In this document: one piece after another, positions 1 to 64,000 of the stretch
How the letters are laid out: each line of letters starts with the position of its first letter
Position numbering within the stretch: position 1 is the first letter of the stretch
The notes under the pieces: generated by a model
The model's input: the letters and a program-made list of their open reading frames with translations, nothing else
Told to the model about the DNA's origin: nothing
Database searches by the model: none
NCBI GenBank assembly: GCA_044336985.1
Contig: JBIIOK010000002.1
Coordinates: 4,199-68,198 of the forward strand
Direction: 5' to 3'
Length of the DNA: 64,000 nucleotides
From: Pirellulales bacterium
GTDB lineage: Bacteria > Planctomycetota > Planctomycetia > Pirellulales > UBA1268
Position numbers and translations under genes: made by a program

Positions 1-38
1 CACCGGGGATTGCCGCCGGGAAAAACCAGCCAAACCGC

Positions 39-536
39 CTAAGAATCTGATCGATCGCGGGGGGGATCGCAAGGCAGGAGCACGAGACCCCGGGAAGAGA
101 AAGCATAGCCCCACTGAATGGTCGAGGGCAGGGTGAGGCCCGCCAGCGGCGGCGCGACGGCCGCGGGCCCCGATGGGCCGTGGTAGGTCGATCCCAGCCA
201 GACCGGCGGCTCGTTGCAGCGGCAGGCGATCTCGAAGAGGGCTCGATCCGGGTCGAGGGGATCGGGGCCGATGCACGCCGAGAAGTGCGACCGTCCGGCG
301 AGCCCCACGCCGAGGACGGCCGCGCCGCGTGGCGTCTCGAGGCGCGACAGTTCCACGATCACGGGCGATGCCGGCCAGCGCGGGTCGCCATCGGGCCGCG
401 GTCCCTCGACCGATTCCCACACGCTCCCGTCGCGGAGCGTCACGCGGTGCGACCAACGGTCGCCCGCCCAGGTGAAGGCGACCGTCACCGGGCCGATCGC
501 GAGCGTGAGTGGGGCGTGCGGTCCGAAGGCGGCCAT
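39..536 (-). CDS. hypothetical protein (165 aa)
   Basis: ORF 39..743 trimmed to the internal ATG (MAAFGPHAPLTLAIGPV...). No motif recognised. The upstream part of the ORF is Arg/Pro-rich read-through. Confidence 0.45.
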   Translation of the reverse strand: MAAFGPHAPLTLAIGPVTVAFTWAGDRWSHRVTLRDGSVWESVEGPRPDGDPRWPASPVIVELSRLETPRGAAVLGVGLAGRSHFSACIGPDPLDPDRALFEIACRCNEPPVWLGSTYHGPSGPAAVAPPLAGLTLPSTIQWGYAFSSRGLVLLPCDPPRDRSDS

Positions 537-605
537 GCGAGACGAGAACTGCAGGGTGGGGGGGCGGGACGCTCGTGGTCGAGCGCCGCGGACGCGGCGG
601 AGGTA

Positions 606-631
606 GCATACGCTCGTCGTTTCCCTTCCGG
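606..631 (+). repeat. fragment of family B repeat (right-arm region only)
   Basis: GCATACGCTCGTCG matches 14/14 with the B copy at 21003-21016 and is followed by a degenerate TTCCGG arm. Confidence 0.4.
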
Positions 632-645
632 TATGGAGTCCTCCC

Positions 646-1557
646 GTGGAACCTCGCCGCTCGCTCGGCTGGCCGATCCTGCTGGGCGTCGTGCTCATCG
701 GGTCGATCATCGCGCTGGGCGTGGGCTGGGTGCTCGTGAGCATCGCCGCCGCGCTCGGCTCGGAGAACGCGGCCTTCTACTACGCGGTCCTCGGGGTCGG
801 CGTGGCCCTGCTCGTGCTCGTGCTCGTGGGGGTGATCGTCTACCTCGCGCTCACGGTGAAGGCGATCGCGCTTTCGCAGCGGCAGAGCAACTTCATCGAC
901 AGTGTCACGCACGAGCTCAAGAGCCCGCTCGCCTCGCTCAAGCTCTACCTGCAGACGCTCACCCGTCGGCCGGTCTCGTCCGAGCAGCAGGCCGACTTCC
1001 ACCGCTTCATGCTGCAGGACGTGGAGCGGCTCGACACGCTCATCGATCACCTGCTCGACGCCGCCAAAACGCTGCAGCGGCGGCCGGCGCAGGCGACGGA
1101 GACCGCGGCGCTCGAGCCTGTGCTCGTGCGGGCCTGCGCGAATGCCGTGCGGCGGTATGGCGTGCCCGAGTCGAGCGTGCGGCTCGACTGCGATGCCGGC
1201 CTGCGGGTCCGCGGCCGCGAGGCCGATCTCGAGATCGTGTTTCGCAATCTCGTCGACAATGCGGTGAAGTATTCGCTTCCCGAGCCGCTCGTCGAGGTGA
1301 CGGCGCAGGCCACAGCGCAGGGCAGGGTGGTCGTCCTGGTATCCGACAACGGCCCCGGTATCCCGATCTCGCAGCGGACCAACGTCTTTGGCCGGTTCAC
1401 GCGGCTGGGGAGCGAGCTCGAGCGTTCGACCCCCGGCACTGGCCTCGGCCTGTTTCTCGTGCGGTCGCTGGTGAAGCAGCTGCGCGGCAAGGTAACAGTC
1501 AGGGGCCGCCTGCCCGACCGCGGCACGATCATGGAAGTGGAGATCCCGGCGGCCTAG
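646..1557 (+). CDS. sensor histidine kinase (two TM segments, HisKA and HATPase_c)
   Basis: GTG start. H-box FIDSVTHELKSPLASL, N-box LVDNAVKYS, G-boxes DNGPGIP and GTGLGLFLV. Confidence 0.9.
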   Translation: MEPRRSLGWPILLGVVLIGSIIALGVGWVLVSIAAALGSENAAFYYAVLGVGVALLVLVLVGVIVYLALTVKAIALSQRQSNFIDSVTHELKSPLASLKLYLQTLTRRPVSSEQQADFHRFMLQDVERLDTLIDHLLDAAKTLQRRPAQATETAALEPVLVRACANAVRRYGVPESSVRLDCDAGLRVRGREADLEIVFRNLVDNAVKYSLPEPLVEVTAQATAQGRVVVLVSDNGPGIPISQRTNVFGRFTRLGSELERSTPGTGLGLFLVRSLVKQLRGKVTVRGRLPDRGTIMEVEIPAA

Positions 1558-1601
1558 CCGCGCGGTCTTTTCCGACGAGGCGAGGCTGGTCTAATCGGAG
1601 C

Positions 1602-3281
1602 ATGAATCCCACACACACAGCCCACCACGGCGGCCACAAGGCCACCACCCCTGCCGTCGACGTCGTGCCGATCCGGCGGGTGCTCGTCAGCGTGTTCGAC
1701 AAGACCGGGATCGACCGCCTCGCCAAGGCTCTCAAGAAGGCGGGCGTGAAGGTCGCCAGCACCGGCGGCACGAGCACGGCGTTGGCCAGCCACGGCGTCG
1801 CCGTCGAAGACGTCTCCGCGATCACCGGCTTCCCCGAGGTGCTCGACGGCCGCGTGAAGACGCTCCACCCCAACATTTTCGCCGGCATCCTCGCCCGCGG
1901 CGACCGGCCCGACGATCTCGCCGTGCTCAGCGAGCACGGGATCGAGCGTTTCGACGCCGTGATCGTGAATCTCTACGCCTTCGAGAGCGTGATCGCCAAG
2001 CCCGACTGCCAGCCCGCCGAGGCGATCGAACTGATCGACATCGGGGGCCCGAGCCTCGTGCGGGCGGCCGCCAAGAACCATGCCTTCACGGCGGTGGTGA
2101 CGAGCCCCGACCAATACGACGATTTTCTCGCCGCCCTCGACCGCGGCGGCACCACGCTCGCCGAGCGGCGGCTCCTCGCCGCGCGGGCCTTCGAGCATAC
2201 GGCCGGCTACGACGCCGTGATCTCGCGGTGGATGGCCCGCCATGCCGGGCTCGTGGCCGCACCGGGCAATCCGGTTGCGTCCAGCCGAGATGTCGATGCG
2301 GGCGATGCCCCGCCGCTCGCGGCCCGGTTCGCGCTCGACCTCGAGCAGCGGCTGCCGCTGCGCTACGGCGAGAATCCGCACCAGTCGGCGGCGATGTATG
2401 CCCCCGTCGGCTCGCACCTCGGCCTCGCGGGGCTCAAGCAGCTCTGCGGCAAGGAGCTCTCCTACAACAACCTGCTCGATCTCGACGGCGCCACGCGGCT
2501 CGCCGGGCTCATCGAGGAGCCGGCGGCCGTCGTCGTGAAGCACACGAATCCCTGCGGCGCTGCGAGCGCCGTGACGGTGGCCGAGGCGCTCGCCACGGCC
2601 ATGGCGGCCGATCCGACGAGCGCCTTCGGATCGATCGTCGCGGTCAACCGCACGTTCGACCGCGCCTGCGCCGAACTGCTCCTCGCACCTGGTCTCTTCG
2701 TCGAGGTGATCGCGGCCCCCGCCTTCGAGCAGGCGGCCGTGGAACTGCTCACGACGAAGCCCACCTGGAAGGCGAGCGTGCGGCTCGTCGAGGTGCCGCC
2801 GGGCGACCCGTGGGAATCAACCGGGGGCATGGAGCTGCGAAGCATCGCCGGCGCGATCCTCGCCCAGCGTCCCGACGTGCTCTGCGACGATCCCGCCGCT
2901 TGGAAAGTGGTCACGAAGACGGCCCCGCCGCCGGCCCTCACGCAGCCGCTCGATTTCGCCTTCACGATCGTGCGGCGGCTCACGAGCAATGCGATCGCCG
3001 TCTGCCAGGGCACGAGCCTCGTGGGGGCCGGCATCGGCCAGACGAGCCGCGTCGACGCGACGCGGATTGCGCTCGAGAAGGCGGGCGACCGGGCGAAGGG
3101 GGGCGTGCTCGCCTCCGACGCCTTCTTCCCGTTCCCTGACTCGATCGACCTGATCAAGCGGGCCGGCATCGCGGCGATCGTCCAGCCGGGCGGCTCGAAG
3201 CGCGACCCCGAGGTGATCGCAGCGGCCGACGCGGCGGGCATCCCAATGGTATTCACGTCGCGCCGGCACTTCAGGCACTAG
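1602..3281 (+). CDS. purH: bifunctional AICAR formyltransferase / IMP cyclohydrolase
   Basis: ORF 180..3281 trimmed to ATG 1602. MGS-like N-terminus (RVLVSVFDKTGI, GGTSTAL, GRVKTLHP) and AICARFT C-terminus (VVVKHTNPCG, ASDAFFPF, IVQPGGSKRD, MVFTSRRHFRH). Confidence 0.95.
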   Translation: MNPTHTAHHGGHKATTPAVDVVPIRRVLVSVFDKTGIDRLAKALKKAGVKVASTGGTSTALASHGVAVEDVSAITGFPEVLDGRVKTLHPNIFAGILARGDRPDDLAVLSEHGIERFDAVIVNLYAFESVIAKPDCQPAEAIELIDIGGPSLVRAAAKNHAFTAVVTSPDQYDDFLAALDRGGTTLAERRLLAARAFEHTAGYDAVISRWMARHAGLVAAPGNPVASSRDVDAGDAPPLAARFALDLEQRLPLRYGENPHQSAAMYAPVGSHLGLAGLKQLCGKELSYNNLLDLDGATRLAGLIEEPAAVVVKHTNPCGAASAVTVAEALATAMAADPTSAFGSIVAVNRTFDRACAELLLAPGLFVEVIAAPAFEQAAVELLTTKPTWKASVRLVEVPPGDPWESTGGMELRSIAGAILAQRPDVLCDDPAAWKVVTKTAPPPALTQPLDFAFTIVRRLTSNAIAVCQGTSLVGAGIGQTSRVDATRIALEKAGDRAKGGVLASDAFFPFPDSIDLIKRAGIAAIVQPGGSKRDPEVIAAADAAGIPMVFTSRRHFRH

Positions 3282-3284
3282 GAT

Positions 3285-3410
3285 GGAGCTGCGATTTCGA
3301 GGCCGCGCGGATTGCCGCCGGAACGGCAGAAGTCTCCTCGCGGTGGCCCTCGAGGACTCGGTCCAAATGCTCGTCGAGCTTCCGCCGATTCCGGCGTTCA
3401 GCATCGATGG
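3285..3410 (+). repeat. family B hairpin repeat, copy B1 (arms 3317-3332 and 3379-3395)
   Basis: GCCGGAACGGCAGAAG ... ATGCTCGTCGAGCTTCCGCCGATTCCGGC. The same architecture occurs at 4266-4367 (inverted) and 20921-21035. Confidence 0.8.
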
Positions 3411-3436
3411 GGCTGTGTGCTGCCAGGGATAGAGAC

Positions 3437-4219
3437 ATGCCGAACGTGCTCGAAAAGATCGTGGAGCGGAAGCGGAAGGAGGTGGCGATTGCGCGGGAGC
3501 GCGTGCCGACCGCCGCGCTCGATGGCAGGCTCGCGGCGGCGTCGCCCGTGCGGGATTTTTTCGGCGCCGTGTCGCGGCCCGGGGGCGTCAATCTGATCGC
3601 CGAGTTCAAGCGCAAGAGCCCGTCGGCCGGTGAGATCCGGCCCGGGGCGACGGTCGAGGAGGTCGTCCGCGGCTACGAGGCGGCCGGGGCTGCGGCGCTT
3701 TCCGTGCTCACCGACGGCTGGGACTTCGGCGGCAGCCTCATCGATCTCGAGGCCGCGCGGATCGCCGTGCCGCTGCCGGTGCTGCGGAAGGAATTCATCG
3801 TCGACCGTTACCAGGTGATCGAGGCCCGGGCCCATGGGGCCGACGCGGTGCTCTTGATCGCCGAGTGCCTCGACGACTGCCACCTGCGCAGCCTTTATCG
3901 CGAGATCATCGATCTCGGCATGACGCCGCTCGTCGAGCTGCACGACGAGGAGAATCTGCCGCGGGTGCTCGATCTCGGGGCCACGCTCGTGGGCGTGAAC
4001 AACCGGAATCTCAAGACGATGACCACCGATCTCGACCACGTGCTCCGGTTGCGGGAGCGGGTGCCGAGCGACGTCGTGCTCGTGGCGGAGAGCGGCATCA
4101 AGACGCGGGCCGACGTCGAGCGGCTCGAAGCAGCCGGCATCGGCGCGATGCTCGTGGGTGAATCGCTCCTCAAGAGCCCCGATCCGGGAAAGGCCGCAGC
4201 GGCGCTGCTTGGCAAGTAG
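3437..4219 (+). CDS. trpC: indole-3-glycerol phosphate synthase
   Basis: MPNVLEKIVERKRKEV..., IAEFKRKSPS, SVLTD, LRKEFI, NNRNL, ESGI. The stop TAG lies inside repeat A. Confidence 0.93.
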   Translation: MPNVLEKIVERKRKEVAIARERVPTAALDGRLAAASPVRDFFGAVSRPGGVNLIAEFKRKSPSAGEIRPGATVEEVVRGYEAAGAAALSVLTDGWDFGGSLIDLEAARIAVPLPVLRKEFIVDRYQVIEARAHGADAVLLIAECLDDCHLRSLYREIIDLGMTPLVELHDEENLPRVLDLGATLVGVNNRNLKTMTTDLDHVLRLRERVPSDVVLVAESGIKTRADVERLEAAGIGAMLVGESLLKSPDPGKAAAALLGK

Positions 4220-4237
4220 GACAGGCTTCAGCCTGTC
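4216..4237 (+). repeat. family A hairpin repeat GTAGGACAGGCTTCAGCCTGTC
   Basis: 7-bp stem GACAGGC/GCCTGTC with loop TTCA. Contains the trpC stop codon (4217-4219). Confidence 0.85.
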
Positions 4238-4244
4238 GCTTGGA

Positions 4245-4385
4245 GACGACCCCAGACGGAGAGCCGCCGGAATCGGCGGAAGCTCGACGAGCATTTGGAC
4301 CGAGTCCGCGAGGGACACCGCGAGGATCCGAAGGAGTCGCGCAGCGACCGGCTTCTGCCGTTCCGGCGGCGCGTTGGGCGAGCAA
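4245..4385 (-). repeat. family B hairpin repeat, copy B2 (arms 4266-4282 and 4352-4367)
   Basis: Reverse complement of the B1/B3 architecture, flanked by family A units on both sides. Confidence 0.8.
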
Positions 4386-4407
4386 GGCAGGCTGAAGCCT
4401 ACCCTAC
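4386..4407 (-). repeat. family A hairpin repeat, GGTAGGC variant
   Basis: GGCAGGCTGAAGCCTACCCTAC. Contains the stop codon (CTA, 4404-4406) of the response regulator gene. Confidence 0.85.
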
Positions 4408-5117
4408 CGGACGAAGCGGTACCCCATGCCGCGGACGGAGAGGAAATGCACCGGCTTCGACGGGTCTTCCTCGAAGTATTTCCGCAGGTTGAGCATGAAC
4501 GTGTCGATCGTGCGCGTCGCCGGCGGGCGGGCCATGCCCCAGACCTTCGTGAGCAGCTCTTCCCGCGACACCACCACCCCCTCGTGCTCCACGAGATAAC
4601 GCAGGAGCTTCATCTCGAGGTTCGTGAGCTTGACCGGCTTGTCCTTGAAGCGGGCCTCCCAGGTATCGAAGTTGACCTCGGCATCGCCGAATCGGCAGGC
4701 GGTGCTGCGGCCGGCGCCGCCGTTCTCGGGGGCCGCACGGCCGGCGCGGCTGCGCCTGGCCAGCAGGTTGCGGACGATCGAGATCAGCTCCTCGAGATCG
4801 AACGGCTTCTGCAGGTAGACGTCGGTGCCGGCGTCGAACCCGCGAATCCGATCCTCCACCAGCGTGCGGGCCGTGAGCATGACGATCGGCACGTCGTTGC
4901 CCTGCCCGCGGATGGCCTCGCAGACGGCGTAGCCGCTCATGCCGGGCAGCATCAGATCGAGTACCACGAGGTCGACGGGGGGCTGGTCGGCTTCGAGCTG
5001 CGCGAGGGCGGATTGGCCGTCGCCGGCGGTCGTCACCTGGAAGCCCTCGGCCTCGAGGTTGAACTTGATGCCGATCGCGAGGTGTTCTTCGTCCTCGACG
5101 ACGAGGATGTGCGGCAT
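4404..5117 (-). CDS. OmpR/PhoB-family response regulator
   Basis: ORF trimmed to MPHILVVEDEE. Receiver motifs DLVVLDLMLPGMSG and LQKPF. Winged-helix C-terminus LTNLEMKLLRYL...VRGMGYRF. Confidence 0.92.
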   Translation of the reverse strand: MPHILVVEDEEHLAIGIKFNLEAEGFQVTTAGDGQSALAQLEADQPPVDLVVLDLMLPGMSGYAVCEAIRGQGNDVPIVMLTARTLVEDRIRGFDAGTDVYLQKPFDLEELISIVRNLLARRSRAGRAAPENGGAGRSTACRFGDAEVNFDTWEARFKDKPVKLTNLEMKLLRYLVEHEGVVVSREELLTKVWGMARPPATRTIDTFMLNLRKYFEEDPSKPVHFLSVRGMGYRFVR

Positions 5118-5121
5118 GGCG

Positions 5122-6162
5122 CTACCGCGCGAGCACGGTGCGCTCGCGGACAGGACGGGTGAAGCCGTGGTCGAGAAACCAACTCCAGGCGTCGCCCACG
5201 GTCGAATCAAACGGCCGGTAAGCATAGCCGAGTTCGGCCTGGGCGCGGGCGCAGGAGAAGTTGTGCGGCAGCATCGACATCGTCACGGCGGCCGAATTCA
5301 CCGGCAGCTCGCGGCGGGTGAAGAGGCTCGCGAGATCGCCCACCCAGCCGGCCGTCCGCACGATCGGCCGGGGCGCGATGCCCAGCGGCTGCATCCGCCC
5401 GGCGGCGCGGGCGAAGATCCGCCAGGCGTCGAGGTAGGAGAGCGTATGGCCGCCGAGGATGTAGCGGCGGCCGGTGCGGCCCGTCGTCATCGCCGAGAGG
5501 ATTCCCTCGGCCACGTCGCGGACGTCGACGAAGTCGTTGGCGCCGGGGGGAGCGAAGAGCCCCTTGCCCGAGCCCACCTCGAGCAGCATCCGACCGCTCG
5601 ACGGCTTCCAGTCCCACGGGCCGATCATGTAGACGGGGTTCACGATCACGGCATCGAGGCCGCGGCCGATCTCATCCTGCACGACGGCCTCGGCCTCGCG
5701 CTTCGTGACCACATAGGGGCACTCGGGCATGCCGCCGGGAGGCGTGTCTTCGTCGGCCGGGGCGCCGTCCGACCGCAGCCCCACGGCATCGACGCTCGAG
5801 ACGTGCACGAGCCGCGCGCCGGCCCGCCGCGCCGCCCGGGCGACGTGCCGCGTGCCCTCGACGTTGACGGCATGCATCTCGTCGCGGTGCCGCCAGCCGC
5901 AGTGCACCATCGCCGCCGAATGCACGACGAACGACGCGCCGTCGATCGCCTCCTGCAGCGCCCGCTCGTCGTGGAGCGGAGCCTTGGCGGTCTGCACATG
6001 GAGGCCGGCGAGTTCCCGGCCCGCCGAGCGGACAACCGCCCGCACGCTCTTGCCGCGCTGGGCGAGCAGCCGCACCACGTTGTTGCCCACGAGGCCGGTG
6101 GCGCCGGTGACGACGCAGTCGACGATCCGAGACACAGACGACTCGGTGGGCGCTGTGGTCAT
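5122..6162 (-). CDS. NAD-dependent epimerase/dehydratase family (SDR) protein
   Basis: ORF trimmed to MTTAPTE. Rossmann motif VVTGATGLVGNNVV and a YxxxK-like PYVVTK. Lies 4 nt upstream of the response regulator start, so probably an operon. Confidence 0.85.
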   Translation of the reverse strand: MTTAPTESSVSRIVDCVVTGATGLVGNNVVRLLAQRGKSVRAVVRSAGRELAGLHVQTAKAPLHDERALQEAIDGASFVVHSAAMVHCGWRHRDEMHAVNVEGTRHVARAARRAGARLVHVSSVDAVGLRSDGAPADEDTPPGGMPECPYVVTKREAEAVVQDEIGRGLDAVIVNPVYMIGPWDWKPSSGRMLLEVGSGKGLFAPPGANDFVDVRDVAEGILSAMTTGRTGRRYILGGHTLSYLDAWRIFARAAGRMQPLGIAPRPIVRTAGWVGDLASLFTRRELPVNSAAVTMSMLPHNFSCARAQAELGYAYRPFDSTVGDAWSWFLDHGFTRPVRERTVLAR

Positions 6163-6428
6163 GGGTTCTTCGGGGCGGAGAGGCGGAAAATCACGGCTGC
6201 AAACGGGCCGCGGGCAATGCGCGGGCAATAGTAGTTCGGCAAAAAACGCGGGGCGACTTTGGCAATCGGGAATTTTGCCGGCGTTGACGAGGTCGCTGCC
6301 CGCCCCTGAAGATGGCGTTTCCGTGGCCGGAAGTAGTTGCCATGCCACGGGTTCCGACTCGCCCGAGGCCCCTTTGTGGAGGGGGTATGCGTCGGCGGCC
6401 GGCAAGGGCATTTCTGCAGAGAGGACGT

Positions 6429-7577
6429 GTGAAAGTGGCGGATGTGGTGGTTCGACCGGTCGAGACGCGGGCCCAGCAAAAGCGGTTTGTGAACCTGCCG
6501 TGGCGGATCTACCGCGACGACCCCTGCTGGATGCCGCCCCTGATCATGTCGCAGGAGGAACTGCTCGGGTTTCGTCACTCGCCGTTTTACGAAAAGTCGA
6601 AGAGCCGGTCGTTCCTCGCCACGCGCGGCGGCACCGACGTGGGCCGGATCACCGCGATCGTCAACGCCGGCCACATCGAACGCTACAACGAGCAGCGGGG
6701 CTTCTTCGGCTTCTTCGAGTGCGACGACGATCCCGCAGCCGCGAAGGCGCTGTTCGACGCGGCCAAGGACTGGCTCCACGGCCAGGGCATGCAGACGATC
6801 CGCGGGCCGGTGAACCCGTCGCTCAACTACGAGTGCGGCCTGTTGATCGAGGGCTTCGACACGCCCCCCTTCTTCATGATGACGCACAACAAGCCCTATT
6901 ACGCCGGGCTCGTGGAGGCCAACGGCTTCGGCAAGATCGAAGACCTCTATGCCTTCTGGGGCGAGCTCTCGATGCTCTCGTCGCTCGATTCGAAGCTGGG
7001 CGTGATGGTGGAGGGAGTGAAGGAGCGGTTTGGCGTGAAGGTCCGCCCGCTCGACCGCAGCCGGTTCGACGAGGAAGTGCGGATGTTCCTCGACATCTAC
7101 AATTCAAGCCTGGGCGGCACCTGGGGCTTCGTGCCGCTCGCGCCCGCCGAGATCAATCACATGGCGGCGAGCCTCAAGCACCTGATCGTGCCGGAGCTGG
7201 CGCTTGTGGCCGAGGTGGATGGCAAGCCGATCGGCAGCGTCTTCTGCCTGCTCGACTACAACCCGCGGATCAAGGCGATCAACGGCCGCCTCTTCCCGCT
7301 CGGCTTCCTCAAGCTCCTCTGGAACAAGAAGGCGATCAAGCGGATGCGGGCGATCAGCACGAACGTCATCCCCGAATACCAGGCCTGGGGCGTGGGGCTC
7401 GTGCTCATGGCCGCCCTGGTGCCGCAGCTCTATGCCTGGGGCATGGAAGAGGTGGAGTTCTCCTGGGTGCTCGAGAGCAACCACCTCTCGAAGCGCTCGC
7501 TCGAACGCGGCGGAGCGATAGTTTCGAAGAAATACCGTATTTACCAGGACGACCCGCCGCGAAGCGGCGCGTCGTGA
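6429..7577 (+). CDS. GNAT-like N-acetyltransferase family protein (start uncertain: 6312, 6429 or 6435)
   Basis: The N-terminal pattern RPVETRAQQKRFVNLPWRIYRDDPCWMPPL and a C-terminal acetyltransferase-like core are typical of a ~380-aa conserved family as I recall it. Not verified. Confidence 0.6.
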   Translation: MKVADVVVRPVETRAQQKRFVNLPWRIYRDDPCWMPPLIMSQEELLGFRHSPFYEKSKSRSFLATRGGTDVGRITAIVNAGHIERYNEQRGFFGFFECDDDPAAAKALFDAAKDWLHGQGMQTIRGPVNPSLNYECGLLIEGFDTPPFFMMTHNKPYYAGLVEANGFGKIEDLYAFWGELSMLSSLDSKLGVMVEGVKERFGVKVRPLDRSRFDEEVRMFLDIYNSSLGGTWGFVPLAPAEINHMAASLKHLIVPELALVAEVDGKPIGSVFCLLDYNPRIKAINGRLFPLGFLKLLWNKKAIKRMRAISTNVIPEYQAWGVGLVLMAALVPQLYAWGMEEVEFSWVLESNHLSKRSLERGGAIVSKKYRIYQDDPPRSGAS

Positions 7578-7593
7578 ACCCCGCCTGCCAATC

Positions 7594-9444
<1,851 letters not shown>

Positions 9445-9453
9445 CTTTTCACA

Positions 9454-9532
9454 CGAAAGCCCGCAGCGCCAGCAAGGTCAAACCGTTCTCCACCCCGAAC
9501 CGCTCTCTCCTCGCTCGCGCGTCGGGCTTCCG
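9454..9532 (-). repeat. family C hairpin element, copy C1
   Basis: 24-nt inverted arms CGAAAGCCCGCAGCGCCAGCAAGG ... CCTCGCTCGCGCGTCGGGCTTCCG. Strand is given for the CGGAAG-first orientation. Confidence 0.85.
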
Positions 9533-9555
9533 TGGCAGCCGCGATCAACCGCTTG

Positions 9556-9900
9556 CTACCGGCGCCAACGGCGAGCGCCGCGGGTGGAATACGACCGCGG
9601 GGCGGGGCGGTAGGAGCCGCCCTGGATGATCGTGCCGGCGCCGCCGCCACCGCCGATCACGCCGCCGACGTAGACGCCCGAACTGCGGCCCGAGCTGCGC
9701 GAATAGCTGCGAGACGGCGCGTTGTAATAGGGCCAGACGACCTTCCCCTGCCGCTGGGCCCGCTCCCACTGCTGGGCGCCGTAGTTGATGCCCGAGAGGT
9801 TGAAGCTGGAGTAGGGGTTGCGGGGGCCGGCCGCGATCGCGGGCGTGGCAGAAAAAAGCACGAGGGCGAGGCAGGCAAGCAGGATGGCGGCGTGGCGCAT
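9556..9900 (-). CDS. small secreted Gly/Ser/Tyr/Arg-rich protein (114 aa)
   Basis: ORF trimmed to MRHAAILLACLALVLFSATPAIAAG (signal peptide). Contains a GGVIGGGGGAG tract. Bracketed by C1 and C2. Confidence 0.55.
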   Translation of the reverse strand: MRHAAILLACLALVLFSATPAIAAGPRNPYSSFNLSGINYGAQQWERAQRQGKVVWPYYNAPSRSYSRSSGRSSGVYVGGVIGGGGGAGTIIQGGSYRPAPRSYSTRGARRWRR

Positions 9901-9972
9901 GGCGACCTTTCGGGGGATGGGGTTCGAACGCCTATGTCTACGGGGCGGGGGCAACGACGGTTCGCTCATCTA

Positions 9973-10084
9973 CGAAAGCCCGCAGCGCCAGCAAGGTCCA
10001 TCCGCCTTCCACTCCAAACCGCGTCGCTCCCAACCGCCCCGCGAAAAACGCCCCAACTCTCCTCGCTCGCGCGTCGGGCTTCCG
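9973..10084 (-). repeat. family C hairpin element, copy C2
   Basis: Same arms as C1. The 64-nt core is closely similar to the core of C3. Confidence 0.85.
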
Positions 10085-10096
10085 TAGCAGCCACAA

Positions 10097-10120
10097 CGAA
10101 AGCCCGCAGCGCAAGCAAGG
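10097..10120 (-). repeat. family C solo arm
   Basis: CGAAAGCCCGCAGCGCAAGCAAGG with no partner arm, 12 nt after C2. Confidence 0.75.
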
Positions 10121-10160
10121 TGGCAGCCCGGGTTTTTCAACGGACGAAGCGGTCTACTGT

Positions 10161-10182
10161 GACAGGCTGAAGCCTGTCCTAC
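10161..10182 (-). repeat. family A hairpin repeat
   Basis: GACAGGCTGAAGCCTGTCCTAC. Contains the stop codon (CTA, 10179-10181) of the radical SAM gene. Confidence 0.85.
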
Positions 10183-12194
10183 TGGCCGCGTTCGGGGCGG
10201 TAGCCGATCGACTTGCGGGGCCGCCGCTGCTTTCGGCCGCCTGGCCCGCCGCGCCCTCCGCGGGCCGTGGCAGGCCCGCCTCTGATGTGGTCGCCCGACG
10301 TGCTCTCCGTGAAGGCCTGCGTGGCCTCGCGGCGCTTCTTGTCGAGGGCCTCCTTCGGCGGCCGATCGGGAATCAGGCAGTCGCAGCCGGAGCCGATCAG
10401 GTCCTGCCGTCCGGATTGCTCGAGCGCCCGCCGCACCTCGAAGTAGTTTTCAGGCTTGAAGAATTGCAGGAGCGCCCGCTGCATCCGCCGGTCCTTCAGG
10501 CCCTTCGTCACCTTCACCGGCTCGCGCGTCATCGGGTCGAGGCCCGTGTAATACATGCAGGCGGCGATGTCGAACGGGCTCGGGATGAAGTCCTGCACCT
10601 GATCCGGCTTGTAGCTATTCCGCTTGAGGAAGAGGGCGAGGTCGATCATCTCCTCCACGCCGCTGCCCGGGTGGCTCGCGATGAAGTAGGGAACGGTGTA
10701 TTGCTTCTTCCCCACGCGGCGGCTGGCCGACTTGAAGGCCTTGTCGAACTCGACATAGTCGTCGGCCGACGGCTTCTTCATGAGGTTCAAGACCTCGGGG
10801 TCGGTGTGCTCCGGGGCCACCTTCAAGTGTCCGCCCACGTGGTGCTCCGCGAGCTCCTGCAGATACTCCGAATCGCGACGGGCCAGATCCATCCGCACGC
10901 CGCTGGCCACGAGCACCCGCTTCACGCCCTCCACGCTCCGCGCTTCGCGCATCAGGCTCTTGAGCGGGCCGTGGTCGGTGCCGAGGAGCTTGCAGACGGT
11001 GGGGTGGACGCAGGAGAGCCGCCGGCACTTCGCCTCGACCTCCGGCCGCGAGCACCGCATCTGATACATGTTGGCCGTCGGGCCACCGATGTCGGAGACC
11101 GTGCCCTTGAAGCCGGGCTGGCTGGCCAGGAGCTTGATCTCGGTGATGACCGATTCCTGACTGCGGCTCTGGATGATCCGCCCTTCGTGGGCCGTGATCG
11201 AGCAGAACGTGCAGCCACCGAAGCAGCCGCGCATGATCTGCACGCTGTTTTCCACGACCTCGAAGGCGGGAATTTTCGCAGCCCCGTAGGTCGGATGCGG
11301 TCGCCGCGTGAAGGGCAGGGCGTAGACCTGGTCCATTTCGTCCTGCTCGAGGGGCAGGGCGGGCGGATTGACGACGACGCTCTCACGGCCGTGGCGTTGC
11401 ACGAGCCGGCGGGCGTTGTGGGGATTCGTCTCGAGGTGCGAGATCCGCGTCATCTCGCAGAAGGAGAGCTTGTCTTTCGCGACCGAATCGTAATCGGGCA
11501 GCTCGATCGTGTCGGCCGCACCGCCCCCCGGGCCGGTCGGCGGCGGCTCGCTCGCGCCGAGCCGGTAGGCGATGCCGCGGAGATCGCGGAGTTCCTTCAA
11601 CGTCTTGCCGGCGGCGAGGCCGCAGGCCACATCGAGGATCGTCCGCTCGCCCATGCCGAAGACGACGAGGTCGGCCTTCGAGTCGAGGATGATCGAGCGG
11701 CGGACCGTGTCGCTCCAGTAGTCGTAATGCGCGATCCGCCGCAGGCTCGCCTCCACGCCCCCGGCCACGACGGGTACTCCCGGAAACGCCTCCCGCGACC
11801 GCTGGCAGTAGGCGAGCGTGGCCCGGTCGGGCCGCCGGCCGATCTCGCCGTTGGGCGAGTAGGCGTCGTCGTTGCGGACTTTCCGATTCGCCGTGTAGTG
11901 GTTGATCATCGAGTCCATGTTGCCGGCCGACACGCCGAAGAAGAGCCGCGGCCGGCCAAACTGCCGCCAGGGCTCGCACGACTGCCAGTCGGGCTGCGCG
12001 AGCATGGCCACGCGGAAGCCCGCCGCCTCGAGGAGCCGCGCGAGCAGGCCGTTGGCGAAGCTCGGGTGATCGACGTAGGCATCACCGCTCGCAAACACGA
12101 CGTCCACGGCGTCCCAGCCGCGCGCGAGCATCTCCTCACGCGTGGTTGGCAGCGGGGGCCTCGGGGCACGGTCAAGGACGAGCGGAAGCGGCAT
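10179..12194 (-). CDS. YgiQ-family radical SAM protein (UPF0313)
   Basis: ORF trimmed to MPLPLVLD. N-terminal [16 protein letters not shown], radical SAM cluster motif [12 protein letters not shown], and a basic C-terminal tail. Confidence 0.92.
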
Positions 12195-12289
12195 GACCAC
12201 CAATTCTACCCGCGAAAAAACGTGTTCGGAGTCCTGCCATCGCATTCCGAACTGGTATAGTCATTTCTTCCCGCCCGGAACCGTTGTGC

Positions 12290-13333
12290 ATGTCGTGGAT
12301 CACGCAGTTTGCAGGCAGTCTCTCGCTCGCCGCCGTGGCTCTGGCCGGGCCGGTTGCAGCGGTTGCGGAAGAGACAACGGCCACGCCGCCACCGGCCGCG
12401 GCCGCCCCGGCCGATGCGCCCGCCAAGCCCGCGGCCACGCCCGACGAGATCCGGGAGTGGATCGGCCAGCTCGGCTCCAAGCAATTCGCCCAGCGTGAGG
12501 CGGCCAGCCGCAGCCTCGCCGCCGCCGGCCTGCCCGCGATCGAGCCGCTCGCCGCGGCGATCCGGGGGGACGATTTCGAGGTCGCCAGCCGCGCGATGGA
12601 AATCCTGCGCGGGTTTCTCGAAGGGGAGGATGAGACGCTTGCCGCCGCTGCGGAGAAGCTCGCCGAGTCGATCGCGGAGGGGCCCGAGAGCGCCGTATCG
12701 AGCCTGGCGATCGCGATGCTCGATTTCCACCACCTCGGCATGGTCGAGGCCGCCCGCGAGAAACTCGAGTCGCTCGGCGCGATCATCACCGACGGATTCA
12801 TTCCCAGCGGCAGCCGCGGCACGATCGTCGTGCTCAATGCGTCGTGGCGGGGCACCGCCGACGACCTGCGGCTCCTCACGCGGCTGCGCGGCGTCGTGCA
12901 GGTGGGGCTCCGTGGCGTGCGGATCGACGAGCAGGCGCTCGGCATCCTGGGCCGGCTGCGGGGCGTCGAATCGCTGCAGTTCTATGGCACGGGGATCACG
13001 GAGGAGGCATTGGTCCAGCTCGCCGCCAAGCTTCCCGATGCCGAGATCGATTTCCGCAAGGGGGGCAAGCTTGGGGTGGGCGGGCAGCCGAACATCGGCC
13101 CCTGCCAGATCACGCAGGTGCAGGAGGGCTCGGCCGCCGCGAAGGCGGGCCTCCAGATCGGCGACATCGTCGTGAAGATCGACGACGAGCCGGTGCTCAA
13201 TTTCGAATCGCTCACGGAAAAGATGGGCAAGCGGGGCCCCGGCGAGAAGATCGAGCTCGAGGTCGAACGGGGTTTCCCCGGCGACAAGCCGGAGCGATTC
13301 AGCCGGACGGTGGAACTTGATGGATGGGAGTGA
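12290..13333 (+). CDS. secreted PDZ-domain protein with leucine-rich-repeat-like middle region
   Basis: Signal peptide MSWITQFAGSLSLAAVALAGPVAAVA. C-terminal PDZ-like GSAAAKAGLQIGDIVVKIDDEPV. Confidence 0.75.
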   Translation: MSWITQFAGSLSLAAVALAGPVAAVAEETTATPPPAAAAPADAPAKPAATPDEIREWIGQLGSKQFAQREAASRSLAAAGLPAIEPLAAAIRGDDFEVASRAMEILRGFLEGEDETLAAAAEKLAESIAEGPESAVSSLAIAMLDFHHLGMVEAAREKLESLGAIITDGFIPSGSRGTIVVLNASWRGTADDLRLLTRLRGVVQVGLRGVRIDEQALGILGRLRGVESLQFYGTGITEEALVQLAAKLPDAEIDFRKGGKLGVGGQPNIGPCQITQVQEGSAAAKAGLQIGDIVVKIDDEPVLNFESLTEKMGKRGPGEKIELEVERGFPGDKPERFSRTVELDGWE

Positions 13334-13342
13334 TGGTGCGCC

Positions 13343-14014
13343 ATGTCTGATACACGCGGTGAGATTGTCGATGTTCGCTGGCACGACCATGCAGTGACGC
13401 GGGGAGACCGCGAGCGGACGGCCGGCCACAAGGGCTGCGTGCTCTGGTTCACCGGCCTCTCCGGCTGCGGGAAGAGCACGCTCGCCAACGCCGTGGACCA
13501 CCGTCTCAATGGCCGCGGCATCCGCAGCTTCGTGCTCGATGGCGACAACGTCCGGCTCGGGCTCAATGCCGCCCCGGCCCTGCTCGAAAAGCGGCATGGT
13601 GCGGAGTTTGCGCAGCGGTTTGGATTGGGTTTTTCGGCGCAGGACCGCGAGGAAAACATTCGCCGGATCGGCGCGGTGGCCGAGCTCTTCGCCCAGGCCG
13701 GCATCATCGCGCTGACGGCCTTCATCAGCCCCTACCGCCGCGACCGCGACGCCGTGCGGGCCATGCTGCACGACGGCGATTTCGTGGAGATCCACGTCAA
13801 GGCTCCGCTCGAAGTCTGCGAAGGCCGCGACCCGAAGGGGCTCTACAAGAAGGCTCGCGCCGGCGAGATCAAGGGATTCACTGGGATCGACGATCCCTAC
13901 GAGGAGCCGCTCAAGCCGGAGATCGTCGTGGACTCCGCCGCCCGCACGCCCGACCAGCTCGCCGACGAAGTGATCGGCTGGCTCGAGCGGCAAGGCAAGA
14001 TCCCGGCCCTGTAG
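13343..14014 (+). CDS. cysC: adenylylsulfate (APS) kinase
   Basis: P-loop WFTGLSGCGKSTLA, LDGDNVR, FISPYRRDR. The stop TAG lies inside repeat A. Confidence 0.92.
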   Translation: MSDTRGEIVDVRWHDHAVTRGDRERTAGHKGCVLWFTGLSGCGKSTLANAVDHRLNGRGIRSFVLDGDNVRLGLNAAPALLEKRHGAEFAQRFGLGFSAQDREENIRRIGAVAELFAQAGIIALTAFISPYRRDRDAVRAMLHDGDFVEIHVKAPLEVCEGRDPKGLYKKARAGEIKGFTGIDDPYEEPLKPEIVVDSAARTPDQLADEVIGWLERQGKIPAL

Positions 14015-14109
14015 GACAGGCTTCAGCCTGTCGCCAAGTAGCCTTCAGGCTGCCCGTTTCTGGCAGGCTGAAGCTTGTCCTACTTTTGGCAGGCTAAAGC
14101 CTACCCTAC
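14011..14109. repeat. cluster of three family A units (14011-14032 plus strand; 14062-14083 and 14088-14109 minus strand) with a degenerate unit at 14037-14055
   Basis: Lies between convergent cysC and the VOC gene. The outer units carry both stop codons (TAG 14012-14014, CTA 14106-14108). Confidence 0.85.
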
Positions 14110-14642
14110 TTCGAGGGCGAGGGGCCGACGAGTTCCACGATGTTGCCGTCGGGATCGCGGACGCATGTCAGGAAGAGTTTGCCGGGGGCCGTCGTCTCGG
14201 GGATCGCGACGGGCGACTGCTTGAGCGGCTTCACGCCCAGCTTCTCGAGCCGCGCGAGCGCCGCCTTCTGATCGGCCACGATGATCGTGAGGTAGCGGAA
14301 GCCGGCGTGGGAGTGGATGAACTCGTTGTCGCCCGTACGGGGCGACGTGCCGGGAACCTGCATCAGCTTGAGCTTCGTCGCGGTGTCGCCCTCGCCGAGC
14401 ACGAGCACTCGGACCTTGAGTGGCTTTGAGTCGGTGAGGCCGGCGCCCGAGGCCACGTCGGCCGACACCTCGAAGCCTTTCACCTCCTTGAAGCCGATCC
14501 CCTCGGTGTAGAAGCGGACCGACTTGTCGAGATCGGTGACCACCGTGCCAAGATCGATCGTCGTCCGCAGAAACTCCGGCTCGGCGGCGGAGCAGGGGGC
14601 GAGGATTGCGGAGGCGAGGAGCAAGGCCAGCAGCGGGCGCAT
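14106..14642 (-). CDS. secreted VOC (glyoxalase/bleomycin-resistance/dioxygenase) family protein
   Basis: ORF trimmed to MRPLLALLLASAILAPCSA. VOC-like FYTEGIGFKEV ... RDPDGNIVELV. Confidence 0.8.
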   Translation of the reverse strand: MRPLLALLLASAILAPCSAAEPEFLRTTIDLGTVVTDLDKSVRFYTEGIGFKEVKGFEVSADVASGAGLTDSKPLKVRVLVLGEGDTATKLKLMQVPGTSPRTGDNEFIHSHAGFRYLTIIVADQKAALARLEKLGVKPLKQSPVAIPETTAPGKLFLTCVRDPDGNIVELVGPSPSK

Positions 14643-14689
14643 GGGAGTCCTTTCAGCGAAGGAGGTTGGACGACGTCGTCGGCAGTCTA

Positions 14690-14801
14690 CGAAAGCCCGC
14701 AGCGCAAGCAAGGTTCAGCCGCGATCCACTCCAGCCAGCGTCGCGCCCACCCGTCCCGCGAGAAAAGCCTCAACTCTCCTCGCTCGCGCTTCGGGCTTCC
14801 G
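14690..14801 (-). repeat. family C hairpin element, copy C3
   Basis: Arms 14690-14713 and 14778-14801. Lies in the 3' UTR position of rpoD, 7 nt after its TAA. Confidence 0.85.
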
Positions 14802-14807
14802 TGATTG

Positions 14808-16400
14808 TTAGTCGAGGAAGCCGGAGAGCTCCTCGCTGCGGGCCGGAGCCTGCAGCTTGCGGACGGCCTTCGCCTCGATCTGCCGGATCCGCTCGCGGGT
14901 CACCTTGAAGATGTGGCCCACTTCCTCGAGCGTGTAGCTGTAGCCGTCGCCGAGGCCGTAGCGGAGCTTGATGATCTCGCGCTCGCGGTAGGAGAGGCTC
15001 TTCAAGACCTTCGCGATCCGGTTCCGCAGCATCTCCTGCGCGGCACCCACGGCCGGGTTCTCGGCGCCGGTGTCCGGGAGAAGGTCGCCGAAGTGGCTGT
15101 CTTCGCTGTTGCCCACCGGGCGGTCGAGGCTGATCGGGTAGCGGCTCATCGCCGTTACGCGACGCGTCTCGTCCACCGGCGTGCCGGCCCGGGCGGCGAT
15201 CTCCTCGATCGTCGGCTCGCGGCCGTATTCCTGGAGCAGCGTGCGGGCGACATTCCGCACCCGCGACATCGTCTCCACCATGTGCACCGGAATCCGGATC
15301 GTGCGGCTCTGGTCGGCCACGGCGCGGGTGATGGCCTGGCGGATCCACCACGTGGCGTAGGTGCAGAACTTGAAGCCGCGGCGATACTCGAACTTGTCGA
15401 CCGCCCGCATCAGGCCCGCGTTGCCCTCCTGGATCAGGTCGAGGAACGAGAGGCCGCGATTGCGATACTTCTTCGCGATCGAGACGACGAGCCGGAGATT
15501 GCCCTCCGAGAGGCCGCGCTTCGCCTTCTGGTATTGGGCGTAGATCTGCTTGATCTCGGTGACGCGGCGCTTGAGGCTCTTCGGCGTCTCCTGGCAGGCC
15601 TTGAGGATCATCCGGTATTCGTCGACGAGCTTCTGGCGGGCCGAGGGCGGCTGCTTCGACTTCTTGTGGGATTCGATCTTGCTCTTGAGCTCCTTCAGCC
15701 TGACGACGAAGCCCTCGAGCGTCGGGATCATGGCCTCGATCCGCTGTGTCCGCAGGCCGAGTTCCTCGACGAGCCGCACGCAGCGGCGGCGGCGGCGGCC
15801 GAGCCGGGCCCAGGCCTCGCGGCGCTCCGCCATCTTCCGCTTCTTCGAGAGGGCGATCCGATAGTCGGACTTGTTCTGCCTGAGCAGCACGTCGAGCGTC
15901 CGCAGGTTGTGCGGGAGCCGGCCGAGGATTTGATCCTTCTCCAGGCGGTCGGTCACCGACACCTGCACCGTGCGGTCGAAGGGCAGCTCGCCGCGGTGCA
16001 CGCGGGCGAGCACCTTGTAGGCCTGCTGGCAGACATACTCGCACTCGAGCAGCTTGGCGCGGAACTGGGCGCGGGTGGTCTCGATCTGACGGGCCAGGAA
16101 GATCTCCTGGGCGCGGGTGAGCAGCGGAATCTCGCCCATCTGCGTCAGGTACATGCGGACGGGATCGTCCGACCAGTTCTCGACCTGCTCGATGAGGCCT
16201 TCTTCCGACTCGTTCGCCGTCTCGGCCTCGGCCTCAGCTTCGGCCTCGATCTCGCCTTCCGGCAGCACGCCCGCGTCATCGTCGACGAGCAGGTCAACGT
16301 CGGCCTCTTCGGCATCGACCACCTTGACCGTCAGGTCTTCAACCTCTTGGGGATTGGAGACAACATCGTCTTCGAGTTCGTCAAGCAGTGAGTCGTACAA
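14808..16400 (-). CDS. rpoD: primary RNA polymerase sigma factor (sigma-70)
   Basis: Region 2 [56 protein letters not shown], region 4 [27 protein letters not shown], acidic N-terminus. The first codon is TTG, preceded by GAAGGAG with 7-nt spacing. Confidence 0.95.
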
Positions 16401-16679
16401 GGCAATGCTCCTTCAAGGATCAATACAAGCGGACATTTCTGTCCTTGGCGTGCCGCTCCAGACACGTCCCGTCAAGCGTCCGTTTCCATCATTCGTGTGG
16501 CCGTCAGTGTGATTCAAGGCGCCGCCAATTCCAGTGTTCAAAAAAACAGCCCGGATGGCGGACGGCGAATGTGGCTGGGCAACCTGGGGCCACTGGGGGT
16601 GAGAAGAGTTGGAACCATCGTCACTGGCGAGGGTTTCCGGAGGGCTCAAGATTATGGCGGCGCGTCGGTCGCGGGGCCA

Positions 16680-16740
16680 ACTTTTTTTTGGAAAAAAGCA
16701 CGGGAATTTCGGCGATTCCGCCAAAAAATGGTAAAAAAAT
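16680..16740. promoter_or_regulatory. AT-rich tract in the divergent rpoD / 16820 intergenic region (probable promoter/UP region)
   Basis: CTTTTTTTTGGAAAAAAGC...CCAAAAAATGGTAAAAAAATCC stands out in otherwise GC-rich DNA. No clean -35/-10 could be assigned. Confidence 0.3.
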
Positions 16741-16819
16741 CCGGCCGGAGAATCTCTGCGGCCGCCGCCGGCGGCGGCCGCGCGGAGCCTCGCGGTTCGT
16801 TCCCGCCCGTCAACGACCG

Positions 16820-17347
16820 ATGCCGATGAAAACCTTTCTGCTTCCTTGCCCCTGTTCGGTGGACATTCCCGTGTCGGCTGGGCTGGCGGGTGGTCGCGTC
16901 GACTGTCCCTCCTGCGGGCGGTCAGTCGACGTTCCGAAGCTTCGCGATCTTTCGCTCCTGCGGGAGCAGCCATCGGCTGCCGCGACACAGACACGTTGGA
17001 GCCCGGCGCATGCGGTGTTGCTCGCTGGGACGGCCGTGGCGGTCTTTTGCTGGGCGGCCGCGATGCTCGTGCTGCCGCGTTCCGACGTCGCGTTCGATCT
17101 CGAGGCCATCCGTGCCGCCGTGCGGGCCGCGCCCGACCAAGACATTTATAGAGCGTGGAAGCAGGGGCTCTCCCGGTCGGGCGTGGCCCGGCCGCCCACG
17201 CCGGAGGAGCAGAAACTGCTTCGCACGAGCCGGTTTTCGGATGGCGTCTCCCGTGGGCTGCAGATCCTTGGTGGGCTTGGCGCCCTGGCCGCGGCCGCCG
17301 CGGCGGTGCGGGCATTTGCGAAACCGGCGGCGGGAGGCGGGCGATGA
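16820..17347 (+). CDS. hypothetical membrane protein with N-terminal zinc-ribbon-like CPC...CPSC motif
   Basis: ORF 16388..17347 trimmed to MPMKTFLLPCPCSV...CPSCGR. One central TM segment. The stop overlaps the next start (ATGA). Confidence 0.55.
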   Translation: MPMKTFLLPCPCSVDIPVSAGLAGGRVDCPSCGRSVDVPKLRDLSLLREQPSAAATQTRWSPAHAVLLAGTAVAVFCWAAAMLVLPRSDVAFDLEAIRAAVRAAPDQDIYRAWKQGLSRSGVARPPTPEEQKLLRTSRFSDGVSRGLQILGGLGALAAAAAAVRAFAKPAAGGGR

Positions 17348-18336
17348 AGGCGGCGTTTATCCGGAAGACGGGGGGCCCCGAGGAGATCGTGCACGGCGAT
17401 CTGCCCGATCCGGTGCCCGGGCCGCGGCAGGCGGTCGTCCGCGTGCGGGCCTGCGCCGTGAACCCCATCGATACCTACGTCCGCGCCGGCAGCGTCGCGA
17501 TGCCGCTCACGTTTCCGTTCGTCGTCGGCTGCGATCTGGCCGGCGAGGTCGTGGCCGTCGGCAGCGAGGTGGATCGGCTCAAGCCAGGGATGCGGGTCTG
17601 GGGATCGAACCAAGGCGTGCTCGGCCGGCAGGGCACGTTCGCGGAATTCGCCGCCGTCGAGGAGTGCTGGCTGCATCGCACGCCCGACAATGTGTCTGAT
17701 CGCGACGCGGCCGCCGCTTCGCTCGTCTCGATCACGGCGCACCTGGGGCTCGTCGGCAATGCGGCCCTGCAGCCGGGCGAGACGATCTTCGTCAACGGTG
17801 GCTCCGGCGGCGTGGGGTCGGCGGTCGTGCAGATCGCGAGGTTGCTCGGCGCCCGCGTGATCACCACGGCCGGCACGCTCGAGAAACGCGAGCGGGTGAA
17901 AAGTCTCGGTGCCGAAGTCGTGCTCGATTATCGCCGCAATGATCTCGTCGAGGCCGTGCTGGCCGCCGCGCCCGAGGGCGTGCACGTCTATTGGGAGACG
18001 CTCCGCGAGCCGCTGTTCGACCAGGCCGTGGCGATGCTGGGCGAGGGGGGGCGGATGGTGATCATGGCCGGCCGCGACGCCCGCCCGCCGTTCCCGGTCG
18101 GCCCGTTCTACGTGAAGGGCTGCAGGCTCTTCGGCTTCGTGATGTTCAAGGCCGATAGCCACGAGCAGGCCGCCGTGGCCGCGGACCTCAACCGCTGGAT
18201 GGCGGCCGGGAAGCTGCGGTTGCCGATCGACCGCGTACTGCCGCTTTCCGCCACGGCCGAGGCCCACGCCCTGCAGGAGTCGAGCACGATTGCCCGGTCG
18301 GGCGCCGTCGGCGGCAAGATCGTGATAGAGCCGTAG
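17344..18336 (+). CDS. NADPH:quinone oxidoreductase / zinc-type alcohol dehydrogenase family
   Basis: ORF trimmed to MKAAFIRKTGGPEEI. MDR motifs AVNPIDTYVRAG and NGGSGGVGSAVVQIA. Confidence 0.9.
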   Translation: MKAAFIRKTGGPEEIVHGDLPDPVPGPRQAVVRVRACAVNPIDTYVRAGSVAMPLTFPFVVGCDLAGEVVAVGSEVDRLKPGMRVWGSNQGVLGRQGTFAEFAAVEECWLHRTPDNVSDRDAAAASLVSITAHLGLVGNAALQPGETIFVNGGSGGVGSAVVQIARLLGARVITTAGTLEKRERVKSLGAEVVLDYRRNDLVEAVLAAAPEGVHVYWETLREPLFDQAVAMLGEGGRMVIMAGRDARPPFPVGPFYVKGCRLFGFVMFKADSHEQAAVAADLNRWMAAGKLRLPIDRVLPLSATAEAHALQESSTIARSGAVGGKIVIEP

Positions 18337-18419
18337 TAGGACAGGCTTTAGCCTGTCATCGGTCTACGAGCGGCAGCCGGAAGGCTACCCTACTTCTGAC
18401 AGGCTGAAGCCTGTCCTAC
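18336..18419. repeat. family A units (18336-18357 plus strand, 18398-18419 minus strand) with a degenerate half at 18377-18393
   Basis: GTAGGACAGGCTTTAGCCTGTC abuts the stop TAG at 18334-18336. The second unit lies 13 nt from the stop of the convergent gene. Confidence 0.8.
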
Positions 18420-18431
18420 TTTCAGCGCGAT

Positions 18432-19646
18432 TCAGAAGGAGCGGGCTGATCGCTGGGGCGGCTGCGGCTGCTCGTCCGGCGTGTCGCTGGCAGCCTCGCG
18501 CTCGCGCTTGATCTTCTGCAATTGCTCCTCGACGGCGGTCATGCCGGCCGAGATATTCGGAAACATCGACTGGAAGGCCGACGTGTTGCCACGCGGCTTC
18601 GGCGGCGCCGGCCGCTGGGGCGAAGGCTGTTGATTCGTCGTGGTCCGCGGCTGCCGAGCGGTCCGTGCCCGCTGCTGGATCGCCTGCGGCGCCTCGCGCA
18701 CCGGCGGCGGCTGCTTGGCAGTCTGTTGCGGCGAGGGCTGCGGCTTCGGCCGCTCCACCGTCTGCGGCTGCTGCACCGGTTGCATCGGCGGCGCCTGCGT
18801 CGACGCGGGCGACACGAACGACCGGTCGGCCTGCATGGCGATCCGCTCGGGCACGACGAGATACCGCACGGCCGGCGTCGTAGCGACGGCCTGCGGCTTC
18901 GTCTGCGGGGCCACAGCCGGCGGGGCTTCGATGTCGCTCTCCGTGGCGGGCTGCACGACCGAAACGATCTCCGGCTCGGCAGCCGGTTCAGCCGGCCCGA
19001 CGAGCTGCTCGACGGCGACGGTGGGCTCGCCGGCGGTCGGCGTGGTCGCGATTTCGGCGGGCGATTGCTCCGTTGCAGTGATGGTGTTTGCAATCGGGGC
19101 GTCGGTGATCGTCGTGCTGGCGACCGCCGCGGGCGCTGGTTCCACGGGGGTGACCACAGCCGCGGCGGCCGGCGTCGACGCCTGTTCGCCGGGCGCCCAG
19201 AGATCGGGCTGCGGGATTGCGTCTACGGGCTGGGGCGTGGGCAGCGCGGCGGCTGGGGCGGCCACCATCTGGGTATCGTCGGCGGCCTGAGCCTTCACGA
19301 GTTGGAAGGCGAGCAGCGGCTGCCCTTCGCGGATCGGATGCTTGAGGATAGCGCCATCGAACGAATCCTTCGGCCGCAGCGCGGCCGCCGGCATCATGGC
19401 CTTCGGCCAGTCGCGCAGCGCCACGTCCCAGACCGTCACAGAAGCGCCCTGCGGCAGCGACCGCAGCGCCACGAAGATTGGTTCGCTTTCAACCCTCGGC
19501 TTCGATTGCGCGAGATGCACGTCGAGCGCACGGTTCACGCCGAAGGCGGCAGCGGCGCCCGCGATGAAGGCGGCCGCAAAGACGGTGGTGGCGCGGGGTC
19601 GGTGACCCTTGCCGGATTGTTTCGACGTGCGTCCGTTCGTACTCAT
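18432..19646 (-). CDS. CpaB-like (SAF-domain) protein with long Pro/Ala/Gln-rich C-terminal half
   Basis: ORF trimmed to MSTNGRT. N-terminal TM, SAF-like FVALRSLPQGASVTVWDVALRDWP...IREGQPLL, then low-complexity sequence. Confidence 0.65.
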   Translation of the reverse strand: MSTNGRTSKQSGKGHRPRATTVFAAAFIAGAAAAFGVNRALDVHLAQSKPRVESEPIFVALRSLPQGASVTVWDVALRDWPKAMMPAAALRPKDSFDGAILKHPIREGQPLLAFQLVKAQAADDTQMVAAPAAALPTPQPVDAIPQPDLWAPGEQASTPAAAAVVTPVEPAPAAVASTTITDAPIANTITATEQSPAEIATTPTAGEPTVAVEQLVGPAEPAAEPEIVSVVQPATESDIEAPPAVAPQTKPQAVATTPAVRYLVVPERIAMQADRSFVSPASTQAPPMQPVQQPQTVERPKPQPSPQQTAKQPPPVREAPQAIQQRARTARQPRTTTNQQPSPQRPAPPKPRGNTSAFQSMFPNISAGMTAVEEQLQKIKREREAASDTPDEQPQPPQRSARSF

Positions 19647-19839
19647 GACCGTAGGCCTTTCGAGTCGCCCTGCAGTTCCGCCCATCCCACCTCATGTTCG
19701 TCATCGACAAGGCGCGATTGTGGCCGCCAGAACAGATCGCGACAGAGGCTTCGCTTGCCCGGTTTACTCATTTTCCGGGGCGTCTCGTGGCATGCGTCGG
19801 CAGGGTCGCCGCACTTTGCCGCGTTTGCCGCCGGAAGAG

Positions 19840-20748
19840 TCAGCGGCCGTCGGTCTCGCTGGCCGTGGCGTCGGCCGCGAAGAGCGGATCGACCGCACGC
19901 GCCTGCGGCCGGATCGCGAGCAGCCGCATCGTGGGCTCACCGGCGGTGCGATCACGGAAGAACGCATCTCCCACGGTGGAGGCGCCGTCGCCGGCAGGGC
20001 CCACGAGGAGCAGGGCGTCGGCGGGAATCGTGAGATCGAATCGCAGCCGGTCGAGCGTGTGCCGCCGCTGGCCGGTCTCCATGCGAAAGACTCCTTCCTC
20101 GCCCACCCACGATCGCTGCATCGGGCCGTGCTTGACGGTGGGCGTGAGTTCGAGCCGGACACGACCGTCGGCCGCCGGCCACGATTTGAGCGCGAACTGG
20201 GTGCTCGCCTCGCGGTAGGTGCCGCCGTGCATGTCCTCGCCGTCGTGCTCGAGCAGCACGAGTTCCCCGAGGCCGGTGGAGGCCACGATCTCGGTCTCGC
20301 GGCCCGGCAGAAGCCGCAATAGCCGCCGCGCCACGGCGGGGCTGGCCGTAGGGCCTTCCGGAAGCTGATCGGGTTGGGCCGTTGACTGCGGCTCCAATCG
20401 GGAGGCGAGCGCCGACGGCAGCGTGCCGGTGACCACGCCCGCCCGCAGGCCGTTGGCCGCGAGCCGTCGCCGTAGGGCGTCGTCGAGCGCCTGCTCATCG
20501 ACGAGTTTCCAGAGCTCCTCGCCGAGCTGCGCGTCGTGCTCGGCGCTCCGCACGAAGACCATCTCGATCGGGATCGTCTTCGGCGCCGGGCGAGTGGCGG
20601 CCGTCTCGCGGACATCGTCGCCGAGCACGGTCTCGAGCGGCTCGGGCTGCTGCCAGACGGAACTCGAGAGCAGCGTGAAGCGGCAGCCGCCCGCTGTGCA
20701 GGTGCAGAGCAGCACGAGGGTGAGGCAGGTCTTTGCGCGCGGGCGCAT
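19840..20748 (-). CDS. hypothetical lipoprotein
   Basis: ORF trimmed to MRPRAKTCLTLVLLCTCTAGGC (lipobox). No further motif recognised. Confidence 0.6.
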   Translation of the reverse strand: MRPRAKTCLTLVLLCTCTAGGCRFTLLSSSVWQQPEPLETVLGDDVRETAATRPAPKTIPIEMVFVRSAEHDAQLGEELWKLVDEQALDDALRRRLAANGLRAGVVTGTLPSALASRLEPQSTAQPDQLPEGPTASPAVARRLLRLLPGRETEIVASTGLGELVLLEHDGEDMHGGTYREASTQFALKSWPAADGRVRLELTPTVKHGPMQRSWVGEEGVFRMETGQRRHTLDRLRFDLTIPADALLLVGPAGDGASTVGDAFFRDRTAGEPTMRLLAIRPQARAVDPLFAADATASETDGR

Positions 20749-20853
20749 GGCGGCAGGTATCCGCGAAAGGGGGCGATCGGGGCGGGGAGGGTAGACGCGG
20801 CGCCGCGGGGGAGTCAACGCCGGCCGGCGGCCGTTTCGGGGCGGGATCCGAGA

Positions 20854-20875
20854 GTAGGGTAGGCTTCAGCCTGCC
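20854..20875 (+). repeat. family A hairpin repeat, GGTAGGC variant
   Basis: GTAGGGTAGGCTTCAGCCTGCC, directly upstream of B3. The same A-plus-B composite occurs at 4245-4407. Confidence 0.8.
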
Positions 20876-20894
20876 ATGCCCGTCTTCTGGCGGC

Positions 20895-21055
20895 GCATGT
20901 GCTGAACGGCCGCATTGGTCGCCGGAACGGCAGAAGTCGCCTTCGCGCTGCAATTTCTCCGCGCACGACCTACGAAGCTGCTGACCTCAGAAGGTCGAAA
21001 TTGCATACGCTCGTCGAGCTTCCGCCGATTCCGGCTCCTCAGCATCGCAAGTGAG
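20895..21055 (+). repeat. family B hairpin repeat, copy B3 (arms 20921-20936 and 21019-21035)
   Basis: GCCGGAACGGCAGAAG ... CATACGCTCGTCGAGCTTCCGCCGATTCCGGC. Confidence 0.8.
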
Positions 21056-21075
21056 CGTAGACCACATTGCCGGCT

Positions 21076-21846
21076 TCAGGAGACCGCCTTCACGGCGTTG
21101 GCGAAGATCGCCAGGCCTGCGCCCGCCGCGGTGGCGTCGAGCCGGCCGTTCCAGGCGGGATGCTGAATCGCGTCGATGAACCGCTCCGGGTGCGGCATCA
21201 TGCCGAGCACGCGGCCGGTCTCGTCACATGCGCCCGCCACGTCGGCGGCGGCGCCGTTGGGGTTCGCCGAGTGGCCGTGCGCGTCTTTGCCATAGCGCAG
21301 CACGAGCTGGCCGGCGGCGTCGAGCGCGGCGAGATCCTCGGGCGACCGCGTCACGAACCGCCCCTCGCCGTGCGCGATCGGCAGATCGAACGAGCTCTCG
21401 ATGCCCTGCAGGAAGAGGCATTTGCCCGGCAGCGCCTTCAGCGGCACCCAGCGGTCGATGAACCGCCCGGAATGATTGTGGGCGAGCGCCGCCCGCGGCT
21501 GGCCCGTGGCGGGATCGCCGAGCAGGAGGCCCGTCTGCAGGAGCACCTGGAAGCCGTTGCAGATGCCGAGCACGAGGCACCCCTTGTCGCGAAATTTCTT
21601 GAGCGCGTCGCCGAGCCGCAGCTTCAATTCCAACGCGAAGATGCGGCCGCTGGCGATGTCGTCGCCGTAGGAGAAGCCGCCGGGGATGCAGAGGATCTGG
21701 CAGTCGTCGGCGATCGCCGGCTTTTCCGCGAAGGCCCGCACGTGCACGCGGCGGGCGATGGCGCCGGCGCGTTCGAAGGCGTGCGCGGTCTCGTGGTCGC
21801 AGTTGGTGCCGGGGGCGCGGAGAATGAGGGCGCGGGGGGAGAGCAT
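21076..21846 (-). CDS. purQ: phosphoribosylformylglycinamidine synthase, glutaminase subunit
   Basis: GATase1 motifs LCIPGGFSYGDD, GICNGFQVL, PIAHGEGRF. The ATG overlaps the purL stop (TGATG). Confidence 0.93.
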   Translation of the reverse strand: MLSPRALILRAPGTNCDHETAHAFERAGAIARRVHVRAFAEKPAIADDCQILCIPGGFSYGDDIASGRIFALELKLRLGDALKKFRDKGCLVLGICNGFQVLLQTGLLLGDPATGQPRAALAHNHSGRFIDRWVPLKALPGKCLFLQGIESSFDLPIAHGEGRFVTRSPEDLAALDAAGQLVLRYGKDAHGHSANPNGAAADVAGACDETGRVLGMMPHPERFIDAIQHPAWNGRLDATAAGAGLAIFANAVKAVS

Positions 21847-24773
21847 CAAGACTCCTTCCTTTCACCGCGCCAGGCGCGGTCCAGCCGGTCCACGGCGATC
21901 GCGGCGCTGCCGCCGCTGGTCACGATCTCGAGTTGGCGGTCGCCGGTCACCTCGCCGATCCACGCCCAGGCCACGCCATCGACCGCCTCCGCAAAGGCAT
22001 CGGCCCCCGCGGCGGGCACCTCGCAGAGAAATCGGCCCGGCGTCTCGGTGAAGGCGATCGCGAAGTCGCGTGCGGCGCCGGAGGCGTCGCGGATCTCGGC
22101 GGGAACCCTCGCCAGTTCCAGGCGGGCCCCGAGGCCGCCGCCGATCGCCATCTCGGCGACTCCTGCGGCGAGCCCGCCATCGGAGCAATCGTGGCAGGCC
22201 GCGATGAGGCCCCCCTTGAGCGCGGCGGCGACGGCCGTGAAGACCGCGCGAATCGAAGCGGCATCGACCGGCGGCACGCGGCCTCCGCTCACGCGTCCGG
22301 TGAGGGCGAGCTGGCTGCCGGCGAGGTCGTCGCGGGAGATCCCCACGATCGCCAGGCGGTTGCCCGCCCGCTTGAGGTCGGGCGTGACCGTGCGCCGCAC
22401 GTCGTCCACCTGCCCCATCGCGGTCGCCAGCAGCGTGGGTGGGATCGAGATCTCGTGCTGCTTGCCGGCCGCATCGGTCCAAGCGAAGACATTATTGAGG
22501 CTGTCCTTGCCGCTCACGAAGGGCGCCGCAAACGCGATCGCCGTGTCGTGGCAGCCACGGCAGGCCTCGACGAGCGTGCCGAGCGAATCCTCGCGCCGGG
22601 TGTCGCCCCAGCAGAAGTTGTCGAGCAGCGCTATCTTCGCGGGATCGGCGCCCGCTGCGATGCAGTTGGCCATCGACTCCACGATCGCGCCGGCGGCCAT
22701 CTGGTAGGGATCGAGCCAGCCGAGCCGGTGGCGGATGCCGACGCCCAGCACGATGCCGCGGTCGCGGCCGAGCACGCCGCGGATCACGGTGCCGTCGGCG
22801 GGGCCTTCACCGGGGCCGAGCAGCGGCTTCACCACGCTCGCCCCCTGCACCTCGTGGTCGTATTGCCGGATGATCCATTCCTTGCTCGCCACGTCGGGTA
22901 GGCCGAGCACATCGATGAGCGACGAAGCGATTTCCTCCGCGCCGCCTGCCCGCCAGGCAGTCGGCTGCACGGCCGGCGGCACATGCCGCGATTTCAGTCG
23001 CAGCTTCGGCCGGCCCTCGTGGAGGAAGTGGCAGTCGAGGTCGCCGGCGGTGCGGCCCTCCCAGCGGAGCACGAGCCTTCCCGACCCGGTGAACGTGCCG
23101 ATCGCGGTCGCCTCCACGCCTTCGTCGGCGGCAACCCGCGCGAGCTTCTCCCAGTCGGCCGGCGCCACGGCGAGCACCATCCGCTCCTGCGCCTCCGAGA
23201 TCCAGACCTCGGTGGCGGAGAGGCCGTCATACTTGAGCGGCACCTTCTCGAGATCGACCGTCGCGCCGAGCTTCGCGCCCATCTCGCCAACGGCGCTCGA
23301 GAGCCCGCCGGCGCCGCAATCGGTGATCGCGTTGAAGAGCCGCTGCCGCGAGGCCTCGAGCACGAAGTCGGTGAGCGTCTTCTCGTGGATCGCGTGGCCG
23401 ATCTGTACCGAGCCTCCCGACTGGCTTTCGCTCGCGCTCGAGAGTTCCTCGCTCGAGAACGTGGCGCCGTGGATGCCATCGCGGCCGGTGCGGCCGCCGG
23501 CGACGACGACGAGGTCGCCCGGCTGCACCGTCGCATCGGCGGAGTTGCGCGGCATAATGCCGACGGTGCCGCAGAAGACGAGCGGGTTCATCGTGTAGCC
23601 GGGGTCGAAGGCGACGGCGCCGGCGATCGTGGGGATGCCCATGCGATTGCCGTAGTCGCGCACGCCCGCGACCACGCCGCCGAGCAGCCGCCGCGGATGG
23701 ATTACGCCCGGCGGCAGGTCCTCCGGCTTCGTGTCGGGCGGTCCCACGCAGAAGACGTCGAGGTTCGCGATCGGCTTCGCGCCGAGGCCCGTGCCGAGCA
23801 CGTCGCGGATCACGCCGCCGAGCCCCGTCGCGGCGCCGCCGTAGGGCTCGATCGCCGAGGGATGGTTGTGGGTCTCCACCTTCACGCAGATGTCGTGGTC
23901 GCCGTCGAACCGCACCACGCCCGAGTTGTCGCGAAACACGCTCACGCACCAGTCCTTGGCGCCGAGCGCCGCGCGCACCTTCTGCGTGGCGGCGAAGACC
24001 GTCTCCTTGAGCAGGTTGTCGTAGCGGGCGCTGCCGGCCGGACCCTCGTGGTCCACCGGGCTGCCGAGCGTCTTGTGGCAGCAGTGTTCGCTCCAGGTCT
24101 GTGCGATCGTCTCGAGCTCGATCTCGAAGGGATCGCGCGAGAGCGTGCGGAAGTGATCGCGGACGGCGTGGAGCTCGCGGGGCGTGAGCGCGAGGCACTT
24201 CTCGCGGCTGAGCTTTGCGAGCGCGGCGTCGTCGAGCCCCTCGAGCCGGATCGAATGCTGCTCGAACGACCACGGATTTCCGCCCGAGAGCGTCTTGAGC
24301 GCGAGCGGCCCGATCACCACGTCGTGGATCGCTTCGCTCGCCAGGAGCTTCCACGCGAGCCGTTGGGCGTCGGCCGGCGGGAGCGCGGGGAGCCAGTATT
24401 TGCGAACGCTGCGCACGGCGGTGGGCCGCAGGCCGAGGAGCGCCATCGCTTCCTGCGCGCTCTGCGCGGCCGGATCGGTGACGCCGGCCCGCGGCAGCAC
24501 GTGCAGTACGGTCGGCAGGTCGGCGGGGCCCGCGACCAAGGCGCCGTCGCCCACCGCGGCGATCGTGAACGACTCCGTGACGGGGTCGGCCAGGAGCGTG
24601 CCGGCGAGCCGTTCGGCGTCGGCCTTCGAGAGCTCCCCTTCGATCAGCCAGCCGGCGGCGGTGCGGCTCTTCGTGCAGCCGCCGATGCCGAGTTCGGCGG
24701 CGCCGGCGACAACGGCGCGGGCGGCATGGTCGGCATCGGGGTCGAGCAGGTGGACGTCAACTTCCCACAGCAT
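21846..24773 (-). CDS. purL: phosphoribosylformylglycinamidine synthase subunit PurL with two fused N-terminal PurS-like modules
   Basis: 975 aa. Roughly residues 1-75 and 95-165 look PurS-like (VDVHLLDP...LLADPVTESFTI and VLPRAGVTDPAAQ...LLASEAIHDVVIG), followed by the PurL core (ETIAQTWSEHCCHKT, ETHNHPSAIEPYGGA). Confidence 0.93.
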   Translation of the reverse strand: MLWEVDVHLLDPDADHAARAVVAGAAELGIGGCTKSRTAAGWLIEGELSKADAERLAGTLLADPVTESFTIAAVGDGALVAGPADLPTVLHVLPRAGVTDPAAQSAQEAMALLGLRPTAVRSVRKYWLPALPPADAQRLAWKLLASEAIHDVVIGPLALKTLSGGNPWSFEQHSIRLEGLDDAALAKLSREKCLALTPRELHAVRDHFRTLSRDPFEIELETIAQTWSEHCCHKTLGSPVDHEGPAGSARYDNLLKETVFAATQKVRAALGAKDWCVSVFRDNSGVVRFDGDHDICVKVETHNHPSAIEPYGGAATGLGGVIRDVLGTGLGAKPIANLDVFCVGPPDTKPEDLPPGVIHPRRLLGGVVAGVRDYGNRMGIPTIAGAVAFDPGYTMNPLVFCGTVGIMPRNSADATVQPGDLVVVAGGRTGRDGIHGATFSSEELSSASESQSGGSVQIGHAIHEKTLTDFVLEASRQRLFNAITDCGAGGLSSAVGEMGAKLGATVDLEKVPLKYDGLSATEVWISEAQERMVLAVAPADWEKLARVAADEGVEATAIGTFTGSGRLVLRWEGRTAGDLDCHFLHEGRPKLRLKSRHVPPAVQPTAWRAGGAEEIASSLIDVLGLPDVASKEWIIRQYDHEVQGASVVKPLLGPGEGPADGTVIRGVLGRDRGIVLGVGIRHRLGWLDPYQMAAGAIVESMANCIAAGADPAKIALLDNFCWGDTRREDSLGTLVEACRGCHDTAIAFAAPFVSGKDSLNNVFAWTDAAGKQHEISIPPTLLATAMGQVDDVRRTVTPDLKRAGNRLAIVGISRDDLAGSQLALTGRVSGGRVPPVDAASIRAVFTAVAAALKGGLIAACHDCSDGGLAAGVAEMAIGGGLGARLELARVPAEIRDASGAARDFAIAFTETPGRFLCEVPAAGADAFAEAVDGVAWAWIGEVTGDRQLEIVTSGGSAAIAVDRLDRAWRGERKES

Positions 24774-25614
24774 CGCGGTCTTCCTTGGCGGCTTTCAGGA
24801 GCGAGACGAGTCTCTTGCGGTCGTGCTTCTCGAGCGCGGAGAGCATCTTTTCGGTGGCGCCCGCGATCCGCGACAGCGCCTTGGCCACCATCGGCGCATT
24901 GTCGAGCAGGATGTCGGCCCAGAGATCGGGATCTCCGGCGGCGATCCGCGTCGTGTCGCGCCAGCCGCCGGCCGTGAGCTGCCTGGCCTCCGGGGGCGTG
25001 GCGGCGGCAATCGCGGCGGCGATCACGTGGGGGGCGTGGCTCGTGGCGGCGAGCAGCTGGTCGTGCTGCCGGGGCGGCATGACGAAGACGGTCGAGCCGA
25101 GCGCCGCCCAGAATCCTCCCACTTCCTCCACGTCGGTCGGCGGCGTGGCCTTGGCTGGCGTGACGACGGTGACTCTCCCCGCGAAGAGCTTCGCGTCGGC
25201 GGCGGCGGGCCCGCGCCGGTGGCTGCCGGCGATCGGGTGGCCGCCCACGAATCGACCGCGCCGCGTGCGGCGGCGCTTCTCCCAATGGGCGACGATCGAT
25301 TGCTTCGTGCTGCCGGCGTCGGTGATCAGCGTGCCGGGACGCACGGCGGCGTCGATCGCGTCGAGCATCGCGGGAATCGCGGCCACGCCCGTGGCCACGA
25401 CGACGAGGTCAGCCTCGGCGACGGCGGCCGCGAGATCGGTGGTCGTCTCCGTGACCGCGCCTGCCCGCTTCGCCTCGGCGAGCGATCCGGCAGAGCGTCC
25501 CACGCCGATGACGCGGCCGGCGAGACGGCGGGAGAGGGCCGCGAGGCCCACCGAGCCGCCGATCAGGCCCACTCCCACGATGGCGATGCGCGGCCAGTGA
25601 ACGGATGCTTTCAT
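24757..25614 (-). CDS. tyrA: prephenate dehydrogenase
   Basis: ORF trimmed to MKASVHWPRIAIVGVGLIGGS. GGHPIAG, HDQLLAATSHAPH. Overlaps the purL start by 17 nt. Confidence 0.88.
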   Translation of the reverse strand: MKASVHWPRIAIVGVGLIGGSVGLAALSRRLAGRVIGVGRSAGSLAEAKRAGAVTETTTDLAAAVAEADLVVVATGVAAIPAMLDAIDAAVRPGTLITDAGSTKQSIVAHWEKRRRTRRGRFVGGHPIAGSHRRGPAAADAKLFAGRVTVVTPAKATPPTDVEEVGGFWAALGSTVFVMPPRQHDQLLAATSHAPHVIAAAIAAATPPEARQLTAGGWRDTTRIAAGDPDLWADILLDNAPMVAKALSRIAGATEKMLSALEKHDRKRLVSLLKAAKEDRDAVGS

Positions 25615-25774
25615 CGCCGGGAAAGATGGTCCGGGTGGAACCGCAGGAAAACCTGTCGGGCGGGCTTTCGATGGCCGTCGCGCCCGGTTTTTACCAGATG
25701 CCGGGGGCATGTGTTAGGGTCGTGCGTTGCGGCCCACGGACGAGGCAATTTTTCCTGTGCGATACGTGAACGAG

Positions 25775-26785
25775 ATGCCGACCGCGCTGGTTGCCGACGT
25801 GCTCGGCCGGCTTGCGATCGCGCTGGCGGCGGGCGTCGACCCGCGGCGGGCGTGGGCGAGCGAATCGGCCCGTGTGCCGACGCGGCATCGGCCGCCGATG
25901 GAGGCAGCGTCGCGGGCGCTTGCGGACGGTGGCGGGATCGCCGACGCGATGCGGGCGGCCGACGGGGCGTTTCCGGCATTCGTGATCGGCATGGCGCAAG
26001 TGGGCGACGAGACCGGACACCAGGCGGAGACGCTCCGCGAACTCGCAAGCACGCTCCGGGGCATGGTGCGGTCGTCGCGGGCGCTCCGCTCGAGCCTCGT
26101 GTGGCCGGTGTTCCAGCTCGCGACGGCGTTCGGCGTGGTGGGGCTGCTCATTTTCCTCGCCGGCGTGCTCACTGACGGCAATGGCAAAGGCATCGACATC
26201 CTCGGCCTCGGGCTGGCGGGAGTCTCCGGGCTGGCGACCTATCTCGCCCTGCTGGGTGCGGCCGCGGTGATCGTCACTCTTGCGCTGCGGTGGGCGGTGG
26301 GCAGTTGGCGACGGCATGGCATCGCCCGTGCGATCGCCGCGCGGGTGCCCGTGCTGGGCGCCGCCTCCGCGGCGGCCGAGGCGGCGGCGTGGTGCCGGGC
26401 GGCGTCGCTCGCGAGCCACGCGGGATTGTCGGCGGGCAGGCTCGTGACACTCGCGTCGTCTGCCGCGCCGGGCGTGCGGATCGACGCCGTCGCGCTCGAA
26501 GACCGTCTGCGCGGCGGCGCGACGTTCGCGGAGGCGCTCGAGGAGACGGGCCGATTCCCCGAGCGGCTGCTGCATGCCGTGGCCGTCGGCGAGGCGACGG
26601 GCAACACGGCCGAGGTGCTCGACCGGATCGCGGGGGAATTCTACGACGAATCTCGGCGCGGCTTCGAGGCGACTGCCCGCGGGGCCGGGTTTGCGGTCTG
26701 GGCTGCCGTGGCCGGCCTGATCGCGCTCGTGATCTTCCGGATTTTCTCGTTTTACGTCGGGGCGATTCAGGATGCGGTCAGGTAG
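25775..26785 (+). CDS. type II secretion system F-domain (GspF/PilC-like) inner membrane protein
   Basis: The ORF opens with TTG at 25727; I prefer ATG 25775. Two T2SF-like repeats (FPAFVIGMAQVGDETG, FPERLLHAVAVGEATG) with TM segments. Confidence 0.75.
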   Translation: MPTALVADVLGRLAIALAAGVDPRRAWASESARVPTRHRPPMEAASRALADGGGIADAMRAADGAFPAFVIGMAQVGDETGHQAETLRELASTLRGMVRSSRALRSSLVWPVFQLATAFGVVGLLIFLAGVLTDGNGKGIDILGLGLAGVSGLATYLALLGAAAVIVTLALRWAVGSWRRHGIARAIAARVPVLGAASAAAEAAAWCRAASLASHAGLSAGRLVTLASSAAPGVRIDAVALEDRLRGGATFAEALEETGRFPERLLHAVAVGEATGNTAEVLDRIAGEFYDESRRGFEATARGAGFAVWAAVAGLIALVIFRIFSFYVGAIQDAVR

Positions 26786-26795
26786 GCTTGTGGCG

Positions 26796-27704
26796 ATGCA
26801 ACGCTGGCTCGCGATCGTCGTCGTGCTCTTCTCCGCGGTCCTCCGCGCCGATGAGACCACCGTACCGAAGAAGACGCAGCAGGAGCTGATGGCGGAGCGG
26901 GGGTATGTGCGCTACCGCGGCGGCTGGCGGACGGTGCAGGAGATCGAGCTCATCGAGCGGGCCGAGCGGGCGAATCTCGCGCGGATCGAATGGAAGGGGC
27001 GGCTCGAGCGGCTGCGGAAGCGGCTCGGCGAGGCCGGGCAGGCGGAGCAGGCCGCCGAGGAGATCAGCGAGATCGCCGATCCCTTTGCCGTGCCGGCGCT
27101 CACCGCGGCGGTGGCCAACGAGACGGAGCAGCGGGTGCGCGGCTTGTATGTGGAGGCGCTCTCGCGGATTCGCTCCCCCGACGCCACTCTGGCGCTGGCG
27201 ACGCTCGCCGTCGATCACGCCGATCCGGAGACGCGGATCGCCGCCACCGAGCGGCTCGTCGCGATCGGGCCAGAGCAGGTGATGCCGATGATCGCCGCGG
27301 CGCTGACGAGCCCCGACAACGCCCGCGTGAACCGTGCGGCCGAGGCCATTCAGCGGCTGGTGGAGCCGCAGCCGGCCGGGGGCTCCGCGCCCGGCGGGCC
27401 GCCGCGGCCGCTCGATGCGCAGCTCCTCGGCGCCTTGATCGCCGCGCTCCAGACGCAGCACATGGGGCTGGCCGGCGACGGCACTCCGGAGGGCTCGACG
27501 ACGGCCACGTTCACGCCGTCCGGTGGCGGCCTCTCGGTCGGCGGCGGCACGAAGAGGGTGAAGGTGTCGGTGCGCAACGACGCCGTGCTCGAGGCCCTCG
27601 TGGCGATCACGGGAGTCAACTTCGAATGGGACTCGGCAGCTTGGCGCACATGGCTCGCGAGCCGCGAGTCGCCGGCCGACTACGACCTGCGCCGCGGAAT
27701 GTAG
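26796..27704 (+). CDS. secreted HEAT-repeat protein
   Basis: Signal peptide MQRWLAIVVVLFSAVLRA. HEAT-like AVPALTAAV...VRGLYVEALSRI and ETRIAATERLVAIG. The stop TAG lies in a degenerate A unit. Confidence 0.7.
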   Translation: MQRWLAIVVVLFSAVLRADETTVPKKTQQELMAERGYVRYRGGWRTVQEIELIERAERANLARIEWKGRLERLRKRLGEAGQAEQAAEEISEIADPFAVPALTAAVANETEQRVRGLYVEALSRIRSPDATLALATLAVDHADPETRIAATERLVAIGPEQVMPMIAAALTSPDNARVNRAAEAIQRLVEPQPAGGSAPGGPPRPLDAQLLGALIAALQTQHMGLAGDGTPEGSTTATFTPSGGGLSVGGGTKRVKVSVRNDAVLEALVAITGVNFEWDSAAWRTWLASRESPADYDLRRGM

Positions 27705-27742
27705 AGGCAGGCTGAGGAACGACAGGCTGAAGCCTGTCCTAC
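27701..27742. repeat. family A units (degenerate 27701-27716 plus strand, 27721-27742 minus strand)
   Basis: Carry the stop codons of both convergent genes (TAG 27702-27704, CTA 27739-27741). Confidence 0.8.
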
Positions 27743-29070
27743 CGGCGGCGCTTGGGGAACCATTCGGCGTCGAGGACGAGCAGCGCGACGCGGTTCTCGA
27801 GGTTTGGCCGGAAGACCGTGAGCAGGAGCAGCGGCATGAACCAGGCCATGAAGAGGCCGCCGTTGTGGGCCTTCCAGAACTGGCTGCCCAGGAGCACGGC
27901 CGCCGAGCAGCTCAACAGCGTGCCGAGGTTCTTCGGCGATGGCCAGATCGCGAGCGTGGCCATCATCGCGACAAAGGCGGCGAGCACCGGCAGGCGAAAC
28001 ACCGCGTCGTTGTAAGGGAGCGCCCAGAAGCCCTCGAGCGACACCTCGTTGGGGAAGATCCACCCAAACATCTGCCGCAACTGCCCCAAAAAGACCGCTG
28101 CACTGGGCGACGTAAACCAGAGGGCCACCACGAGCAGGCCGAGCGCCGCAGCGATGCCGAGCAGGAAGCGGCGGATGCCTCGCTCCCAATAGAAGCTGCA
28201 CCACAGCGGCAGGAGGAAGACCGGATAATAGATCGTTCCGATCGCCAGGCCGATGAGCGACCCGCTGACGAGCGGCCGGCGGTAGGCGGCGATCGCCCAG
28301 ACGACGAGTGCGCCCGGCAGGGCGTGATCGACGCGGCCGGTCATCAGCGCGGTGTAGGGGAGCAGCAGGTAGAGCACGGCGGCGGCGATCCCGAGCCGCA
28401 CGTTCTCGAAGTGGAGCCAGCCGATCGCGATCATGCCCGCCACGATCGCCAACTGCGACAGGATCGCCATCACGCGGGCGGTGGTCTCATGGAGCACGCG
28501 GCGGTTGGTCTCGGTCGCCTCCTGGCCGACGACGCCCGCGTCGGCAGAGAAGATCCGCTGCGTGGAGATCTGCGGCAGGAGGAAGAGCAGGGGATAGCCG
28601 GGGCCGAGGCGGGCGAGCTGATCGGCGTCGACCTTGGCGTCGCGGGTCTCCAGCCTCGTCGCCGCCGCGGCGCCGGCGAGGTCGTCGCGCTGCGGCCGCG
28701 TGGTGATCACGTTGGCCAGGAGAAACACGAGCAGCGATGCGCCGAGAAACGTGAGCCCGCCACCGGAGAGGTTCGATTCGAGCAGCGGCCGCCTCACCAT
28801 CAGCGAATCGAAGAGCATCCGCAAGAGGAAGGCCGCCGACACGGCGAAGATCCAGATGAAGCCCATCTGCTGGACCGCGGCGCTCGCCTTGTAGCCGCCG
28901 TACTCGACGGCCAGAAGGCCCGGGGCCAGCAGCACCAGCCCGATGAGGTCGAGGTTGCGCACGCTCCAGAGCCGGTTGAACTTGAAGAAGAGCGCGATCG
29001 AGAGGAGCGACGAGAGGTAGAACCACGTCGTGGGATTGACGCGGTAATATTGAAACAAGATGTCGCTCAT
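27739..29070 (-). CDS. polytopic integral membrane protein, function unknown (443 aa)
   Basis: ORF 27739..31014 trimmed to MSDILFQYYRV. At least 9 hydrophobic segments. Confidence 0.75.
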   Translation of the reverse strand: MSDILFQYYRVNPTTWFYLSSLLSIALFFKFNRLWSVRNLDLIGLVLLAPGLLAVEYGGYKASAAVQQMGFIWIFAVSAAFLLRMLFDSLMVRRPLLESNLSGGGLTFLGASLLVFLLANVITTRPQRDDLAGAAAATRLETRDAKVDADQLARLGPGYPLLFLLPQISTQRIFSADAGVVGQEATETNRRVLHETTARVMAILSQLAIVAGMIAIGWLHFENVRLGIAAAVLYLLLPYTALMTGRVDHALPGALVVWAIAAYRRPLVSGSLIGLAIGTIYYPVFLLPLWCSFYWERGIRRFLLGIAAALGLLVVALWFTSPSAAVFLGQLRQMFGWIFPNEVSLEGFWALPYNDAVFRLPVLAAFVAMMATLAIWPSPKNLGTLLSCSAAVLLGSQFWKAHNGGLFMAWFMPLLLLTVFRPNLENRVALLVLDAEWFPKRRR

Positions 29071-29144
29071 GCCGCCAAGGTACGTTCCGGGAAAGGCTTT
29101 GGGAACGATTTCGAGCCGGGCGGCGGTTCCGGCAGCCTTTTCGG

Positions 29145-30941
29145 TCAGCGAAACGGCCAGATGAGCGGCGCGAGGAGCACCGTGATCGCCATCACGAGCA
29201 GATTGAGCGGGCCGCCAAACCGCAGGTAGTCGCTGAACTTGTAGCCGCCGGGGCCATAGATCATGAGGTTGGTCTGGTAGCCCATCGGCGTGGCGAAGCC
29301 GCAGCTGGCGGCCACGGTGACGGCCATCACGAAGGGCATCGGGTTCACGCCCAGGTCGGCGGCCGTCTGCCAGGCGATCGGGAAGAGGAGCACCGCGGCG
29401 GCGTTGTTGCTCATCAGCTCCGTGAAGAGCATCGTCACGAAGTAGATCGCCGCGAGCGTGGCATGCGGCCCGTCGCCGGCGGCGGCGATCGTCGAACGAG
29501 CGATCGACTCGTCGAGCCCCGTCTTCTCCATGGCCTTGGCCAGCCCGAAGCTCGCCGCGATCAAAAGCAGCGACTCCCATTCGATGCTCCGCCGCGCCTC
29601 GTTGGAGGAGATGCAGCCGGTGACGAGCACGGCGGCGGCCGCCACGAACGCGGCCGCCACCATCGGCACGAGCTCGAAGGTCGCGGCGAGCACCATCGCG
29701 GCGAGCACGGTGCAGGCGATCCAGGCCCGATCGTGCCGCGGCGGCGTCGAGCCGCTGACCTCGCTGACCAGATAGAAGTGGCGACTCGACCGCTGCCGGT
29801 CGAGGAAGGTGGGGCTGGCCTCGAGGAGGAGCGTGTCGCCCGGCTCGAGCGCGATGTCGCCGATCTTCATCTGCAGCCGCTCGCCGTTGCGGGCGACGGC
29901 GATCACGACGGCGTCGTACGTGGAGCGGAAGCGGCCCTCGCGGATCGTCTGGCCGACGAGCGGGCAGGTATTGGAGACGACCGCCTCCACGAGCACCCGC
30001 TCCGACCGCGGCCCATCGAGCTGAAACACCTGGTCGGTGGCCGGCCTGAGTCCGCGGATCTTCTGCAGTTCGACGACGGAATCGACGACACCCACGAAGA
30101 CGAGCCGGTCGCCCGCCTCGAGCCGCTCGGTGGGCGCGACCGCCGCCATCACATGTCCGGCGCGATCGATCTCCATCAGGAAGAGGCCTTCGAGGCCGCG
30201 GAGACCGGCCTCCTCGATCGTGCGTCCCACGAGCGGGCTGCCCGGCTCGACGAGCATCTCGAGCGAATATTGCCGCGGGTCGTCGCTCTGGCTCATCGCG
30301 GGCCGCCGATCCTTGAGGAGATAGCGGCTCTTGCTGGCCACGAGCAGGTAGGCGAACCCCGCGATGAGCAGGGGCACGCCGAGCCAGGTGATCTCGAACA
30401 TGCCGAGCGTGCGGCCGGTCTTGGCCGCAACGAGGCCGCTGACGACCACGTTCGTGCTCGTGCCGATGAGCGTGCAGAGGCCGCCGAGGATGACGGCGGC
30501 GTTCATCGGCATGAGCAGTTTCGAGACGCTCAGCCGGTGCTTCTTCGCCCAATCTCGGATCGCCGGCACCATCAGGGCCACGACGGGGGTGTTGTTCATG
30601 AAGGCGGAGAGGGCGGCCGGCGCGACCATGGTGCGGACCTGCGCCGAGGAGAGCGATTGCGGGCGGCCGAGCGCCCGGTCGACGAGGCTGGCCAGGGCCC
30701 CGGTTCGTTCCACGGCCGCGGCCACCACGAAGAGCGCGGCGACGGTGAGCATGCCCTCGTTGGCCATCCCCTTGAAGGCCTCGTCGGGGGCGAGCACGCC
30801 GGCCGCCAGGAGGACGACCACGCCGCCGATCATCGCCATGTCGGGCGCCCGCTGCCCAAACAGGAGGGCCATGAGGGTCGCGAACGTCACGATCGCCGTG
30901 AGCGTTGCCTGCCAGTTGGTGAAAAGGGCGTCGGGAATCAT
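29145..30941 (-). CDS. SLC13/DASS-family permease with two central TrkA-C (RCK_C) domains
   Basis: ORF 29145..32165 trimmed to MIPDALFTNW. FMNNTPVVALM and MSNNAAAVLLFPIA permease motifs. Two TrkA-C-like segments (VEPGSPLVGRTIEEAGLR, VSNTCPLVGQTIREGRFR). Confidence 0.9.
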   Translation of the reverse strand: MIPDALFTNWQATLTAIVTFATLMALLFGQRAPDMAMIGGVVVLLAAGVLAPDEAFKGMANEGMLTVAALFVVAAAVERTGALASLVDRALGRPQSLSSAQVRTMVAPAALSAFMNNTPVVALMVPAIRDWAKKHRLSVSKLLMPMNAAVILGGLCTLIGTSTNVVVSGLVAAKTGRTLGMFEITWLGVPLLIAGFAYLLVASKSRYLLKDRRPAMSQSDDPRQYSLEMLVEPGSPLVGRTIEEAGLRGLEGLFLMEIDRAGHVMAAVAPTERLEAGDRLVFVGVVDSVVELQKIRGLRPATDQVFQLDGPRSERVLVEAVVSNTCPLVGQTIREGRFRSTYDAVVIAVARNGERLQMKIGDIALEPGDTLLLEASPTFLDRQRSSRHFYLVSEVSGSTPPRHDRAWIACTVLAAMVLAATFELVPMVAAAFVAAAAVLVTGCISSNEARRSIEWESLLLIAASFGLAKAMEKTGLDESIARSTIAAAGDGPHATLAAIYFVTMLFTELMSNNAAAVLLFPIAWQTAADLGVNPMPFVMAVTVAASCGFATPMGYQTNLMIYGPGGYKFSDYLRFGGPLNLLVMAITVLLAPLIWPFR

Positions 30942-31112
30942 GCGCGGCGTCTCGGCGCGAATGTGGAAGAACCAGCAAAGTTGTCGTTCGCAGGGCGATG
31001 ATTCGCAAGTGCAAATCGCGTCATCCGTGCCGGCGGGCGGACAGATGGCGGCCGCGGCGGCCGGCGCGGTACGCTGCCTTCCCGTATCCATCCCCCACGA
31101 GGAGTTCCGGCC

Positions 31113-31736
31113 GTGATCGACCAGCTGCTGCAGGGTAACGTCAAGTTCGTCACCGGCGAGTTCAAGCCGAACGAAGAGTATTACCAGTCGATCGCCACGA
31201 AGCAGACGCCGAAGGTGCTCTGGATCGGCTGCTCCGACTCCCGTGTGAGCGAGCATCAGATGACCGGGTCGAAGCCCGGCACGATGTTCGTGCATCGCAA
31301 CGTGGCCAACATCGTGGCCTTCAACGACGTCAACATCTCCGCGATCCTCGAGTATGGGGTCGTGCACCTGAAGATCGAAGACATCATCGTCTGCGGCCAC
31401 ACCCGCTGCGGCGGTATCGCGGCGATCGAGGACGGCGTGCACGAAAACTACATCGCCGACTGGCTCTGCATCGCCTCGGGTGCGAAGGTCGTGGCCGACC
31501 GGATCGCGGAGGAGCGTGGGCTCTCGCGGGAGGAGAAACTCGCCGTGCTCACCGAGGAAAACGTGAAGCTGCAGATCAGGCACCTCAAGAATCTCGCGCT
31601 CATCCGCAACATGCATAAGAAAGGTTCGCTGCCGCGGATCCACGGCTGGCTCTACCGCGTGGAGACCGGCACGGTGGACGTGCTCGTCGACGGCCGTGAC
31701 CCGAAGCCGGGCCCGGGCCTGACAGCCCTGGCGTGA
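31113..31736 (+). CDS. beta-class carbonic anhydrase
   Basis: GTG start after GAGGAG. CSDSRV, HRNVAN, GHTRCGG zinc-ligand motifs. Confidence 0.9.
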   Translation: MIDQLLQGNVKFVTGEFKPNEEYYQSIATKQTPKVLWIGCSDSRVSEHQMTGSKPGTMFVHRNVANIVAFNDVNISAILEYGVVHLKIEDIIVCGHTRCGGIAAIEDGVHENYIADWLCIASGAKVVADRIAEERGLSREEKLAVLTEENVKLQIRHLKNLALIRNMHKKGSLPRIHGWLYRVETGTVDVLVDGRDPKPGPGLTALA

Positions 31737-31791
31737 GGCCTGCCAGGCCGCAATCTGCGGAGATTTAGCAAAAAACTCACGCAGCGCAGCG

Positions 31792-31819
31792 TTGACAACG
31801 CCGATTCCCTTTCTATGCT
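31792..31819 (+). promoter_or_regulatory. sigma-70-like promoter candidate (TTGACA-16 nt-TATGCT)
   Basis: TTGACA at 31792-31797 and TATGCT at 31814-31819, about 275 nt upstream of the DUF1559 gene. Confidence 0.4.
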
Positions 31820-32094
31820 TCCGGGATTGGTGAACTTCCGAAAACATGCATGTGTGTTCTCGGGAGCGAGTTGGACCGGCCTCACATGACCCACCCCCGG
31901 GCCGGTCGCACAGATTTTTATCTGAGTTTTGGTCTGATTTGTGATCTGACTTTTGATTTGGGCTGATTCGTCGGTCGCACCCGTCAGCGGGCCGCGGCCG
32001 ATCCTGCCTGTCAGCCCTTAAACCGAGTTTGAGATTCGGCCTTGGTGCCTCCGGTGCCATGGCTCCCGCCTTCACTCCGCAATGGAGCACACCC

Positions 32095-33081
32095 ATGCCT
32101 CGCGCCCGTTCTTCTGCCGGCTTCTCGCTGGTGGAACTGCTCGTCGTAATCGCCATCATCAGCACCCTCGTCGGCCTGCTTCTGCCGGCCGTTCAGGCGG
32201 CCCGCGAGAGCGGCCGTCGCACCAGCTGCGCTAACAACGTGCGGCAGCTGGCCAACGCCTGCCAGCAGCACCTCGAAGCCCAGGGGCATTTCCCGACGGG
32301 CGGCTGGGGCCAGGAGTGGGGCGGCGATGCCGATGCCGGATTCGGGAGCAAGCAGCCGGGCGGCTGGCACTATTCGCTGCTCCCCTATATCGAGCAGGCC
32401 GCCCTGCGCAACGATGGCCAGGGGCAGAACGACGCCGGCAAGCTGGCCGCCGCGAAGCGGGTGTATGAAACGCATGTCACTTCATTCGTCTGCCCGACCC
32501 GCGGCGTCTCGTCCCCCGTGGCGGTGGGCTCGTTCAGCTATCTCAATATCGACGCTCCGACCGTGGCCGGCCGCAGCGACTATGCCGCCAATGGCGGTGA
32601 TGTGGTGTCGGCGGCGATGGTCGATCATCCGGGCAGTGCATCCACCACCGAGCAAGACGTCCTCGCGATGCCAGGCTCTGCGGCGGGCAGTGTCGCCGGC
32701 GGCGATCGGGCCACGGGCGTGGTGTTTCGCGGCAGCGTCATGAGGGCCGCGCACCTGCGCGACGGCCTGTCGAATGTCTACCTGCTCGGCGAGCGTTTCA
32801 TTCCGCGCAACCAAGCCTTCACGTCGTCAGCCACGGGCAATCGCCACAGCTGGCTCGTCGGCTTCGACGACGATTCCATCCGGTTCACGGCCGCTCTTCC
32901 CAGCGGTGATGGCGACGATGCCGGTGCCGGGCTCGAGGGCCGGTTTGGCGGCTCGCATGCGGGCGTGTTTCCGATGGCGATGGCTGATGGCTCGGTGCAC
33001 ATGATCCCGTTCGATATCGACCTCACCACGCACCGTCGGCTCGGCCATCGCAAGGACGGCGAAGTGGCGATGCTGCCGTAG
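32095..33081 (+). CDS. DUF1559 domain protein with prepilin-type N-terminal methylation motif
   Basis: ORF trimmed to MPRARSSAGFSLVELLVVIAIISTLVGLLLPAVQAARESGRRTSCANNVRQL, the hallmark planctomycetal family. C-terminal GSHAGVFPMAMADGSVH. Confidence 0.9.
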   Translation: MPRARSSAGFSLVELLVVIAIISTLVGLLLPAVQAARESGRRTSCANNVRQLANACQQHLEAQGHFPTGGWGQEWGGDADAGFGSKQPGGWHYSLLPYIEQAALRNDGQGQNDAGKLAAAKRVYETHVTSFVCPTRGVSSPVAVGSFSYLNIDAPTVAGRSDYAANGGDVVSAAMVDHPGSASTTEQDVLAMPGSAAGSVAGGDRATGVVFRGSVMRAAHLRDGLSNVYLLGERFIPRNQAFTSSATGNRHSWLVGFDDDSIRFTAALPSGDGDDAGAGLEGRFGGSHAGVFPMAMADGSVHMIPFDIDLTTHRRLGHRKDGEVAMLP

Positions 33082-33108
33082 GCGTCCTTCCCCCGGTATG
33101 ATGGCGAC

Positions 33109-33726
33109 ATGAGCAGCCATCAGCCGGCCCGTGAGCGGTTTTCGGAGTATTACGCCACGCCGAAGGCGCCGTGGGACATCGGCCGGCCGCAGCGGGCGTT
33201 TGTCGAGGCGGGCGACGAGATCCGCGGCCGCGTGCTCGATAGCGGCTGCGGCACGGGCGACCTCGCCCTCTGGCTCGCGGAACGCGGCCGCACCGTGACG
33301 GGCGTCGACTTCCTCGAGAAGCCGATCGCGCTGGCCCGCCAGAAGGCGGCCGACCGCGGGCTCGCCGCCAACTTCCTGCAGATGGATGCACTCGCGATCG
33401 GCGAGATCCCGGAGCGGTTCGACGCCGTCACCGATTGCGGCCTCTTCCACACGTTCGATGACACACACCGCGCGGCCTACGTGGCGGCGCTTGCGAAGCT
33501 GCTCGAGCCGGGGGCGCGGGTGTTTGTGCTCTGCTTTTCGACCGACGAGCCAGGCGATCACGGACCGCGGCGGGTGAGCGAGGCCGAATTGCGAGCGGCG
33601 TTCGCGAAGGGCTGGGAGATCGAGAAGATTGAGCCGGCCCGGTTTGAGGTGGTGCCAGGGGTCGCCGGGGCGGAGTTCACGCCGGGCGGGGCGAAGGCGT
33701 GGTTCGCCACGATTCGCCGCGCCTGA
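33109..33726 (+). CDS. class I SAM-dependent methyltransferase
   Basis: Motif I VLDSGCGTGDLALWLA, motif II DAVTDCGLFH. Confidence 0.88.
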   Translation: MSSHQPARERFSEYYATPKAPWDIGRPQRAFVEAGDEIRGRVLDSGCGTGDLALWLAERGRTVTGVDFLEKPIALARQKAADRGLAANFLQMDALAIGEIPERFDAVTDCGLFHTFDDTHRAAYVAALAKLLEPGARVFVLCFSTDEPGDHGPRRVSEAELRAAFAKGWEIEKIEPARFEVVPGVAGAEFTPGGAKAWFATIRRA

Positions 33727-33765
33727 GTAGGACAGGCTTCAGCCTGTCAGAAACTTCAGCCTGCC
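33727..33765 (+). repeat. family A unit (33727-33748) plus half unit (33754-33765)
   Basis: GTAGGACAGGCTTCAGCCTGTC starts 1 nt after the TGA stop. Confidence 0.8.
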
Positions 33766-34078
33766 ATGCCTCGTTTTGGGCCGTGTTCGTGCCGGCCCAA
33801 AAAAAACCTTGCCTCGGCTAAAGGGCCGGTTTATCCTTTTGGAAGCCGCTCGGGTAAGGGCGGCACGGTTCCTGGAAACGCTCATGCACGCACCCGCTCT
33901 CGTGGCCTGCTAACGCAGCCGAGGCGGTTTTATGCGACGGACTTTGCCGCGGCTCTCGCGGCAGGCGTGCTTCCCGGCTTGATCACCAAGCCTTCCAGTC
34001 TTTCTTTCCATCGCAGCCGTTTCGCGTGTGCTTTTGCCGGTCGTGGGCGTGGGGGCGTGTTGCAAAGGCACTCGCATC

Positions 34079-35077
34079 ATGACAGCGGCTGTTTTCAATC
34101 GCATTTATGCAATACGCGTGGTGATGTTCTGCGCGTCGCTGGCCCTCGCGTCTTTCGCTCATGTCGCCGAGGCGGTGATCATCGACACCCAATTCGGGAC
34201 AGGAAACACGGCCGCGCCTGCTGATGACCCGGGCTTCGCCAACGTGGGCTCGATCGGCGAATTGACGGGCGTCTATATCGGTAACCGCTGGGTGCTTACG
34301 GCCAACCACGTCGGCGGCGGTGATATCGTGCTCAATGGAGTCACCTACTCGATGAATCCGGGCACCGGCACACAACTCAAGAACCCCGCCGGGTCTGGCA
34401 AATCGGAATACACGGACCTCTATGTGTATCGGCTGACGGACGACCCTGGGCTGCCATGGCTCAGCATCGCCTCAGCCCCTTCCGTCAGCGGTACGGTCAC
34501 GATGATCGGCAACGGGCTGAATCGGGGCGACTATAGATCTTGGTGGGTGAATACGAATACCGGGACGAACCCGTGGGTCTGGACGGAGACCACGTCGAAC
34601 CCGAATGCCGATGGGTACGCCTGGGGCACGGGCCATGCGATCCGCTGGGGCACGAACATCGTTGCCGGGACGACTTGGGCGAATACAGGCTATGGAGACG
34701 CCGTCTCTACATACACAACGTTCGACTTCTTCGACGACTATTCGTCGGAGTGTCAGGCCGCCTATGGCGACTCCGGTGGCGCGGTGTTCCGCAAGGACGA
34801 CACGAGTTGGCAACTTGCGGGGATCATGCTCGGGGTGGCCGGGTATTCGGGGCAGCCCACCAATACTGCCGTGTATGGCAACCGCACCTTCAGTGCCGAT
34901 CTCTCCGTTTACCGTGACCAGATCGTCACGATCACGGCCGTGCCGGAACCGGGCACTGTCGGTCTGGCGATCGCGGCCGTGGCCACGGGTTTTCTCTCGC
35001 GTGGACGCAGGCGACGCCGGGCCGGGCGTAGGATAATCCAGGCCACGGAAGCCCGACGCGCTAGCGAGGAGAGTTAG
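34079..35077 (+). CDS. trypsin-like serine protease with C-terminal PEP-CTERM sorting signal
   Basis: ORF trimmed to MTAAVFNRIY (signal peptide). Catalytic triad contexts LTANHV, DLYVYRL, GDSGGAVF. VPEPGTVGLAIAAVATGFLSRGRRRRR. The last 11 codons and the stop are encoded by a family C arm. Confidence 0.85.
   Translation: MTAAVFNRIYAIRVVMFCASLALASFAHVAEAVIIDTQFGTGNTAAPADDPGFANVGSIGELTGVYIGNRWVLTANHVGGGDIVLNGVTYSMNPGTGTQLKNPAGSGKSEYTDLYVYRLTDDPGLPWLSIASAPSVSGTVTMIGNGLNRGDYRSWWVNTNTGTNPWVWTETTSNPNADGYAWGTGHAIRWGTNIVAGTTWANTGYGDAVSTYTTFDFFDDYSSECQAAYGDSGGAVFRKDDTSWQLAGIMLGVAGYSGQPTNTAVYGNRTFSADLSVYRDQIVTITAVPEPGTVGLAIAAVATGFLSRGRRRRRAGRRIIQATEARRASEES
35046..35069 (+). repeat. family C single arm (copy C4, truncated)
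   Basis: CGGAAGCCCGACGCGCTAGCGAGG followed by core-like GAGTTAGGGTGG. No second arm. Confidence 0.75.
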
Positions 35078-35128
35078 GGTGGTTCGTGGTGGTTTGTGGT
35101 TGAACCTCAAAACGACGGAGAGAGCATC

Positions 35129-35383
35129 ATGAAATGGTCATTCATGCCGATGGCGGTGGTCGCCGTGTTCGTGGCGTCGACGGCGCTGGCCCAGCAGGTA
35201 GTTGTCCAGCCGCAGGTGCGGACAGTGCAGCCGCAGGTCCGCACGGTCCAGCCGCAGCGTTCGTATCGCAGCTACTCGGTTCAGCCGCAGCGGGCCGATC
35301 GGCGTTCGCCCGCCCACTCCGGCGAGGCCACGTGGCGGCACGCCGATGCGAAGGCGGCCGGGCATTACACGGGCGGACGGTAA
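35129..35383 (+). CDS. small secreted protein with QPQVRTV repeats (84 aa)
   Basis: GGAGAGA SD. Signal peptide MKWSFMPMAVVAVFVASTALAQQ. VVVQPQVRTVQPQVRTVQPQ. Confidence 0.55.
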   Translation: MKWSFMPMAVVAVFVASTALAQQVVVQPQVRTVQPQVRTVQPQRSYRSYSVQPQRADRRSPAHSGEATWRHADAKAAGHYTGGR

Positions 35384-35390
35384 CCAGAAC

Positions 35391-35469
35391 GTAGACCGCT
35401 TGCTCGAAAGTAAACCGCTTGCTCCGCAAGCGGATCCGGAGCCGCTTGCGGAGCAAGCGGTCTACTTTT
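35391..35469. terminator. nested palindrome / probable bidirectional terminator
   Basis: 15-bp outer arms GTAGACCGCTTGCTC (35391-35405) and GAGCAAGCGGTCTAC (35451-35465), then TTTT. Inner alternative hairpins are built from five copies of CCGCTTGC/GCAAGCGG. Confidence 0.65.
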
Positions 35470-36256
35470 CGCTCAGCGAAGTGACGGGGGTCACCTCCTT
35501 CCACGCAGACTCGAGCGATGCGATCGAGTCAAGGTCGTAGTGTCGTTCGAGGGCGGCTTTGAGGCCGACGATCTCGATGTCTTCGATGAACCGGATGAGC
35601 GTGGCGGCGTCGCGGCGGTTGATCAGCCAGCGGACAAGCGCAGCGCTTTGGCCGTAGAAGACCTGCTGGCGGCGGGTGCCGGCCGGCAACTCCTCGAGGG
35701 CGAACAGGTCGGCGGCGGAAAACGCCAGGCCCTGCCCGGCCGCGGCCCGGAAGTCTTCCTCGTGGCCGCACTGTGTTTGGCTGCCGTCGAAAAGCACTGC
35801 GAGGCCTTCGTCGGCCCAGCGTGGCGGCGGGGCGTGCACGAAATGATCGGCCAGCACCACATGCACGATCTCGTGCGCGAGTGCGTCGGGGATGACGTCG
35901 TGGCCGTCGCCCATCACGTCGATGCGTCGGCTCGCCACGGCGTCGGCCGCGAAGTCGATCGAAGTGGCGCCGCGTGAGCCGACGGGCGGCATGCCCACGG
36001 CGTCGGCGAATGAGTCGGGCGTGGCATGCACATGAATCGCGCAGCGGGCGGTCCATCGGCCGGGCTGTTCGATGCCGAGCAGCCGCCGAAAAGCTTCGTC
36101 GCGGGTCCGTTCGGCAACGGCCGCGATCTCGCCGGCCCGCGCGGCACTGGCCCCGTGCACCACGACGTTGCCGGGCGGTTCGGCGGCCGCCGCGACCGTC
36201 AGGAGGCCTAGCAAGAGAAGGCACGCGAGGACGGGCTGCCCGAGACGGCGATTCAC
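35462..36256 (-). CDS. secreted zinc metallopeptidase (peptidase MA-like, HExxH)
   Basis: HEIVH followed by ADEGLA 21 residues later. Start is GTG 36256 (VNRRLGQPVLACLLLLGLL) or ATG 36307. Confidence 0.7.
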   Translation of the reverse strand: MNRRLGQPVLACLLLLGLLTVAAAAEPPGNVVVHGASAARAGEIAAVAERTRDEAFRRLLGIEQPGRWTARCAIHVHATPDSFADAVGMPPVGSRGATSIDFAADAVASRRIDVMGDGHDVIPDALAHEIVHVVLADHFVHAPPPRWADEGLAVLFDGSQTQCGHEEDFRAAAGQGLAFSAADLFALEELPAGTRRQQVFYGQSAALVRWLINRRDAATLIRFIEDIEIVGLKAALERHYDLDSIASLESAWKEVTPVTSLSEK

Positions 36257-36425
36257 GGCGGGCTCTCTCTGGTTGTGTGGCGGTGTTGTCAGAGGAGAGA
36301 TGCACACCGCGTGCCATTCGCACCGGACGCGCGATGGTCGCGGGAAACAGGGGTTTCGTGGTGGCGGGTCGCGAAGGAGTGCGCGAAAAGGGTGCAGGGG
36401 ATGCGCGGGGGGAGGGCAGGGGGTA

Positions 36426-36513
36426 CGGAAGCCCGAAGCGCGAGCGAGGAGGGTTGGGGCGGCGTTGGTTGGGGTGGGGGGCGGATGTTCCTTGCTTGCG
36501 CTGCGGGCTTCCG
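36426..36513 (+). repeat. family C hairpin element, copy C5
   Basis: Arms 36426-36449 and 36490-36513, 35 nt upstream of the HDAC-family gene start. Confidence 0.85.
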
Positions 36514-36548
36514 TGCGAGGCGGCTTTCGCTGCGTCTAAACTGGCACG

Positions 36549-37445
36549 ATGCGTGTTTATCCCTGCGATCGCTGGCGGCTGCCGCTTCCCGAGGGGCATA
36601 GCTTTCCGATCGACAAATATTCGCTCCTGCGGCGGCGGCTCGAGGCCCATGCGGCGGCCGGCGTGCCGCTTGAATTCATCGAGCCGCATGCGGCCACCGA
36701 TGACGAGCTCGTGCGGGTGCACGATCGCGGGTATCTCGGCCGCGTGATGGCTGGCACGCTCTCGCGCGACGAGGTGCGGCGGATCGGGTTTCCCTGGAGC
36801 CGTGAGCTCGTGGAGCGATCGCTGCGCAGCACCGGGGCCGCGGTGGATGCGGCGGCCGCGGCGATCGAAGACGGCGTCGCGGCGAGCCTGGCCGGCGGCA
36901 CGCACCATGCGGGCAGCGATTGGGGCGAGGGCTATTGCGTGTTTAACGACACCGCCGTGGCCGCGCGGGAGATGCAGGCCCGCGGGGCGGCCCGCCGCGT
37001 GTTGATCCTCGATTGCGACGTCCATCAGGGCAACGGCACAGCTGAGATCTTCGCCACCGATCCCACCGTCTTCACGATGTCGATCCATGGCGAGAAGAAT
37101 TTCCCGCTTCGTAAGCATCCCAGTTCGCTCGACGTGCCGCTCGAGGATGGCACGGGCGACGAGGACTACCTCCGGGCCCTCGCCGCGGCGCTCGACGAGG
37201 CGTTTGGCCGGGCGGCGGCCGACCTCGTGCTCTATATCGCAGGGGCCGATCCCTATGCCGGTGACCGACTTGGCAGGCTCGCGGTCACGAAGCAGGGGCT
37301 GCTCGAACGCGACCGCATGGTGCTCGCGGCGTCTCGGGCCGCGGGCCTGCCGGTGGCGATCGTCTGCGGCGGCGGCTACTGCCAAGACCTCGAATCGATC
37401 GTCGATATCCACGCCGCCACGATGCTGCTGGCGGCCGGGGCCTGA
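36549..37445 (+). CDS. histone deacetylase family (class II-like/AcuC-like) deacetylase
   Basis: GGTHHAG, YCVFND, DCDVHQGNG, GADPYAGD, GGGY. Confidence 0.92.
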   Translation: MRVYPCDRWRLPLPEGHSFPIDKYSLLRRRLEAHAAAGVPLEFIEPHAATDDELVRVHDRGYLGRVMAGTLSRDEVRRIGFPWSRELVERSLRSTGAAVDAAAAAIEDGVAASLAGGTHHAGSDWGEGYCVFNDTAVAAREMQARGAARRVLILDCDVHQGNGTAEIFATDPTVFTMSIHGEKNFPLRKHPSSLDVPLEDGTGDEDYLRALAAALDEAFGRAAADLVLYIAGADPYAGDRLGRLAVTKQGLLERDRMVLAASRAAGLPVAIVCGGGYCQDLESIVDIHAATMLLAAGA

Positions 37446-37491
37446 CCGACGCCCCAAGGTTGTCCCTCGGGCCGTGTATTCATTGCTCCCA

Positions 37492-37566
37492 CGGAAGCCC
37501 GACGCGCAAGCGAGGCACGAACGATGGTGTGTCCCGGATTTTCCTTGCTCGCGCTGCGGGCTTTCG
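37492..37566 (+). repeat. family C hairpin element, copy C6
   Basis: Arms 37492-37515 and 37543-37566, between the HDAC stop and the HTH gene start. Confidence 0.85.
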
Positions 37567-37605
37567 TGAGCGGGTTTCCGAGACGTCAAAAACGAGGAGG
37601 CAGAT

Positions 37606-37824
37606 ATGGAAAACGGCGGTGCGGATCGCGGTAAAACCGAGGATTTCAGCGGTGTGCTCGACCGGCTCGACCCGCGGTCGCGGGAGGTGCTCGTGCTGCT
37701 CTGGGAGGGAGCGGGGCAGGCGGAGGTGGCCAGGCGGCTGGGGCTCGACGAGGGTGTGGTGGCGCAGATTCGTGCGCAGGGCCTCGGGAAACTGCGGGCT
37801 CTCTTTGAGGAGGGGGCCCTATGA
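37606..37824 (+). CDS. small sigma-70 region-4 / LuxR-type HTH protein (72 aa)
   Basis: AGGAGG SD. LDPRSREVLVLLWEGAGQAEVARRLGLDEGVVAQIRAQGLGKLR. Confidence 0.6.
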   Translation: MENGGADRGKTEDFSGVLDRLDPRSREVLVLLWEGAGQAEVARRLGLDEGVVAQIRAQGLGKLRALFEEGAL

Positions 37825-38075
37825 CACACGTCTCCGAGTGAAAAATTGCATCCGGCAACGGGGCGACTAAACTAGCGGTCGGAAGGTTGAAAAGCATCCT
37901 GTCTACGAGTTGGGCGTCCCCTGCGGTCGCCCGCGCCAACCTCGCGAAAGCCAAGGTGGTGACTCGAACTGGCAACAGTTCGGGAGGATGTGCGTCGGGA
38001 GCGTTCCCCGGCGAAGCTTTCGATCGTGACGTCGAGCGAAAGCACCTTCCTTTCCTGTTCGGAAAGGAGTGCATC

Positions 38076-38345
38076 ATGCCCGTGGGTTTTCCTTCGATTC
38101 GTGTGGATCATGCCAATGCCCTGCACCACCTCTGGTGCAACAACGGCACCTGGTGGGTCCATTACACGGTTCACTTCGACCACCGGAAGCGGCGGATTCG
38201 GCGTTCGTTGCAGACGCGTTCGCTGACAGAGGCGATCCTGCGCCGCGACTCGCTCTTGCTGCAGATCTCGAGCGACGGTGAGGCGGTGCCGGAGCGGACA
38301 CGCGAAGCCGGGGCGGCGGCGTTTGATCGGCGAACGGTGGCGTGA
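38076..38345 (+). CDS. integrase N-terminal-domain-like small protein (89 aa; remnant or stand-alone)
   Basis: GGAAAGGAG SD. HLWCNNGTWWVHYTVHFDHRKRRIRRSLQTRSLTEAILRRDSLL resembles the N-terminal arm/SAM-like domain of tyrosine integrases. No catalytic domain follows. Confidence 0.5.
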   Translation: MPVGFPSIRVDHANALHHLWCNNGTWWVHYTVHFDHRKRRIRRSLQTRSLTEAILRRDSLLLQISSDGEAVPERTREAGAAAFDRRTVA

Positions 38346-38355
38346 ACGAGCGCGG

Positions 38356-39567
38356 TTACGTCGGCAGTCGCAGGCTCGCGAGCGTGCCCGGCAGGGCCTC
38401 GCGCTCCCGCGCGTAAAAGTGCCGCAGCCGCCGCGTGTCGATCTGGAGCTCGCGCCGCGTTTCGCCGAGGGGCTTGTCGAGCATGTCGTCGCGGAGCACG
38501 AGGTGCAGGTTCCACACCCCGCATTCCTTACCCGCTTCGAGGCCGAGGTCGTAGGCGGCGAGTGTTTTTTTCGAGATGCGGTAGGGCTCGGGATAGAGGT
38601 GCGACACGGCACACTTGAAGAACCATCGCTCCAGGGCCGTCACGGCCTTCGTGCTGCCCATCGTAAATCCGATCACGAAGGCCTCGTCCTGATCCAGGAG
38701 ACCGCGGCCGAGCAAGACATGGATCATGTCGTGGTCTTTCAAGTTCACGGCGCCGTGCAGGCGGAGCAGTCCCTGCGGGTTTTCGAAGAGCCGCACGATC
38801 CAGGGGATGGCGGCGGCGGGCGCTGCCGGCAGTTCCGAGAGCACTTCGCGAAGCGTGCGGTGATCGTTGTCGAGGCCGGGAAACCATTCCCACCAGTTGG
38901 TCGTGCGCGTGTCGCTGGTCTTGGCCTCGCCTTCGGGCAGGGCGAGTGCCGCGAGGGCGTCGAACCGCGTGAGCATGCCCTCGGGGTCGGGGCTGTGGGC
39001 CGCGAGTATCGCCTGGCCTTCGCCAAACCGATTGAGCTCGTGGGCGACGATCTCGCGCACGGCGCCGATCGTCTCTGGCGTGAGCTGCCCGGCGGGGAGG
39101 AGCCCGTTGATCCCCTGCAGGATCTTTTCGGTGGAGGCCTCCACATCGCGCGCCCCCGGAGTGAGGAGCCGCATCTGCAGAAACCCGCCTGCGGCGAGGG
39201 CGCGGACGGTGGCGTTGACGATCGCCGTCGCTTCATCGTGGGCCACGGCGTGGCCGGTCGCATACCGCGGCGTTCCTTCCTCGATCGCCCGCACGAGCAC
39301 CCGCACATAGCCCTCTGTGGTGTCGCCGTTGCGCGAGGCCACGGAGTCGATGGCGAACGGGATGCGGGAGAGCGACTGAAGCGCGGCGGCAGCGGCAGCC
39401 TCGAGGCTCGGGCCCGATCCGGTAAAGAGTTCGATCGCGCCGCGTGGATTCCGGATCGGGATGGAGAGGCTCAAGCCCGCTGGCTCCGCAGCCGGCGCCG
39501 TGGCCGCCCTGCCGATCTCGATCCGCCCCACGCGGATAAACCGCCCAGCCTCGTCGTGTCGTCCCAT
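38356..39567 (-). CDS. hypothetical two-domain protein with C-terminal Coq4-like domain (HDxxH-x11-E)
   Basis: KDHDMIHVLLGRGLLDQDEAFVIGFT matches the Coq4-family zinc-ligand pattern as I recall it. The N-terminal ~130 aa is a separate alpha/beta-looking module. Confidence 0.6.
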   Translation of the reverse strand: MGRHDEAGRFIRVGRIEIGRAATAPAAEPAGLSLSIPIRNPRGAIELFTGSGPSLEAAAAAALQSLSRIPFAIDSVASRNGDTTEGYVRVLVRAIEEGTPRYATGHAVAHDEATAIVNATVRALAAGGFLQMRLLTPGARDVEASTEKILQGINGLLPAGQLTPETIGAVREIVAHELNRFGEGQAILAAHSPDPEGMLTRFDALAALALPEGEAKTSDTRTTNWWEWFPGLDNDHRTLREVLSELPAAPAAAIPWIVRLFENPQGLLRLHGAVNLKDHDMIHVLLGRGLLDQDEAFVIGFTMGSTKAVTALERWFFKCAVSHLYPEPYRISKKTLAAYDLGLEAGKECGVWNLHLVLRDDMLDKPLGETRRELQIDTRRLRHFYAREREALPGTLASLRLPT

Positions 39568-39718
39568 GGCCGGACTCCGAAAGCAGTCTTTTCACCCTGA
39601 ATTATACGCCGCGAATTGGCCCTGACTCGGGTGTGCACCGTCTGCTATACCCCCAACACTGCGACCCCAATGGGCGGCAGATCCCGTGTCGGCCTGTGGG
39701 CAATCTGGAGCCTCGTGC

Positions 39719-40294
39719 GTGAACGAAATACTGTTGCAGTGTCTTGGTATCTCAGCCTGGTTCGTCGTGCTCATCGTGCTGATGTCGCTGATCGAGCATC
39801 AGATCCACTGCCGCCTGATGCACAAGAAGCCGCGGCACTTTCTGGTACGCAATCTCAGGGCCCGGAATCGAATTTTCACGAGCCACGCCGTCGAGCATCA
39901 CAAGCAATACCGCCAGGAATTTCACGACGATCCGGTGCCGCACGGCGAGGATCGCGGCATTCGCCTGAATATCCTCGAGGGGATCGTGGAGTCGCTGCCG
40001 GTCGTCATCGTCCTGGCGCCGTTTTCCATCACGGGCGCGGTGATGTTTCCGATGGTGGTCTGCCTGCATCACGTGATCTGGAATCAGATCCACATGGAGA
40101 TGCACAAGCCGGAAGGCCGGTTCTTCGCCAATTGGGCGGCGTATAAGAGCGTGGCGCGTCATCACTTCCTGCACCACCGTTATCCCGACAAGAACTTCAA
40201 CGTGGCGTTTCCGATTGGGGATTTCCTGTTTAACACGGTCGCCAAGCCGACGCCCGCCGATTGGCAGGCGATGAAGGCCGAAGGAATCGCCTGA
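39719..40294 (+). CDS. fatty acid hydroxylase / sterol desaturase superfamily membrane protein
   Basis: Histidine boxes HQIHCRLMH, HAVEHH, HHVIWNQIHMEMH, HHFLHH. Start is GTG 39719 or GTG 39686. My hand count of nt 39721-39780 gives 50% GC. Confidence 0.8.
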   Translation: MNEILLQCLGISAWFVVLIVLMSLIEHQIHCRLMHKKPRHFLVRNLRARNRIFTSHAVEHHKQYRQEFHDDPVPHGEDRGIRLNILEGIVESLPVVIVLAPFSITGAVMFPMVVCLHHVIWNQIHMEMHKPEGRFFANWAAYKSVARHHFLHHRYPDKNFNVAFPIGDFLFNTVAKPTPADWQAMKAEGIA

Positions 40295-40333
40295 CGGCCG
40301 GGCCGCGAGCATGGTTTGCGCCCGTCTCAAACG

Positions 40334-41245
40334 TCACCAGCGCCAAGAGAGGCCGGAGCCGCCGAAGAAGTCGGCCGCTGCTTCGTTGAGGCCGACGGCC
40401 GCGTGGATGTCGATCTGCAGGTTCGGCAGCAGAAACCAGTGCAGCCCGCCGTGGGAGTAGGCCTGCTGCGGCACGCCCACGGCCCCGGACTGGGCGAAGA
40501 TGACGAACTCGTTGAAGAGCATCACCCGCGGCCCGACGTCGTATTCGAAGTTGAAGGTCTGCAGATATTCGGTGTAGTAGCCGGCCGCATCGGGATTGCG
40601 CCGTCGATTGACGTTCGTGTTGCCCTCGATCTCGATCCGCTCCGAGACCCGCCAGGCATAGACGAAATTCATGCCGGGAAGCACTTCATCGGCGGTGTAG
40701 GCCGGGCTGCCGGTCGGCACCTTCATCTGCGGGAAGATCGTCAGTTCCGGCAGAATGCCGGCCTGGGCCGCAAGCGCCACCTTCGCGCCGAGGTAGAGGT
40801 CGTCGCTGCCGGCGGCGGTGAATGGGCCCGAGGGGCCCGAGACAGCCTGGGCGAAGGAGTTGTATTGGATGCGAAACTCAAACCACTCCTGAAACAGGCC
40901 GGCCCGCACGAGCGTCTCGGGAAACGAGTGCAGCTGCTCCGTCGTGCCGGCCGAGCGGTCGAGGAAATACGTGTAGCCGTTCTCGAATTGCACGCGGCCC
41001 AGGCCCACCGTCGATGCCGCCTCGGCGAGGTGTGGTCGGTCGGTCACGATGCGGTCACCGTAAAGGCCCTCCTCGCCGCCGCCGTCATCGCCGCCGTCAT
41101 ACATATAGGAGAGCAGTTTCTTGGGCCGCTCCTCGGCCATCAGGCACTGGGGCGGGCCGGTCGCTGCCCAGGCCAGCAGCCACGCGGCGAAGATGACGGC
41201 GCACCTCCGCAGCGAGCGCAGACAAAATATTCCGTTTCCGGCCAT
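40334..41245 (-). CDS. outer-membrane beta-barrel protein (MetA/phenol-degradation-pathway-like 'transporter' family)
   Basis: Signal peptide. DRPHLAEA and alternating beta-strand pattern. C-terminal GGSGLSWRW. Confidence 0.75.
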   Translation of the reverse strand: MAGNGIFCLRSLRRCAVIFAAWLLAWAATGPPQCLMAEERPKKLLSYMYDGGDDGGGEEGLYGDRIVTDRPHLAEAASTVGLGRVQFENGYTYFLDRSAGTTEQLHSFPETLVRAGLFQEWFEFRIQYNSFAQAVSGPSGPFTAAGSDDLYLGAKVALAAQAGILPELTIFPQMKVPTGSPAYTADEVLPGMNFVYAWRVSERIEIEGNTNVNRRRNPDAAGYYTEYLQTFNFEYDVGPRVMLFNEFVIFAQSGAVGVPQQAYSHGGLHWFLLPNLQIDIHAAVGLNEAAADFFGGSGLSWRW

Positions 41246-41461
41246 GCCTTAGTAGTCGGCTTTTCCGGTCAGAGAATCGGCTGAAAGCTGGCGGCAGCGG
41301 CTTCACGAAACCCCGCATCTTCCACCGTTTCGCCAGCCACCTCAGGCATCGTCCGTGTCGGCGCGCGGCCCGTTGCTCGCAAGCGGTGCGGAATCTGTGG
41401 TAACGTGCTGGTCCGTTTCGTGTTTCGTTTCAACACGCTTCCGACCGACTGGAGAATCGCG

Positions 41462-41830
41462 ATGCCCCGCCTCATGAAGTTTCTGAAGTTCACCTGCGTC
41501 GTTGTGGTGGTCGTGGCGGCGGTTTGCTCGACTGCAGAAGCTCGTCCCGCACGGGGCGGCCGTGGTGTGGGGACTCGTGGTGTGGGAGCGGGCGCTCGTG
41601 GAGCAGGCGTATTGCCCGGGCGGGGAGTTGGTGCACCGGGCGTGGGTGTGAAACCACAATCGACCGTGGTCGTGCCCGGTGCTGGTGCACCGGGTGTGGG
41701 AGTCGCGCCGGGGGCAGGTGTAGGGGCCGCTGGAGTAGGTGTCCGCCCCGGCGTTGGTGCCGGAGCACCGGGAGCGGGAGTCGCGCCGGGTGCCGGGGCC
41801 GGGGCCGGTGGCGCAGGCCGCGGTCGCTAG
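41462..41830 (+). CDS. small secreted Gly/Val/Pro/Ala repeat (elastin-like) protein
   Basis: Signal peptide MPRLMKFLKFTCVVVVVVAAVCSTAEA, then GVGAPGVGV / PGAGAPGVGVAPGAGVGAAGVGV repeats. Confidence 0.55.
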   Translation: MPRLMKFLKFTCVVVVVVAAVCSTAEARPARGGRGVGTRGVGAGARGAGVLPGRGVGAPGVGVKPQSTVVVPGAGAPGVGVAPGAGVGAAGVGVRPGVGAGAPGAGVAPGAGAGAGGAGRGR

Positions 41831-41872
41831 TGTCGGCGGGCTACCCGCTTGCTTCCTCGCGGTGGGGTCGCA

Positions 41873-42580
41873 TCAACGGGCCTGGCTAGGAGCCTGCTCG
41901 TGCAGCAGGCTCGCGACCAGTTCGGGCACGCCTTCGCAGGCGGTCTTCGTGATGCACTCGCAGAGGGCGTCTGAAGCCATGTCCGGCACCTCGGGATTCA
42001 CGACGATCTGCCGGGCGCGGCGGGGAGCGGCGAAGATGAGCGAGTTGGCCGGGTAGACCTGCAGCGACGTGCCGACGCATAGAAAGATGTCGGCCTGCGA
42101 CACGATCATGGCCGCTTCGTCCATTGCCGGCACCATCTCTCCAAACCAGACGATGTGCGGTCGCAACTGGCTACCCGCTGGGCAGTGGTCGCCGAGAGCG
42201 ATGTCGGCATCGCCGAGGTGCCGCACGCAGTCGGGATTCCGCGTGCTGCGGGCATAGAGCACCTCGCCGTGCAGGTGGAGCACGCGGGTCGAGCCGGCCC
42301 GTTCATGCAGGTCGTCGACATTTTGCGTGACGATTGAGACGTCGTAGCCCCGCTCGAGGTCCACGAGGGCCCGGTGTGCGGCATTCGGCTGGGCCGCCCG
42401 CACCTGCCGCCGCCGCTCGTTGTAAAACTCGAGCACAAGCGCCGGGTTTCTGGCCCAGGCCTCGGGCGTGGCCACGTCCTCGACGCGATGGCCTTCCCAC
42501 AGCCCATCATCGCCGCGGAATGTCTTGAGCCCGCTTTCGGCGCTGATGCCGGCACCGGTGAATACGACGACTTTCTTCAT
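41873..42580 (-). CDS. cobB: NAD-dependent protein deacylase (Sir2/CobB class III sirtuin)
   Basis: ORF trimmed to MKKVVVFTGAGISAESGLKTFRG. FYNERRRQ, QNVDDLHERAG, HLHGE, VWFGE, GTSLQVYPA. Only two Cys where CobB usually has four. Confidence 0.92.
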   Translation of the reverse strand: MKKVVVFTGAGISAESGLKTFRGDDGLWEGHRVEDVATPEAWARNPALVLEFYNERRRQVRAAQPNAAHRALVDLERGYDVSIVTQNVDDLHERAGSTRVLHLHGEVLYARSTRNPDCVRHLGDADIALGDHCPAGSQLRPHIVWFGEMVPAMDEAAMIVSQADIFLCVGTSLQVYPANSLIFAAPRRARQIVVNPEVPDMASDALCECITKTACEGVPELVASLLHEQAPSQAR

Positions 42581-42615
42581 CACAATCTCCTGTGCACAGC
42601 AGAGCGTCTTTGCGG

Positions 42616-43578
42616 TCACTCCGCCAAGACGGCCACATGGAGCGGGGTCGCTTCGTCGAAGGCCGTGTCAAACGCCTCGAAGCGGTGGTGCGACGTGCCG
42701 CGGTGGGTGCGAAGCCGCGTGCGGGGCGGCAGCCGTTCCTCCTCCGAATGCGTCGGCCGAGTGGCCTCTTGGTTTTCCAACCATGCGCGGATCGTTTCGA
42801 TGGAGGGCGGCTCGGTTGTCGCGGTGCTTGCCTGGTCGCGCTGCTGACGCTGCCCGATGGCCTCGGTGGCGGCGGCCCGGAGCAGTTTTCGCCAGAGCTT
42901 CGCAAAGAGCTTCGGATTGACGTAGCGATCCGCATGGCTGGGCACGCCGTTGATCGCCCACACCACGCCCAGAGCGCGGCCCCCGGCTGCCGCCGGAGCG
43001 CGTTCCAGCTGCGATGTGTAATCCTCGATGGCGTGCTGCACGGCCGCGTCTTCGTAGGTCAGCTGCAGGCTCGTGGGTGAATCGGTGGAACGCACCTCGT
43101 TGCCGATCGCCGCCGACAGGTTCAGCTGTTCCTCGCTCACGGTATGCCACACCTCACCCTGGCTCTTGGCGATGCGGAGCGCCAGGCGTGCCTTCTTCGA
43201 CGCCAGAAAATCTTTCGAGGCCGAAAAGTGCTGCACAGACTCGTGATTGCGGCGGTGCCACCGGGCCTGCTCCACGCAGTAGGCGGGAAGCGGGATCTTT
43301 CCCGACCGGGCCGGCACGATGAAATCGGCGCCGATCGTCCGGTCCTGCCGCCCTCCCTTCACGATGTCGCCGGCCTGGATGAAGAGGTCGAGGTCGCCCG
43401 CATTTTCGATGAGCAGTTCGTTCACGCTTCCCGTCTCGTGAACGATCGCCGTCTGGGCGTCGATCGACTCCTCGAGCACGGCGTAGTCGGGATCAGCGGT
43501 CGCGGGGCTGGGGGAGGAGCCGAGGATGAACCAGGCGGTCAGGTTGTGGGCGGTGACTGGCGTGCTGAGCGTTTCCAT
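42616..43578 (-). CDS. conserved uncharacterised protein (resembles the DUF6569 / 'ARPP-1' family as I recall it)
   Basis: ORF trimmed to METLSTPV. NLTAWFILG, GSVNELLIENAGDLDLFIQAGDIVKGGRQDRTIGADFIVPA, IPLPAYCVEQARWH, GEVWHTV. Lies 35 nt upstream of cobB, which has its own AGGAGA SD. Confidence 0.7.
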   Translation of the reverse strand: METLSTPVTAHNLTAWFILGSSPSPATADPDYAVLEESIDAQTAIVHETGSVNELLIENAGDLDLFIQAGDIVKGGRQDRTIGADFIVPARSGKIPLPAYCVEQARWHRRNHESVQHFSASKDFLASKKARLALRIAKSQGEVWHTVSEEQLNLSAAIGNEVRSTDSPTSLQLTYEDAAVQHAIEDYTSQLERAPAAAGGRALGVVWAINGVPSHADRYVNPKLFAKLWRKLLRAAATEAIGQRQQRDQASTATTEPPSIETIRAWLENQEATRPTHSEEERLPPRTRLRTHRGTSHHRFEAFDTAFDEATPLHVAVLAE

Positions 43579-43744
43579 GCATTGTTCCTGTGGTGAATGG
43601 TCCGTGGGGCGCGACGACATGCCCCACACGTGGACATTATTTTACCGCTCCGGCAAGGGGGATGTCCCCCGCGCTCTGTCATAGAGGGACCAAGGTTGTC
43701 CCTCGCGCCCGCAAGAATGGCGAAGCTTTGAAAAGGAGGCTGCC

Positions 43745-43939
43745 ATGATCGGACCGGCGAAGAATCGGTTGCACGACTATGAAGCGGGGTGGCTCACTCT
43801 TTTGATCGAGATGGGCGTGGCCTCACAAGCGGAGGCCGAGGCCGCCATGCATCGCGTCGCCCAGGAGGCGATCGATGAGATGGAAGCAAAGCGGGAGCGT
43901 CGTCGCGCCGCGAAACGCCGCAAAAAACCGCCGGAGTGA
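43745..43939 (+). CDS. small hypothetical protein (64 aa, basic C-terminus)
   Basis: Strong SD AAAGGAGG 7 nt upstream. Helical, ends KRERRRAAKRRKKPPE. Confidence 0.5.
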   Translation: MIGPAKNRLHDYEAGWLTLLIEMGVASQAEAEAAMHRVAQEAIDEMEAKRERRRAAKRRKKPPE

Positions 43940-43982
43940 GGCGAGCGAAAGTCAGCAATAAAAAGACTGCGTCCCACTCCTG

Positions 43983-44026
43983 TTCAGCGCGCCGTGCGCT
44001 GAAAGCAGGGTAGGCTTCAGCCTGCC
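43983..44026 (+). repeat. 8-bp palindrome hairpin (43983-44003) followed by a family A unit, GGTAGGC variant (44008-44026)
   Basis: TTCAGCGC-GCCGT-GCGCTGAA, then GGGTAGGCTTCAGCCTGCC. Confidence 0.7.
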
Positions 44027-44085
44027 TCGCCTCTCCCCCGGGCGGCCGCGAAAAATAGCTGCGCCCCCTTTTTCCTCCGTGCCGC

Positions 44086-44358
44086 TCATGTGGGGCCTCC
44101 TTCCGCGCCTTCGTAGGCCACGTCGAAAAACCGTTGGCACGAGTTGCAAAACCATTTGCCGGGCTTCGGGCCGTTGGGAATCAGCTTGAACTTGCTGCAC
44201 GTGGCGGCTAGCCGGATCGTGAGCCCGATCACGCCCACCTGCACCGACGCCGTGCTGCTTGCACCGCACCGCGTGCACGGCGGCACCTCCATCTGCATGA
44301 ACCGGCTGTATAGCTCCTGATAGACCTGCTCGCGGTCAAACGACTGAGATTCAGCCAT
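44086..44358 (-). CDS. small zinc-ribbon protein (90 aa)
   Basis: CTRC ... CNSC pairs. Lies 29 nt downstream of 44388..44708 on the same strand. Confidence 0.5.
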   Translation of the reverse strand: MAESQSFDREQVYQELYSRFMQMEVPPCTRCGASSTASVQVGVIGLTIRLAATCSKFKLIPNGPKPGKWFCNSCQRFFDVAYEGAEGGPT

Positions 44359-44387
44359 CGTCGTGCTCCTTTCGGTTTCGATGTAGA

Positions 44388-44708
44388 TCAGGCGTTCTTA
44401 TCGTCTTCCCAATACACAGGCACGGCCGACCACCGCTCCTGATTGAGACGTGCCCGCTCCCGGTCGCGGAGGGCGCAGCAGTGGCGTGACGCGGTCGCAA
44501 ACTGCTCCTTGGCGAGCAGCCCGAGCCCTGCCTTCAGGTAAAGCGCCGCGGCTCGTTCACACTTCTTCACGGCGGCAGCGGCCTGCCGCTCCTTCGAGCC
44601 GGTCTCGGCCAGGCTGGAAATCCGTTCGGCCTCGGCCGCGGCGGCATCGGCCGCCTGGATCAAACGCTGCCGCCTGCGAAACAGCTTCCGAAAAACATCT
44701 TTGGACAT
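44388..44708 (-). CDS. small hypothetical helical protein (106 aa)
   Basis: ORF trimmed to MSKDVFRKLFRRRQRL. No motif recognised. Confidence 0.45.
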   Translation of the reverse strand: MSKDVFRKLFRRRQRLIQAADAAAAEAERISSLAETGSKERQAAAAVKKCERAAALYLKAGLGLLAKEQFATASRHCCALRDRERARLNQERWSAVPVYWEDDKNA

Positions 44709-45004
44709 CGTGCGCACTCCAGAATGAGCCACGCACCAAGAACCAGTTCGACAAGCGTTGCCGCCTGACAATCTGCTGCAACATTCTTTTCGTGGGGAAC
44801 GAGTCCTCACGCACATCCCGCCAGCACACTCATGCCGGCGGAAGCACCGTTTGCCTTGCAGTGGCCCGGTTGCCGAAACGCCGCCGAGGCGTTTCCGACC
44901 CGTCTTGGGGGACGTGTCGTTCCTGATGCTGCTTGCATTTTACCGGCCGACTACCGCGACGGCCATCTTTCGGCGGGCCGCGAGTGCGTCATAGCTCGGC
45001 GAGG

Positions 45005-46423
45005 TCAGGCGTCCTCGGTGTCGGCGGCCTCGATTTCTCCGGCGGCGATCGCTTCCGTGAGCCGCTTGTGATCGCCGGCCACGAAATGCGCCTCGGCCAC
45101 CGCAAACACCTCCACCGCTTCGGCGAAGGTTTTGTCGTCACCGAGGTAGGCGGCGATCGCCACGGTGTCGCCGCTGCGGGCGTGGGCCCGCGCGAGCGTG
45201 CGGGCGCAGAGGTCGGCGTAGAGTTCGACGGTGGCCAGCTTGGCCGACTCGACGTCGAAGCCCCCCTTCATGTCGTGTAGCTGACGGCCGAAGAACTGCT
45301 TGTTCGTGCCGGGCATGCCGTCGACCCAGCCGAGAAACAGGTCCGATACGGCCTGCATCAATTTCTGGCCGCGCACGATCCGCTGTCCTTCGTGCTCGAT
45401 GCGCGAGAAGTCCCCCATGTTTGTCACATGCGGAGCGAGCACGGAAGCCGTCGCTTCCTTGAATTGCAGGATGATCCGATCGTCGGCGTCGCGGCCTTCG
45501 AGGAGCGTGACGAAGCAGCGTGTGCCGATGCTGCCCACGCCCACCACCTTCCGTGCGGAATCGATGACCTTGTAGCGGCGGGCGATGACCTGGTTTTCCG
45601 GCGGGAGCGTCTCGACGAAGGCCGCGTAGCCGGTTTCGACATAGGCCCACAGCTTCTCATCCTCGAGCCGCTCGAGCACGGGCGGCTTCGATTTGAAGCG
45701 GGCCTTGCCATCCACGTCTTCAGTGAGCCGGGCGATCGCTCGTTCCTGCGTGCGGCGGCGGGCCTTCTCGAGCGCGGCCTCGGTGTCTTTCGCGGGTGCC
45801 CCCGAATCCGCCTCGTCGGCCAAGGCCTCGATGTCGGCCGCCGTCATGCGTTCGTAGAGCACGCCGACGGTCGGCTTCTTCGACAGCTCCTGCATGGTCT
45901 CGCGGTAGGTGTCGGCGATATGGCGGGCGAGTGCGGCGGCTTTGTCGGCCTCGTCTCTGGATTGCAGGCAGGTGACAAACGACGTCGCCAGCCGCAGCAC
46001 GTCCCACTCGAAGGGGCCCGGGTGGGTTTCGTCAAAATCGTTGACATCGAAGACGAGGTCCCGCTCGGGCGAGGCGTAGATGCCGAAATTGGAGAGGTGG
46101 GCGTCGCCGCAGAGCTGCACGATGAGATCGGTGCTCTTGCGGGCCCCCAGTGCGGTGGCCATCACGGAGGCGGAGCCGCGTAGCGTGGCCAGGGGGCACA
46201 CGGCCATGCGGGCGTGGCGGAGCGGCAGCAGTTCGGCGATCCGGTCGCGGCCTTCGGCGCGAAGCACGTCCACGATATCGGGCCGCTTCGTCCGGCACGT
46301 CGGGTCGCCCAGCTCCTCGACGGGCAGTTCCTTCGCTTGTTGCAGTCCGATCTCGATGCGGTCATCGAGCGTGGGGTGGGCCGGTGTCTCGGCCGCGGGG
46401 GTGGCGTCCATGCCCGCCATCAT
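45005..46423 (-). CDS. DUF2252 family protein
   Basis: LCGDAHLSNFG, NDFDET and the overall 470-aa layout match DUF2252 as I recall it. Confidence 0.85.
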   Translation of the reverse strand: MMAGMDATPAAETPAHPTLDDRIEIGLQQAKELPVEELGDPTCRTKRPDIVDVLRAEGRDRIAELLPLRHARMAVCPLATLRGSASVMATALGARKSTDLIVQLCGDAHLSNFGIYASPERDLVFDVNDFDETHPGPFEWDVLRLATSFVTCLQSRDEADKAAALARHIADTYRETMQELSKKPTVGVLYERMTAADIEALADEADSGAPAKDTEAALEKARRRTQERAIARLTEDVDGKARFKSKPPVLERLEDEKLWAYVETGYAAFVETLPPENQVIARRYKVIDSARKVVGVGSIGTRCFVTLLEGRDADDRIILQFKEATASVLAPHVTNMGDFSRIEHEGQRIVRGQKLMQAVSDLFLGWVDGMPGTNKQFFGRQLHDMKGGFDVESAKLATVELYADLCARTLARAHARSGDTVAIAAYLGDDKTFAEAVEVFAVAEAHFVAGDHKRLTEAIAAGEIEAADTEDA

Positions 46424-46598
46424 AATGCCGGGAAGACCCGCTGTCCCGCACTCGCAGCGGCGGGATCATGCGGCCTCCAGTCGGCATCAGTACGTCCAGA
46501 ATTGAACAATCACAACCGCCGAGTCGCCATTGAGCGTCATGAAATCGACCTCGTAGTCCTGGCCCTCGCCATGCACCCCGGGGCTACACTCGTCGTTC

Positions 46599-46973
46599 AT
46601 GGAGACTTTCCGCCTGCTCCTCTTCACGACGCTCTGGACCGCCATCTGGGCGGCGCCGCTGCCAACGCTCTCCCGCCGCGTGGAGCTCGTCGCCGGGCTG
46701 ATCCCGTTTGCCGCCTTCGGTCTGCGGGTGTTCGGGGCCTGCTTCATCGGCGTGCCGGCCGACGATCCCGTGCGGATGGCGGTGGCGCCACTCGTTGACT
46801 GGATCAACGGCGCGTCGGGCGTGGTGCCGTTTCAGTGGGTGCTCGACGTCACCGTGGCGATCGGGCTCGTGTGGTTCGCGTCGATCGCGAACATCTCGCG
46901 GCGGTGGCGACTGGCCACGATCTGGGTCATGCCGGCCGTGGCCCTCGCGAGCCTCGCAATACCCTCCCGCTGA
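46599..46973 (+). CDS. small hypothetical membrane protein (124 aa)
   Basis: Four hydrophobic segments. No motif recognised. Confidence 0.5.
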   Translation: METFRLLLFTTLWTAIWAAPLPTLSRRVELVAGLIPFAAFGLRVFGACFIGVPADDPVRMAVAPLVDWINGASGVVPFQWVLDVTVAIGLVWFASIANISRRWRLATIWVMPAVALASLAIPSR

Positions 46974-46976
46974 GCA

Positions 46977-47766
46977 TCATTTCATCGGGTGCTGCTGGAA
47001 GAACTCCCACATCATGTCGTTGGCGGAGATGTCGCGCGTGCTGGCGCCCAAGGCCCGCAGGCGTGGCTCTCTCCCGGGCCACGTTTGCCCTCCACCTTCG
47101 ATCACCACGAGCACGACCTCCGCGCCGTCTCGGCCGGAAGCGTAGCGGATCTCCTTCACGGTCGTGCCGTCGCCCGCCCTTGAATGGCGCAAACTCGTCG
47201 GCATCCCCATGAAAGTGCATCACGGATACGGCTCGGACCGGCTGACAGTCTTTCGTGCCCATCGGCCCGGCGACCGGGGCGATCGCGGCGATGCGATTTG
47301 AAAGCTCCGCAGCGAGCCGATAGCACATCATCGCGCCGTTCGACATGCCCGTGGCAAACACCCGCCATCGATCGACGTTTGCGATGCGCTCGAGATCGTC
47401 GAGGACCAGCCGGGTGAAGGCGACGTCGTCGATCTTGCTCTCGGCTGCCTTTCCGCAGCAGTTGCCCGCGTTGAATGTCAGCATCCGCGGGAGTCGGCCG
47501 CTTCCCTCCGGATACACGACGATGAATCCGGCCTGATCCGCCTTCTCGTTGAGCCCGCTGAACGCGACCATGTTGTTTGCGTTTCCGCCGCCCCCGTGAA
47601 AGGCCAGCACCATCGGCATCGGCGCGGCCGGGTCGTATTGCGGGGGCACATGCACGAGGTAGGCGCGATTGCGGCCATCCACCTCAAGCGACCGCGAGTG
47701 GTCGCCGGGCCGCAAAGCCGCAGGCTCGCCCGCGAGAAGCATCAAGAGAATCGCGAGGAATTGCAT
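46977..47766 (-). pseudogene. PHB-depolymerase-family esterase (LpqC-like), interrupted by a frameshift near 47171-47180
   Basis: N-terminal frame (ORF 46927..47835): signal peptide, VLAFHGGGGN, GMSNGAMM, MHFHGDADEFAPFKGG. C-terminal frame (ORF 46977..47210): GDGTTVKEIRY...VVIEGGGQTWPG...DISANDMMWEFFQQHPMK. Confidence 0.75.
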
Positions 47767-47848
47767 GCTGAACTCCGGGGTGGCCATGCATTCAACGGGG
47801 CCGTCGCGGAAAAGTTTTCCCGGCACAGGCCGCATCTGGTGGACAGCC

Positions 47849-47854
47849 TATAAT
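47849..47854 (+). promoter_or_regulatory. -10 box candidate TATAAT
   Basis: Perfect TATAAT in GC-rich DNA. No convincing -35. Confidence 0.4.
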
Positions 47855-47859
47855 TGAGT

Positions 47860-48043
47860 TGTGGTTCCCCGGTGACGGCTGGGGAGATAACCGCCTGGCG
47901 GCGATCTCGCAGTGATCGCGACGGCTAGGGTTCCTTTCGCGAAAGGAGGTGGTCTAGTGACGCAAGACTGTACCGGAGGGCTGCGCCGATAGCGGCGAGT
48001 CGACGGGCCTGCCGTTGATGCAGCCCACCAAATGGTTCCTACG
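47860..48043 (+). ncRNA. structured leader or small RNA candidate (riboswitch-like, unclassified)
   Basis: Several strong local helices: UCCCC/GGGGA, GCGAUC/GAUCGC, UCCUUU-CGCG-AAAGGA, and a three-way junction closed by GGGCUGC/GCAGCCC. Ends in a canonical terminator 44 nt before the next ATG. Confidence 0.4.
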
Positions 48044-48076
48044 GCTGCCGCCCCCTCGTGGGGCGGCAGCTTTTTT
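48044..48076 (+). terminator. rho-independent terminator
   Basis: 11-bp GC-rich stem GCTGCCGCCCC / GGGGCGGCAGC, 5-nt loop, then TTTTTT. Confidence 0.8.
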
Positions 48077-48119
48077 GATACACCCATTCGCCGAGCGCTG
48101 ACAGGACAGCCCCCTTCAC

Positions 48120-48503
48120 ATGAACGGCTTGCGCGATTTTGTCGCTGCAGTTTTCAAAACGCCGCCGGATGACGTGCCCCCGTGCGTCGCCCAAGTGAAT
48201 TCGTTTCGCGAGGTCGTGTCGCTGCAGGCTCTGTTCGTGACGCTCACCGTCGGACTCCTGGCGTATGTCAGAAGCTCGCCGACCTTCGAGATGCGGGTGG
48301 ATCTGCTCTTCGCGGTGCTGGCATCGCTGCCCCTGATGGGCCTCTATCACATCGTGACGAGCCGCGCGAGGACCGAATCGGGCGACGTCTACGTGTGCAC
48401 GAAGCCGATCCGCAGCTTCGCCCGGCAGGCGATGATTCTCGACATCGCGATCGTGGTCGCCGTGTCGTTGCTCTATTGGGGGCGGCAGCTCCCCGGGCAG
48501 TGA
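48120..48503 (+). CDS. small hypothetical membrane protein (127 aa, about 3 TM)
   Basis: ATG 44 nt after the terminator. Hydrophobic segments. No motif recognised (neither CrcB- nor SMR-like). Confidence 0.5.
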   Translation: MNGLRDFVAAVFKTPPDDVPPCVAQVNSFREVVSLQALFVTLTVGLLAYVRSSPTFEMRVDLLFAVLASLPLMGLYHIVTSRARTESGDVYVCTKPIRSFARQAMILDIAIVVAVSLLYWGRQLPGQ

Positions 48504-48695
48504 TGCCCTGGCAGCAACATGGCCTTCGAGCCGACGCCAGGCCGCAGGGTTTGCCCGTCTTCGCCACTTGAACGCACGCCGGGCAAAGTCCGGAGATTCC
48601 CCACATCCATCCGCACGGCTCTGCCGATGGTATCGACAAAACCGAATAGCGGGGCTGGCGACGTGGAAAGGCGGCATCATGCCACTGGGCGGTTG

Positions 48696-49952
48696 ATGCA
48701 ATGGCTGGCCGCCGGGCTGTGGTGCTGCGTTGTCGGCACCGTCGCAGCGGACGATCCGCCGCAGCCCTATCTCGAAGAGCCAAAATACGAGATGGCTCCG
48801 CATCTGCTCGGCTCGCAGGGCGGTTTTCGCGAGCGGCTGGCCGACGCCGGGGTGACCGTGCTCGCCGACAACACCGGCTTCTACATCGGCAACACCAACG
48901 GCGGCTTTGCCCAGGCCTTCGATTACGCCGGGCACGGCGACTATTGCGTGATCGCCGACGGCGGCAAGCTCGGCGTGCACGAGGGGCTCTATCTCAAGCT
49001 CCGTGCCGAGCATCGCTACGGGCAAACGATCGTCGGGAACGTGGGCTGCTTCATCTCACCGACGCTGATCGCCGACCTGCCGGTCTACAACAGCGAAGAG
49101 CTGTATCTGACGAACGTCCTGCTCACACAGGAGCTGACTGACGCATTCTCCGTGTTCGCCGGCAAGATGGACACACTCGACGGCGACATGAACGCCTTCG
49201 CCCATGGCCGGGGCAAGACGCAGTTTTCAAACATGGGGTTCGTCTTCAACCCGATCGTGGGCGCGACGGTGCCCTATTCAACGCTGGGGGCCGGATTCGT
49301 CTTCCATCCCGACGACGGGCCGATGGCGATGGTGACCGTGCTCAACTCGACCGACACGACGGCCACCAGCGGCTTCGACACGCTGTTCAGCGACGGCCTG
49401 CTTCTGTCGGCGGCCGTGCGAGTGCCCACGAACCTGTTCGACCGCCCGGGACACCAGCTGCTCGGCGGCACCTGGAACAGCCGCACCTACACCTCGATCG
49501 CCGAGGCCTACATTCCCTACCCAGACGTGCCTCTCCCGACGACGCGCGGCTCGTGGTGCCTCTATTGGAACTTCGATCAGTTTCTGTTCGTCGATCCGGA
49601 CGACGCAACGCGGGGCTGGGGCCCATTCGGCCGCGCCGGCATCGCGGATGCCAACACGAGCCCGATCGACGCGTTTCTGAGTTTTGGCGTGGGGGGCAAC
49701 GTGCTGGGCCGGATGCGGCGCGACGACACGTTTGGCATCGGCTGGTATTGGGCGTCGGCCAGCCCCCAAATCGGCACGCTGATCACGTCGCAGTTCGGCC
49801 CGGTTGGCGACGGCCAGGGCATCGAGTGCTTCTACAACTACGCGCTCACGCCCGCCGTCCGCATCACTCCGGACGTGCAATACGTCGTGCCGGCGCTCCG
49901 GTCGGCAGAGCCATCGCTGATCGCCGGCGCGCGGGCGCTCGTGAGCTTCTGA
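48696..49952 (+). CDS. carbohydrate-selective porin (OprB-like) family outer membrane protein
   Basis: ORF trimmed to MQWLAAGLWCCVVGTVAADD. Beta-strand-rich. FGIGWYW, ECFYNYALTP, ends in F. Confidence 0.75.
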   Translation: MQWLAAGLWCCVVGTVAADDPPQPYLEEPKYEMAPHLLGSQGGFRERLADAGVTVLADNTGFYIGNTNGGFAQAFDYAGHGDYCVIADGGKLGVHEGLYLKLRAEHRYGQTIVGNVGCFISPTLIADLPVYNSEELYLTNVLLTQELTDAFSVFAGKMDTLDGDMNAFAHGRGKTQFSNMGFVFNPIVGATVPYSTLGAGFVFHPDDGPMAMVTVLNSTDTTATSGFDTLFSDGLLLSAAVRVPTNLFDRPGHQLLGGTWNSRTYTSIAEAYIPYPDVPLPTTRGSWCLYWNFDQFLFVDPDDATRGWGPFGRAGIADANTSPIDAFLSFGVGGNVLGRMRRDDTFGIGWYWASASPQIGTLITSQFGPVGDGQGIECFYNYALTPAVRITPDVQYVVPALRSAEPSLIAGARALVSF

Positions 49953-49956
49953 TCAA

Positions 49957-50028
49957 GCGTTACCCCCGGGCTGGCGTTACCCCCGGGCTGGCGTTACCCC
50001 CGGGCTGGCGTTACCCCCGGGCTGGGGA
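49957..50028. repeat. tandem repeat, 18 bp x 4 (GCGTTACCCCCGGGCTGG)
   Basis: Four perfect head-to-tail units, each containing CCCGGG, between the convergent porin and ECF sigma genes. Confidence 0.9.
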
Positions 50029-50059
50029 AAACGACACACCGAGGTCGCGAGGGCATTTT

Positions 50060-50731
50060 TTACACGCAGCCCGCCACGGGGCGGAGCGCACTGCCAAGCT
50101 TGAGGATCGCTGACCGCAGCCGGCTCTTCACCGTGCCCACTGGAATCTTCATGACCTGCGCCGCCTGGTCGTATTTCATGCCGTGGTAATAGACGAGTAG
50201 GAGTGCCTCCTTCAGCGGCGGCGAAAGACCGTTGACCGCGTCTCGCACCCGCTCCGCCGATTCATGCTGCTCGGCCACGTCGGCCGCTGAATGACCCTCC
50301 TCCGAGAGCAGCGCGCAGAGCGAGCCGGCATCGTCATCGGGCTCCAGTTGCTGATCGAGGCTCACCGTGCGCCGGGTCTGGCCGCGGCGCTGCGAATCGA
50401 TCGCCTGGTTCTTGGCCACGGTGTAGAGCCACGGCCGGAAGCTGCGGCCATCCTCGAAATGCAGCCGGTTGACGTAGATCTTGAGGAAGGTCGACTGGAA
50501 GACATCGTCGGCCGACTCGGCATTGCCCAGATACCGCCGCAGGAATTCGTGGAGCTCGATGTCGTAACGATGCATGATCGCGTCGAACGCAGACCGATCG
50601 TCGTGGGCCCGAAACTCCCGAAACAGCTGCTCATCGGTCGCCGGGCTCTCGCTCGACGGCGCCGAAACCAGCCGAAGCGTGGGCAGGGGGGCGGGGCTGT
50701 TTCCGGTGTGCATGCGGCTGGCGGATGGCAT
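50060..50731 (-). CDS. ECF-type RNA polymerase sigma factor
   Basis: Region 2 DVFQSTFLKIYVN...FRPWLYTVAKNQAID, region 4 LPPLKEALLLVYYHGMKYDQAAQVMKIPVGTVKSRL. Confidence 0.9.
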   Translation of the reverse strand: MPSASRMHTGNSPAPLPTLRLVSAPSSESPATDEQLFREFRAHDDRSAFDAIMHRYDIELHEFLRRYLGNAESADDVFQSTFLKIYVNRLHFEDGRSFRPWLYTVAKNQAIDSQRRGQTRRTVSLDQQLEPDDDAGSLCALLSEEGHSAADVAEQHESAERVRDAVNGLSPPLKEALLLVYYHGMKYDQAAQVMKIPVGTVKSRLRSAILKLGSALRPVAGCV

Positions 50732-50987
50732 CGGGCGAATCTCCAAAGGCGGAAGTCTTCCGTGGCCGCTCTCAAAAGCACACGTCATGCCAAATGTCCA
50801 CAAGAACCGAATGTGCGGATTCCGCGGGCGTTTCACGGCATTTTGGGAGGGCTGCTGCCGCGCGTGAGACAAGCGGCGCGGCAATTTGCGGCAGTGCTCG
50901 GGCGAAATGCGGCAGTTTTTACCTGCAGTTCTTGCCGCGGCCGGGCATGCGATAGGATGGCCCCATACCCCTCCCGGAGGTGATCCC

Positions 50988-51461
50988 ATGCGGCGCGGCT
51001 TGTTTCTCTTTTTGGCGATCGGCTTCCTTGCTGCGACCAGCCTGGCCGCCGAGCCCACGCCGCCGCGGGCTGGACTCGCGAACCCCCGCACCGGCACGAC
51101 CAACAAGTTTGGCTCCGGCACGATCACCAACCGCTCCGACGGCACGAGCAGCCAGACGCGGCCCTTCGGCTCGGGGTCGATCACCACCGAACGCTCTCGC
51201 GACGGCAAGACGGTCACCGGCCACACGCAGAAATTCGGCTCGGGCACGATCACGCGTTGGTCGGACGGCACCGTCACCGAAACGCGGCCGTTTGGCTCCG
51301 GCACCATCACGACCGAACGCGGTCGCAGCGGCAGCACTGTGACGGGCCAGACGCAGAAATTCGGCTCCGGCACGATCACGAACCGCTCGGACGGCTCGAG
51401 CAGCCGCACGCAGCCCTTCGGCAACGGCACGCTGCAAAGCGACCGTCCGGGAAGAAAGTAG
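50988..51461 (+). CDS. secreted FGSGTIT-repeat protein (157 aa)
   Basis: GGAGGTGA SD. Signal peptide MRRGLFLFLAIGFLAATSLAA. Seven (K/P)FGSG(T/S)IT repeats. DNA period is 126 bp (51105, 51231, 51357). Confidence 0.7.
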   Translation: MRRGLFLFLAIGFLAATSLAAEPTPPRAGLANPRTGTTNKFGSGTITNRSDGTSSQTRPFGSGSITTERSRDGKTVTGHTQKFGSGTITRWSDGTVTETRPFGSGTITTERGRSGSTVTGQTQKFGSGTITNRSDGSSSRTQPFGNGTLQSDRPGRK

Positions 51462-51538
51462 GGTAGGCTTCAGCCTGCCACAAACCGACAGGCTGAAGCC
51501 TGTCCTACTGGGGACCGACAGGCTGAAGCCTGTCCTAC
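51458..51538. repeat. three family A units (51458-51479 plus strand; 51487-51508 and 51517-51538 minus strand)
   Basis: The first unit holds the TAG stop (51459-51461). The last ends 4 nt from the tRNA 3' end. Confidence 0.85.
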
Positions 51539-51542
51539 TCAA

Positions 51543-51616
<74 letters not shown>

Positions 51617-51672
51617 GCGGCGTTTGCCGGCATCTGGCAGTCTATCAGCCCCCGAGGCCCGGAAAAAGCCAC

Positions 51673-52698
51673 TCAGGCGGAGCGACGCAGCGGCACCGTC
51701 TCCGGGCGACGGCTCTTCGGCCGGCCGGCGGCAGAATGGGCGGAGTCGATCCGGATCGTCCGCGACTCGTCTGCAGTCGGCCGCTCCGCCGCGGCCTGCA
51801 CGAGCCCACGCAACTGCCGGTAGCGGGCGAGATACGAGCCAAACTGCATCATCGCCACCGCCCGGCCCGCCAGCATCGGCAGGGTTCCAAAGGGCGCGCG
51901 GGCGGCTGCATGCCGCACGATCTCCACTCCATGCATCACCAGCGACGAAACGATCGGCCGCCCCTGCATTGACCGCCAGAAGAGCCGCTCCGCATGCAGG
52001 CCCGCCACGAAGGGCTGCTTGCGGCCCGCGCCCGTCTGCCCAGCCACCACGCGCGACGAAGGTTCGAGCACTACCGACAGGCCCGTCCGCGCCACCGACT
52101 CGGCCATGTCGGCATCGGCGCAGCTATCGCCGCAGGCCGTCGAGAAGCCGGGCCCGACCTGACGCAACACGTCTGACCGCCAGAAGCCCGCCTCGAGCGA
52201 CGGGCCATGCGGCGCGATGCCCGCCGCAACCTTCGCCGCGCTTGCCGCCGCCTTCCGGGGCGCGATCGCGATCCGCCGGCCGCCGCGGCCGTAGCGAATC
52301 CCCGCGCCCACCACGCGGTCTTGATCGGCGGCCGACACCGCCAGCGGCACCACCGCCGCCGTCTCGCCATCCTCAAACCACTCGAGCGGACCATCCACCC
52401 AGCCGCTCGTGGCCCGCCAGCCCGCGGCGAGGATGTGGATCACGTCGCCTTCGCTCGCGGAGATGCCGATGTTGGCACAGGCCACGAGGCCCGAGCCCAC
52501 CGGCGCCTGCACGAACCGCACCTCCTCGCGAATATTCCACGGATCGTCGTATTCGCAGCCGAGCGCGACCACGATCTCGCAATCGTCGGGCCGGTTTTCG
52601 AGGACGCTGACGAGGGTCTCCTCGAGCGCGGTCGTGTCGCTGGTCGCCGGGATGACGATCGACAGCCTGTGCCTTTGAGACGTAGCGAAAAGCGACAT
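51673..52698 (-). CDS. family 2 glycosyltransferase
   Basis: LSIVIPATSDTTALEETLVSVLEN, DCEIVVAL, acidic DxD-like region. Confidence 0.85.
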   Translation of the reverse strand: MSLFATSQRHRLSIVIPATSDTTALEETLVSVLENRPDDCEIVVALGCEYDDPWNIREEVRFVQAPVGSGLVACANIGISASEGDVIHILAAGWRATSGWVDGPLEWFEDGETAAVVPLAVSAADQDRVVGAGIRYGRGGRRIAIAPRKAAASAAKVAAGIAPHGPSLEAGFWRSDVLRQVGPGFSTACGDSCADADMAESVARTGLSVVLEPSSRVVAGQTGAGRKQPFVAGLHAERLFWRSMQGRPIVSSLVMHGVEIVRHAAARAPFGTLPMLAGRAVAMMQFGSYLARYRQLRGLVQAAAERPTADESRTIRIDSAHSAAGRPKSRRPETVPLRRSA

Positions 52699-52803
52699 GA
52701 TTCCAGCCCCCCCGGGCTCACCACCCCCGCGACGACGGCGAACTGCCGCGCGCGAAATCGATCCACTTCTTGCAAAACGATCCGTGGCCGCCGCGGCCCC
52801 GGA

Positions 52804-53073
52804 TCAGGCGGCAGCGCGGTGCGGCTGCAGTTCGGTGAAGAGGTTCACCGTTTGCAGCATCTCGCCGTCGGCGTCGTAGAACTGCAGCACGCCGACGTCG
52901 ATCAGCCACATCGCAAACATGTCGGCCACGCGGTAGCAACGCGCCACGCAGCGGCCCTGGTCGATGCGGATGTTTTCCTGCACATCGGCCACCTCCACCG
53001 CTTCGGCGCCGAGGTCGAGGAAATAACGCGTGACGAGCTCACGCACATCGGCGGCATGCATGTTCAAACGCAT
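52804..53073 (-). CDS. small hypothetical protein (89 aa)
   Basis: ORF 52804..53763 trimmed to an ATG preceded by AGGAGG. No motif recognised. Confidence 0.5.
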   Translation of the reverse strand: MRLNMHAADVRELVTRYFLDLGAEAVEVADVQENIRIDQGRCVARCYRVADMFAMWLIDVGVLQFYDADGEMLQTVNLFTELQPHRAAA

Positions 53074-53323
53074 GGAAGCAACCTCCTGTTGCGGTTTTGG
53101 CGAACGACTTCCTGTCGATCGGGGCGGGAACCTTACCGGGGACCCTGCGGCGACGGTAGGCGACTTTTCCCGCTCCGACCTTTCACCCAACCTGAGCCAT
53201 AAGGGGAATCGGACCGAATGCCTTGCCGGGGTGATTTTCCCGAGGGGAGTCTTTCCAATCCTCACTGCCCGACGCCTTTTGCCACATTGCCAGGTCGCGC
53301 CAGGCCTCACACCCTGCCAGGTT

Positions 53324-54148
53324 TCAGAGCCGCTCCGTCCAATCGGGCCGGCCATACCGTTCGCGGACCAGCCTTTCGACGCGATCGCGCGGGATCTCGC
53401 GGCGGTCGGCCGTGGCCCCGAATGCCCGCCGCACGATCGCCTCGAGCGCGGGCTGGCCCAGGCCGAGGTTGGCGAGAAACTCGCCGTGGGGACGGCGGGC
53501 GCGGTAGTCGGGCTCGCGCGGCGGATGCAGCAAGACGCGGGAGATGAGGCCGATGTCGAAGGCGTCGAGCAGCGTGCCATGGTAGAGCACGCCATGCCGG
53601 CGCACCCGCAGGGCATTGCCGGAAAACTTCCGCGCGGTGGTGTCGTCGCCGCCGCCGGCCAACTGCAGCACGAGATCGCTCGACCCGCGTCGATCGACCG
53701 CCAGACCCGAGCTGGCGACCGCGGCATGAAGCTCATCGCGCAGCGGCGTGAGCATGTCGGCATGAATCCGCTCGATGGCAGGCGCGCCTGATGGATGCGG
53801 CACGATCACCGACCACATGAGGCAGCCCGGCCCGAGCACCACCGTGAGCCCGCCGCTCGGCCGCCGCACCACCCGCACGCCGAGGGCCGCGCAGGCTTCG
53901 CGGTCGATCTCCTCGTCGAGCCGGCTCGACGAGCCCACGACCACCGTGGGCTCCGCCGCCATCCATGTGCGGACGACCGGCAGCGTGGCGAGACCTTCGT
54001 GGGCCTCCTCCAGGAGCGCCTCGTCGAGCGCGAGCTCCTCCTCGACCGTGTGGAGCCGGGCGGCCAGCCACTCCGCCTGCCAGGCGAGGGCCGGAGCCTC
54101 CACCGCAGCCTCGCTGCTCGCTCGTTCACCGGCAGGACGTTGACGCAC
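53324..54148 (-). CDS. biotin/lipoate A/B protein ligase family (LplA-like) protein
   Basis: GTG start. VVRRPSGGLTVVLGPG and KFSGNALRV (lipoyl-AMP lysine context). Confidence 0.82.
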   Translation of the reverse strand: MRQRPAGERASSEAAVEAPALAWQAEWLAARLHTVEEELALDEALLEEAHEGLATLPVVRTWMAAEPTVVVGSSSRLDEEIDREACAALGVRVVRRPSGGLTVVLGPGCLMWSVIVPHPSGAPAIERIHADMLTPLRDELHAAVASSGLAVDRRGSSDLVLQLAGGGDDTTARKFSGNALRVRRHGVLYHGTLLDAFDIGLISRVLLHPPREPDYRARRPHGEFLANLGLGQPALEAIVRRAFGATADRREIPRDRVERLVRERYGRPDWTERL

Positions 54149-54207
54149 GAGACCGCATTCCTAGACTTTGAGGGAACGTTGAAAAGGCAGGGTTCGACCG
54201 GTTGCTC

Positions 54208-54280
54208 CGGAAGCCCGACGCGCGAGCGAGGATGATCAGCGTGGTTCGCCCACTGACCTTGCTTGCGCTGCGGGCTTTCG
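54208..54280 (+). repeat. family C hairpin element, copy C7
   Basis: Arms 54208-54231 and 54257-54280, 56 nt upstream of the HEAT protein start. Confidence 0.85.
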
Positions 54281-54336
54281 TGTGATTTCTAAAGTCATTT
54301 CAATACCGCTCTCTCCGGCACTTGGGTAACGGCCTC

Positions 54337-55344
54337 ATGGCAGACATATCGCAGCGGTCGCATTCTCCAGACGACCTGCCGCCCGTCGAGCCGCCGAGCG
54401 CCGCGTTTCTGGTGCAGCTGTTCCTCGTGCCGGGGCTCATTGTCGCCATCATCGTCTGTGTGTGGCTGGCATTCCACTGGCTGGCCCACCTCGGCAACGA
54501 TCCGCAGGCTTATGTCCGCACGCTCCGCCGCGACAACGAAGGCCGCTGGCAGGCGGCGCTCAATCTCGCCAACGACCTCCGCGGCCCCGGCGGCGCGGCC
54601 CTGAAGGCCGACGAACCACTCGCCACCGAGCTCGGCCGCATCCTCGGCGACGAGGTGGCCAGCGGCCGCACCGGCGAGCAGACGCAGACGCTGCGGGTCT
54701 ACCTCTGCCGCGCCCTCGGCGAATTCTCGATCCCCGCGGCCGCTCCGCCGCTCGTTGCACAGGTGAAAAACCTCTCCGACCCGCAGACCGCGCGGGCCGC
54801 CGTCGAGGCGCTCGCCGTGCTCCAGGCCAACCTCGCGGCCGCGGGCCGCACGGCCGACGATCCCGCCGACATCACCAGCGCCGTGATCGCCGCCTCGAAG
54901 AGCGACGATGTGCCCCTGCGGCTCGCTTCCGCCTTCACGCTCGGCGTGGTGGGCGGCCCGGGCGCGGTGGACCGGCTCGTCGAGCTCGCCTCCGACAGCG
55001 CTGACGATGTGCGCTATAACGCCGCGCTCGCCCTGGCCCGGCAGGGCAGGGAGGAGGCGATCGAAGGCCTGCTCGAGATGCTATCGCTCGAGGACACGCC
55101 GCTGCCGGCCGGCGCCGAGCCCGGCGATGCGGCCCAATCGCAGCGCTACAAGCGGGCGCTCGTGGTGATCAACGCCCTGCGGGGCGTGGCCCTGCTCGTG
55201 GATACCACGCAGCAGCCGCCCCCGGAAAATGTCCTTGCCCGCGTGCGGGCCGCCGCGAACGATCCCGTCGGCGACGTGCGGTCGAGCGCCGCGGCTCTGC
55301 TCAAAAAGATCGAACGGCTGACGGCCACCCCGGCCGCCGCCTAG
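54337..55344 (+). CDS. membrane-anchored HEAT-repeat protein
   Basis: N-terminal TM LVQLFLVPGLIVAIIVCVWLAF. HEAT-like DVPLRLASAFTLGVVG and DDVRYNAALALARQG. Confidence 0.7.
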   Translation: MADISQRSHSPDDLPPVEPPSAAFLVQLFLVPGLIVAIIVCVWLAFHWLAHLGNDPQAYVRTLRRDNEGRWQAALNLANDLRGPGGAALKADEPLATELGRILGDEVASGRTGEQTQTLRVYLCRALGEFSIPAAAPPLVAQVKNLSDPQTARAAVEALAVLQANLAAAGRTADDPADITSAVIAASKSDDVPLRLASAFTLGVVGGPGAVDRLVELASDSADDVRYNAALALARQGREEAIEGLLEMLSLEDTPLPAGAEPGDAAQSQRYKRALVVINALRGVALLVDTTQQPPPENVLARVRAAANDPVGDVRSSAAALLKKIERLTATPAAA

Positions 55345-55387
55345 ACTTTCGCTTCCCGTTTCTAAAACCGCCCCAGAGGAGCCCACC

Positions 55388-55840
55388 ATGGCCGTGACCA
55401 ACCAGCAGACGATCGAGCTTCTTCTCCAGGCCTACAGCATGGAGCTCGAGACCGTGATGAACTACCTCGCCAACAGCGTGAACCTCGACGGCGTGCGGGC
55501 CGAGGAGATCAAGAAGTCGCTCGGTGCCGACGTCCCGGGGGAGATCGCCCACGCCCAGCAGCTCGCCCACCGCATCAAGCAGATCGGCGGCCACATTCCC
55601 GGCTCGAAGGCCCTCACGATCGGCCAGCAGATCCAGCCCGTCACCGACACGACCGACGTGGTGGGTGTGATCAAGAGCGTGATCGCCGCCGAAGAGACCG
55701 CGTGCGCCCACTACAAGAAGATCATCAAAGCCGTCGAAGGCGAAGACTACGTCACGCAGGACCTTTGCATTCGCCTGCTCGCCGACGAGGAAGAGCACCT
55801 CGTGCAGTTCAAGGGCTTCCTCAAGGAATACGCCAACTAG
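55388..55840 (+). CDS. ferritin-like (bacterioferritin/Dps-related) four-helix-bundle protein
   Basis: ELETVMNY, EIAHAQQLAHRI, AAEETACAHY, ADEEEHLVQF di-iron-type ligand spacing. Confidence 0.8.
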   Translation: MAVTNQQTIELLLQAYSMELETVMNYLANSVNLDGVRAEEIKKSLGADVPGEIAHAQQLAHRIKQIGGHIPGSKALTIGQQIQPVTDTTDVVGVIKSVIAAEETACAHYKKIIKAVEGEDYVTQDLCIRLLADEEEHLVQFKGFLKEYAN

Positions 55841-55860
55841 AAGCCCGGAGGGCTGGGCAT

Positions 55861-55917
55861 GACAGGCTGAAGCCTATCCTACTTCGGCGGCTTGAGTAGG
55901 ACAGGCTTCAGCCTGTC
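55861..55917. repeat. two family A units in inverted orientation (55861-55882, 55896-55917)
   Basis: 22-nt arms with one mismatch, separated by 13 nt. Together they could form one long hairpin between convergent genes. Confidence 0.85.
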
Positions 55918-55923
55918 GGTCCC

Positions 55924-56757
55924 TTACGACAGCCACTCTTCGAGCGCCTCGCGGAGCATCTCCGTGTCGGGCTCGATGCCCGTCCACGTGTGGAAGTCGA
56001 TCGCCGTCTTCGCACAGTGGATCTCCAATCCGTCGATCGCGCACGCCCCGTGCTTGACCGCCGCCGCCACCACCGGCGAGGGCTGCGGCACAAGCGCGAA
56101 ATCGGCGACGACGAGATCGTTGCGCAGCCCCGCCAATTCGAACGCGGGCTTCGGGCCATCGGCGGGCACCGCCGCCACGACGATGCCCACGCGCTCCGGG
56201 ATCTCGATCGCGGCCTGCCAGGGAAGCACCTCCGCCGGCGCCGCATCGAGCGACCGAAGCGACTCGACGAGCGCGGCGGCCCGCTCTGGCGTGCGGTCGC
56301 AGACGAGAATCTCCGCGACGTTGGCCAACGAGAGTTCGAGCGCCGTCGCCCGGGCGGCGGCCCCGGCCCCCACGATCAGCACCCGGCTGCCTGCCGGATC
56401 GGTGTGGCCCCGCAGGGCCTCGATGGCACCGCGGCCGTCGGTCATGTGGCCCACCAGGCCCGTGGCCTGACGATCGACGAGGCTCACCGCGCCGGCGAAT
56501 GCAGCGGCCGGCGAAGGGGAGGCCACGAATGGCGATGCCGCCGACCGCAGCGGGCCGGAGAGCACCGCACCGCGGAAGCCGAGCGAGTCGATGCCCGCGA
56601 TCGCGTCGCCGACGCGGTCATGGGCGACCTCGAGCGTGAGGAACCGCCAATCGAGGCCGGCCGCCTCGAGCATCCGCTCGTAGAGATACTGCGCGGGATT
56701 GCCGGCCGCCGGGCAGCCCAGCAGGGCAACGATCTCCTGAAGGGCGGGGCTCGTCAT
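55924..56757 (-). CDS. aroE: shikimate dehydrogenase
   Basis: ORF trimmed to MTSPALQEIV. GNPAQYL (in place of the usual SxS), TDGRGAI, Rossmann VLIVGAGAAARA. Confidence 0.85.
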   Translation of the reverse strand: MTSPALQEIVALLGCPAAGNPAQYLYERMLEAAGLDWRFLTLEVAHDRVGDAIAGIDSLGFRGAVLSGPLRSAASPFVASPSPAAAFAGAVSLVDRQATGLVGHMTDGRGAIEALRGHTDPAGSRVLIVGAGAAARATALELSLANVAEILVCDRTPERAAALVESLRSLDAAPAEVLPWQAAIEIPERVGIVVAAVPADGPKPAFELAGLRNDLVVADFALVPQPSPVVAAAVKHGACAIDGLEIHCAKTAIDFHTWTGIEPDTEMLREALEEWLS

Positions 56758-56809
56758 GGGGAAACCTCGGCAGGCATGCAGCCGCGTGGATGGTCTGCGA
56801 GCTGCAAAA

Positions 56810-57379
56810 CTAGATCGTGACACTCGTCACGGCCGCAAACCGAGGATCCTTGCGGATCGGATCGAAGTCGGGCTCGACTTCCATCAGTTCGCGGAACCGG
56901 CCATCGCTCGCGATCGCCTGCGTGAGGTGCTCGATGGCCGCCTGCACTTTTCCGCCAAGGGAGAGATAGCAGGCGAGATTGTAGTGGAGGATCGGCTGCT
57001 GCGGCGACGCCACGAGCCCCTTCTCGAGGATCCCGATCGCGTCGGCCAGCCGGCCCAGTCGCTTCAGGCACCAGCCGAGGCCCAGCCAGGCCTCCAGCCG
57101 CAGCGGATCCTGCTCGGAAACGAGCGTGAGCGGGACGATCGCCTCTTCCCAGCGGCCGAGCGCCCGCAGGGCCTCCCCTTCGAGCAGCTTGGCATCGGGC
57201 TTCGAGCGGGTGGGCTCGGGGAGCTCGTCGAGCGTGGCCAGGCCGCGCAGGAGGATTTTCTGGGCCGAGGCGGGGACCGGCTGATCGGCCTCCACCAGCA
57301 GTTCGCCCAGCTCGATATAGCCCACGGCCTGTCTCAAAATGGCCTGGCGGCGATTCCGGGACATCGCGGTCATCTGCAT
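56810..57379 (-). CDS. TPR-repeat protein
   Basis: ORF trimmed to MQMTAMSRNRR. TPR-like EALRALGRWEEAI, AWLGLGWCLKRLGRLADAI, LHYNLACYLSLGGKVQAAI. Confidence 0.7.
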   Translation of the reverse strand: MQMTAMSRNRRQAILRQAVGYIELGELLVEADQPVPASAQKILLRGLATLDELPEPTRSKPDAKLLEGEALRALGRWEEAIVPLTLVSEQDPLRLEAWLGLGWCLKRLGRLADAIGILEKGLVASPQQPILHYNLACYLSLGGKVQAAIEHLTQAIASDGRFRELMEVEPDFDPIRKDPRFAAVTSVTI

Positions 57380-57536
57380 CGCTCCTTCCTCCGCACCGTG
57401 CCGCTGCGACGGTACCACTCCTTTATACGCAGGCCGGGGAAATTGGGTCGTTCGGCCCATTTTCCCGCGGGGGCCGCGAAAAATCTGGCTACGGATTTTC
57501 CGGGATGGCGCCACATATAGATGGAGGAGAATCCCC

Positions 57537-59861
57537 ATGCGACTCACGCTGCGAACGCTACTGGCCTGGCTCGACCATATTTTGCCGCCCGACGAGCAGA
57601 AGGAACTGGGCGACAAGGTGATCGGGAGCACGGCCTCTCAGCGGCTCCTGGAGCGGATCCGGAAGGTGGTCGAGTGGCCGACGATCTCCGCCCCGCGGAT
57701 CGACGCCAAGGGGCTCGCCGCCGACGCCAACTCCGTGGCCGAGTATCTCACCAACACGCTCGACCCCGAGCAGCTCGAATCATTCGAGCGCATCTGCCTG
57801 GAATCTGACATGCACCTGGCGGAGGTGGCCGCCTGCCACAACCTGCTCGCCACCGCCGAAGCCGACCCGAAGGTTTTCGAGCCGCTCGACCCCCGCGGCC
57901 GTGAGCGGATTCTGGCCGCCGTGAAGCATCGCTCCGCCGCCCTCTTCAGCGAGCTCGAGCGCCGCGAGGCGATCGCCAATGCCCGCGCCGTGCAGGCGGC
58001 GATCAAGAAGCACGAGGAGGAACAAGACACGGTCTACCGTCCCCTTTCCGCTGAAGCGCACTTGCCGACCGAGCGGCCCGCGGCGCCGCCGCAGAAGCGT
58101 TCGTCGCGCGCGGCCTGGGCCGCGGCGGCTACGGCACTCGCGCTCTTGCTCACGCTCGTCGCGCTGCTCGTGAGCTCGGTGATGAAGAGCAACGATCGGA
58201 AGGTCGCGACGCGGCCGGAGCCCGTGCGGGCAGCCGTGGAGGAACCGCCAGCGGCTGTAATCGCGGTTGCGCCCGAGCCCGCGCCGGAACCAGAACCGGA
58301 ACCGGAACCAGAACGAGAGCCAGAGATCACTGCAGAGGCAGGCGCAGAGGCAGTGAAGGCAGCAGTCGTGCAGCCCGCTGCGCCACCGCCGGCACCGGAG
58401 CCTGCTGAGCCAGAGCCCGCCGCGCCAGAGCCCGCACCAGACCAGCAGGCCGCAAACGCTCCCTTCGGACCGGCGCCGCCACCGGCCGCGCCGCCCGAGT
58501 CACCGCGAGTGCCTTTCGGCGATGCGCTTGCGATCGCGGCCACTGCACCGCCAGCCATGCCCGCCGCGACGGCGCCCGCCACCGAGCAGCAGGCATCGCC
58601 ATTCGACGCGCCCGCCGCCGCGGCCAAGCCGGCGGCGCCCGCCGTGGCCCCGGCCGATGCCATCGGGTTTGTCGGCACCGAGGGTGTGGTTTTCCACAGG
58701 GCGACCGCAGCAGGACAGAACGCATGGGAGTTTTTTCCGGCGAACGCGGCGCTCGGGCCGCGCGAAGACCTGATCGCGCCGGCCGGCTTTCATCCCGACA
58801 TCAACATCCGCGGCCTGCGGATCCGCCTCATGCCCGGCACGCGGGCCACCGTCTCGCTCGACCCCGACGGCACGCCGCGGATCGCGATAGCGTTTGGCCG
58901 CGCGGTGGTGCGGGCCAGCAACGGCGACGCACGGCTGGGCGTCACGGCCGACAGGCTCTCGGGCACGGTCATGGCCGGACTCACCGAGCCTGTCGGCATC
59001 TCCGTCGAGCTCGAACGCTTCGCGGGCGCCGATCCATCGACCGAGCCGACGCGGGTGAGGGCGGGGATCGTCGCCGCCTCGGGAGGCATCGTCTGGCGAC
59101 AGGCGGGCGCCGCCAATGCGCAGCTCGCGGGCATCGCGCCGGAAGGAATGCTCGAGGCCCGGACGGCGATCATTTGGGACAGCACCAAACCGGAGGCCGC
59201 CACGATCGAGCGGCTGGCCGCGCTTCCCGACTGGGTGGCCGGCGCGCCGCAGCAGGGCCGGCTCGAGAAGTCGGCAGCCGATGCGCTCGCGGCGAAGGTG
59301 GCGGCTGTCGCGCCGCTCGACCGGGCGCTCCGCGAACTCGCCGCCGACCGGCGGGTGGAAAACCGGATCGTCGCCGTGACCACGCTCGCCCTCCTCGGCG
59401 AATACGACGACCTCGTCGAACTGCTCTCGGCCGACGCCTCCGGCCGCAAGCTGGAGGGCAGGCAGTGGCTCATGCTCGAGGCCGACGCGGTGCCCCTGGC
59501 GCTGGCCCGCGGCGAGCGGTCGGCCGAGCGGCTCCGGGAGGCCTTCGAAGACCGTGGCCCGCACGGCAAGGGAGACCAGCTCTACGAAATGGCCCGCGGC
59601 TTCACCAACGACGAACTCGCCGCGGGGGCCGACCAGGCGCTCGTCGCCGCGCTCGAAGACGACGAGCTCGTGGTGCGGCGCTACGCGATCAAGTGCCTCT
59701 GCGACATCGTGCAGCCATCGGCTACCGACCGGCTGCGCTACCGCCCCGACGGCCTTGCCGACCTGCGGCGCGAGGGGGTGAATTGGTGGCGGGCGCAGCT
59801 CGAGAAGGGGATCATCCGGAGGGGCGATGCACGGCCGAATGCCACCGTCGAAGCGCCGTGA
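57537..59861 (+). CDS. large hypothetical protein: conserved N-terminal domain, TM, Pro/Ala/Glu-rich linker, C-terminal HEAT-like repeats
   Basis: ORF trimmed to MRLTLRTLLAWLDHILPPDEQKELGDKV, an N-terminus common in planctomycetal proteins as I recall. PEPEPEPEPE tract. C-terminal VENRIVAVTTLALLGEYDD and LVVRRYAIKCL. Confidence 0.7.
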   Translation: MRLTLRTLLAWLDHILPPDEQKELGDKVIGSTASQRLLERIRKVVEWPTISAPRIDAKGLAADANSVAEYLTNTLDPEQLESFERICLESDMHLAEVAACHNLLATAEADPKVFEPLDPRGRERILAAVKHRSAALFSELERREAIANARAVQAAIKKHEEEQDTVYRPLSAEAHLPTERPAAPPQKRSSRAAWAAAATALALLLTLVALLVSSVMKSNDRKVATRPEPVRAAVEEPPAAVIAVAPEPAPEPEPEPEPEREPEITAEAGAEAVKAAVVQPAAPPPAPEPAEPEPAAPEPAPDQQAANAPFGPAPPPAAPPESPRVPFGDALAIAATAPPAMPAATAPATEQQASPFDAPAAAAKPAAPAVAPADAIGFVGTEGVVFHRATAAGQNAWEFFPANAALGPREDLIAPAGFHPDINIRGLRIRLMPGTRATVSLDPDGTPRIAIAFGRAVVRASNGDARLGVTADRLSGTVMAGLTEPVGISVELERFAGADPSTEPTRVRAGIVAASGGIVWRQAGAANAQLAGIAPEGMLEARTAIIWDSTKPEAATIERLAALPDWVAGAPQQGRLEKSAADALAAKVAAVAPLDRALRELAADRRVENRIVAVTTLALLGEYDDLVELLSADASGRKLEGRQWLMLEADAVPLALARGERSAERLREAFEDRGPHGKGDQLYEMARGFTNDELAAGADQALVAALEDDELVVRRYAIKCLCDIVQPSATDRLRYRPDGLADLRREGVNWWRAQLEKGIIRRGDARPNATVEAP

Positions 59862-60025
59862 GGAAGCAGGTTTTATCGCCCCCGGGCCGTGTGAGCCGGG
59901 CGGTTTGTCGAAGCGCTGGCGTGAGTGATATGCTCCCGATGGCGGCCTTTTTATGCCCGCCACGCCTGCCGCAGGGTTTGGCCCCGGAGGCGGGCGATGT
60001 TTTGTAGGTGAAAGGAAGAGTCAGG

Positions 60026-60346
60026 ATGCAAATCAAGGTTTCGGCGCGTCACGGCCACCTGAGCCCCGCCTCGCAGTCGAAGATCACCGCGAAGGTTTCC
60101 CGGCTGAAGCGGTATTTCGACCGCATCACGGCCCTCAATGTGACCGTGGACCTCGAAAACTCGGCGCTGCCCGCCGTCGAAATCGTCGCCTCCGCCGAGC
60201 ACTTTCACGATATGGTCAGCCACGAGCACTCCGGCCAGCTCTGGCGCAGCGTCGATGGCGCCGTGCAGAAGCTCGAGCAGCAGCTGCGGAAGCACAAGGA
60301 AAAGGTCCGGGACCACAACCACGTCCCCAACGCCCGGAAGGTCTGA
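60026..60346 (+). CDS. hpf: ribosome hibernation promoting factor (HPF/RaiA family)
   Basis: MQIKVSARHGHLSPASQSKITAKVSRLKRYFDRI ... VQKLEQQLRKHKEK. Confidence 0.9.
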   Translation: MQIKVSARHGHLSPASQSKITAKVSRLKRYFDRITALNVTVDLENSALPAVEIVASAEHFHDMVSHEHSGQLWRSVDGAVQKLEQQLRKHKEKVRDHNHVPNARKV

Positions 60347-60402
60347 ACTCCGCGCCTGGCGACAGACACCCACGCACAAAGCCCCCGAGAGTCCAGTCGA
60401 GA

Positions 60403-60879
60403 ATGAAGTTTTCCGATTTTGTCGCGGTGGATGCCATCCGCTCCGACGTCGATGCCGATAGCAAGCCGGCGGTGATCCGCGAAATGGCCGAGGCGCTCGT
60501 CGAGGCGGGCAAGATCCCGGCCGGTGAGCTCGAAGGCATCGTCAAGGCGATCATGAAGCGCGAGGATCTCGGCAGCACCGGCATCGGCCGCGGTGTGGCC
60601 GTTCCCCACACGAAGCACCCGAGCGTCGATCGGCTCGTGGGCACCGTGGCGGTGAGCCGCAAGGGGATCGAATTCGAGAGCCTCGACGGCGAGCCCGTGC
60701 AGCTCTTCTTCCTGCTCGTCTCGCCGCCGGATCGGCCGGGCGACCACCTGCGGGCGCTCGAGAACATTTCGCGGCAGCTGCGCGACGACGAATTCTGCCG
60801 ACGGCTGAAGGCGGCGCAGACGCCCGCAGAGATCGAACACCTGCTCGAGGAAGCCGACCACCACGGCTTCGTATCGTGA
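60403..60879 (+). CDS. ptsN: PTS IIA-Ntr-like protein
   Basis: RE(D/E)LGSTGIGRGVAVPH active-site histidine context. FFLLVSP. Confidence 0.9.
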   Translation: MKFSDFVAVDAIRSDVDADSKPAVIREMAEALVEAGKIPAGELEGIVKAIMKREDLGSTGIGRGVAVPHTKHPSVDRLVGTVAVSRKGIEFESLDGEPVQLFFLLVSPPDRPGDHLRALENISRQLRDDEFCRRLKAAQTPAEIEHLLEEADHHGFVS

Positions 60880-60896
60880 GCTGCAGCGTGGCACCC

Positions 60897-61220
60897 ATGA
60901 GCCAGGAAACCATATCCCGCGAAGTGGTCGTCGGCATCGAGCAGGGCCTTCACGCCCGGCCGGCCGACCTGCTTGCGCGCGAGGCCCGGAAGTGGCAATC
61001 GCGGATCGAGCTCGTGGGCAAGGCGCAGCGGGTCGACGGCAAGAGCATCCTCGAGGTGCTCACGCTCGCCGCCGAGGCCGGCACCCGGCTGGTGGTCGAG
61101 GCGACCGGTCCCGACGCCCGCGAGGCGGTCGATGCGATCGGCGGCCTCTTCGACCGCAACTTCACCGAACAAAACAACCAGACGAACGAAACAGCCAGTG
61201 GCGCCAGGCGGCAGTCCTGA
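60897..61220 (+). CDS. ptsH: HPr-family phosphocarrier protein (NPr-like)
   Basis: GLHARPA active-site histidine and GKSILEVLTL serine region. Confidence 0.88.
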   Translation: MSQETISREVVVGIEQGLHARPADLLAREARKWQSRIELVGKAQRVDGKSILEVLTLAAEAGTRLVVEATGPDAREAVDAIGGLFDRNFTEQNNQTNETASGARRQS

Positions 61221-61377
61221 CGCCGGTCAGTCAGACCGAACAACCGAGTCCAAACCACAACCGTCCGAACACGAAGGAGCCGCAACGACCCGCCTGGCGC
61301 GGACCGTGCGGGGTGTCTGATCGCCGCCCGAGGGGCGAGCGATCCACCCGCCGGAGTCCCAGCCGCCGGCGCGCGGA

Positions 61378-63126
61378 ATGCGCCCCATGCTGAAACTCCA
61401 GGGCATCGCCGTCTCGCCCGGCGTCACGATCGGCGAGGCGCTCGTCCTCGACGCCGAGGGCTTCCGGATTCCGCGCCGCTTCGTGGAGCGGAGCGCCGTC
61501 GACACGGAGCTCGAGCGGCTTAAAAACGCCGTCGCCCAGACCGCCCGCGACATCGAGCGCAACCGCGATGCCATCCGCGCTGAGCTCGGCGAGCAGTATT
61601 CCGCCATCTTCGACGCGCACCTGGCGATGCTTCACGACGAGCGGCTCCAGGCGGAACTCACGAGCGCCGTCCGCGACAAGAACTGGTGGCCCGAATACGC
61701 CGTGAGCCGCACGCTGCGGCGCTACGCGAAGGTCTTCCAGAACCTCGACAACCACATCTCGCAGCGGGCCCACGATATCTACGACATCGAGAAGGGCCTC
61801 CTCCGCAGCCTGCTCGGGCAGCGGCGCGAGACGCTCGCCGCGATCTCGCAGCCCGTCGTCGTGCTCGCCCACAACCTCACGCCGAGCGAGACGGCCAACC
61901 TCGACCGGCAGTTCGTAAAGGGCTTCGCCACCGAACTCGGCGGCCCGGGCAGCCACACCGCGATCGTGGCCGAAGGGCTCGAGATTCCGGCCGTGGTGGG
62001 CCTGGGCCCGTTCCTCGCCGACGTGTCGGGCGGCGAACCGGTGATCCTCGACGGCAACCAGGGCGTGGTGATCCTCCAGCCCGACGAGGAGACGATCGCC
62101 CGCTACCGGCTCGAGGTGGAGACGGCGCGGACCGTGGCCGCCAAGCTCGACCGCCTCCGCGACCTGCCCGCCGAGACGACCGACGGCGTGCGGATCCAGA
62201 TCACCGGCAACATCGAGTTTCCCAGCGAGGCCGAGCACTGCCTCGCCCGCGGCTGCGACGGCATCGGCCTCTACCGCACCGAGTTTCTCTACCTCACGAG
62301 CAAGAACGAGCCGACGGAAGAGGATCACTTCGCCGCCTACAGCGAGGTGGTGAAGGCGATGCACGGGAAGCCCGTCGTCATCCGCACGCTCGACCTCGGC
62401 GCCGACAAGATGCTCACCGAGCGGACGCCCGAGGAGGAGCGGAATCCCTGCCTGGGGCTCCGCAGCATCCGCCTCTCGCTCCGCCAGCTGCCGATGTTTC
62501 GCACGCAATTGCGGGCCATCCTGCGGTCGAGCGCGTTTGGCGATGTGCGCGTGATGTTTCCGCTGATTTCAACGATTCTCGAATTGCGGCAGGCACGGAT
62601 GGTGCTTGCCGACGTGATGGAAGATCTCGCCGAACACGGCATCGCGTTCAACGCGAAGATGCCGGTGGGCATGATGGTGGAGACGCCGGCCGCCGTGATG
62701 ATGCTCGATGCATTCATCAAGGAGGTCGATTTCGTCTCCATCGGCACCAACGACCTGATCCAGTACACGCTGGCGGTCGATCGGGGCAACAAGGAGGTGG
62801 CCGACCTCTACAACGCCTGTGATCCGGCGGTGCTGCGGCTCTTGCGCCGTTCGCTGGACGTGGCGGGGGAGGCCGGGGTGCCGGCCAATGTATGCGGTCA
62901 GATGAGCGGCAGCGTGATGTACACGCAGCTGCTTCTGGGATTGGGCCTGCGGCAGCTCAGCGTGCCGGCCAGCGCCATCCCGGAGGTGAAGCAGGTGTGC
63001 CGAAGTGTTTCGGTCGCCGAATGCCGCGTGATCGCCGAACGGGCGCTGGCCATGGACAGCGCCCGCGAGGTGAAGAGTTTTTTGCGCGACCAGATGCGTC
63101 GCCTGCTCTCCCAGAGCGTCGCCTAG
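61378..63126 (+). CDS. ptsI: phosphoenolpyruvate-protein phosphotransferase (enzyme I)
   Basis: GGPGSHTAIVAEGLEIPAVVG phosphohistidine motif, GIGLYRTEFLY, SIGTNDLIQY. No N-terminal GAF domain. Alternative ATG at 61387. Confidence 0.93.
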   Translation: MRPMLKLQGIAVSPGVTIGEALVLDAEGFRIPRRFVERSAVDTELERLKNAVAQTARDIERNRDAIRAELGEQYSAIFDAHLAMLHDERLQAELTSAVRDKNWWPEYAVSRTLRRYAKVFQNLDNHISQRAHDIYDIEKGLLRSLLGQRRETLAAISQPVVVLAHNLTPSETANLDRQFVKGFATELGGPGSHTAIVAEGLEIPAVVGLGPFLADVSGGEPVILDGNQGVVILQPDEETIARYRLEVETARTVAAKLDRLRDLPAETTDGVRIQITGNIEFPSEAEHCLARGCDGIGLYRTEFLYLTSKNEPTEEDHFAAYSEVVKAMHGKPVVIRTLDLGADKMLTERTPEEERNPCLGLRSIRLSLRQLPMFRTQLRAILRSSAFGDVRVMFPLISTILELRQARMVLADVMEDLAEHGIAFNAKMPVGMMVETPAAVMMLDAFIKEVDFVSIGTNDLIQYTLAVDRGNKEVADLYNACDPAVLRLLRRSLDVAGEAGVPANVCGQMSGSVMYTQLLLGLGLRQLSVPASAIPEVKQVCRSVSVAECRVIAERALAMDSAREVKSFLRDQMRRLLSQSVA

Positions 63127-63183
63127 CGACGCCGCCCCGACGGGGCGGAGGGCACGGAAGGAAACGAAAGGAAACGACGGGAC

Positions 63184-64000
63184 ATGAAACAGGAAATGCT
63201 GATCAACGTGTCGCAGCCGGAAGAATGCCGGATCGCGATCATGGAAGACGGGGTCTTGGAAGAGCTCTACGTGGAGCGGACCAGCCAGGACAACCTCGTG
63301 GGCAACATCTACAAGGGCCGCATCGTCAACATCGAGCCCTCGATCCAGGCGGCATTCGTCGACTTCGGCGTGGGCCGCAACGGATTCCTCCACATCAGCG
63401 ACGTGGAGCCGCAGTATTACCGGCAGGGCGGCCTCGACCCCGACAAGGCGTTTGACGCGGAGCCGCCGGCCCGCGGCGGCGAGCCGGCCGATGCCGATGG
63501 TGCGCGGGCGGCCACGCGGCGGAAGCCGCGGCTCGGCGATCGGCCGCGGGTGAAGCCCCCGATCCAAGACGTCCTCCGCCGTGGCGACGAGGTGCTGGTG
63601 CAGGTGATCAAGGAGGGCTTCGGCACCAAGGGGCCGACGCTCTCGACCTACATCTCGATCCCGGGCCGCTATCTCGTCTTGATGCCGCCGCTGGGCCGCG
63701 TGGGCATCTCCAAGAAGATCGACGACGAGCACGACCGGCGGATGCTCCGCGACATCATGCTTGATCTCAAGCCGCCGAAGGGCGTGGGCTTCGTCGTGCG
63801 GACGGCCGGCACGGAGCGGACGAAGTCGGAGATGGCCCGCGACATGACCTACCTCCTGCGGCTCTGGAAGAGCATCGTGCGGCGGATGCGGAAGTATTCC
63901 GCGCCGATCGACATCTACCAGGAAAGCGACATGATCATCCGCACGATCCGTGACATGTTCACGGAGGACGTGGGGCGGATCCTGATCGACGAGCCGGCCG
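63184..64000 (+). CDS. ribonuclease E/G family protein (5' partial, runs off the window)
   Basis: Translated by hand: MKQEMLINVSQPEECRIAIMEDGVLEELYVERTSQDNLVGNIYKGRIVNIEPSIQAAFVDFGVGRNGFLHISDV (S1 domain), later VLVQVIKEGFGTKGPTLSTYISIPGRYLVLMP. Confidence 0.9.
   Translation, partial: MKQEMLINVSQPEECRIAIMEDGVLEELYVERTSQDNLVGNIYKGRIVNIEPSIQAAFVDFGVGRNGFLHISDVEPQYYRQGGLDPDKAFDAEPPARGGEPADADGARAATRRKPRLGDRPRVKPPIQDVLRRGDEVLVQVIKEGFGTKGPTLSTYISIPGRYLVLMPPLGRVGISKKIDDEHDRRMLRDIMLDLKPPKGVGFVVRTAGTERTKSEMARDMTYLLRLWKSIVRRMRKYSAPIDIYQESDMIIRTIRDMFTEDVGRILIDEPA

Follow-up and report, generated by a model that had tools for sequence, protein, structure and literature searches.

The 22-nt hairpin repeat of the window (the whole 64-kb stretch of planctomycete DNA analyzed here), which we term family A, is very probably a family of GTAG-tagged REPs and the cognate repeat of one clade of RAYT transposases. 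Its embedded TAG is read as a stop codon, because the foot of the element contains this triplet and the element stands head-first at the 3′ ends of genes. The unit comprises an unpaired GTAG, a 7-bp stem and a UUCA loop (22 nt, −10.9 kcal/mol), and the GTAG "foot" often has A or AA on its 5′ side. It is a short palindrome with the unpaired 5′ GTAG (or GTGG) and the length (20–40 nt) that define the class. Units stand singly or as heads-out inverted doublets, which are predicted to form long hairpins of the REPIN/BIME type; the doublets of the window fold at −53 to −60 kcal/mol (z of −4.7 to −8.6). Among pairs no more than 150 nt apart in a set of 285 copies, 89 are tail-to-tail (heads-out), 1 is head-to-head and 29 are direct. 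The initial annotation of this DNA had listed a "REP-like element" as one option, which is borne out. A search of Rfam returned a tRNA as the sole match, and none for the REP unit.

Copies in the window were called by pattern search, for which up to 3 mismatches were allowed, and the expectation was taken from shuffled sequences. This yielded 17 clear copies of GTAGGACAGGCTTCAGCCTGTC or its variant and 2 degenerate ones, with 0 expected, matching the approximately 19 copies counted previously. The depth of lake metagenomes is very high at the REP units.

The embedded TAG had been reported as the stop codon of eight genes, and for six of these the gene is well supported. The exact consensus unit at 4216–4237 (+) provides the stop of trpC (3407–4219; TAG at 4217–4219), and the variant GTAGGGTAGGCTTCAGCCTGCC at 4386–4407 (−) that of a response regulator (4404–5225, −; TAG at 4404–4406). 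Exact units at 10161–10182 (−) and 14011–14032 (+) end a YgiQ-type radical-SAM gene (10179–12245, −) and cysC (13343–14014; TAG at 14012–14014), respectively. A variant unit at 14088–14109 (−) ends a glyoxalase/VOC gene (14106–14711, −; TAG at 14106–14108), and the exact unit at 27721–27742 (−) ends a large gene, with no family assigned, at 27739. The remaining two cases are arguable. The stop of the HEAT-repeat gene (26772–27704) falls in a truncated, degenerate copy (GTAGAGGCAGGCTGAGGAAC, 27701–27720, +). The FGSGTIT-repeat ORF (50886–51461), which ends in the TAG of a variant unit at 51458–51479 (+), overlaps a long antisense ORF, but is probably real because it encodes a signal peptide and repeats. 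Two further stops adjoin a unit, as had been described: the unit at 18336–18357 (+, 1 mismatch) shares its first G with the end of the quinone-oxidoreductase stop TAG at 18334–18336 (TAG/TAGG, 18334–18339), and the exact unit at 33727–33748 (+) directly follows the TGA stop (33724–33726; TGA/GTAGG) of a methyltransferase gene (33109–33726), with a part-unit at approximately 33752.

Other copies stand next to these or to other gene ends. Between cysC and the VOC gene, a unit with 2 mismatches at 14062–14083 (−) lies tail-to-tail with that at 14011 and is, with 14088, one of two direct copies spaced 26 nt, of which a related strain has just one; the doublet spacer contains a short GTAG-headed derivative hairpin, GTAGCCTTCAGGCTGCC (14038–14054, +), a part-unit. 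A degenerate variant unit was found by the pattern search at 18372–18393 (−), and the exact unit at 18398–18419 (−) has its head 12 nt from the TGA stop of a SAF-domain gene (18432–19685). The presence of two units 3′ of tRNA-Arg(CCG) (51543–51616, −) was confirmed: the exact unit at 51517–51538 (−) has its head 4 nt from the 3′ end of the tRNA, and a second exact unit downstream, at 51487–51508 (−), is tail-to-tail with that at 51458. A unit with 1 mismatch at 55861–55882 (−) and an exact unit at 55896–55917 (+) form the left and right halves of a head-to-head pair, the sole one seen, with a Dps-like gene (55388–55840) on the left and a shikimate-dehydrogenase-like gene (55924–56823) on the right.

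The rule that the head faces the end of the upstream gene is real, and by our own count 14–15 of 18–19 window copies obey it. The exceptions are the pair at 55861/55896 and two units that lack a clear assignment, namely the variant at 20854–20875 (+), with its head at no supported gene end, and a variant with a mutated head, GCAGG, at 44005–44026 (+). Among the 285 copies, a gene end stands no more than 15 nt from the head in 107 cases and from the tail in 11. The orientation is not a mere product of the doublet architecture, as singletons are equally biased (29 head-first to 1 tail-first, p = 6e-8). A replication-strand bias was also ruled out, as both orientations occur less than 100 nt apart at convergent gene ends.

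That the TAG of the element ends reading frames was upheld beyond the window. It is the stop of a coding-like ORF in 70 of the 285 copies, with genes in the 113 foreign loci called by our own crude GC3-based procedure and the loci themselves chosen for holding an exact copy, an ascertainment bias; the next-commonest offsets from a stop account for 4–6 copies each. In the tail-first orientation the TGA of the loop is in frame, and it serves as a stop in 3 cases, against 70 for the head-first TAG. Of the roughly 17 TAG stops in the window, about 9–10 fall within GTAG-REP heads, and the use of TAG thereby rises from about 15% to about 36% of window genes. The A-A-G ahead of the TAG would often be read as a final Lys codon.

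The repeat had been described as genome-specific, which it is not. More than 113 contigs contain the exact 22-mer, and they belong to approximately 13 MAGs of Planctomycetota and 24 of Acidobacteriota. In Acidobacteriota a RAYT transposase gene is bracketed by the exact REP and thereby forms a REPtron: a gene of 181 aa has an exact copy on both sides in four loci (L368, L371, L373, and L375), and REPs with 1 mismatch bracket the 181-aa RAYT gene in three more (L369, L378, and L386). In L369, L375, and L378 the RAYT gene itself stops in the TAG of the REP. The protein carries the HUH motif NHVH (ANHVHVLL) and, with the catalytic Tyr, the motif YIERNP (YIERNPV). A RAYT paralogue matches Pfam Y1_Tnp (PF01797, 1.6e-6), and NCBIfam NF047646 (REP_Tyr_transpos) scores 80.1 bits on L371 (cutoff 80) and 73.4 bits on L375. 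The acidobacterial RAYT is distant from E. coli RayT (phmmer E of 5.5e-7, for the paralogue), and E. coli RayT as a query returned enterobacterial proteins only. On a tree of 80 RAYT proteins the REP label changes 16 times, compared with 35.5 times when labels are shuffled (none of 200 shuffles was that low); in one clade of 11 members, 8 are flanked by the family A type, and several REP types can occur in one genome, each with its own RAYT paralogue.

Searches with phmmer and HMMs over all loci gathered found no planctomycete RAYT flanked by a family A REP, and the recurrent protein families beside REPs in the 113 loci include no RAYT. A recurrent "ORF" between REPs in these loci turned out to be another non-coding repeat. 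The one Y1 gene near the window, about 1 kb past its end, was rejected as the partner, since a different repeat (family C) flanks it, and in a GC-rich RAYT candidate from soil (P0160) the flanking REPs are of yet another type. A scan of viral contigs with the cognate RAYT gave nothing new. The link between REP and RAYT is observed in Acidobacteriota, and for the planctomycete genome of the window we infer it; a RAYT (TnpA-REP, an HUH/Y1 ssDNA transposase) would spread and maintain the family A REP.

Most of these properties have counterparts in known systems. The GTAG-tagged REP superfamily, as presented in the text of Di Nocera, De Gregorio and Rocco (2013, BMC Genomics 14:522, PMC3733652), is present in the PVC superphylum and shares with family A the unpaired 5′ GTAG, a stem of 6–9 bp, a short loop, and an occurrence as singles, dimers and clusters between unidirectional and convergent genes. 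According to the same text, flanking ORFs often take their TAG stop from the GTAG termini. The TAG-supplying REP is therefore real but mostly ordinary, a behavior on record for this repeat class since 2013, and the orientation rule and the stop-codon use are recorded properties of GTAG REPs and no new kind of 3′-end signal. Family A differs from the superfamily in that its exact unit is common to two phyla, and in that tail-to-tail dimers prevail (89:1), whereas head-to-head dimers predominate in the GTAG families as that text describes them. GTAGGACAGGCTTCAGCCTGTC itself has no match in the running text of that paper (PMC3733652). REPs of 22 nt and of the same design are found in H. influenzae (GTAGGGTGGGCTTcAGCCCACC) and Thioalkalivibrio (Nunvar et al., 2010, Table 1, PMC2817692).

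With the REP/REPIN-RAYT systems and REPtrons (Nunvar et al., 2010, PMC2817692; Bertels and Rainey, 2011; E. coli TnpA-REP/RayT) family A shares a RAYT bracketed by its own REPs, a REP type that co-varies with the RAYT clade, and inverted doublets forming long hairpins. Judged by the motifs NHVH, WQ, and YIERNP only, the RAYT seems to come closest to subclass 2.1, which Quentin et al. (2018) list as lacking REPs. Acidobacterial TIRtrons/TIRYTs, as far as the text of Di Nocera et al. (2013) describes them, likewise have tyrosine-transposase genes flanked by inverted repeats that are able to form dispersed families. In contrast, the flanks found here belong to large families of canonical REPs with a GTAG or GTGG tag, which makes these loci REPtrons by the definitions given in that text. 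E. coli REPs near stops also place a hairpin a few nt from the termination codon, whereas in family A the stop is part of the element and the hairpin begins 1 nt downstream of it.

Orthologous gene ends were compared in relatives that are 82–93% identical, as the initial annotation had proposed. At each of the four gene ends examined, orthologues that lack the REP have TGA as their stop, with no shift of codon. In five REP-free relatives cysC and the VOC gene abut as TGATCA, and the protein lengths equal those of the window. About 25 trpC orthologues end in ...LLGR-TGA, compared with ...LLGK-TAG in the window; the TAG and REP states are limited to one subclade of 8 members, and all outgroups have TGA. 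As REP-free orthologues have TGA at the same codon, the arrival of the REP probably rewrote the stop in place. In its full form, in which the TAG of an arriving REP takes the place of the former stop, usually TGA, in the very same codon and persists after the REP has decayed, we hold this reading to be somewhat better than an even bet. In L152 and L286 the TAG stems from head-only REP remnants. Metagenome contigs, which break at repeats, revealed no empty-site polymorphism and only a 26-nt variant in unit number, and the best match among closer cysC strains in them is still just 85% identical. Because no such polymorphism was seen, the direction of change, i.e., whether the REP brings the TAG or the TAG attracts the REP, rests on parsimony.

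The reverse order is appreciably less probable but a serious competitor: the REP would insert directly 3′ of an existing GTAG, in the manner of IS200/IS605 elements, and the gene would donate the TAG to the element. In a genome of 68% GC, tolerated GTAG sites would mostly be NNG-TAG stops. One step would then account for the fact that copies peak at offset 0, that protein length is unchanged and that singletons stand head-first. A pure selection filter does not explain the asymmetry between TGA and TAG uses. The nearest trpC relatives of the window, L197 and L200, carry TAG without a REP, with the ATAG of L197 fitting this order, and in L202 a different GTAG family stands at the same trpC TAG. 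However, GTAG is the element's own "guide," with cleavage at CT or CA (Corneloup, 2021), and in a heads-out doublet the target cannot have supplied both heads. The preference for A or AA 5′ of GTAG is equal in stop and non-stop copies, and the units at 18336 and 33727 bring their own GTAG after an intact TAG or TGA. The TGA found in REP-free relatives at all four gene ends also argues for the replacement of a former stop by the arriving REP.

The main reading of the initial annotation was that the hairpin is primarily an RNA 3′-end signal (a terminator lacking a U-tract, a block to 3′-exonucleases or a modulator of translation termination), with spread by a transposase secondary. The hairpin is indeed stable on the sense strand, copies follow genes and a tRNA head-first, and the U.G wobble proposed for the variant was reproduced, with −11.0 kcal/mol on the GTAG strand compared with −7.1 kcal/mol on the opposite one. 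The single metatranscriptome run found to contain a related strain consists of undirected contigs; one of them crosses a hairpin of the same stem adjoining the Dps TAG and ends 7 nt beyond this hairpin, at 27 nt from the Dps stop. We nevertheless consider this reading unlikely. The consensus folds about equally well on both strands (−10.9 vs. −11.7 kcal/mol), and a G.T wobble also serves recognition of ssDNA by a RAYT. As had been remarked, no U-tract follows the window copies, which continue with GCTTGG, GCCAAG, ATCGGT, AGAAAC and similar sequences, so that the U run directly after the hairpin that characterizes intrinsic (Rho-independent) terminators is absent; the T-richness at +4 to +6 in the pooled set stems from GGGTTT, which is conserved in the inner spacer of the doublets from Acidobacteriota. 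The letter-perfect conservation across phyla, the co-variation with the RAYT clade and the REPtron flanks instead point to recognition of the DNA by a protein. Should the hairpin act on the 3′ ends of mRNAs or on the termination of translation, this would be secondary. E. coli REPs stabilize the upstream mRNA, and those within about 15 nt of a stop reportedly reduce translation.

The protein in question might in principle belong to the host, the motif being a binding site for a nucleoid or gyrase/IHF-type protein common to Planctomycetota and Acidobacteria and the transposase link being incidental. The 22-mer is identical across phyla while the doublet spacers differ, and E. coli BIMEs are bound by IHF and gyrase. 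We regard this as highly improbable: the REP type follows the clade of the flanking RAYT, single genomes hold several types each with its own RAYT paralogue, and no candidate protein was found.

The identification of family A as the GTAG-tagged REP of a RAYT clade bears on several aspects of gene ends and of REP biology. For annotation, it means that the planctomycete and acidobacterial genomes concerned have gene ends shaped by a selfish repeat. For REP biology, it provides clean numbers for two features that the field had noted only in passing: copies are enriched 10- to 20-fold precisely at the stop, and there are 70 head-first against 3 tail-first uses, an asymmetry that simple insertion tolerance does not explain. 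Family A makes the choice of sites by REPs testable. A single letter-perfect REP in two phyla also bears on the strict vertical inheritance of REPIN-RAYT systems. In a more far-reaching scenario, which we offer as speculation with rather little weight behind it, one RAYT-REP lineage, of a subclass 2.1-like clade listed as lacking REPs, would have passed between freshwater Planctomycetota and Acidobacteriota while its 22-nt hairpin stayed unchanged. Its insertion would be mechanistically aimed at stops, head-first and at the same codon, and would thereby turn TGA into TAG, and often the last residue into Lys, at hundreds of gene ends, measurably shifting the stop usage of whole lineages.

Between the convergent cysC and glyoxalase/VOC genes (14011-14109) lie three 22-nt units of a hairpin repeat, here family A, with GTAG at one end (the head); the opposite end is the tail. 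In the 64-kb window, 17 matches to GTAGGACAGGCTTCAGCCTGTC or to the variant GTAGGGTAGGCTTCAGCCTGCC were recovered by a pattern search allowing up to three mismatches; none is expected by chance (dinucleotide-preserving shuffles). If a degenerate copy (18372), a truncated copy (27701) and two further part-units are added, the tally agrees with the about 19 copies reported in the initial annotation. Folded as RNA, the unit forms a 7-bp stem capped by a UUCA loop and leaves GUAG unpaired (-10.9 kcal/mol). The variant contains a U.G wobble, as previously noted, on the GTAG strand (-11.0 kcal/mol) and a C.A mismatch on the other (-7.1 kcal/mol), and neighbouring units placed tail-to-tail pair into long hairpins (-53 to -60 kcal/mol). 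REPs are defined as short palindromes whose 5' GTAG stays unpaired, and the anatomy of the unit thus bears out the earlier suggestion of a REP-like element. REPs of 22 nt and exactly this design are known from H. influenzae (GTAGGGTGGGCTTcAGCCCACC) and Thioalkalivibrio (GTAGGTCGGCCTTCAGGCCGAC) (Nunvar et al. 2010, PMC2817692); no family matching the unit was found in Rfam.

Genes in the window were called by codon-position GC, and those adjacent to repeats were confirmed with Pfam as IGPS/trpC, an OmpR-type response regulator, a YgiQ-type radical-SAM protein, APS kinase/cysC, a glyoxalase-fold protein, a zinc-type dehydrogenase, a HEAT-repeat protein and a methyltransferase. The head TAG had been proposed as the stop codon of eight genes. 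This is well supported for six, namely trpC (3407-4219, +), the response regulator (4404-5225, -), ygiQ, cysC (13343-14014, +), VOC (14106-14711) and the large gene ending at 27739; the HEAT gene stops at the TAG of the truncated copy, and the eighth, the FGSGTIT ORF (50886-51461, +), is probably a real gene, judging by its signal peptide and regular KFGSGTIT/RPFGSGTIT repeats. At two further stops a unit abuts the codon as described (TAG/TAGG at 18334, TGA/GTAGG at 33724). In total, about 9-10 of the approximately 17 TAG stops in the window lie inside GTAG-REP heads, one of them from a second GTAG-headed hairpin family, GTAGACCGCTTGCTCCGCAAGCGGT (35415-35465), which provides the stop of the gene at 35462-36307 (-). 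Fragments of this second family also adjoin family-A units at 10140-10160 and 18358-18372.

Several other features of these regions were observed. The FGSGTIT ORF overlaps the first ~180 codons of a long sigma-70 ORF (50060-51430, -); since the sigma domains of the latter begin only at residue 288, the true start of the sigma gene probably lies downstream of that of the longest ORF. In the region 27739-32165, a pair of very long ORFs on the minus strand (27739-31014 and 29145-32165) share ~1.9 kb in different frames, which suggests a frameshift or a gene boundary masked by the longest-ORF view. Another very high-copy repeat (4273-4360) lies in the 148 nt that separate the trpC and regulator REPs, with a summed contig depth of ~14,500 in one lake metagenome, compared to 100-300 over the flanking genes.

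For a larger sample, the window was pooled with 113 loci picked for holding an exact copy, giving 285 family-A copies with at most two mismatches; gene 3' ends were our own crude calls, for which an ORF needed at least 80 open codons and a GC3-GC2 of at least 0.22 as a simple coding signature. In 162 of the 285 copies, the head was faced within 400 nt by a gene end on the same strand, and in 70 of these 162 the REP's own TAG was the stop, against 1-6 copies at each neighbouring offset. The share of copies at offset 0 was 35% for planctomycete-labelled loci and 14% for acidobacterial ones. Gene ends within 15 nt were found at heads 107 times and at tails 11 times. Pairs within 150 nt were mostly tail-to-tail, with heads out (89, versus 29 direct and a single head-to-head pair, 55861/55896 in the window). 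Among 67 singletons, a gene end was faced by the head alone in 29 cases and by the tail alone in one (p = 6e-8), and the head-facing bias is therefore not just a by-product of doublets. The two bases 5' of GTAG are A in 55% and ~43% of copies, alike in stop and non-stop copies, and AAG is the last sense codon in 23 of the 70 stop-supplying copies, indicating that the element often supplies the terminal Lys too. In tail-first orientation an in-frame TGA is available in the loop, which was used 3 times compared to 70 for the head TAG; a pure tolerance filter is thus insufficient to explain the orientation.

Orthologous gene ends bear on the origin of these stops. In five REP-free relatives (cysC 82-87% identical), cysC and VOC abut as ...TGATCA..., and neither protein differs in length from its counterpart in the window; there, a REP doublet separates the genes and both stops are REP heads. 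Head-only remnants (GTAGGGTCAGC, GTAGGACGGGC) give the VOC stop in two other relatives. About 25 trpC orthologues end in ...LLGR-TGA, with the regulator gene overlapping antisense by 50-57 nt; trpC of the window ends in ...LLGK-TAG plus REP, and its regulator stops where the DNA-binding domain naturally ends, on another REP head. The regulators of REP-free relatives (L203-L216) carry a 17-19-residue Pro-rich tail overlapping the trpC end, which REP-bearing genomes lack. In the trpC tree, all TAG, REP or altered-end states near the window fall within one eight-member subclade, and the outgroups all have TGA. Members of this subclade show a decayed copy at the same TAG (L198), TAG without REP (L197, L200), another GTAG family at the TAG (L202), or a trpC that reads on across an inverted copy as far as the TGA in its loop (L199).

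These sequence comparisons make it on balance probable that one ancestral REP arrival rewrote the trpC stop in place and then decayed; at gene ends generally, arrival of a REP would be followed by rewriting of the stop in place and later by decay of the repeat. It is also possible, if rather doubtful, that REPs insert directly 3' of pre-existing GTAG stops, which would account equally well for the offset-0 spike and the orientation and would fit TAG without REP in L197 and L200. A heads-out doublet, however, cannot draw both heads from its target, the units at 18336 and 33727 carry their own GTAG after an intact stop, and GTAG is treated in the literature as the guide sequence of the element, cleavage taking place at CT or CA sites (Corneloup et al. 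2021, PMC8266576). No empty sites were recovered from metagenome contigs, which break at repeats. One lake-metagenome strain lacks exactly 26 nt at 14071-14096, corresponding to one of the two directly repeated units 14062/14088, so the population is polymorphic for the number of REP units.

Family A had been regarded as genome-specific, but the exact 22-mer occurs in more than 113 contigs among the matches listed (one genome per species). By depositors' phylum labels, these matches include ~13 Planctomycetota MAGs, mostly of freshwater Pirellulales type, and ~24 Acidobacteriota MAGs, in many cases on long-read contigs reaching 2.7 Mb; other labels are borne by a few bins. In orthologue searches the window groups with the freshwater Pirellulales MAGs (trpC identity up to 90-94%). 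A 12-kb contig filed as viral (L360, IMGVR_UViG_3300005534_000429) carries 17 REP units of two types; rather than a phage, it probably represents cellular DNA or a region rich in REPs.

A REP-associated tyrosine transposase (RAYT) was not found in the window, the 113 REP loci or any planctomycete sequence reached. A 166-aa Y1_Tnp gene (L194:12016-12516, Pfam 2.2e-6) lies ~1 kb past the right end of the window, with a different repeat, GAAAGCCCGACGCGCGAGCGAGG... / CTTGCTTGCGCTGCGGGCTTCCGT, on both sides (L194:11800-12850). As this is family C of the initial annotation, the gene was ruled out as the family-A partner; it partners a different repeat family of this genome. The first lead was an IMG/VR contig with a family-A REP and a 180-aa ORF resembling E. 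coli RayT (E 5.5e-7), which matches Pfam Y1_Tnp and has flanking doublets that belong to a sibling REP, GTGGCGCAGGCTTC(C)AGCCTGTG. With this protein as query, 80 related RAYT loci were fetched, nearly all from Acidobacteriota. In L368, L371 and L373 an exact family-A unit lies ~65 nt upstream of the RAYT gene and a family-A doublet just downstream; L375 is arranged likewise, and in L369, L378 and L386 the gene is flanked by a one-mismatch form, GTAGGACGGGC.... The RAYTs beside family A have the HUH (NHVHVLL) and Y---NP (YIERNPV) motifs, and that of L371 scores 80.1 bits against a cutoff of 80 for the NCBIfam REP-associated tyrosine transposase model. RAYT paralogues of the same genome bear other REP types. 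In a maximum-likelihood tree REP type follows RAYT clade (16 label changes versus 35.5 when shuffled, with 0 of 200 shuffles as low), and one supported clade has 11 members, 8 of them flanked by type A. This REPtron arrangement, a RAYT gene bracketed by its own REPs, identifies family A as a genuine REP, with its cognate RAYT in Acidobacteriota; we infer the link for the window's own genome.

Among the acidobacterial loci (L364-L443), individual genomes have several RAYT paralogues, each bracketed by its own REP type (GTAGGACAGGC, GTAGCACAGAC, GTGGCACAGAC or GTGGCGCAGGC). Doublets at these loci have 27-42-nt spacers with GGGTTT...AAACCC ends, whereas planctomycete spacers are short and irregular. 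In a motif-level comparison, the family-A RAYT clade is most like subclass 2.1 of Quentin et al., listed there as without REPs.

At the RNA level, U-tracts are absent after the window copies, and the consensus unit forms its hairpin equally well from either strand. RNA data for a relative came from one metatranscriptome run with undirected contigs. Here, a Dps contig of a related strain runs through a same-stem hairpin abutting the TAG and ends 7 nt beyond that hairpin and 27 nt beyond the TAG, which is compatible with, but no proof of, a hairpin-protected 3' end. In this strain (~94% identical, run X25) a single hairpin, GACAGGC-CTCCGT-GCCTGTC, with a different loop, directly follows the Dps TAG; its window counterpart (55838-55925) is a head-to-head REP pair 20 nt downstream. 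REPs of E. coli protect upstream mRNA, and those within ~15 nt of a stop reportedly lower translation. Both effects are plausible consequences of family A.

A GTAG-tagged REP superfamily with members in Planctomycetes and Verrucomicrobia is described by Di Nocera, De Gregorio and Rocco (2013), who note that the ends of such REPs often supply the TAG stop of flanking ORFs; the core of the initial finding was therefore already published for the GTAG REP class. New here are the identity of this sequence family, the letter-perfect unit in two phyla, a quantification of both the stop-codon spike and the asymmetric orientation, and the cognate RAYT clade in Acidobacteriota, with motifs closest, at motif level, to subclass 2.1.

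Follow-up and report, generated by a model that had tools for sequence, protein, structure and literature searches.

A conserved ~216-nt structured RNA unit ahead of an OprB-family porin operon: sequence evidence for a small RNA family in freshwater Planctomycetota

A segment dense in predicted helices precedes two plus-strand genes in a 64,000-nt stretch of DNA from a Pirellulales bacterium (the window). The first gene (48120 to 48503), termed p127, encodes a 127-aa predicted membrane protein that is clade specific and belongs to no Pfam family, and the second (48696 to 49952) encodes an OprB-family porin (Pfam OprB, E = 1e-42). The likely porin start, at 48696 (signal peptide MQWLAAGLWCCVVGTVAA), agrees with the one called in L001; the longest ORF begins at 48519. 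The question is whether the upstream segment is a leader of these two genes or a gene in its own right. A first-pass annotation considered it a riboswitch- or attenuator-like leader, possibly ykkC-like, and named a free-standing small RNA (sRNA) of ~215 nt as a fallback. The features it listed, namely, a TATAAT box, several helices, a three-way junction, and a terminator, are all present in the window.

A conserved unit of promoter, structured RNA, and intrinsic terminator

An exact-pattern scan, in which GACTGTAC, GGAGGG, and CCCACCAAAT were fixed, retrieved at least 50 matches in at least 45 species-level assemblies of freshwater Planctomycetota (Pirellulales-type metagenome-assembled genomes [MAGs]). 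All assemblies are labeled Planctomycetota except L037 (Chitinophagaceae) and L051 ("bacterium" only). Five assemblies contain two matches each, and in one case (L053/L058) the two may be parts of the same locus on different contigs; a core-pattern scan of viral contigs gave no match. The homologues gave nhmmer E values of 1e-62 to 1e-77. Mean column identity over the unit is 92% in the 45 distinct homologues, and the flanks are mostly unalignable. Since the homologues were found with an exact pattern, the conservation of ACCA and of the codons for Asp-Cys-Thr-Gly-Gly described below is partly imposed by the search.

The limits of conservation are near the promoter on the 5' side and the T-tract on the 3' side, and between unrelated loci conservation begins just upstream of the -10 box, TATAAT (47849 to 47854; family consensus cTAyAAT). 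When 49 promoter regions were aligned by their predicted start sites, they revealed an additional upstream element in the -35 region (47826 to 47836), with GCC at -32 to -30, often as GCCrgAAT; this element has no match to TTGACA, and a consensus promoter scan called no -35 hexamer. We infer that transcription starts at the purine 6 nt past the -10 box (47861), which gives a transcription unit of ~216 nt (47861 to 48076) ending in the T-tract. The terminator (48043 to 48076) consists of a 12-bp stem with 10 G-C pairs and the loop CUCGU (48043 to 48071), followed by T6 (48071 to 48076). This GC-rich stem-loop with its U-tract is kept in the 45 homologues with T5 to T8; no variation occurs in the outer half of its 5' arm (GGCUGC), and the inner half varies at three columns (two one-sided, one compensated). 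Both strands of the 64-kb window were scanned for T5 preceded by a perfect stem (7 bp or longer, with 5 or more G-C pairs), and only this terminator was returned, in agreement with the earlier remark that T-tract terminators are otherwise absent there.

The predicted fold of the RNA has a minimum free energy of -109.2 kcal/mol (z = -3.8), and none of 200 shuffled sequences was as stable. Among the 45 distinct homologues, 99.7% of the alignment cells in predicted helices form standard pairs. Seven pairs have changed on both sides, compared to 1.6 expected, and none of 500 shuffles reached the observed value on any measure. The RNA ahead of the terminator comprises six helical elements, namely, P1, P2/P2', P3, P4, and the three-way junction. 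(i) The P1 hairpin at the 5' end (47866 to 47885; UUCCCCGG, loop UGAC/GACG, CUGGGGA) has eight pairs, 100% of cells being paired; four pairs show one-sided variation and two are compensatory. (ii) P2 (47894 to 47899 with 47924 to 47929) encloses P2' (47901 to 47906 with 47914 to 47919), the latter corresponding to the pairing GCGAUC/GAUCGC at 47901 to 47919. Their loop, UCUCGCAGUGA, is largely invariant, and of the 12 pairs, 3 have compensatory changes (UA to CG four times), with 99 to 100% of cells paired. (iii) The P3 hairpin (47931 to 47948) pairs UUCCU with AGGAG and thereby sequesters the core of a Shine-Dalgarno-like block; its five pairs are formed in 99.6% of cells, and its loop sequence differs among lineages. 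(iv) The P4 hairpin (47951 to 47969) pairs GGUCU with AGACU and presents the start codon of a predicted mini-ORF in its loop. Its four inner pairs are essentially invariant, and the variation in the loop consists of substitutions, a 1-nt deletion 5' of the start codon, and 3 extra nt inserted between codons 3 and 4. (v) The three-way junction (47975 to 48029) is closed by P5, that is, GGGCUGC/GCAGCCC (47978 to 47984 with 48020 to 48026) plus GG/CC, and contains P5a (GCCG-AUAG-CGGC), with the mini-ORF stop codon in the loop, and P5b (GUCGACGG-GCCUG-CCGUUGAU, i.e., CGACGG-GCCUG-CCGUUG). The few changes seen in the 45 copies are compatible with G-U pairing, and because the junction is nearly invariant, covariation cannot confirm it. 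A linker, ACCAAAUGGUUCCUAC (48027 to 48042), unpaired in the consensus fold, leads to the terminator; it is partly fixed by the search pattern, and its ACCA reads AUCA in the metagenome copy L073.

Taken together, these comparisons identify 47861 to 48076 as a member of a conserved, self-contained unit of promoter, ~216-nt structured RNA, and intrinsic terminator.

Genomic contexts and searches for known families

The unit occurs in many different gene neighborhoods, often as a pair of diverged sibling copies. In L005 it lies downstream of OprB, with convergent called genes next; the L009 copy is separated from p127 by 10 kb, and the called gene after it is again convergent. Of ~50 contexts, ~21 have a convergent gene as the first one predicted downstream, at a distance of no more than 300 nt in 15 cases, so a role purely as a cis leader is excluded. 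Other same-strand neighbors are mutually unrelated and include proteins that, by reading of their sequences alone, resemble a giant glucan synthase, an SbcD nuclease, and an aldolase. All-frame ORF clustering, which is noisy in GC-rich DNA, gave p127, OprB, an esterase, and a DTW-domain protein as recurrent neighbors. Across the family, the unit is therefore not consistently upstream of, and co-oriented with, a set of genes that it might regulate; it has its own promoter and terminator, and the alignments confine conservation to it irrespective of the neighbors. Conservation is as high in copies that precede convergent or unrelated genes as in the operon-linked ones, even though the flanks of the former have diverged beyond alignment, which points to purifying selection on these stand-alone copies. 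A truncated, promoterless copy (L074) is by contrast decaying: it has accumulated substitutions at positions invariant in the intact copies, including the junction, which again argues for selection on the latter.

The unit matches no catalogued family. A cmscan against Rfam gave no match at the gathering threshold anywhere in the window, and with E values of up to 10 the region 47750 to 48200 gave only noise (CC2171 at 19.9 bits and terminator-only matches), without any riboswitch family. The Caulobacter sRNA CC2171 (RF01867), the best subthreshold match, shares with the unit an CGAAAGGAGGUG(A/G)UC-N-GUG segment, which corresponds to the Shine-Dalgarno block and start codon, and a GC-rich helix, but the gathering score of that family is 75 and 97 model positions were skipped, so the unit is not a member. 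The suspected relationship to the ykkC/guanidine-I riboswitch (RF00442) did not hold, since no ykkC model matched even at an E value of 10. Its likeness to the unit comes down to a terminator as a possible expression platform and to a block, GCUAGGGUUCC, that arose by chance in this window only: 44 of the 45 homologues read GC(U/C)GGG(A/G)UUCC instead, and the A at 47927, which creates CUAGGG and the resemblance to the CUAGGGUUCCG-type ykkC core, is unique to the window. There is also no consistent class of downstream genes. A modular aptamer was sought in metagenomes with an exact pattern of 28 invariant 5'-domain bases that excluded the family's own downstream base; the three matches were all full-length members. 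As for 6S RNA, Rfam gave no match, and the consensus fold strings together individual hairpins, with no long rod. The sequence was not found in the literature searched. The ~216-nt unit probably represents a new, previously uncatalogued sRNA family, which has no Rfam entry.

These comparative sequence data support a stand-alone sRNA gene over a riboswitch or ykkC-like leader, and it is the fallback reading of the first-pass annotation that the 45 genomes bear out. Our preferred reading, to which we assign a probability of roughly 60%, is that of an sRNA family with sibling copies, the RNA probably having a dual function and acting, at this locus, also as an attenuating leader.

A predicted mini-ORF within the RNA

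The 14-nt Shine-Dalgarno-like block, GAAAGGAGGUGGUC (47941 to 47954), is present in every copy and includes AGGAGGTGGT, which is invariant in the 45 copies. The usual 3' tail of bacterial 16S rRNA is GAUCACCUCCUUUC, with which the block would form 14 consecutive pairs (one G-U) if the host has this tail. A real gene of the window, at 50988, has GGAGGTGATCC at the same spacing before its ATG as the block has before the start of the mini-ORF. The pairing in P3 and P4 could by itself account for the conservation of the block. We also noted that AAGGAGGTG occurs five times in the window, compared to 0.24 expected, and that the sole noncoding occurrence is that in the sRNA; an enrichment as ribosome-binding sites was rejected, as the others are Lys-Glu-Val codons inside genes.

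The predicted mini-ORF (47957 to 47992; GTG ACG CAA GAC TGT ACC GGA GGG CTG CGC CGA TAG) would encode MTQDCTGGLRR. All 45 copies contain such a frame, of 11 to 12 codons, with a GTG or TTG start 7 nt after GGAGG and with TAG, TAA, or TGA as the stop. The sole indel within the frame is of 3 nt, and indels of 1 to 2 nt are confined to the sequence outside it. The third position of the Thr codon is occupied by all four bases, and a triple change in L068 preserves both an Arg codon and the stop. Codons 2 and 3 vary nonsynonymously. We consider the evidence for coding suggestive and, with one in-frame indel site, few stop variants, and the variable codons 2 and 3, statistically thin. On this basis we infer that the sRNA may also be a mini-mRNA, i.e., a dual-function sRNA. 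P3 would mask the ribosome-binding site, and its opening would allow ribosomes to translate MTQDCTGGLRR and thereby melt the closing helix of the three-way junction.

The strongest alternative is that the RNA is a purely noncoding, trans-acting sRNA, operating by base pairing or protein binding, in which the Shine-Dalgarno-like block and the GUG are merely P3 and P4 strands or a seed and the frame is never translated. The AGGAG core and GGUC do lie in the P3 and P4 stems, and the 3' half of the ORF is a strand of P5, so that constraint at the RNA level alone accounts for the invariance of that half. The nonsynonymous changes in codons 2 and 3 fit this alternative as well, as do the sibling copies, which are typical of base-pairing sRNAs, and the codon choice: 5 of 10 codons have A or U in the third position or are GGG, and such codons are usually nonpreferred in GC-rich genomes. 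Against it stand the 14-nt anti-Shine-Dalgarno match at optimal spacing from an invariably GTG or TTG start, the in-frame stop kept through three different codons, including the triple change in L068, and the contrast between the 3-nt indel inside the frame and the 1- to 2-nt indels outside. In combination, this pattern is unlikely without selection on translation, and we consider a purely noncoding RNA a possible but clearly less probable explanation than a dual-function one.

Known dual-function sRNAs include SgrS/SgrT, RNAIII/delta-hemolysin, SR1/SR1P, and Spot 42/SpfP (reviewed in PMC12310071 and PMC12612679), and the planctomycete RNA appears to share their general design: it is predicted to be structured and independently transcribed and to contain a small ORF with a Shine-Dalgarno sequence and a start codon. 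It differs from them in that the ORF has only 11 to 12 codons and is interlocked with the most conserved helix of the RNA. SpfP consists of 15 amino acids, and the mini-ORF, if translated, would be shorter than any dual-function sRNA ORF known to us.

Probable read-through into the porin operon and likeness to known systems

At this locus, the unit is followed by a 43-nt spacer and 5' untranslated region (UTR) of p127 (48077 to 48119), in which no promoter-like sequence was seen. Toward its 3' end, this segment can be aligned to the p127 5' UTR of sRNA-less loci. In such loci (L003/4, L015 to L017, and L031), TATAAT and (G)TCGTTyCyCGGCGA, which correspond to the sRNA promoter and the initial ~15 nt of its transcript, are fused directly to the p127 5' UTR. 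Given that this promoter directly precedes p127 where the sRNA is absent, the p127/OprB operon of the window is probably expressed by read-through of the sRNA terminator, the sRNA promoter being the only one found. Of the initial leader hypothesis, a probable local role in cis remains, and the riboswitch or dedicated leader is not supported.

Four invariant segments, GGGCUGC, GCAGCCC, GGCUGC, and GCAGC, can be arranged 1:2, 2:3, and 3:4, and the mini-ORF overlaps segment 1. A ribosome over GGGCUGC (47978 to 47984) may aid read-through: it would free GCAGCC (48020 to 48025) to pair with GGCUGC (48044 to 48049), the outer half of the terminator 5' arm, and the resulting arrangement would be like that of a leader-peptide attenuator. 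When the nascent RNA was folded with P5 masked, the GCAGCC:GGCUGC helix formed at -10.7 kcal/mol; it covers 6 of the 12 terminator pairs and is far weaker than the terminator (-26.7 kcal/mol). This antiterminator appears only in nascent-transcript folding: equilibrium folds with imposed ribosome footprints contained none, and the terminator persisted in every one. MTQDCTGGLRR contains no run of codons for a cognate amino acid, and the downstream genes encode a membrane protein and a porin, unlike the biosynthetic or transport genes expected after such regulatory codons. The GGCGGC that the first-pass annotation had pointed out as complementary to the terminator arm does exist, at 47898 to 47903 and not at 47900 to 47905.

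These observations bear on a second alternative, a dedicated cis-regulatory leader of the p127/OprB operon, either a riboswitch or a ribosome-dependent attenuator, of which all other copies would be recent, nonfunctional duplicates. The unit is directly upstream of p127 or OprB in 12 loci, and 14 of the 50 genome matches have these genes within the 8-kb locus; the promoter shared with p127 loci that lack the RNA and the possible 1:2, 2:3, 3:4 arrangement also fit. However, the equal conservation of copies away from the operon is difficult to reconcile with nonfunctional duplicates, no Rfam riboswitch matches, and the exact-pattern scan did not find the 5' domain joined to another expression platform. 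The linkage to the porin holds in only about a third of the genomes, and many p127-OprB loci lack a copy at distances of up to 10 kb; a family-profile search by nhmmer detected no additional, divergent copies at the p127 loci L003, L004, L007, and L010 to L019. We therefore consider a dedicated leader improbable.

A third proposal is a decoy that titrates either 30S subunits, through pairing of the extended Shine-Dalgarno block with the 16S 3' tail, or a CsrA-like protein, through three invariant GGA motifs (GGGAGA, AGGAGG, and CGGAGGG). The 14-nt complementarity is in line with it, and the strength of the promoter-like -10 box and of the terminator suggests that the RNA is abundant. Such a function is nevertheless very doubtful, since there are only three GGA motifs, none of them in a hairpin loop, unlike in CsrB/RsmZ-type sponges, Rfam gave no CsrB or Rsm match, and P3 keeps the core of the Shine-Dalgarno block paired. 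The reading as a tRNA- or tmRNA-like molecule or as a MITE-like mobile cassette is largely refuted: the 7-bp acceptor-like stem GGGCUGC/GCAGCCC followed by ACCA, the UCGACGGG block resembling tmRNA 5' ends, the variable contexts, the contig breaks at the RNA, the two copies in some genomes, and a group II intron reverse transcriptase gene 441 nt downstream of the sRNA in L041 suggested it, but ARAGORN (47700 to 48200) and Rfam detected neither tRNA nor tmRNA, there is no T-loop, the junction is three-way and not four-way, ACCA was fixed by the search pattern and is AUCA in L073, no terminal inverted repeats were evident on inspection of the alignment, and the conserved block begins at the promoter. 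A minus-strand gene, for which a 79-aa ORF spanning the element exists (47848 to 48087), is refuted by 1-nt indels in homologues (alignment columns 48, 70, 73, 96, 159, and ~175 to 180) that would shift its frame, no gene being called there in related contigs and the translation being of low complexity and rich in Pro, Arg, and Ala.

The proposed dual-function sRNA with a local attenuating role resembles rnTrpL/peTrpL of Sinorhizobium meliloti, an attenuator-derived, trans-acting sRNA with a 14-aa leader peptide that has a function of its own (PMC7968998, PMC7298713). Like rnTrpL, the predicted RNA is a short, terminated transcript that starts at a promoter shared with the operon behind it; its ORF is of leader size and extends over the 5'-most strand of a set of alternative helices that precede an intrinsic terminator, and by analogy the released planctomycete RNA is a plausible trans-acting sRNA. 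It has no sequence or Rfam relationship to rnTrpL, however, and no run of regulatory codons; it is twice as long, with a large 5' domain, a three-way junction, and an antiterminator of only 6 bp, and it also exists as stand-alone sibling genes without a downstream operon. Translation of the mini-ORF would make the RNA, after rnTrpL/peTrpL, a second example of an attenuator-type transcript with a life of its own.

A more elaborate version would unite a sensor, a mini-mRNA, a trans-regulator, and an attenuator in one translation-gated RNA switch, which we regard as rather unlikely. The conserved 5' domain would govern the opening of P3 and the exposure of the 14-nt Shine-Dalgarno sequence; a ribosome on the 11-codon frame would unzip the invariant three-way junction; and this would determine whether an abundant sibling sRNA is released, together with a functional trans-acting undecapeptide as in rnTrpL/peTrpL, or transcription continues into the porin operon.

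Porin-linked sRNAs are known from enterobacteria, in which MicF adjoins ompC and MicC adjoins ompN. The planctomycete sRNA gene is likewise linked to a gene for an outer-membrane porin; it differs in being upstream of, and co-oriented with, the porin operon, with a promoter in common, in a linkage limited to about a third of the genomes, and in that no outlier complementarity to the p127 or OprB start region was found. When five conserved segments were compared by RNAduplex with both strands of the window, these start regions were no outliers, and the top scores, self-complementary ones aside, were scattered (z of about -4 to -5); a whole-length duplexfold target search was uninformative.

To our knowledge, sRNA regulation in the Planctomycetota is almost unexplored, with essentially no characterized sRNAs in the phylum. 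The unit would constitute a multicopy sRNA family that extends across a clade of abundant freshwater planctomycetes and is conserved to a very high degree; its promoter, terminator, mini-ORF, and association with a porin operon are clear, testable features. For annotation, the p127/OprB operon should be regarded as probably lacking a promoter other than that of the sRNA. Several contigs break inside the sRNA, and its repeated nature explains why MAG contigs frequently end there.

Promoter, terminator, and consensus fold

The element, a unit of about 216 nt on the forward strand (47861-48076), lies between a divergent esterase-like gene (end at 46927, likely start at 47766, longest ORF from 47835) and p127, which encodes a predicted membrane protein of 127 aa without a Pfam family (48120-48503) and is followed by an OprB-family porin gene (E = 1e-42; likely start at 48696). 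A perfect TATAAT -10 box (47849-47854, forward strand) precedes strong local helices, among them a three-way junction closed by GGGCUGC/GCAGCCC, and the unit ends in an intrinsic terminator (48043-48076) that consists of a 12-bp hairpin (10 GC) followed by T6. These features had been listed in a first-pass annotation based on the sequence alone, and all are present. Its remark that canonical T-tract terminators are otherwise absent from the window is also correct, because a scan of both strands for T5 preceded by a perfect stem of ≥7 bp, ≥5 of them G-C, returned the 48043-48076 site as the sole match. The minimum free energy of the 221-nt stretch is -109.2 kcal/mol, versus -92 ± 4.6 for shuffled sequences (z = -3.8), none of 200 being as stable.

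The RNAalifold consensus of 45 sequences comprises, in window coordinates, P1 (47866-47873 with 47878-47885), P2 (47894-47899 with 47924-47929), P2' (47901-47906 with 47914-47919), P3 (47931-47935 with 47944-47948), P4 (47951-47955 with 47965-47969), the three-way junction (47975-48029), and the terminator stem (48043-48054 with 48060-48071). When pairs were counted on this structure over the 45 copies, 99.7% of 2833 cells held standard pairs, as compared to a paired fraction of only 34 to 57% in slid controls, and 0 of 500 shuffles reached the observed value for any measure. Substitutions in P1, P2, and P2' nearly all exchange C and U opposite G, or A and G opposite U, a hallmark of selection for pairing. 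As to covariation, a check that had been proposed for the helices, seven pairs showed two-sided changes, versus 1.6 ± 1.0 in shuffles. The junction is nearly invariant, which is compatible with the structure but does not amount to proof by covariation.

Distribution and genomic contexts of the copies

The 176 homologs of p127 (69 to 97% identity) were all found in metagenomes or planctomycete metagenome-assembled genomes (MAGs). Comparison of the contigs around several of them showed that the p127-OprB pairing is conserved among related contigs and that the surroundings differ. The element is upstream of p127 in L001 and L002, as in the window; the same ~236 nt (88.7% identical) are found downstream of OprB in L005 and L006, with convergent genes next; and in L009, where a convergent gene again comes next, 10 kb separate the element from p127 farther downstream. 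No copy was detected within 3 to 10 kb in L003, L004, L007, and L010 to L019. Similarity in the alignment starts near the promoter and ends at the T-tract.

Conservation of the leader in relatives, another check suggested at first pass, was evident: an exact pattern run against a single genome from each species retrieved the same RNA at 50 loci or more in at least 45 assemblies. The 45 distinct full-length copies have a mean column identity of 92%, and most flanks are unalignable. The pattern fixed GACTGTAC, GGAGGG, and CCCACCAAAT, so that their conservation is partly imposed. Taxonomy labels among the matches listed were all Planctomycetota except L037 (Chitinophagaceae) and L051 ("bacterium"), and most other matches listed are freshwater "Pirellulales" or "Planctomycetia" MAGs. 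Two matches occurred in each of at least five assemblies; the pair L053/L058 may be one locus split across contigs.

The neighborhoods of the matches listed were classified by a crude GC3-filtered gene prediction and tblastn. Among these matches, the RNA is immediately upstream of p127 or OprB at 12 loci and upstream of unrelated same-strand genes at 6, which encode, with names assigned by reading the sequences only, a giant glucan-synthase-like protein, an SbcD-like nuclease, and a KDPG-aldolase-like protein. In ~21 copies the nearest downstream neighbor is convergent, in 15 of them within 300 nt. Conservation at such positions cannot, given these predicted neighborhoods, be reconciled with a purely cis-acting element. 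In addition, distinct sequence lineages recur across species, each in its own context, and two co-occur in some genomes, which is the pattern that sibling sRNAs would leave; examples are a lineage that lacks 1 nt of the P2' loop, one with 3 nt inserted behind codon 3, and one that starts with TTG. Conservation from promoter to T-tract and the ~21 copies facing convergent genes thus support the free-standing sRNA that the first-pass annotation had offered as one alternative. On sequence evidence, we consider the element a new RNA family of the sibling or dual-function sRNA type, its function being inferred. It combines strong conservation and a neat, testable design in an under-studied phylum, at a shallow phylogenetic depth.

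Several copies are degraded or disrupted. L074 carries a promoterless copy (1116-1278) that lacks the 5' third, is fused directly behind a DMT_6-family gene, and looks like a decaying pseudogene; it has substitutions at positions invariant elsewhere, including the junction (GGG to GCG and CGGC to CAGC), which therefore points to purifying selection on the intact copies. In L067 (2451-2648), unrelated sequence takes the place of the T-tract and of the 3' arm of the terminator, and the copy is either 3' truncated or rearranged. The MAG contigs L042, L044, L050, and L058 end at or inside the sRNA, consistent with a multicopy repeat that disrupts assemblies. An ORF judged by sequence to be a group II intron-type reverse transcriptase/maturase lies ~441 nt past the terminator in L041; sites immediately past an intrinsic terminator are used for insertion by some group II introns of bacteria. 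In ~10 loci the divergent upstream neighbor is a gene with a DTW domain, which we take to denote the tRNA aminocarboxypropyltransferase family (immediately upstream in L034, L041, L043, L045, L046, and L065; at -3.3 kb in L005, by Pfam DTW); this adjacency may be a remnant of synteny and not a functional connection. The ~10-kb island between sRNA and p127 in L009 (2000-9200) contains genes of the toxin-antitoxin, AbiEii, and IS3-family transposase types; L010 and L011, which are otherwise syntenic, lack it, and the interval that separates the sRNA from the porin operon is therefore an insertion hotspot.

Mini-ORF and link to the p127-OprB operon

The unusually long Shine-Dalgarno-like block GAAAGGAGGUGGUC (47941-47954) could form 14 consecutive pairs with GAUCACCUCCUUUC, which we take to be the usual bacterial 16S 3' tail and which may differ in this host. 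Seven nucleotides past GGAGG, a GTG (47957, forward strand) opens the frame GTG ACG CAA GAC TGT ACC GGA GGG CTG CGC CGA TAG (MTQDCTGGLRR). The start codon is GTG or TTG in 45/45 copies, and all 45 have a TAG, TAA, or TGA stop, including L068, where a change of GATAG to GCTGA retains Arg and stop. The only kind of in-frame indel is 3 nt long (GCT, ACT, GTT, or ACC after codon 3); the remaining indels of the RNA measure 1 to 2 nt and all fall outside the frame, one being a 1-nt deletion immediately before the start codon. The Thr codon has all four bases at its third position. In the rest of the window, AAGGAGGTG is found within coding sequence only, encoding Lys-Glu-Val, and a real gene at 50988 has GGAGGTGATCC, likewise spaced 5 nt from its ATG. 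As for the mini-ORF, its 3' half doubles as the P5 strand, codons 2 and 3 vary nonsynonymously among the copies, and half of its codons are GGG or have A or U as the last base; such codons are usually nonpreferred in a GC-rich genome. Taken together, we regard translation of the mini-ORF as fairly likely.

The element is probably also a local, terminator-containing leader of the porin operon. In L003/L004 and L015 to L017, where no RNA is present upstream of p127, a TATAAT/TATACT box ~45 to 50 nt before the p127 ATG is followed, at sRNA-like spacing, by (G)TCGTTyCyCGGCGA. This corresponds to the sRNA promoter and the ~15 bases at the start of its transcript, joined to the 5' untranslated region (UTR) of p127, and in L003 the region upstream of the promoter is homologous to the esterase-side flank of the window. 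In L031 the sRNA is 2.3 kb upstream, yet the same promoter element precedes p127. The 43-nt gap between T-tract and ATG in the window is without promoter-like sequence. The simplest reading is that p127-OprB would be transcribed from the sRNA promoter and would need terminator read-through.

Four segments, numbered 1 to 4 from the 5' end, have an attenuator-like arrangement: GGGCUGC (47978-47984, ORF codons 8 to 10), GCAGCCC (48020-48026), GGCUGC (48044-48049), and GCAGC(U) (48066-48071). It is plausible that translation would promote terminator read-through into p127-OprB. With segment 1 masked in the nascent RNA, the 2:3 hairpin has -10.7 kcal/mol versus -26.7 for the terminator, of which it spans only half of the arm, and the terminator was retained in equilibrium folds with imposed ribosome footprints. 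Within the terminator arm, the outer GGCUGC never varies, whereas the inner half does, a pattern that agrees weakly with a double constraint. As to a role in trans, when the window was scanned with five conserved segments, no outlier complementarity emerged at the start regions of p127 or OprB, and in an exact-pattern scan of metagenomes the 5' domain was not found joined to other sequence (3/3 matches were full-length members). The nearest concepts are rnTrpL, an sRNA derived from an attenuator whose leader peptide, peTrpL, is functional (PMC7968998, PMC7298713), and dual-function sRNAs in general (PMC12310071, PMC12612679).

Known RNA families and neighboring features

The suggested riboswitch or ykkC-like variant was rejected: cmscan of 47750-48200 against Rfam gave no match to ykkC or other riboswitch models even at E of ≤10, and the ykkC-like block is an accident of the window, since among 45 aligned copies A at 47927 is seen here only. 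The permissive scan returned sub-threshold noise, mostly terminator look-alikes, the top match being the Caulobacter sRNA CC2171 (19.9 bits versus a gathering score of 75), with an alignment restricted to CGAAAGGAGGUG.UC.AGUG and a single GC helix. At gathering thresholds, the only match in the whole window was the tRNA at 51543-51616; ARAGORN found no tRNA or tmRNA at the element, and no occurrence of the sRNA sequence was found in the papers searched. A 79-aa minus-strand ORF was ruled out as a gene by 1-nt indels among homologs.

The ~190 nt that separate the stop codon of p127 from the likely start of OprB (48504-48695) keep 70 to 94% nucleotide identity and move with OprB, even without p127 (L040) or with OprB on the opposite strand (L063). 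They are either an N-terminal OprB extension (ORF open from 48519) or a conserved 5' UTR; the translated sequence abounds in Arg, Pro, Ser, and Thr and is unlike a signal peptide. OprB is adjoined by an ECF-type sigma factor gene (50060-51430, minus strand; longest ORF of 456 aa), the N-terminal part of which is probably noncoding because sigma domains are confined to the C-terminal 170 aa and the gene call for the L001 counterpart has 223 aa. Palindromic repeat units CAGGCTTCAGCCTG(TCGG...) occur on the minus strand in tandem beside the tRNA gene (51506-51560) and at 27710-27736, and are probably the REP-like "family A hairpins" of the first-pass annotation.
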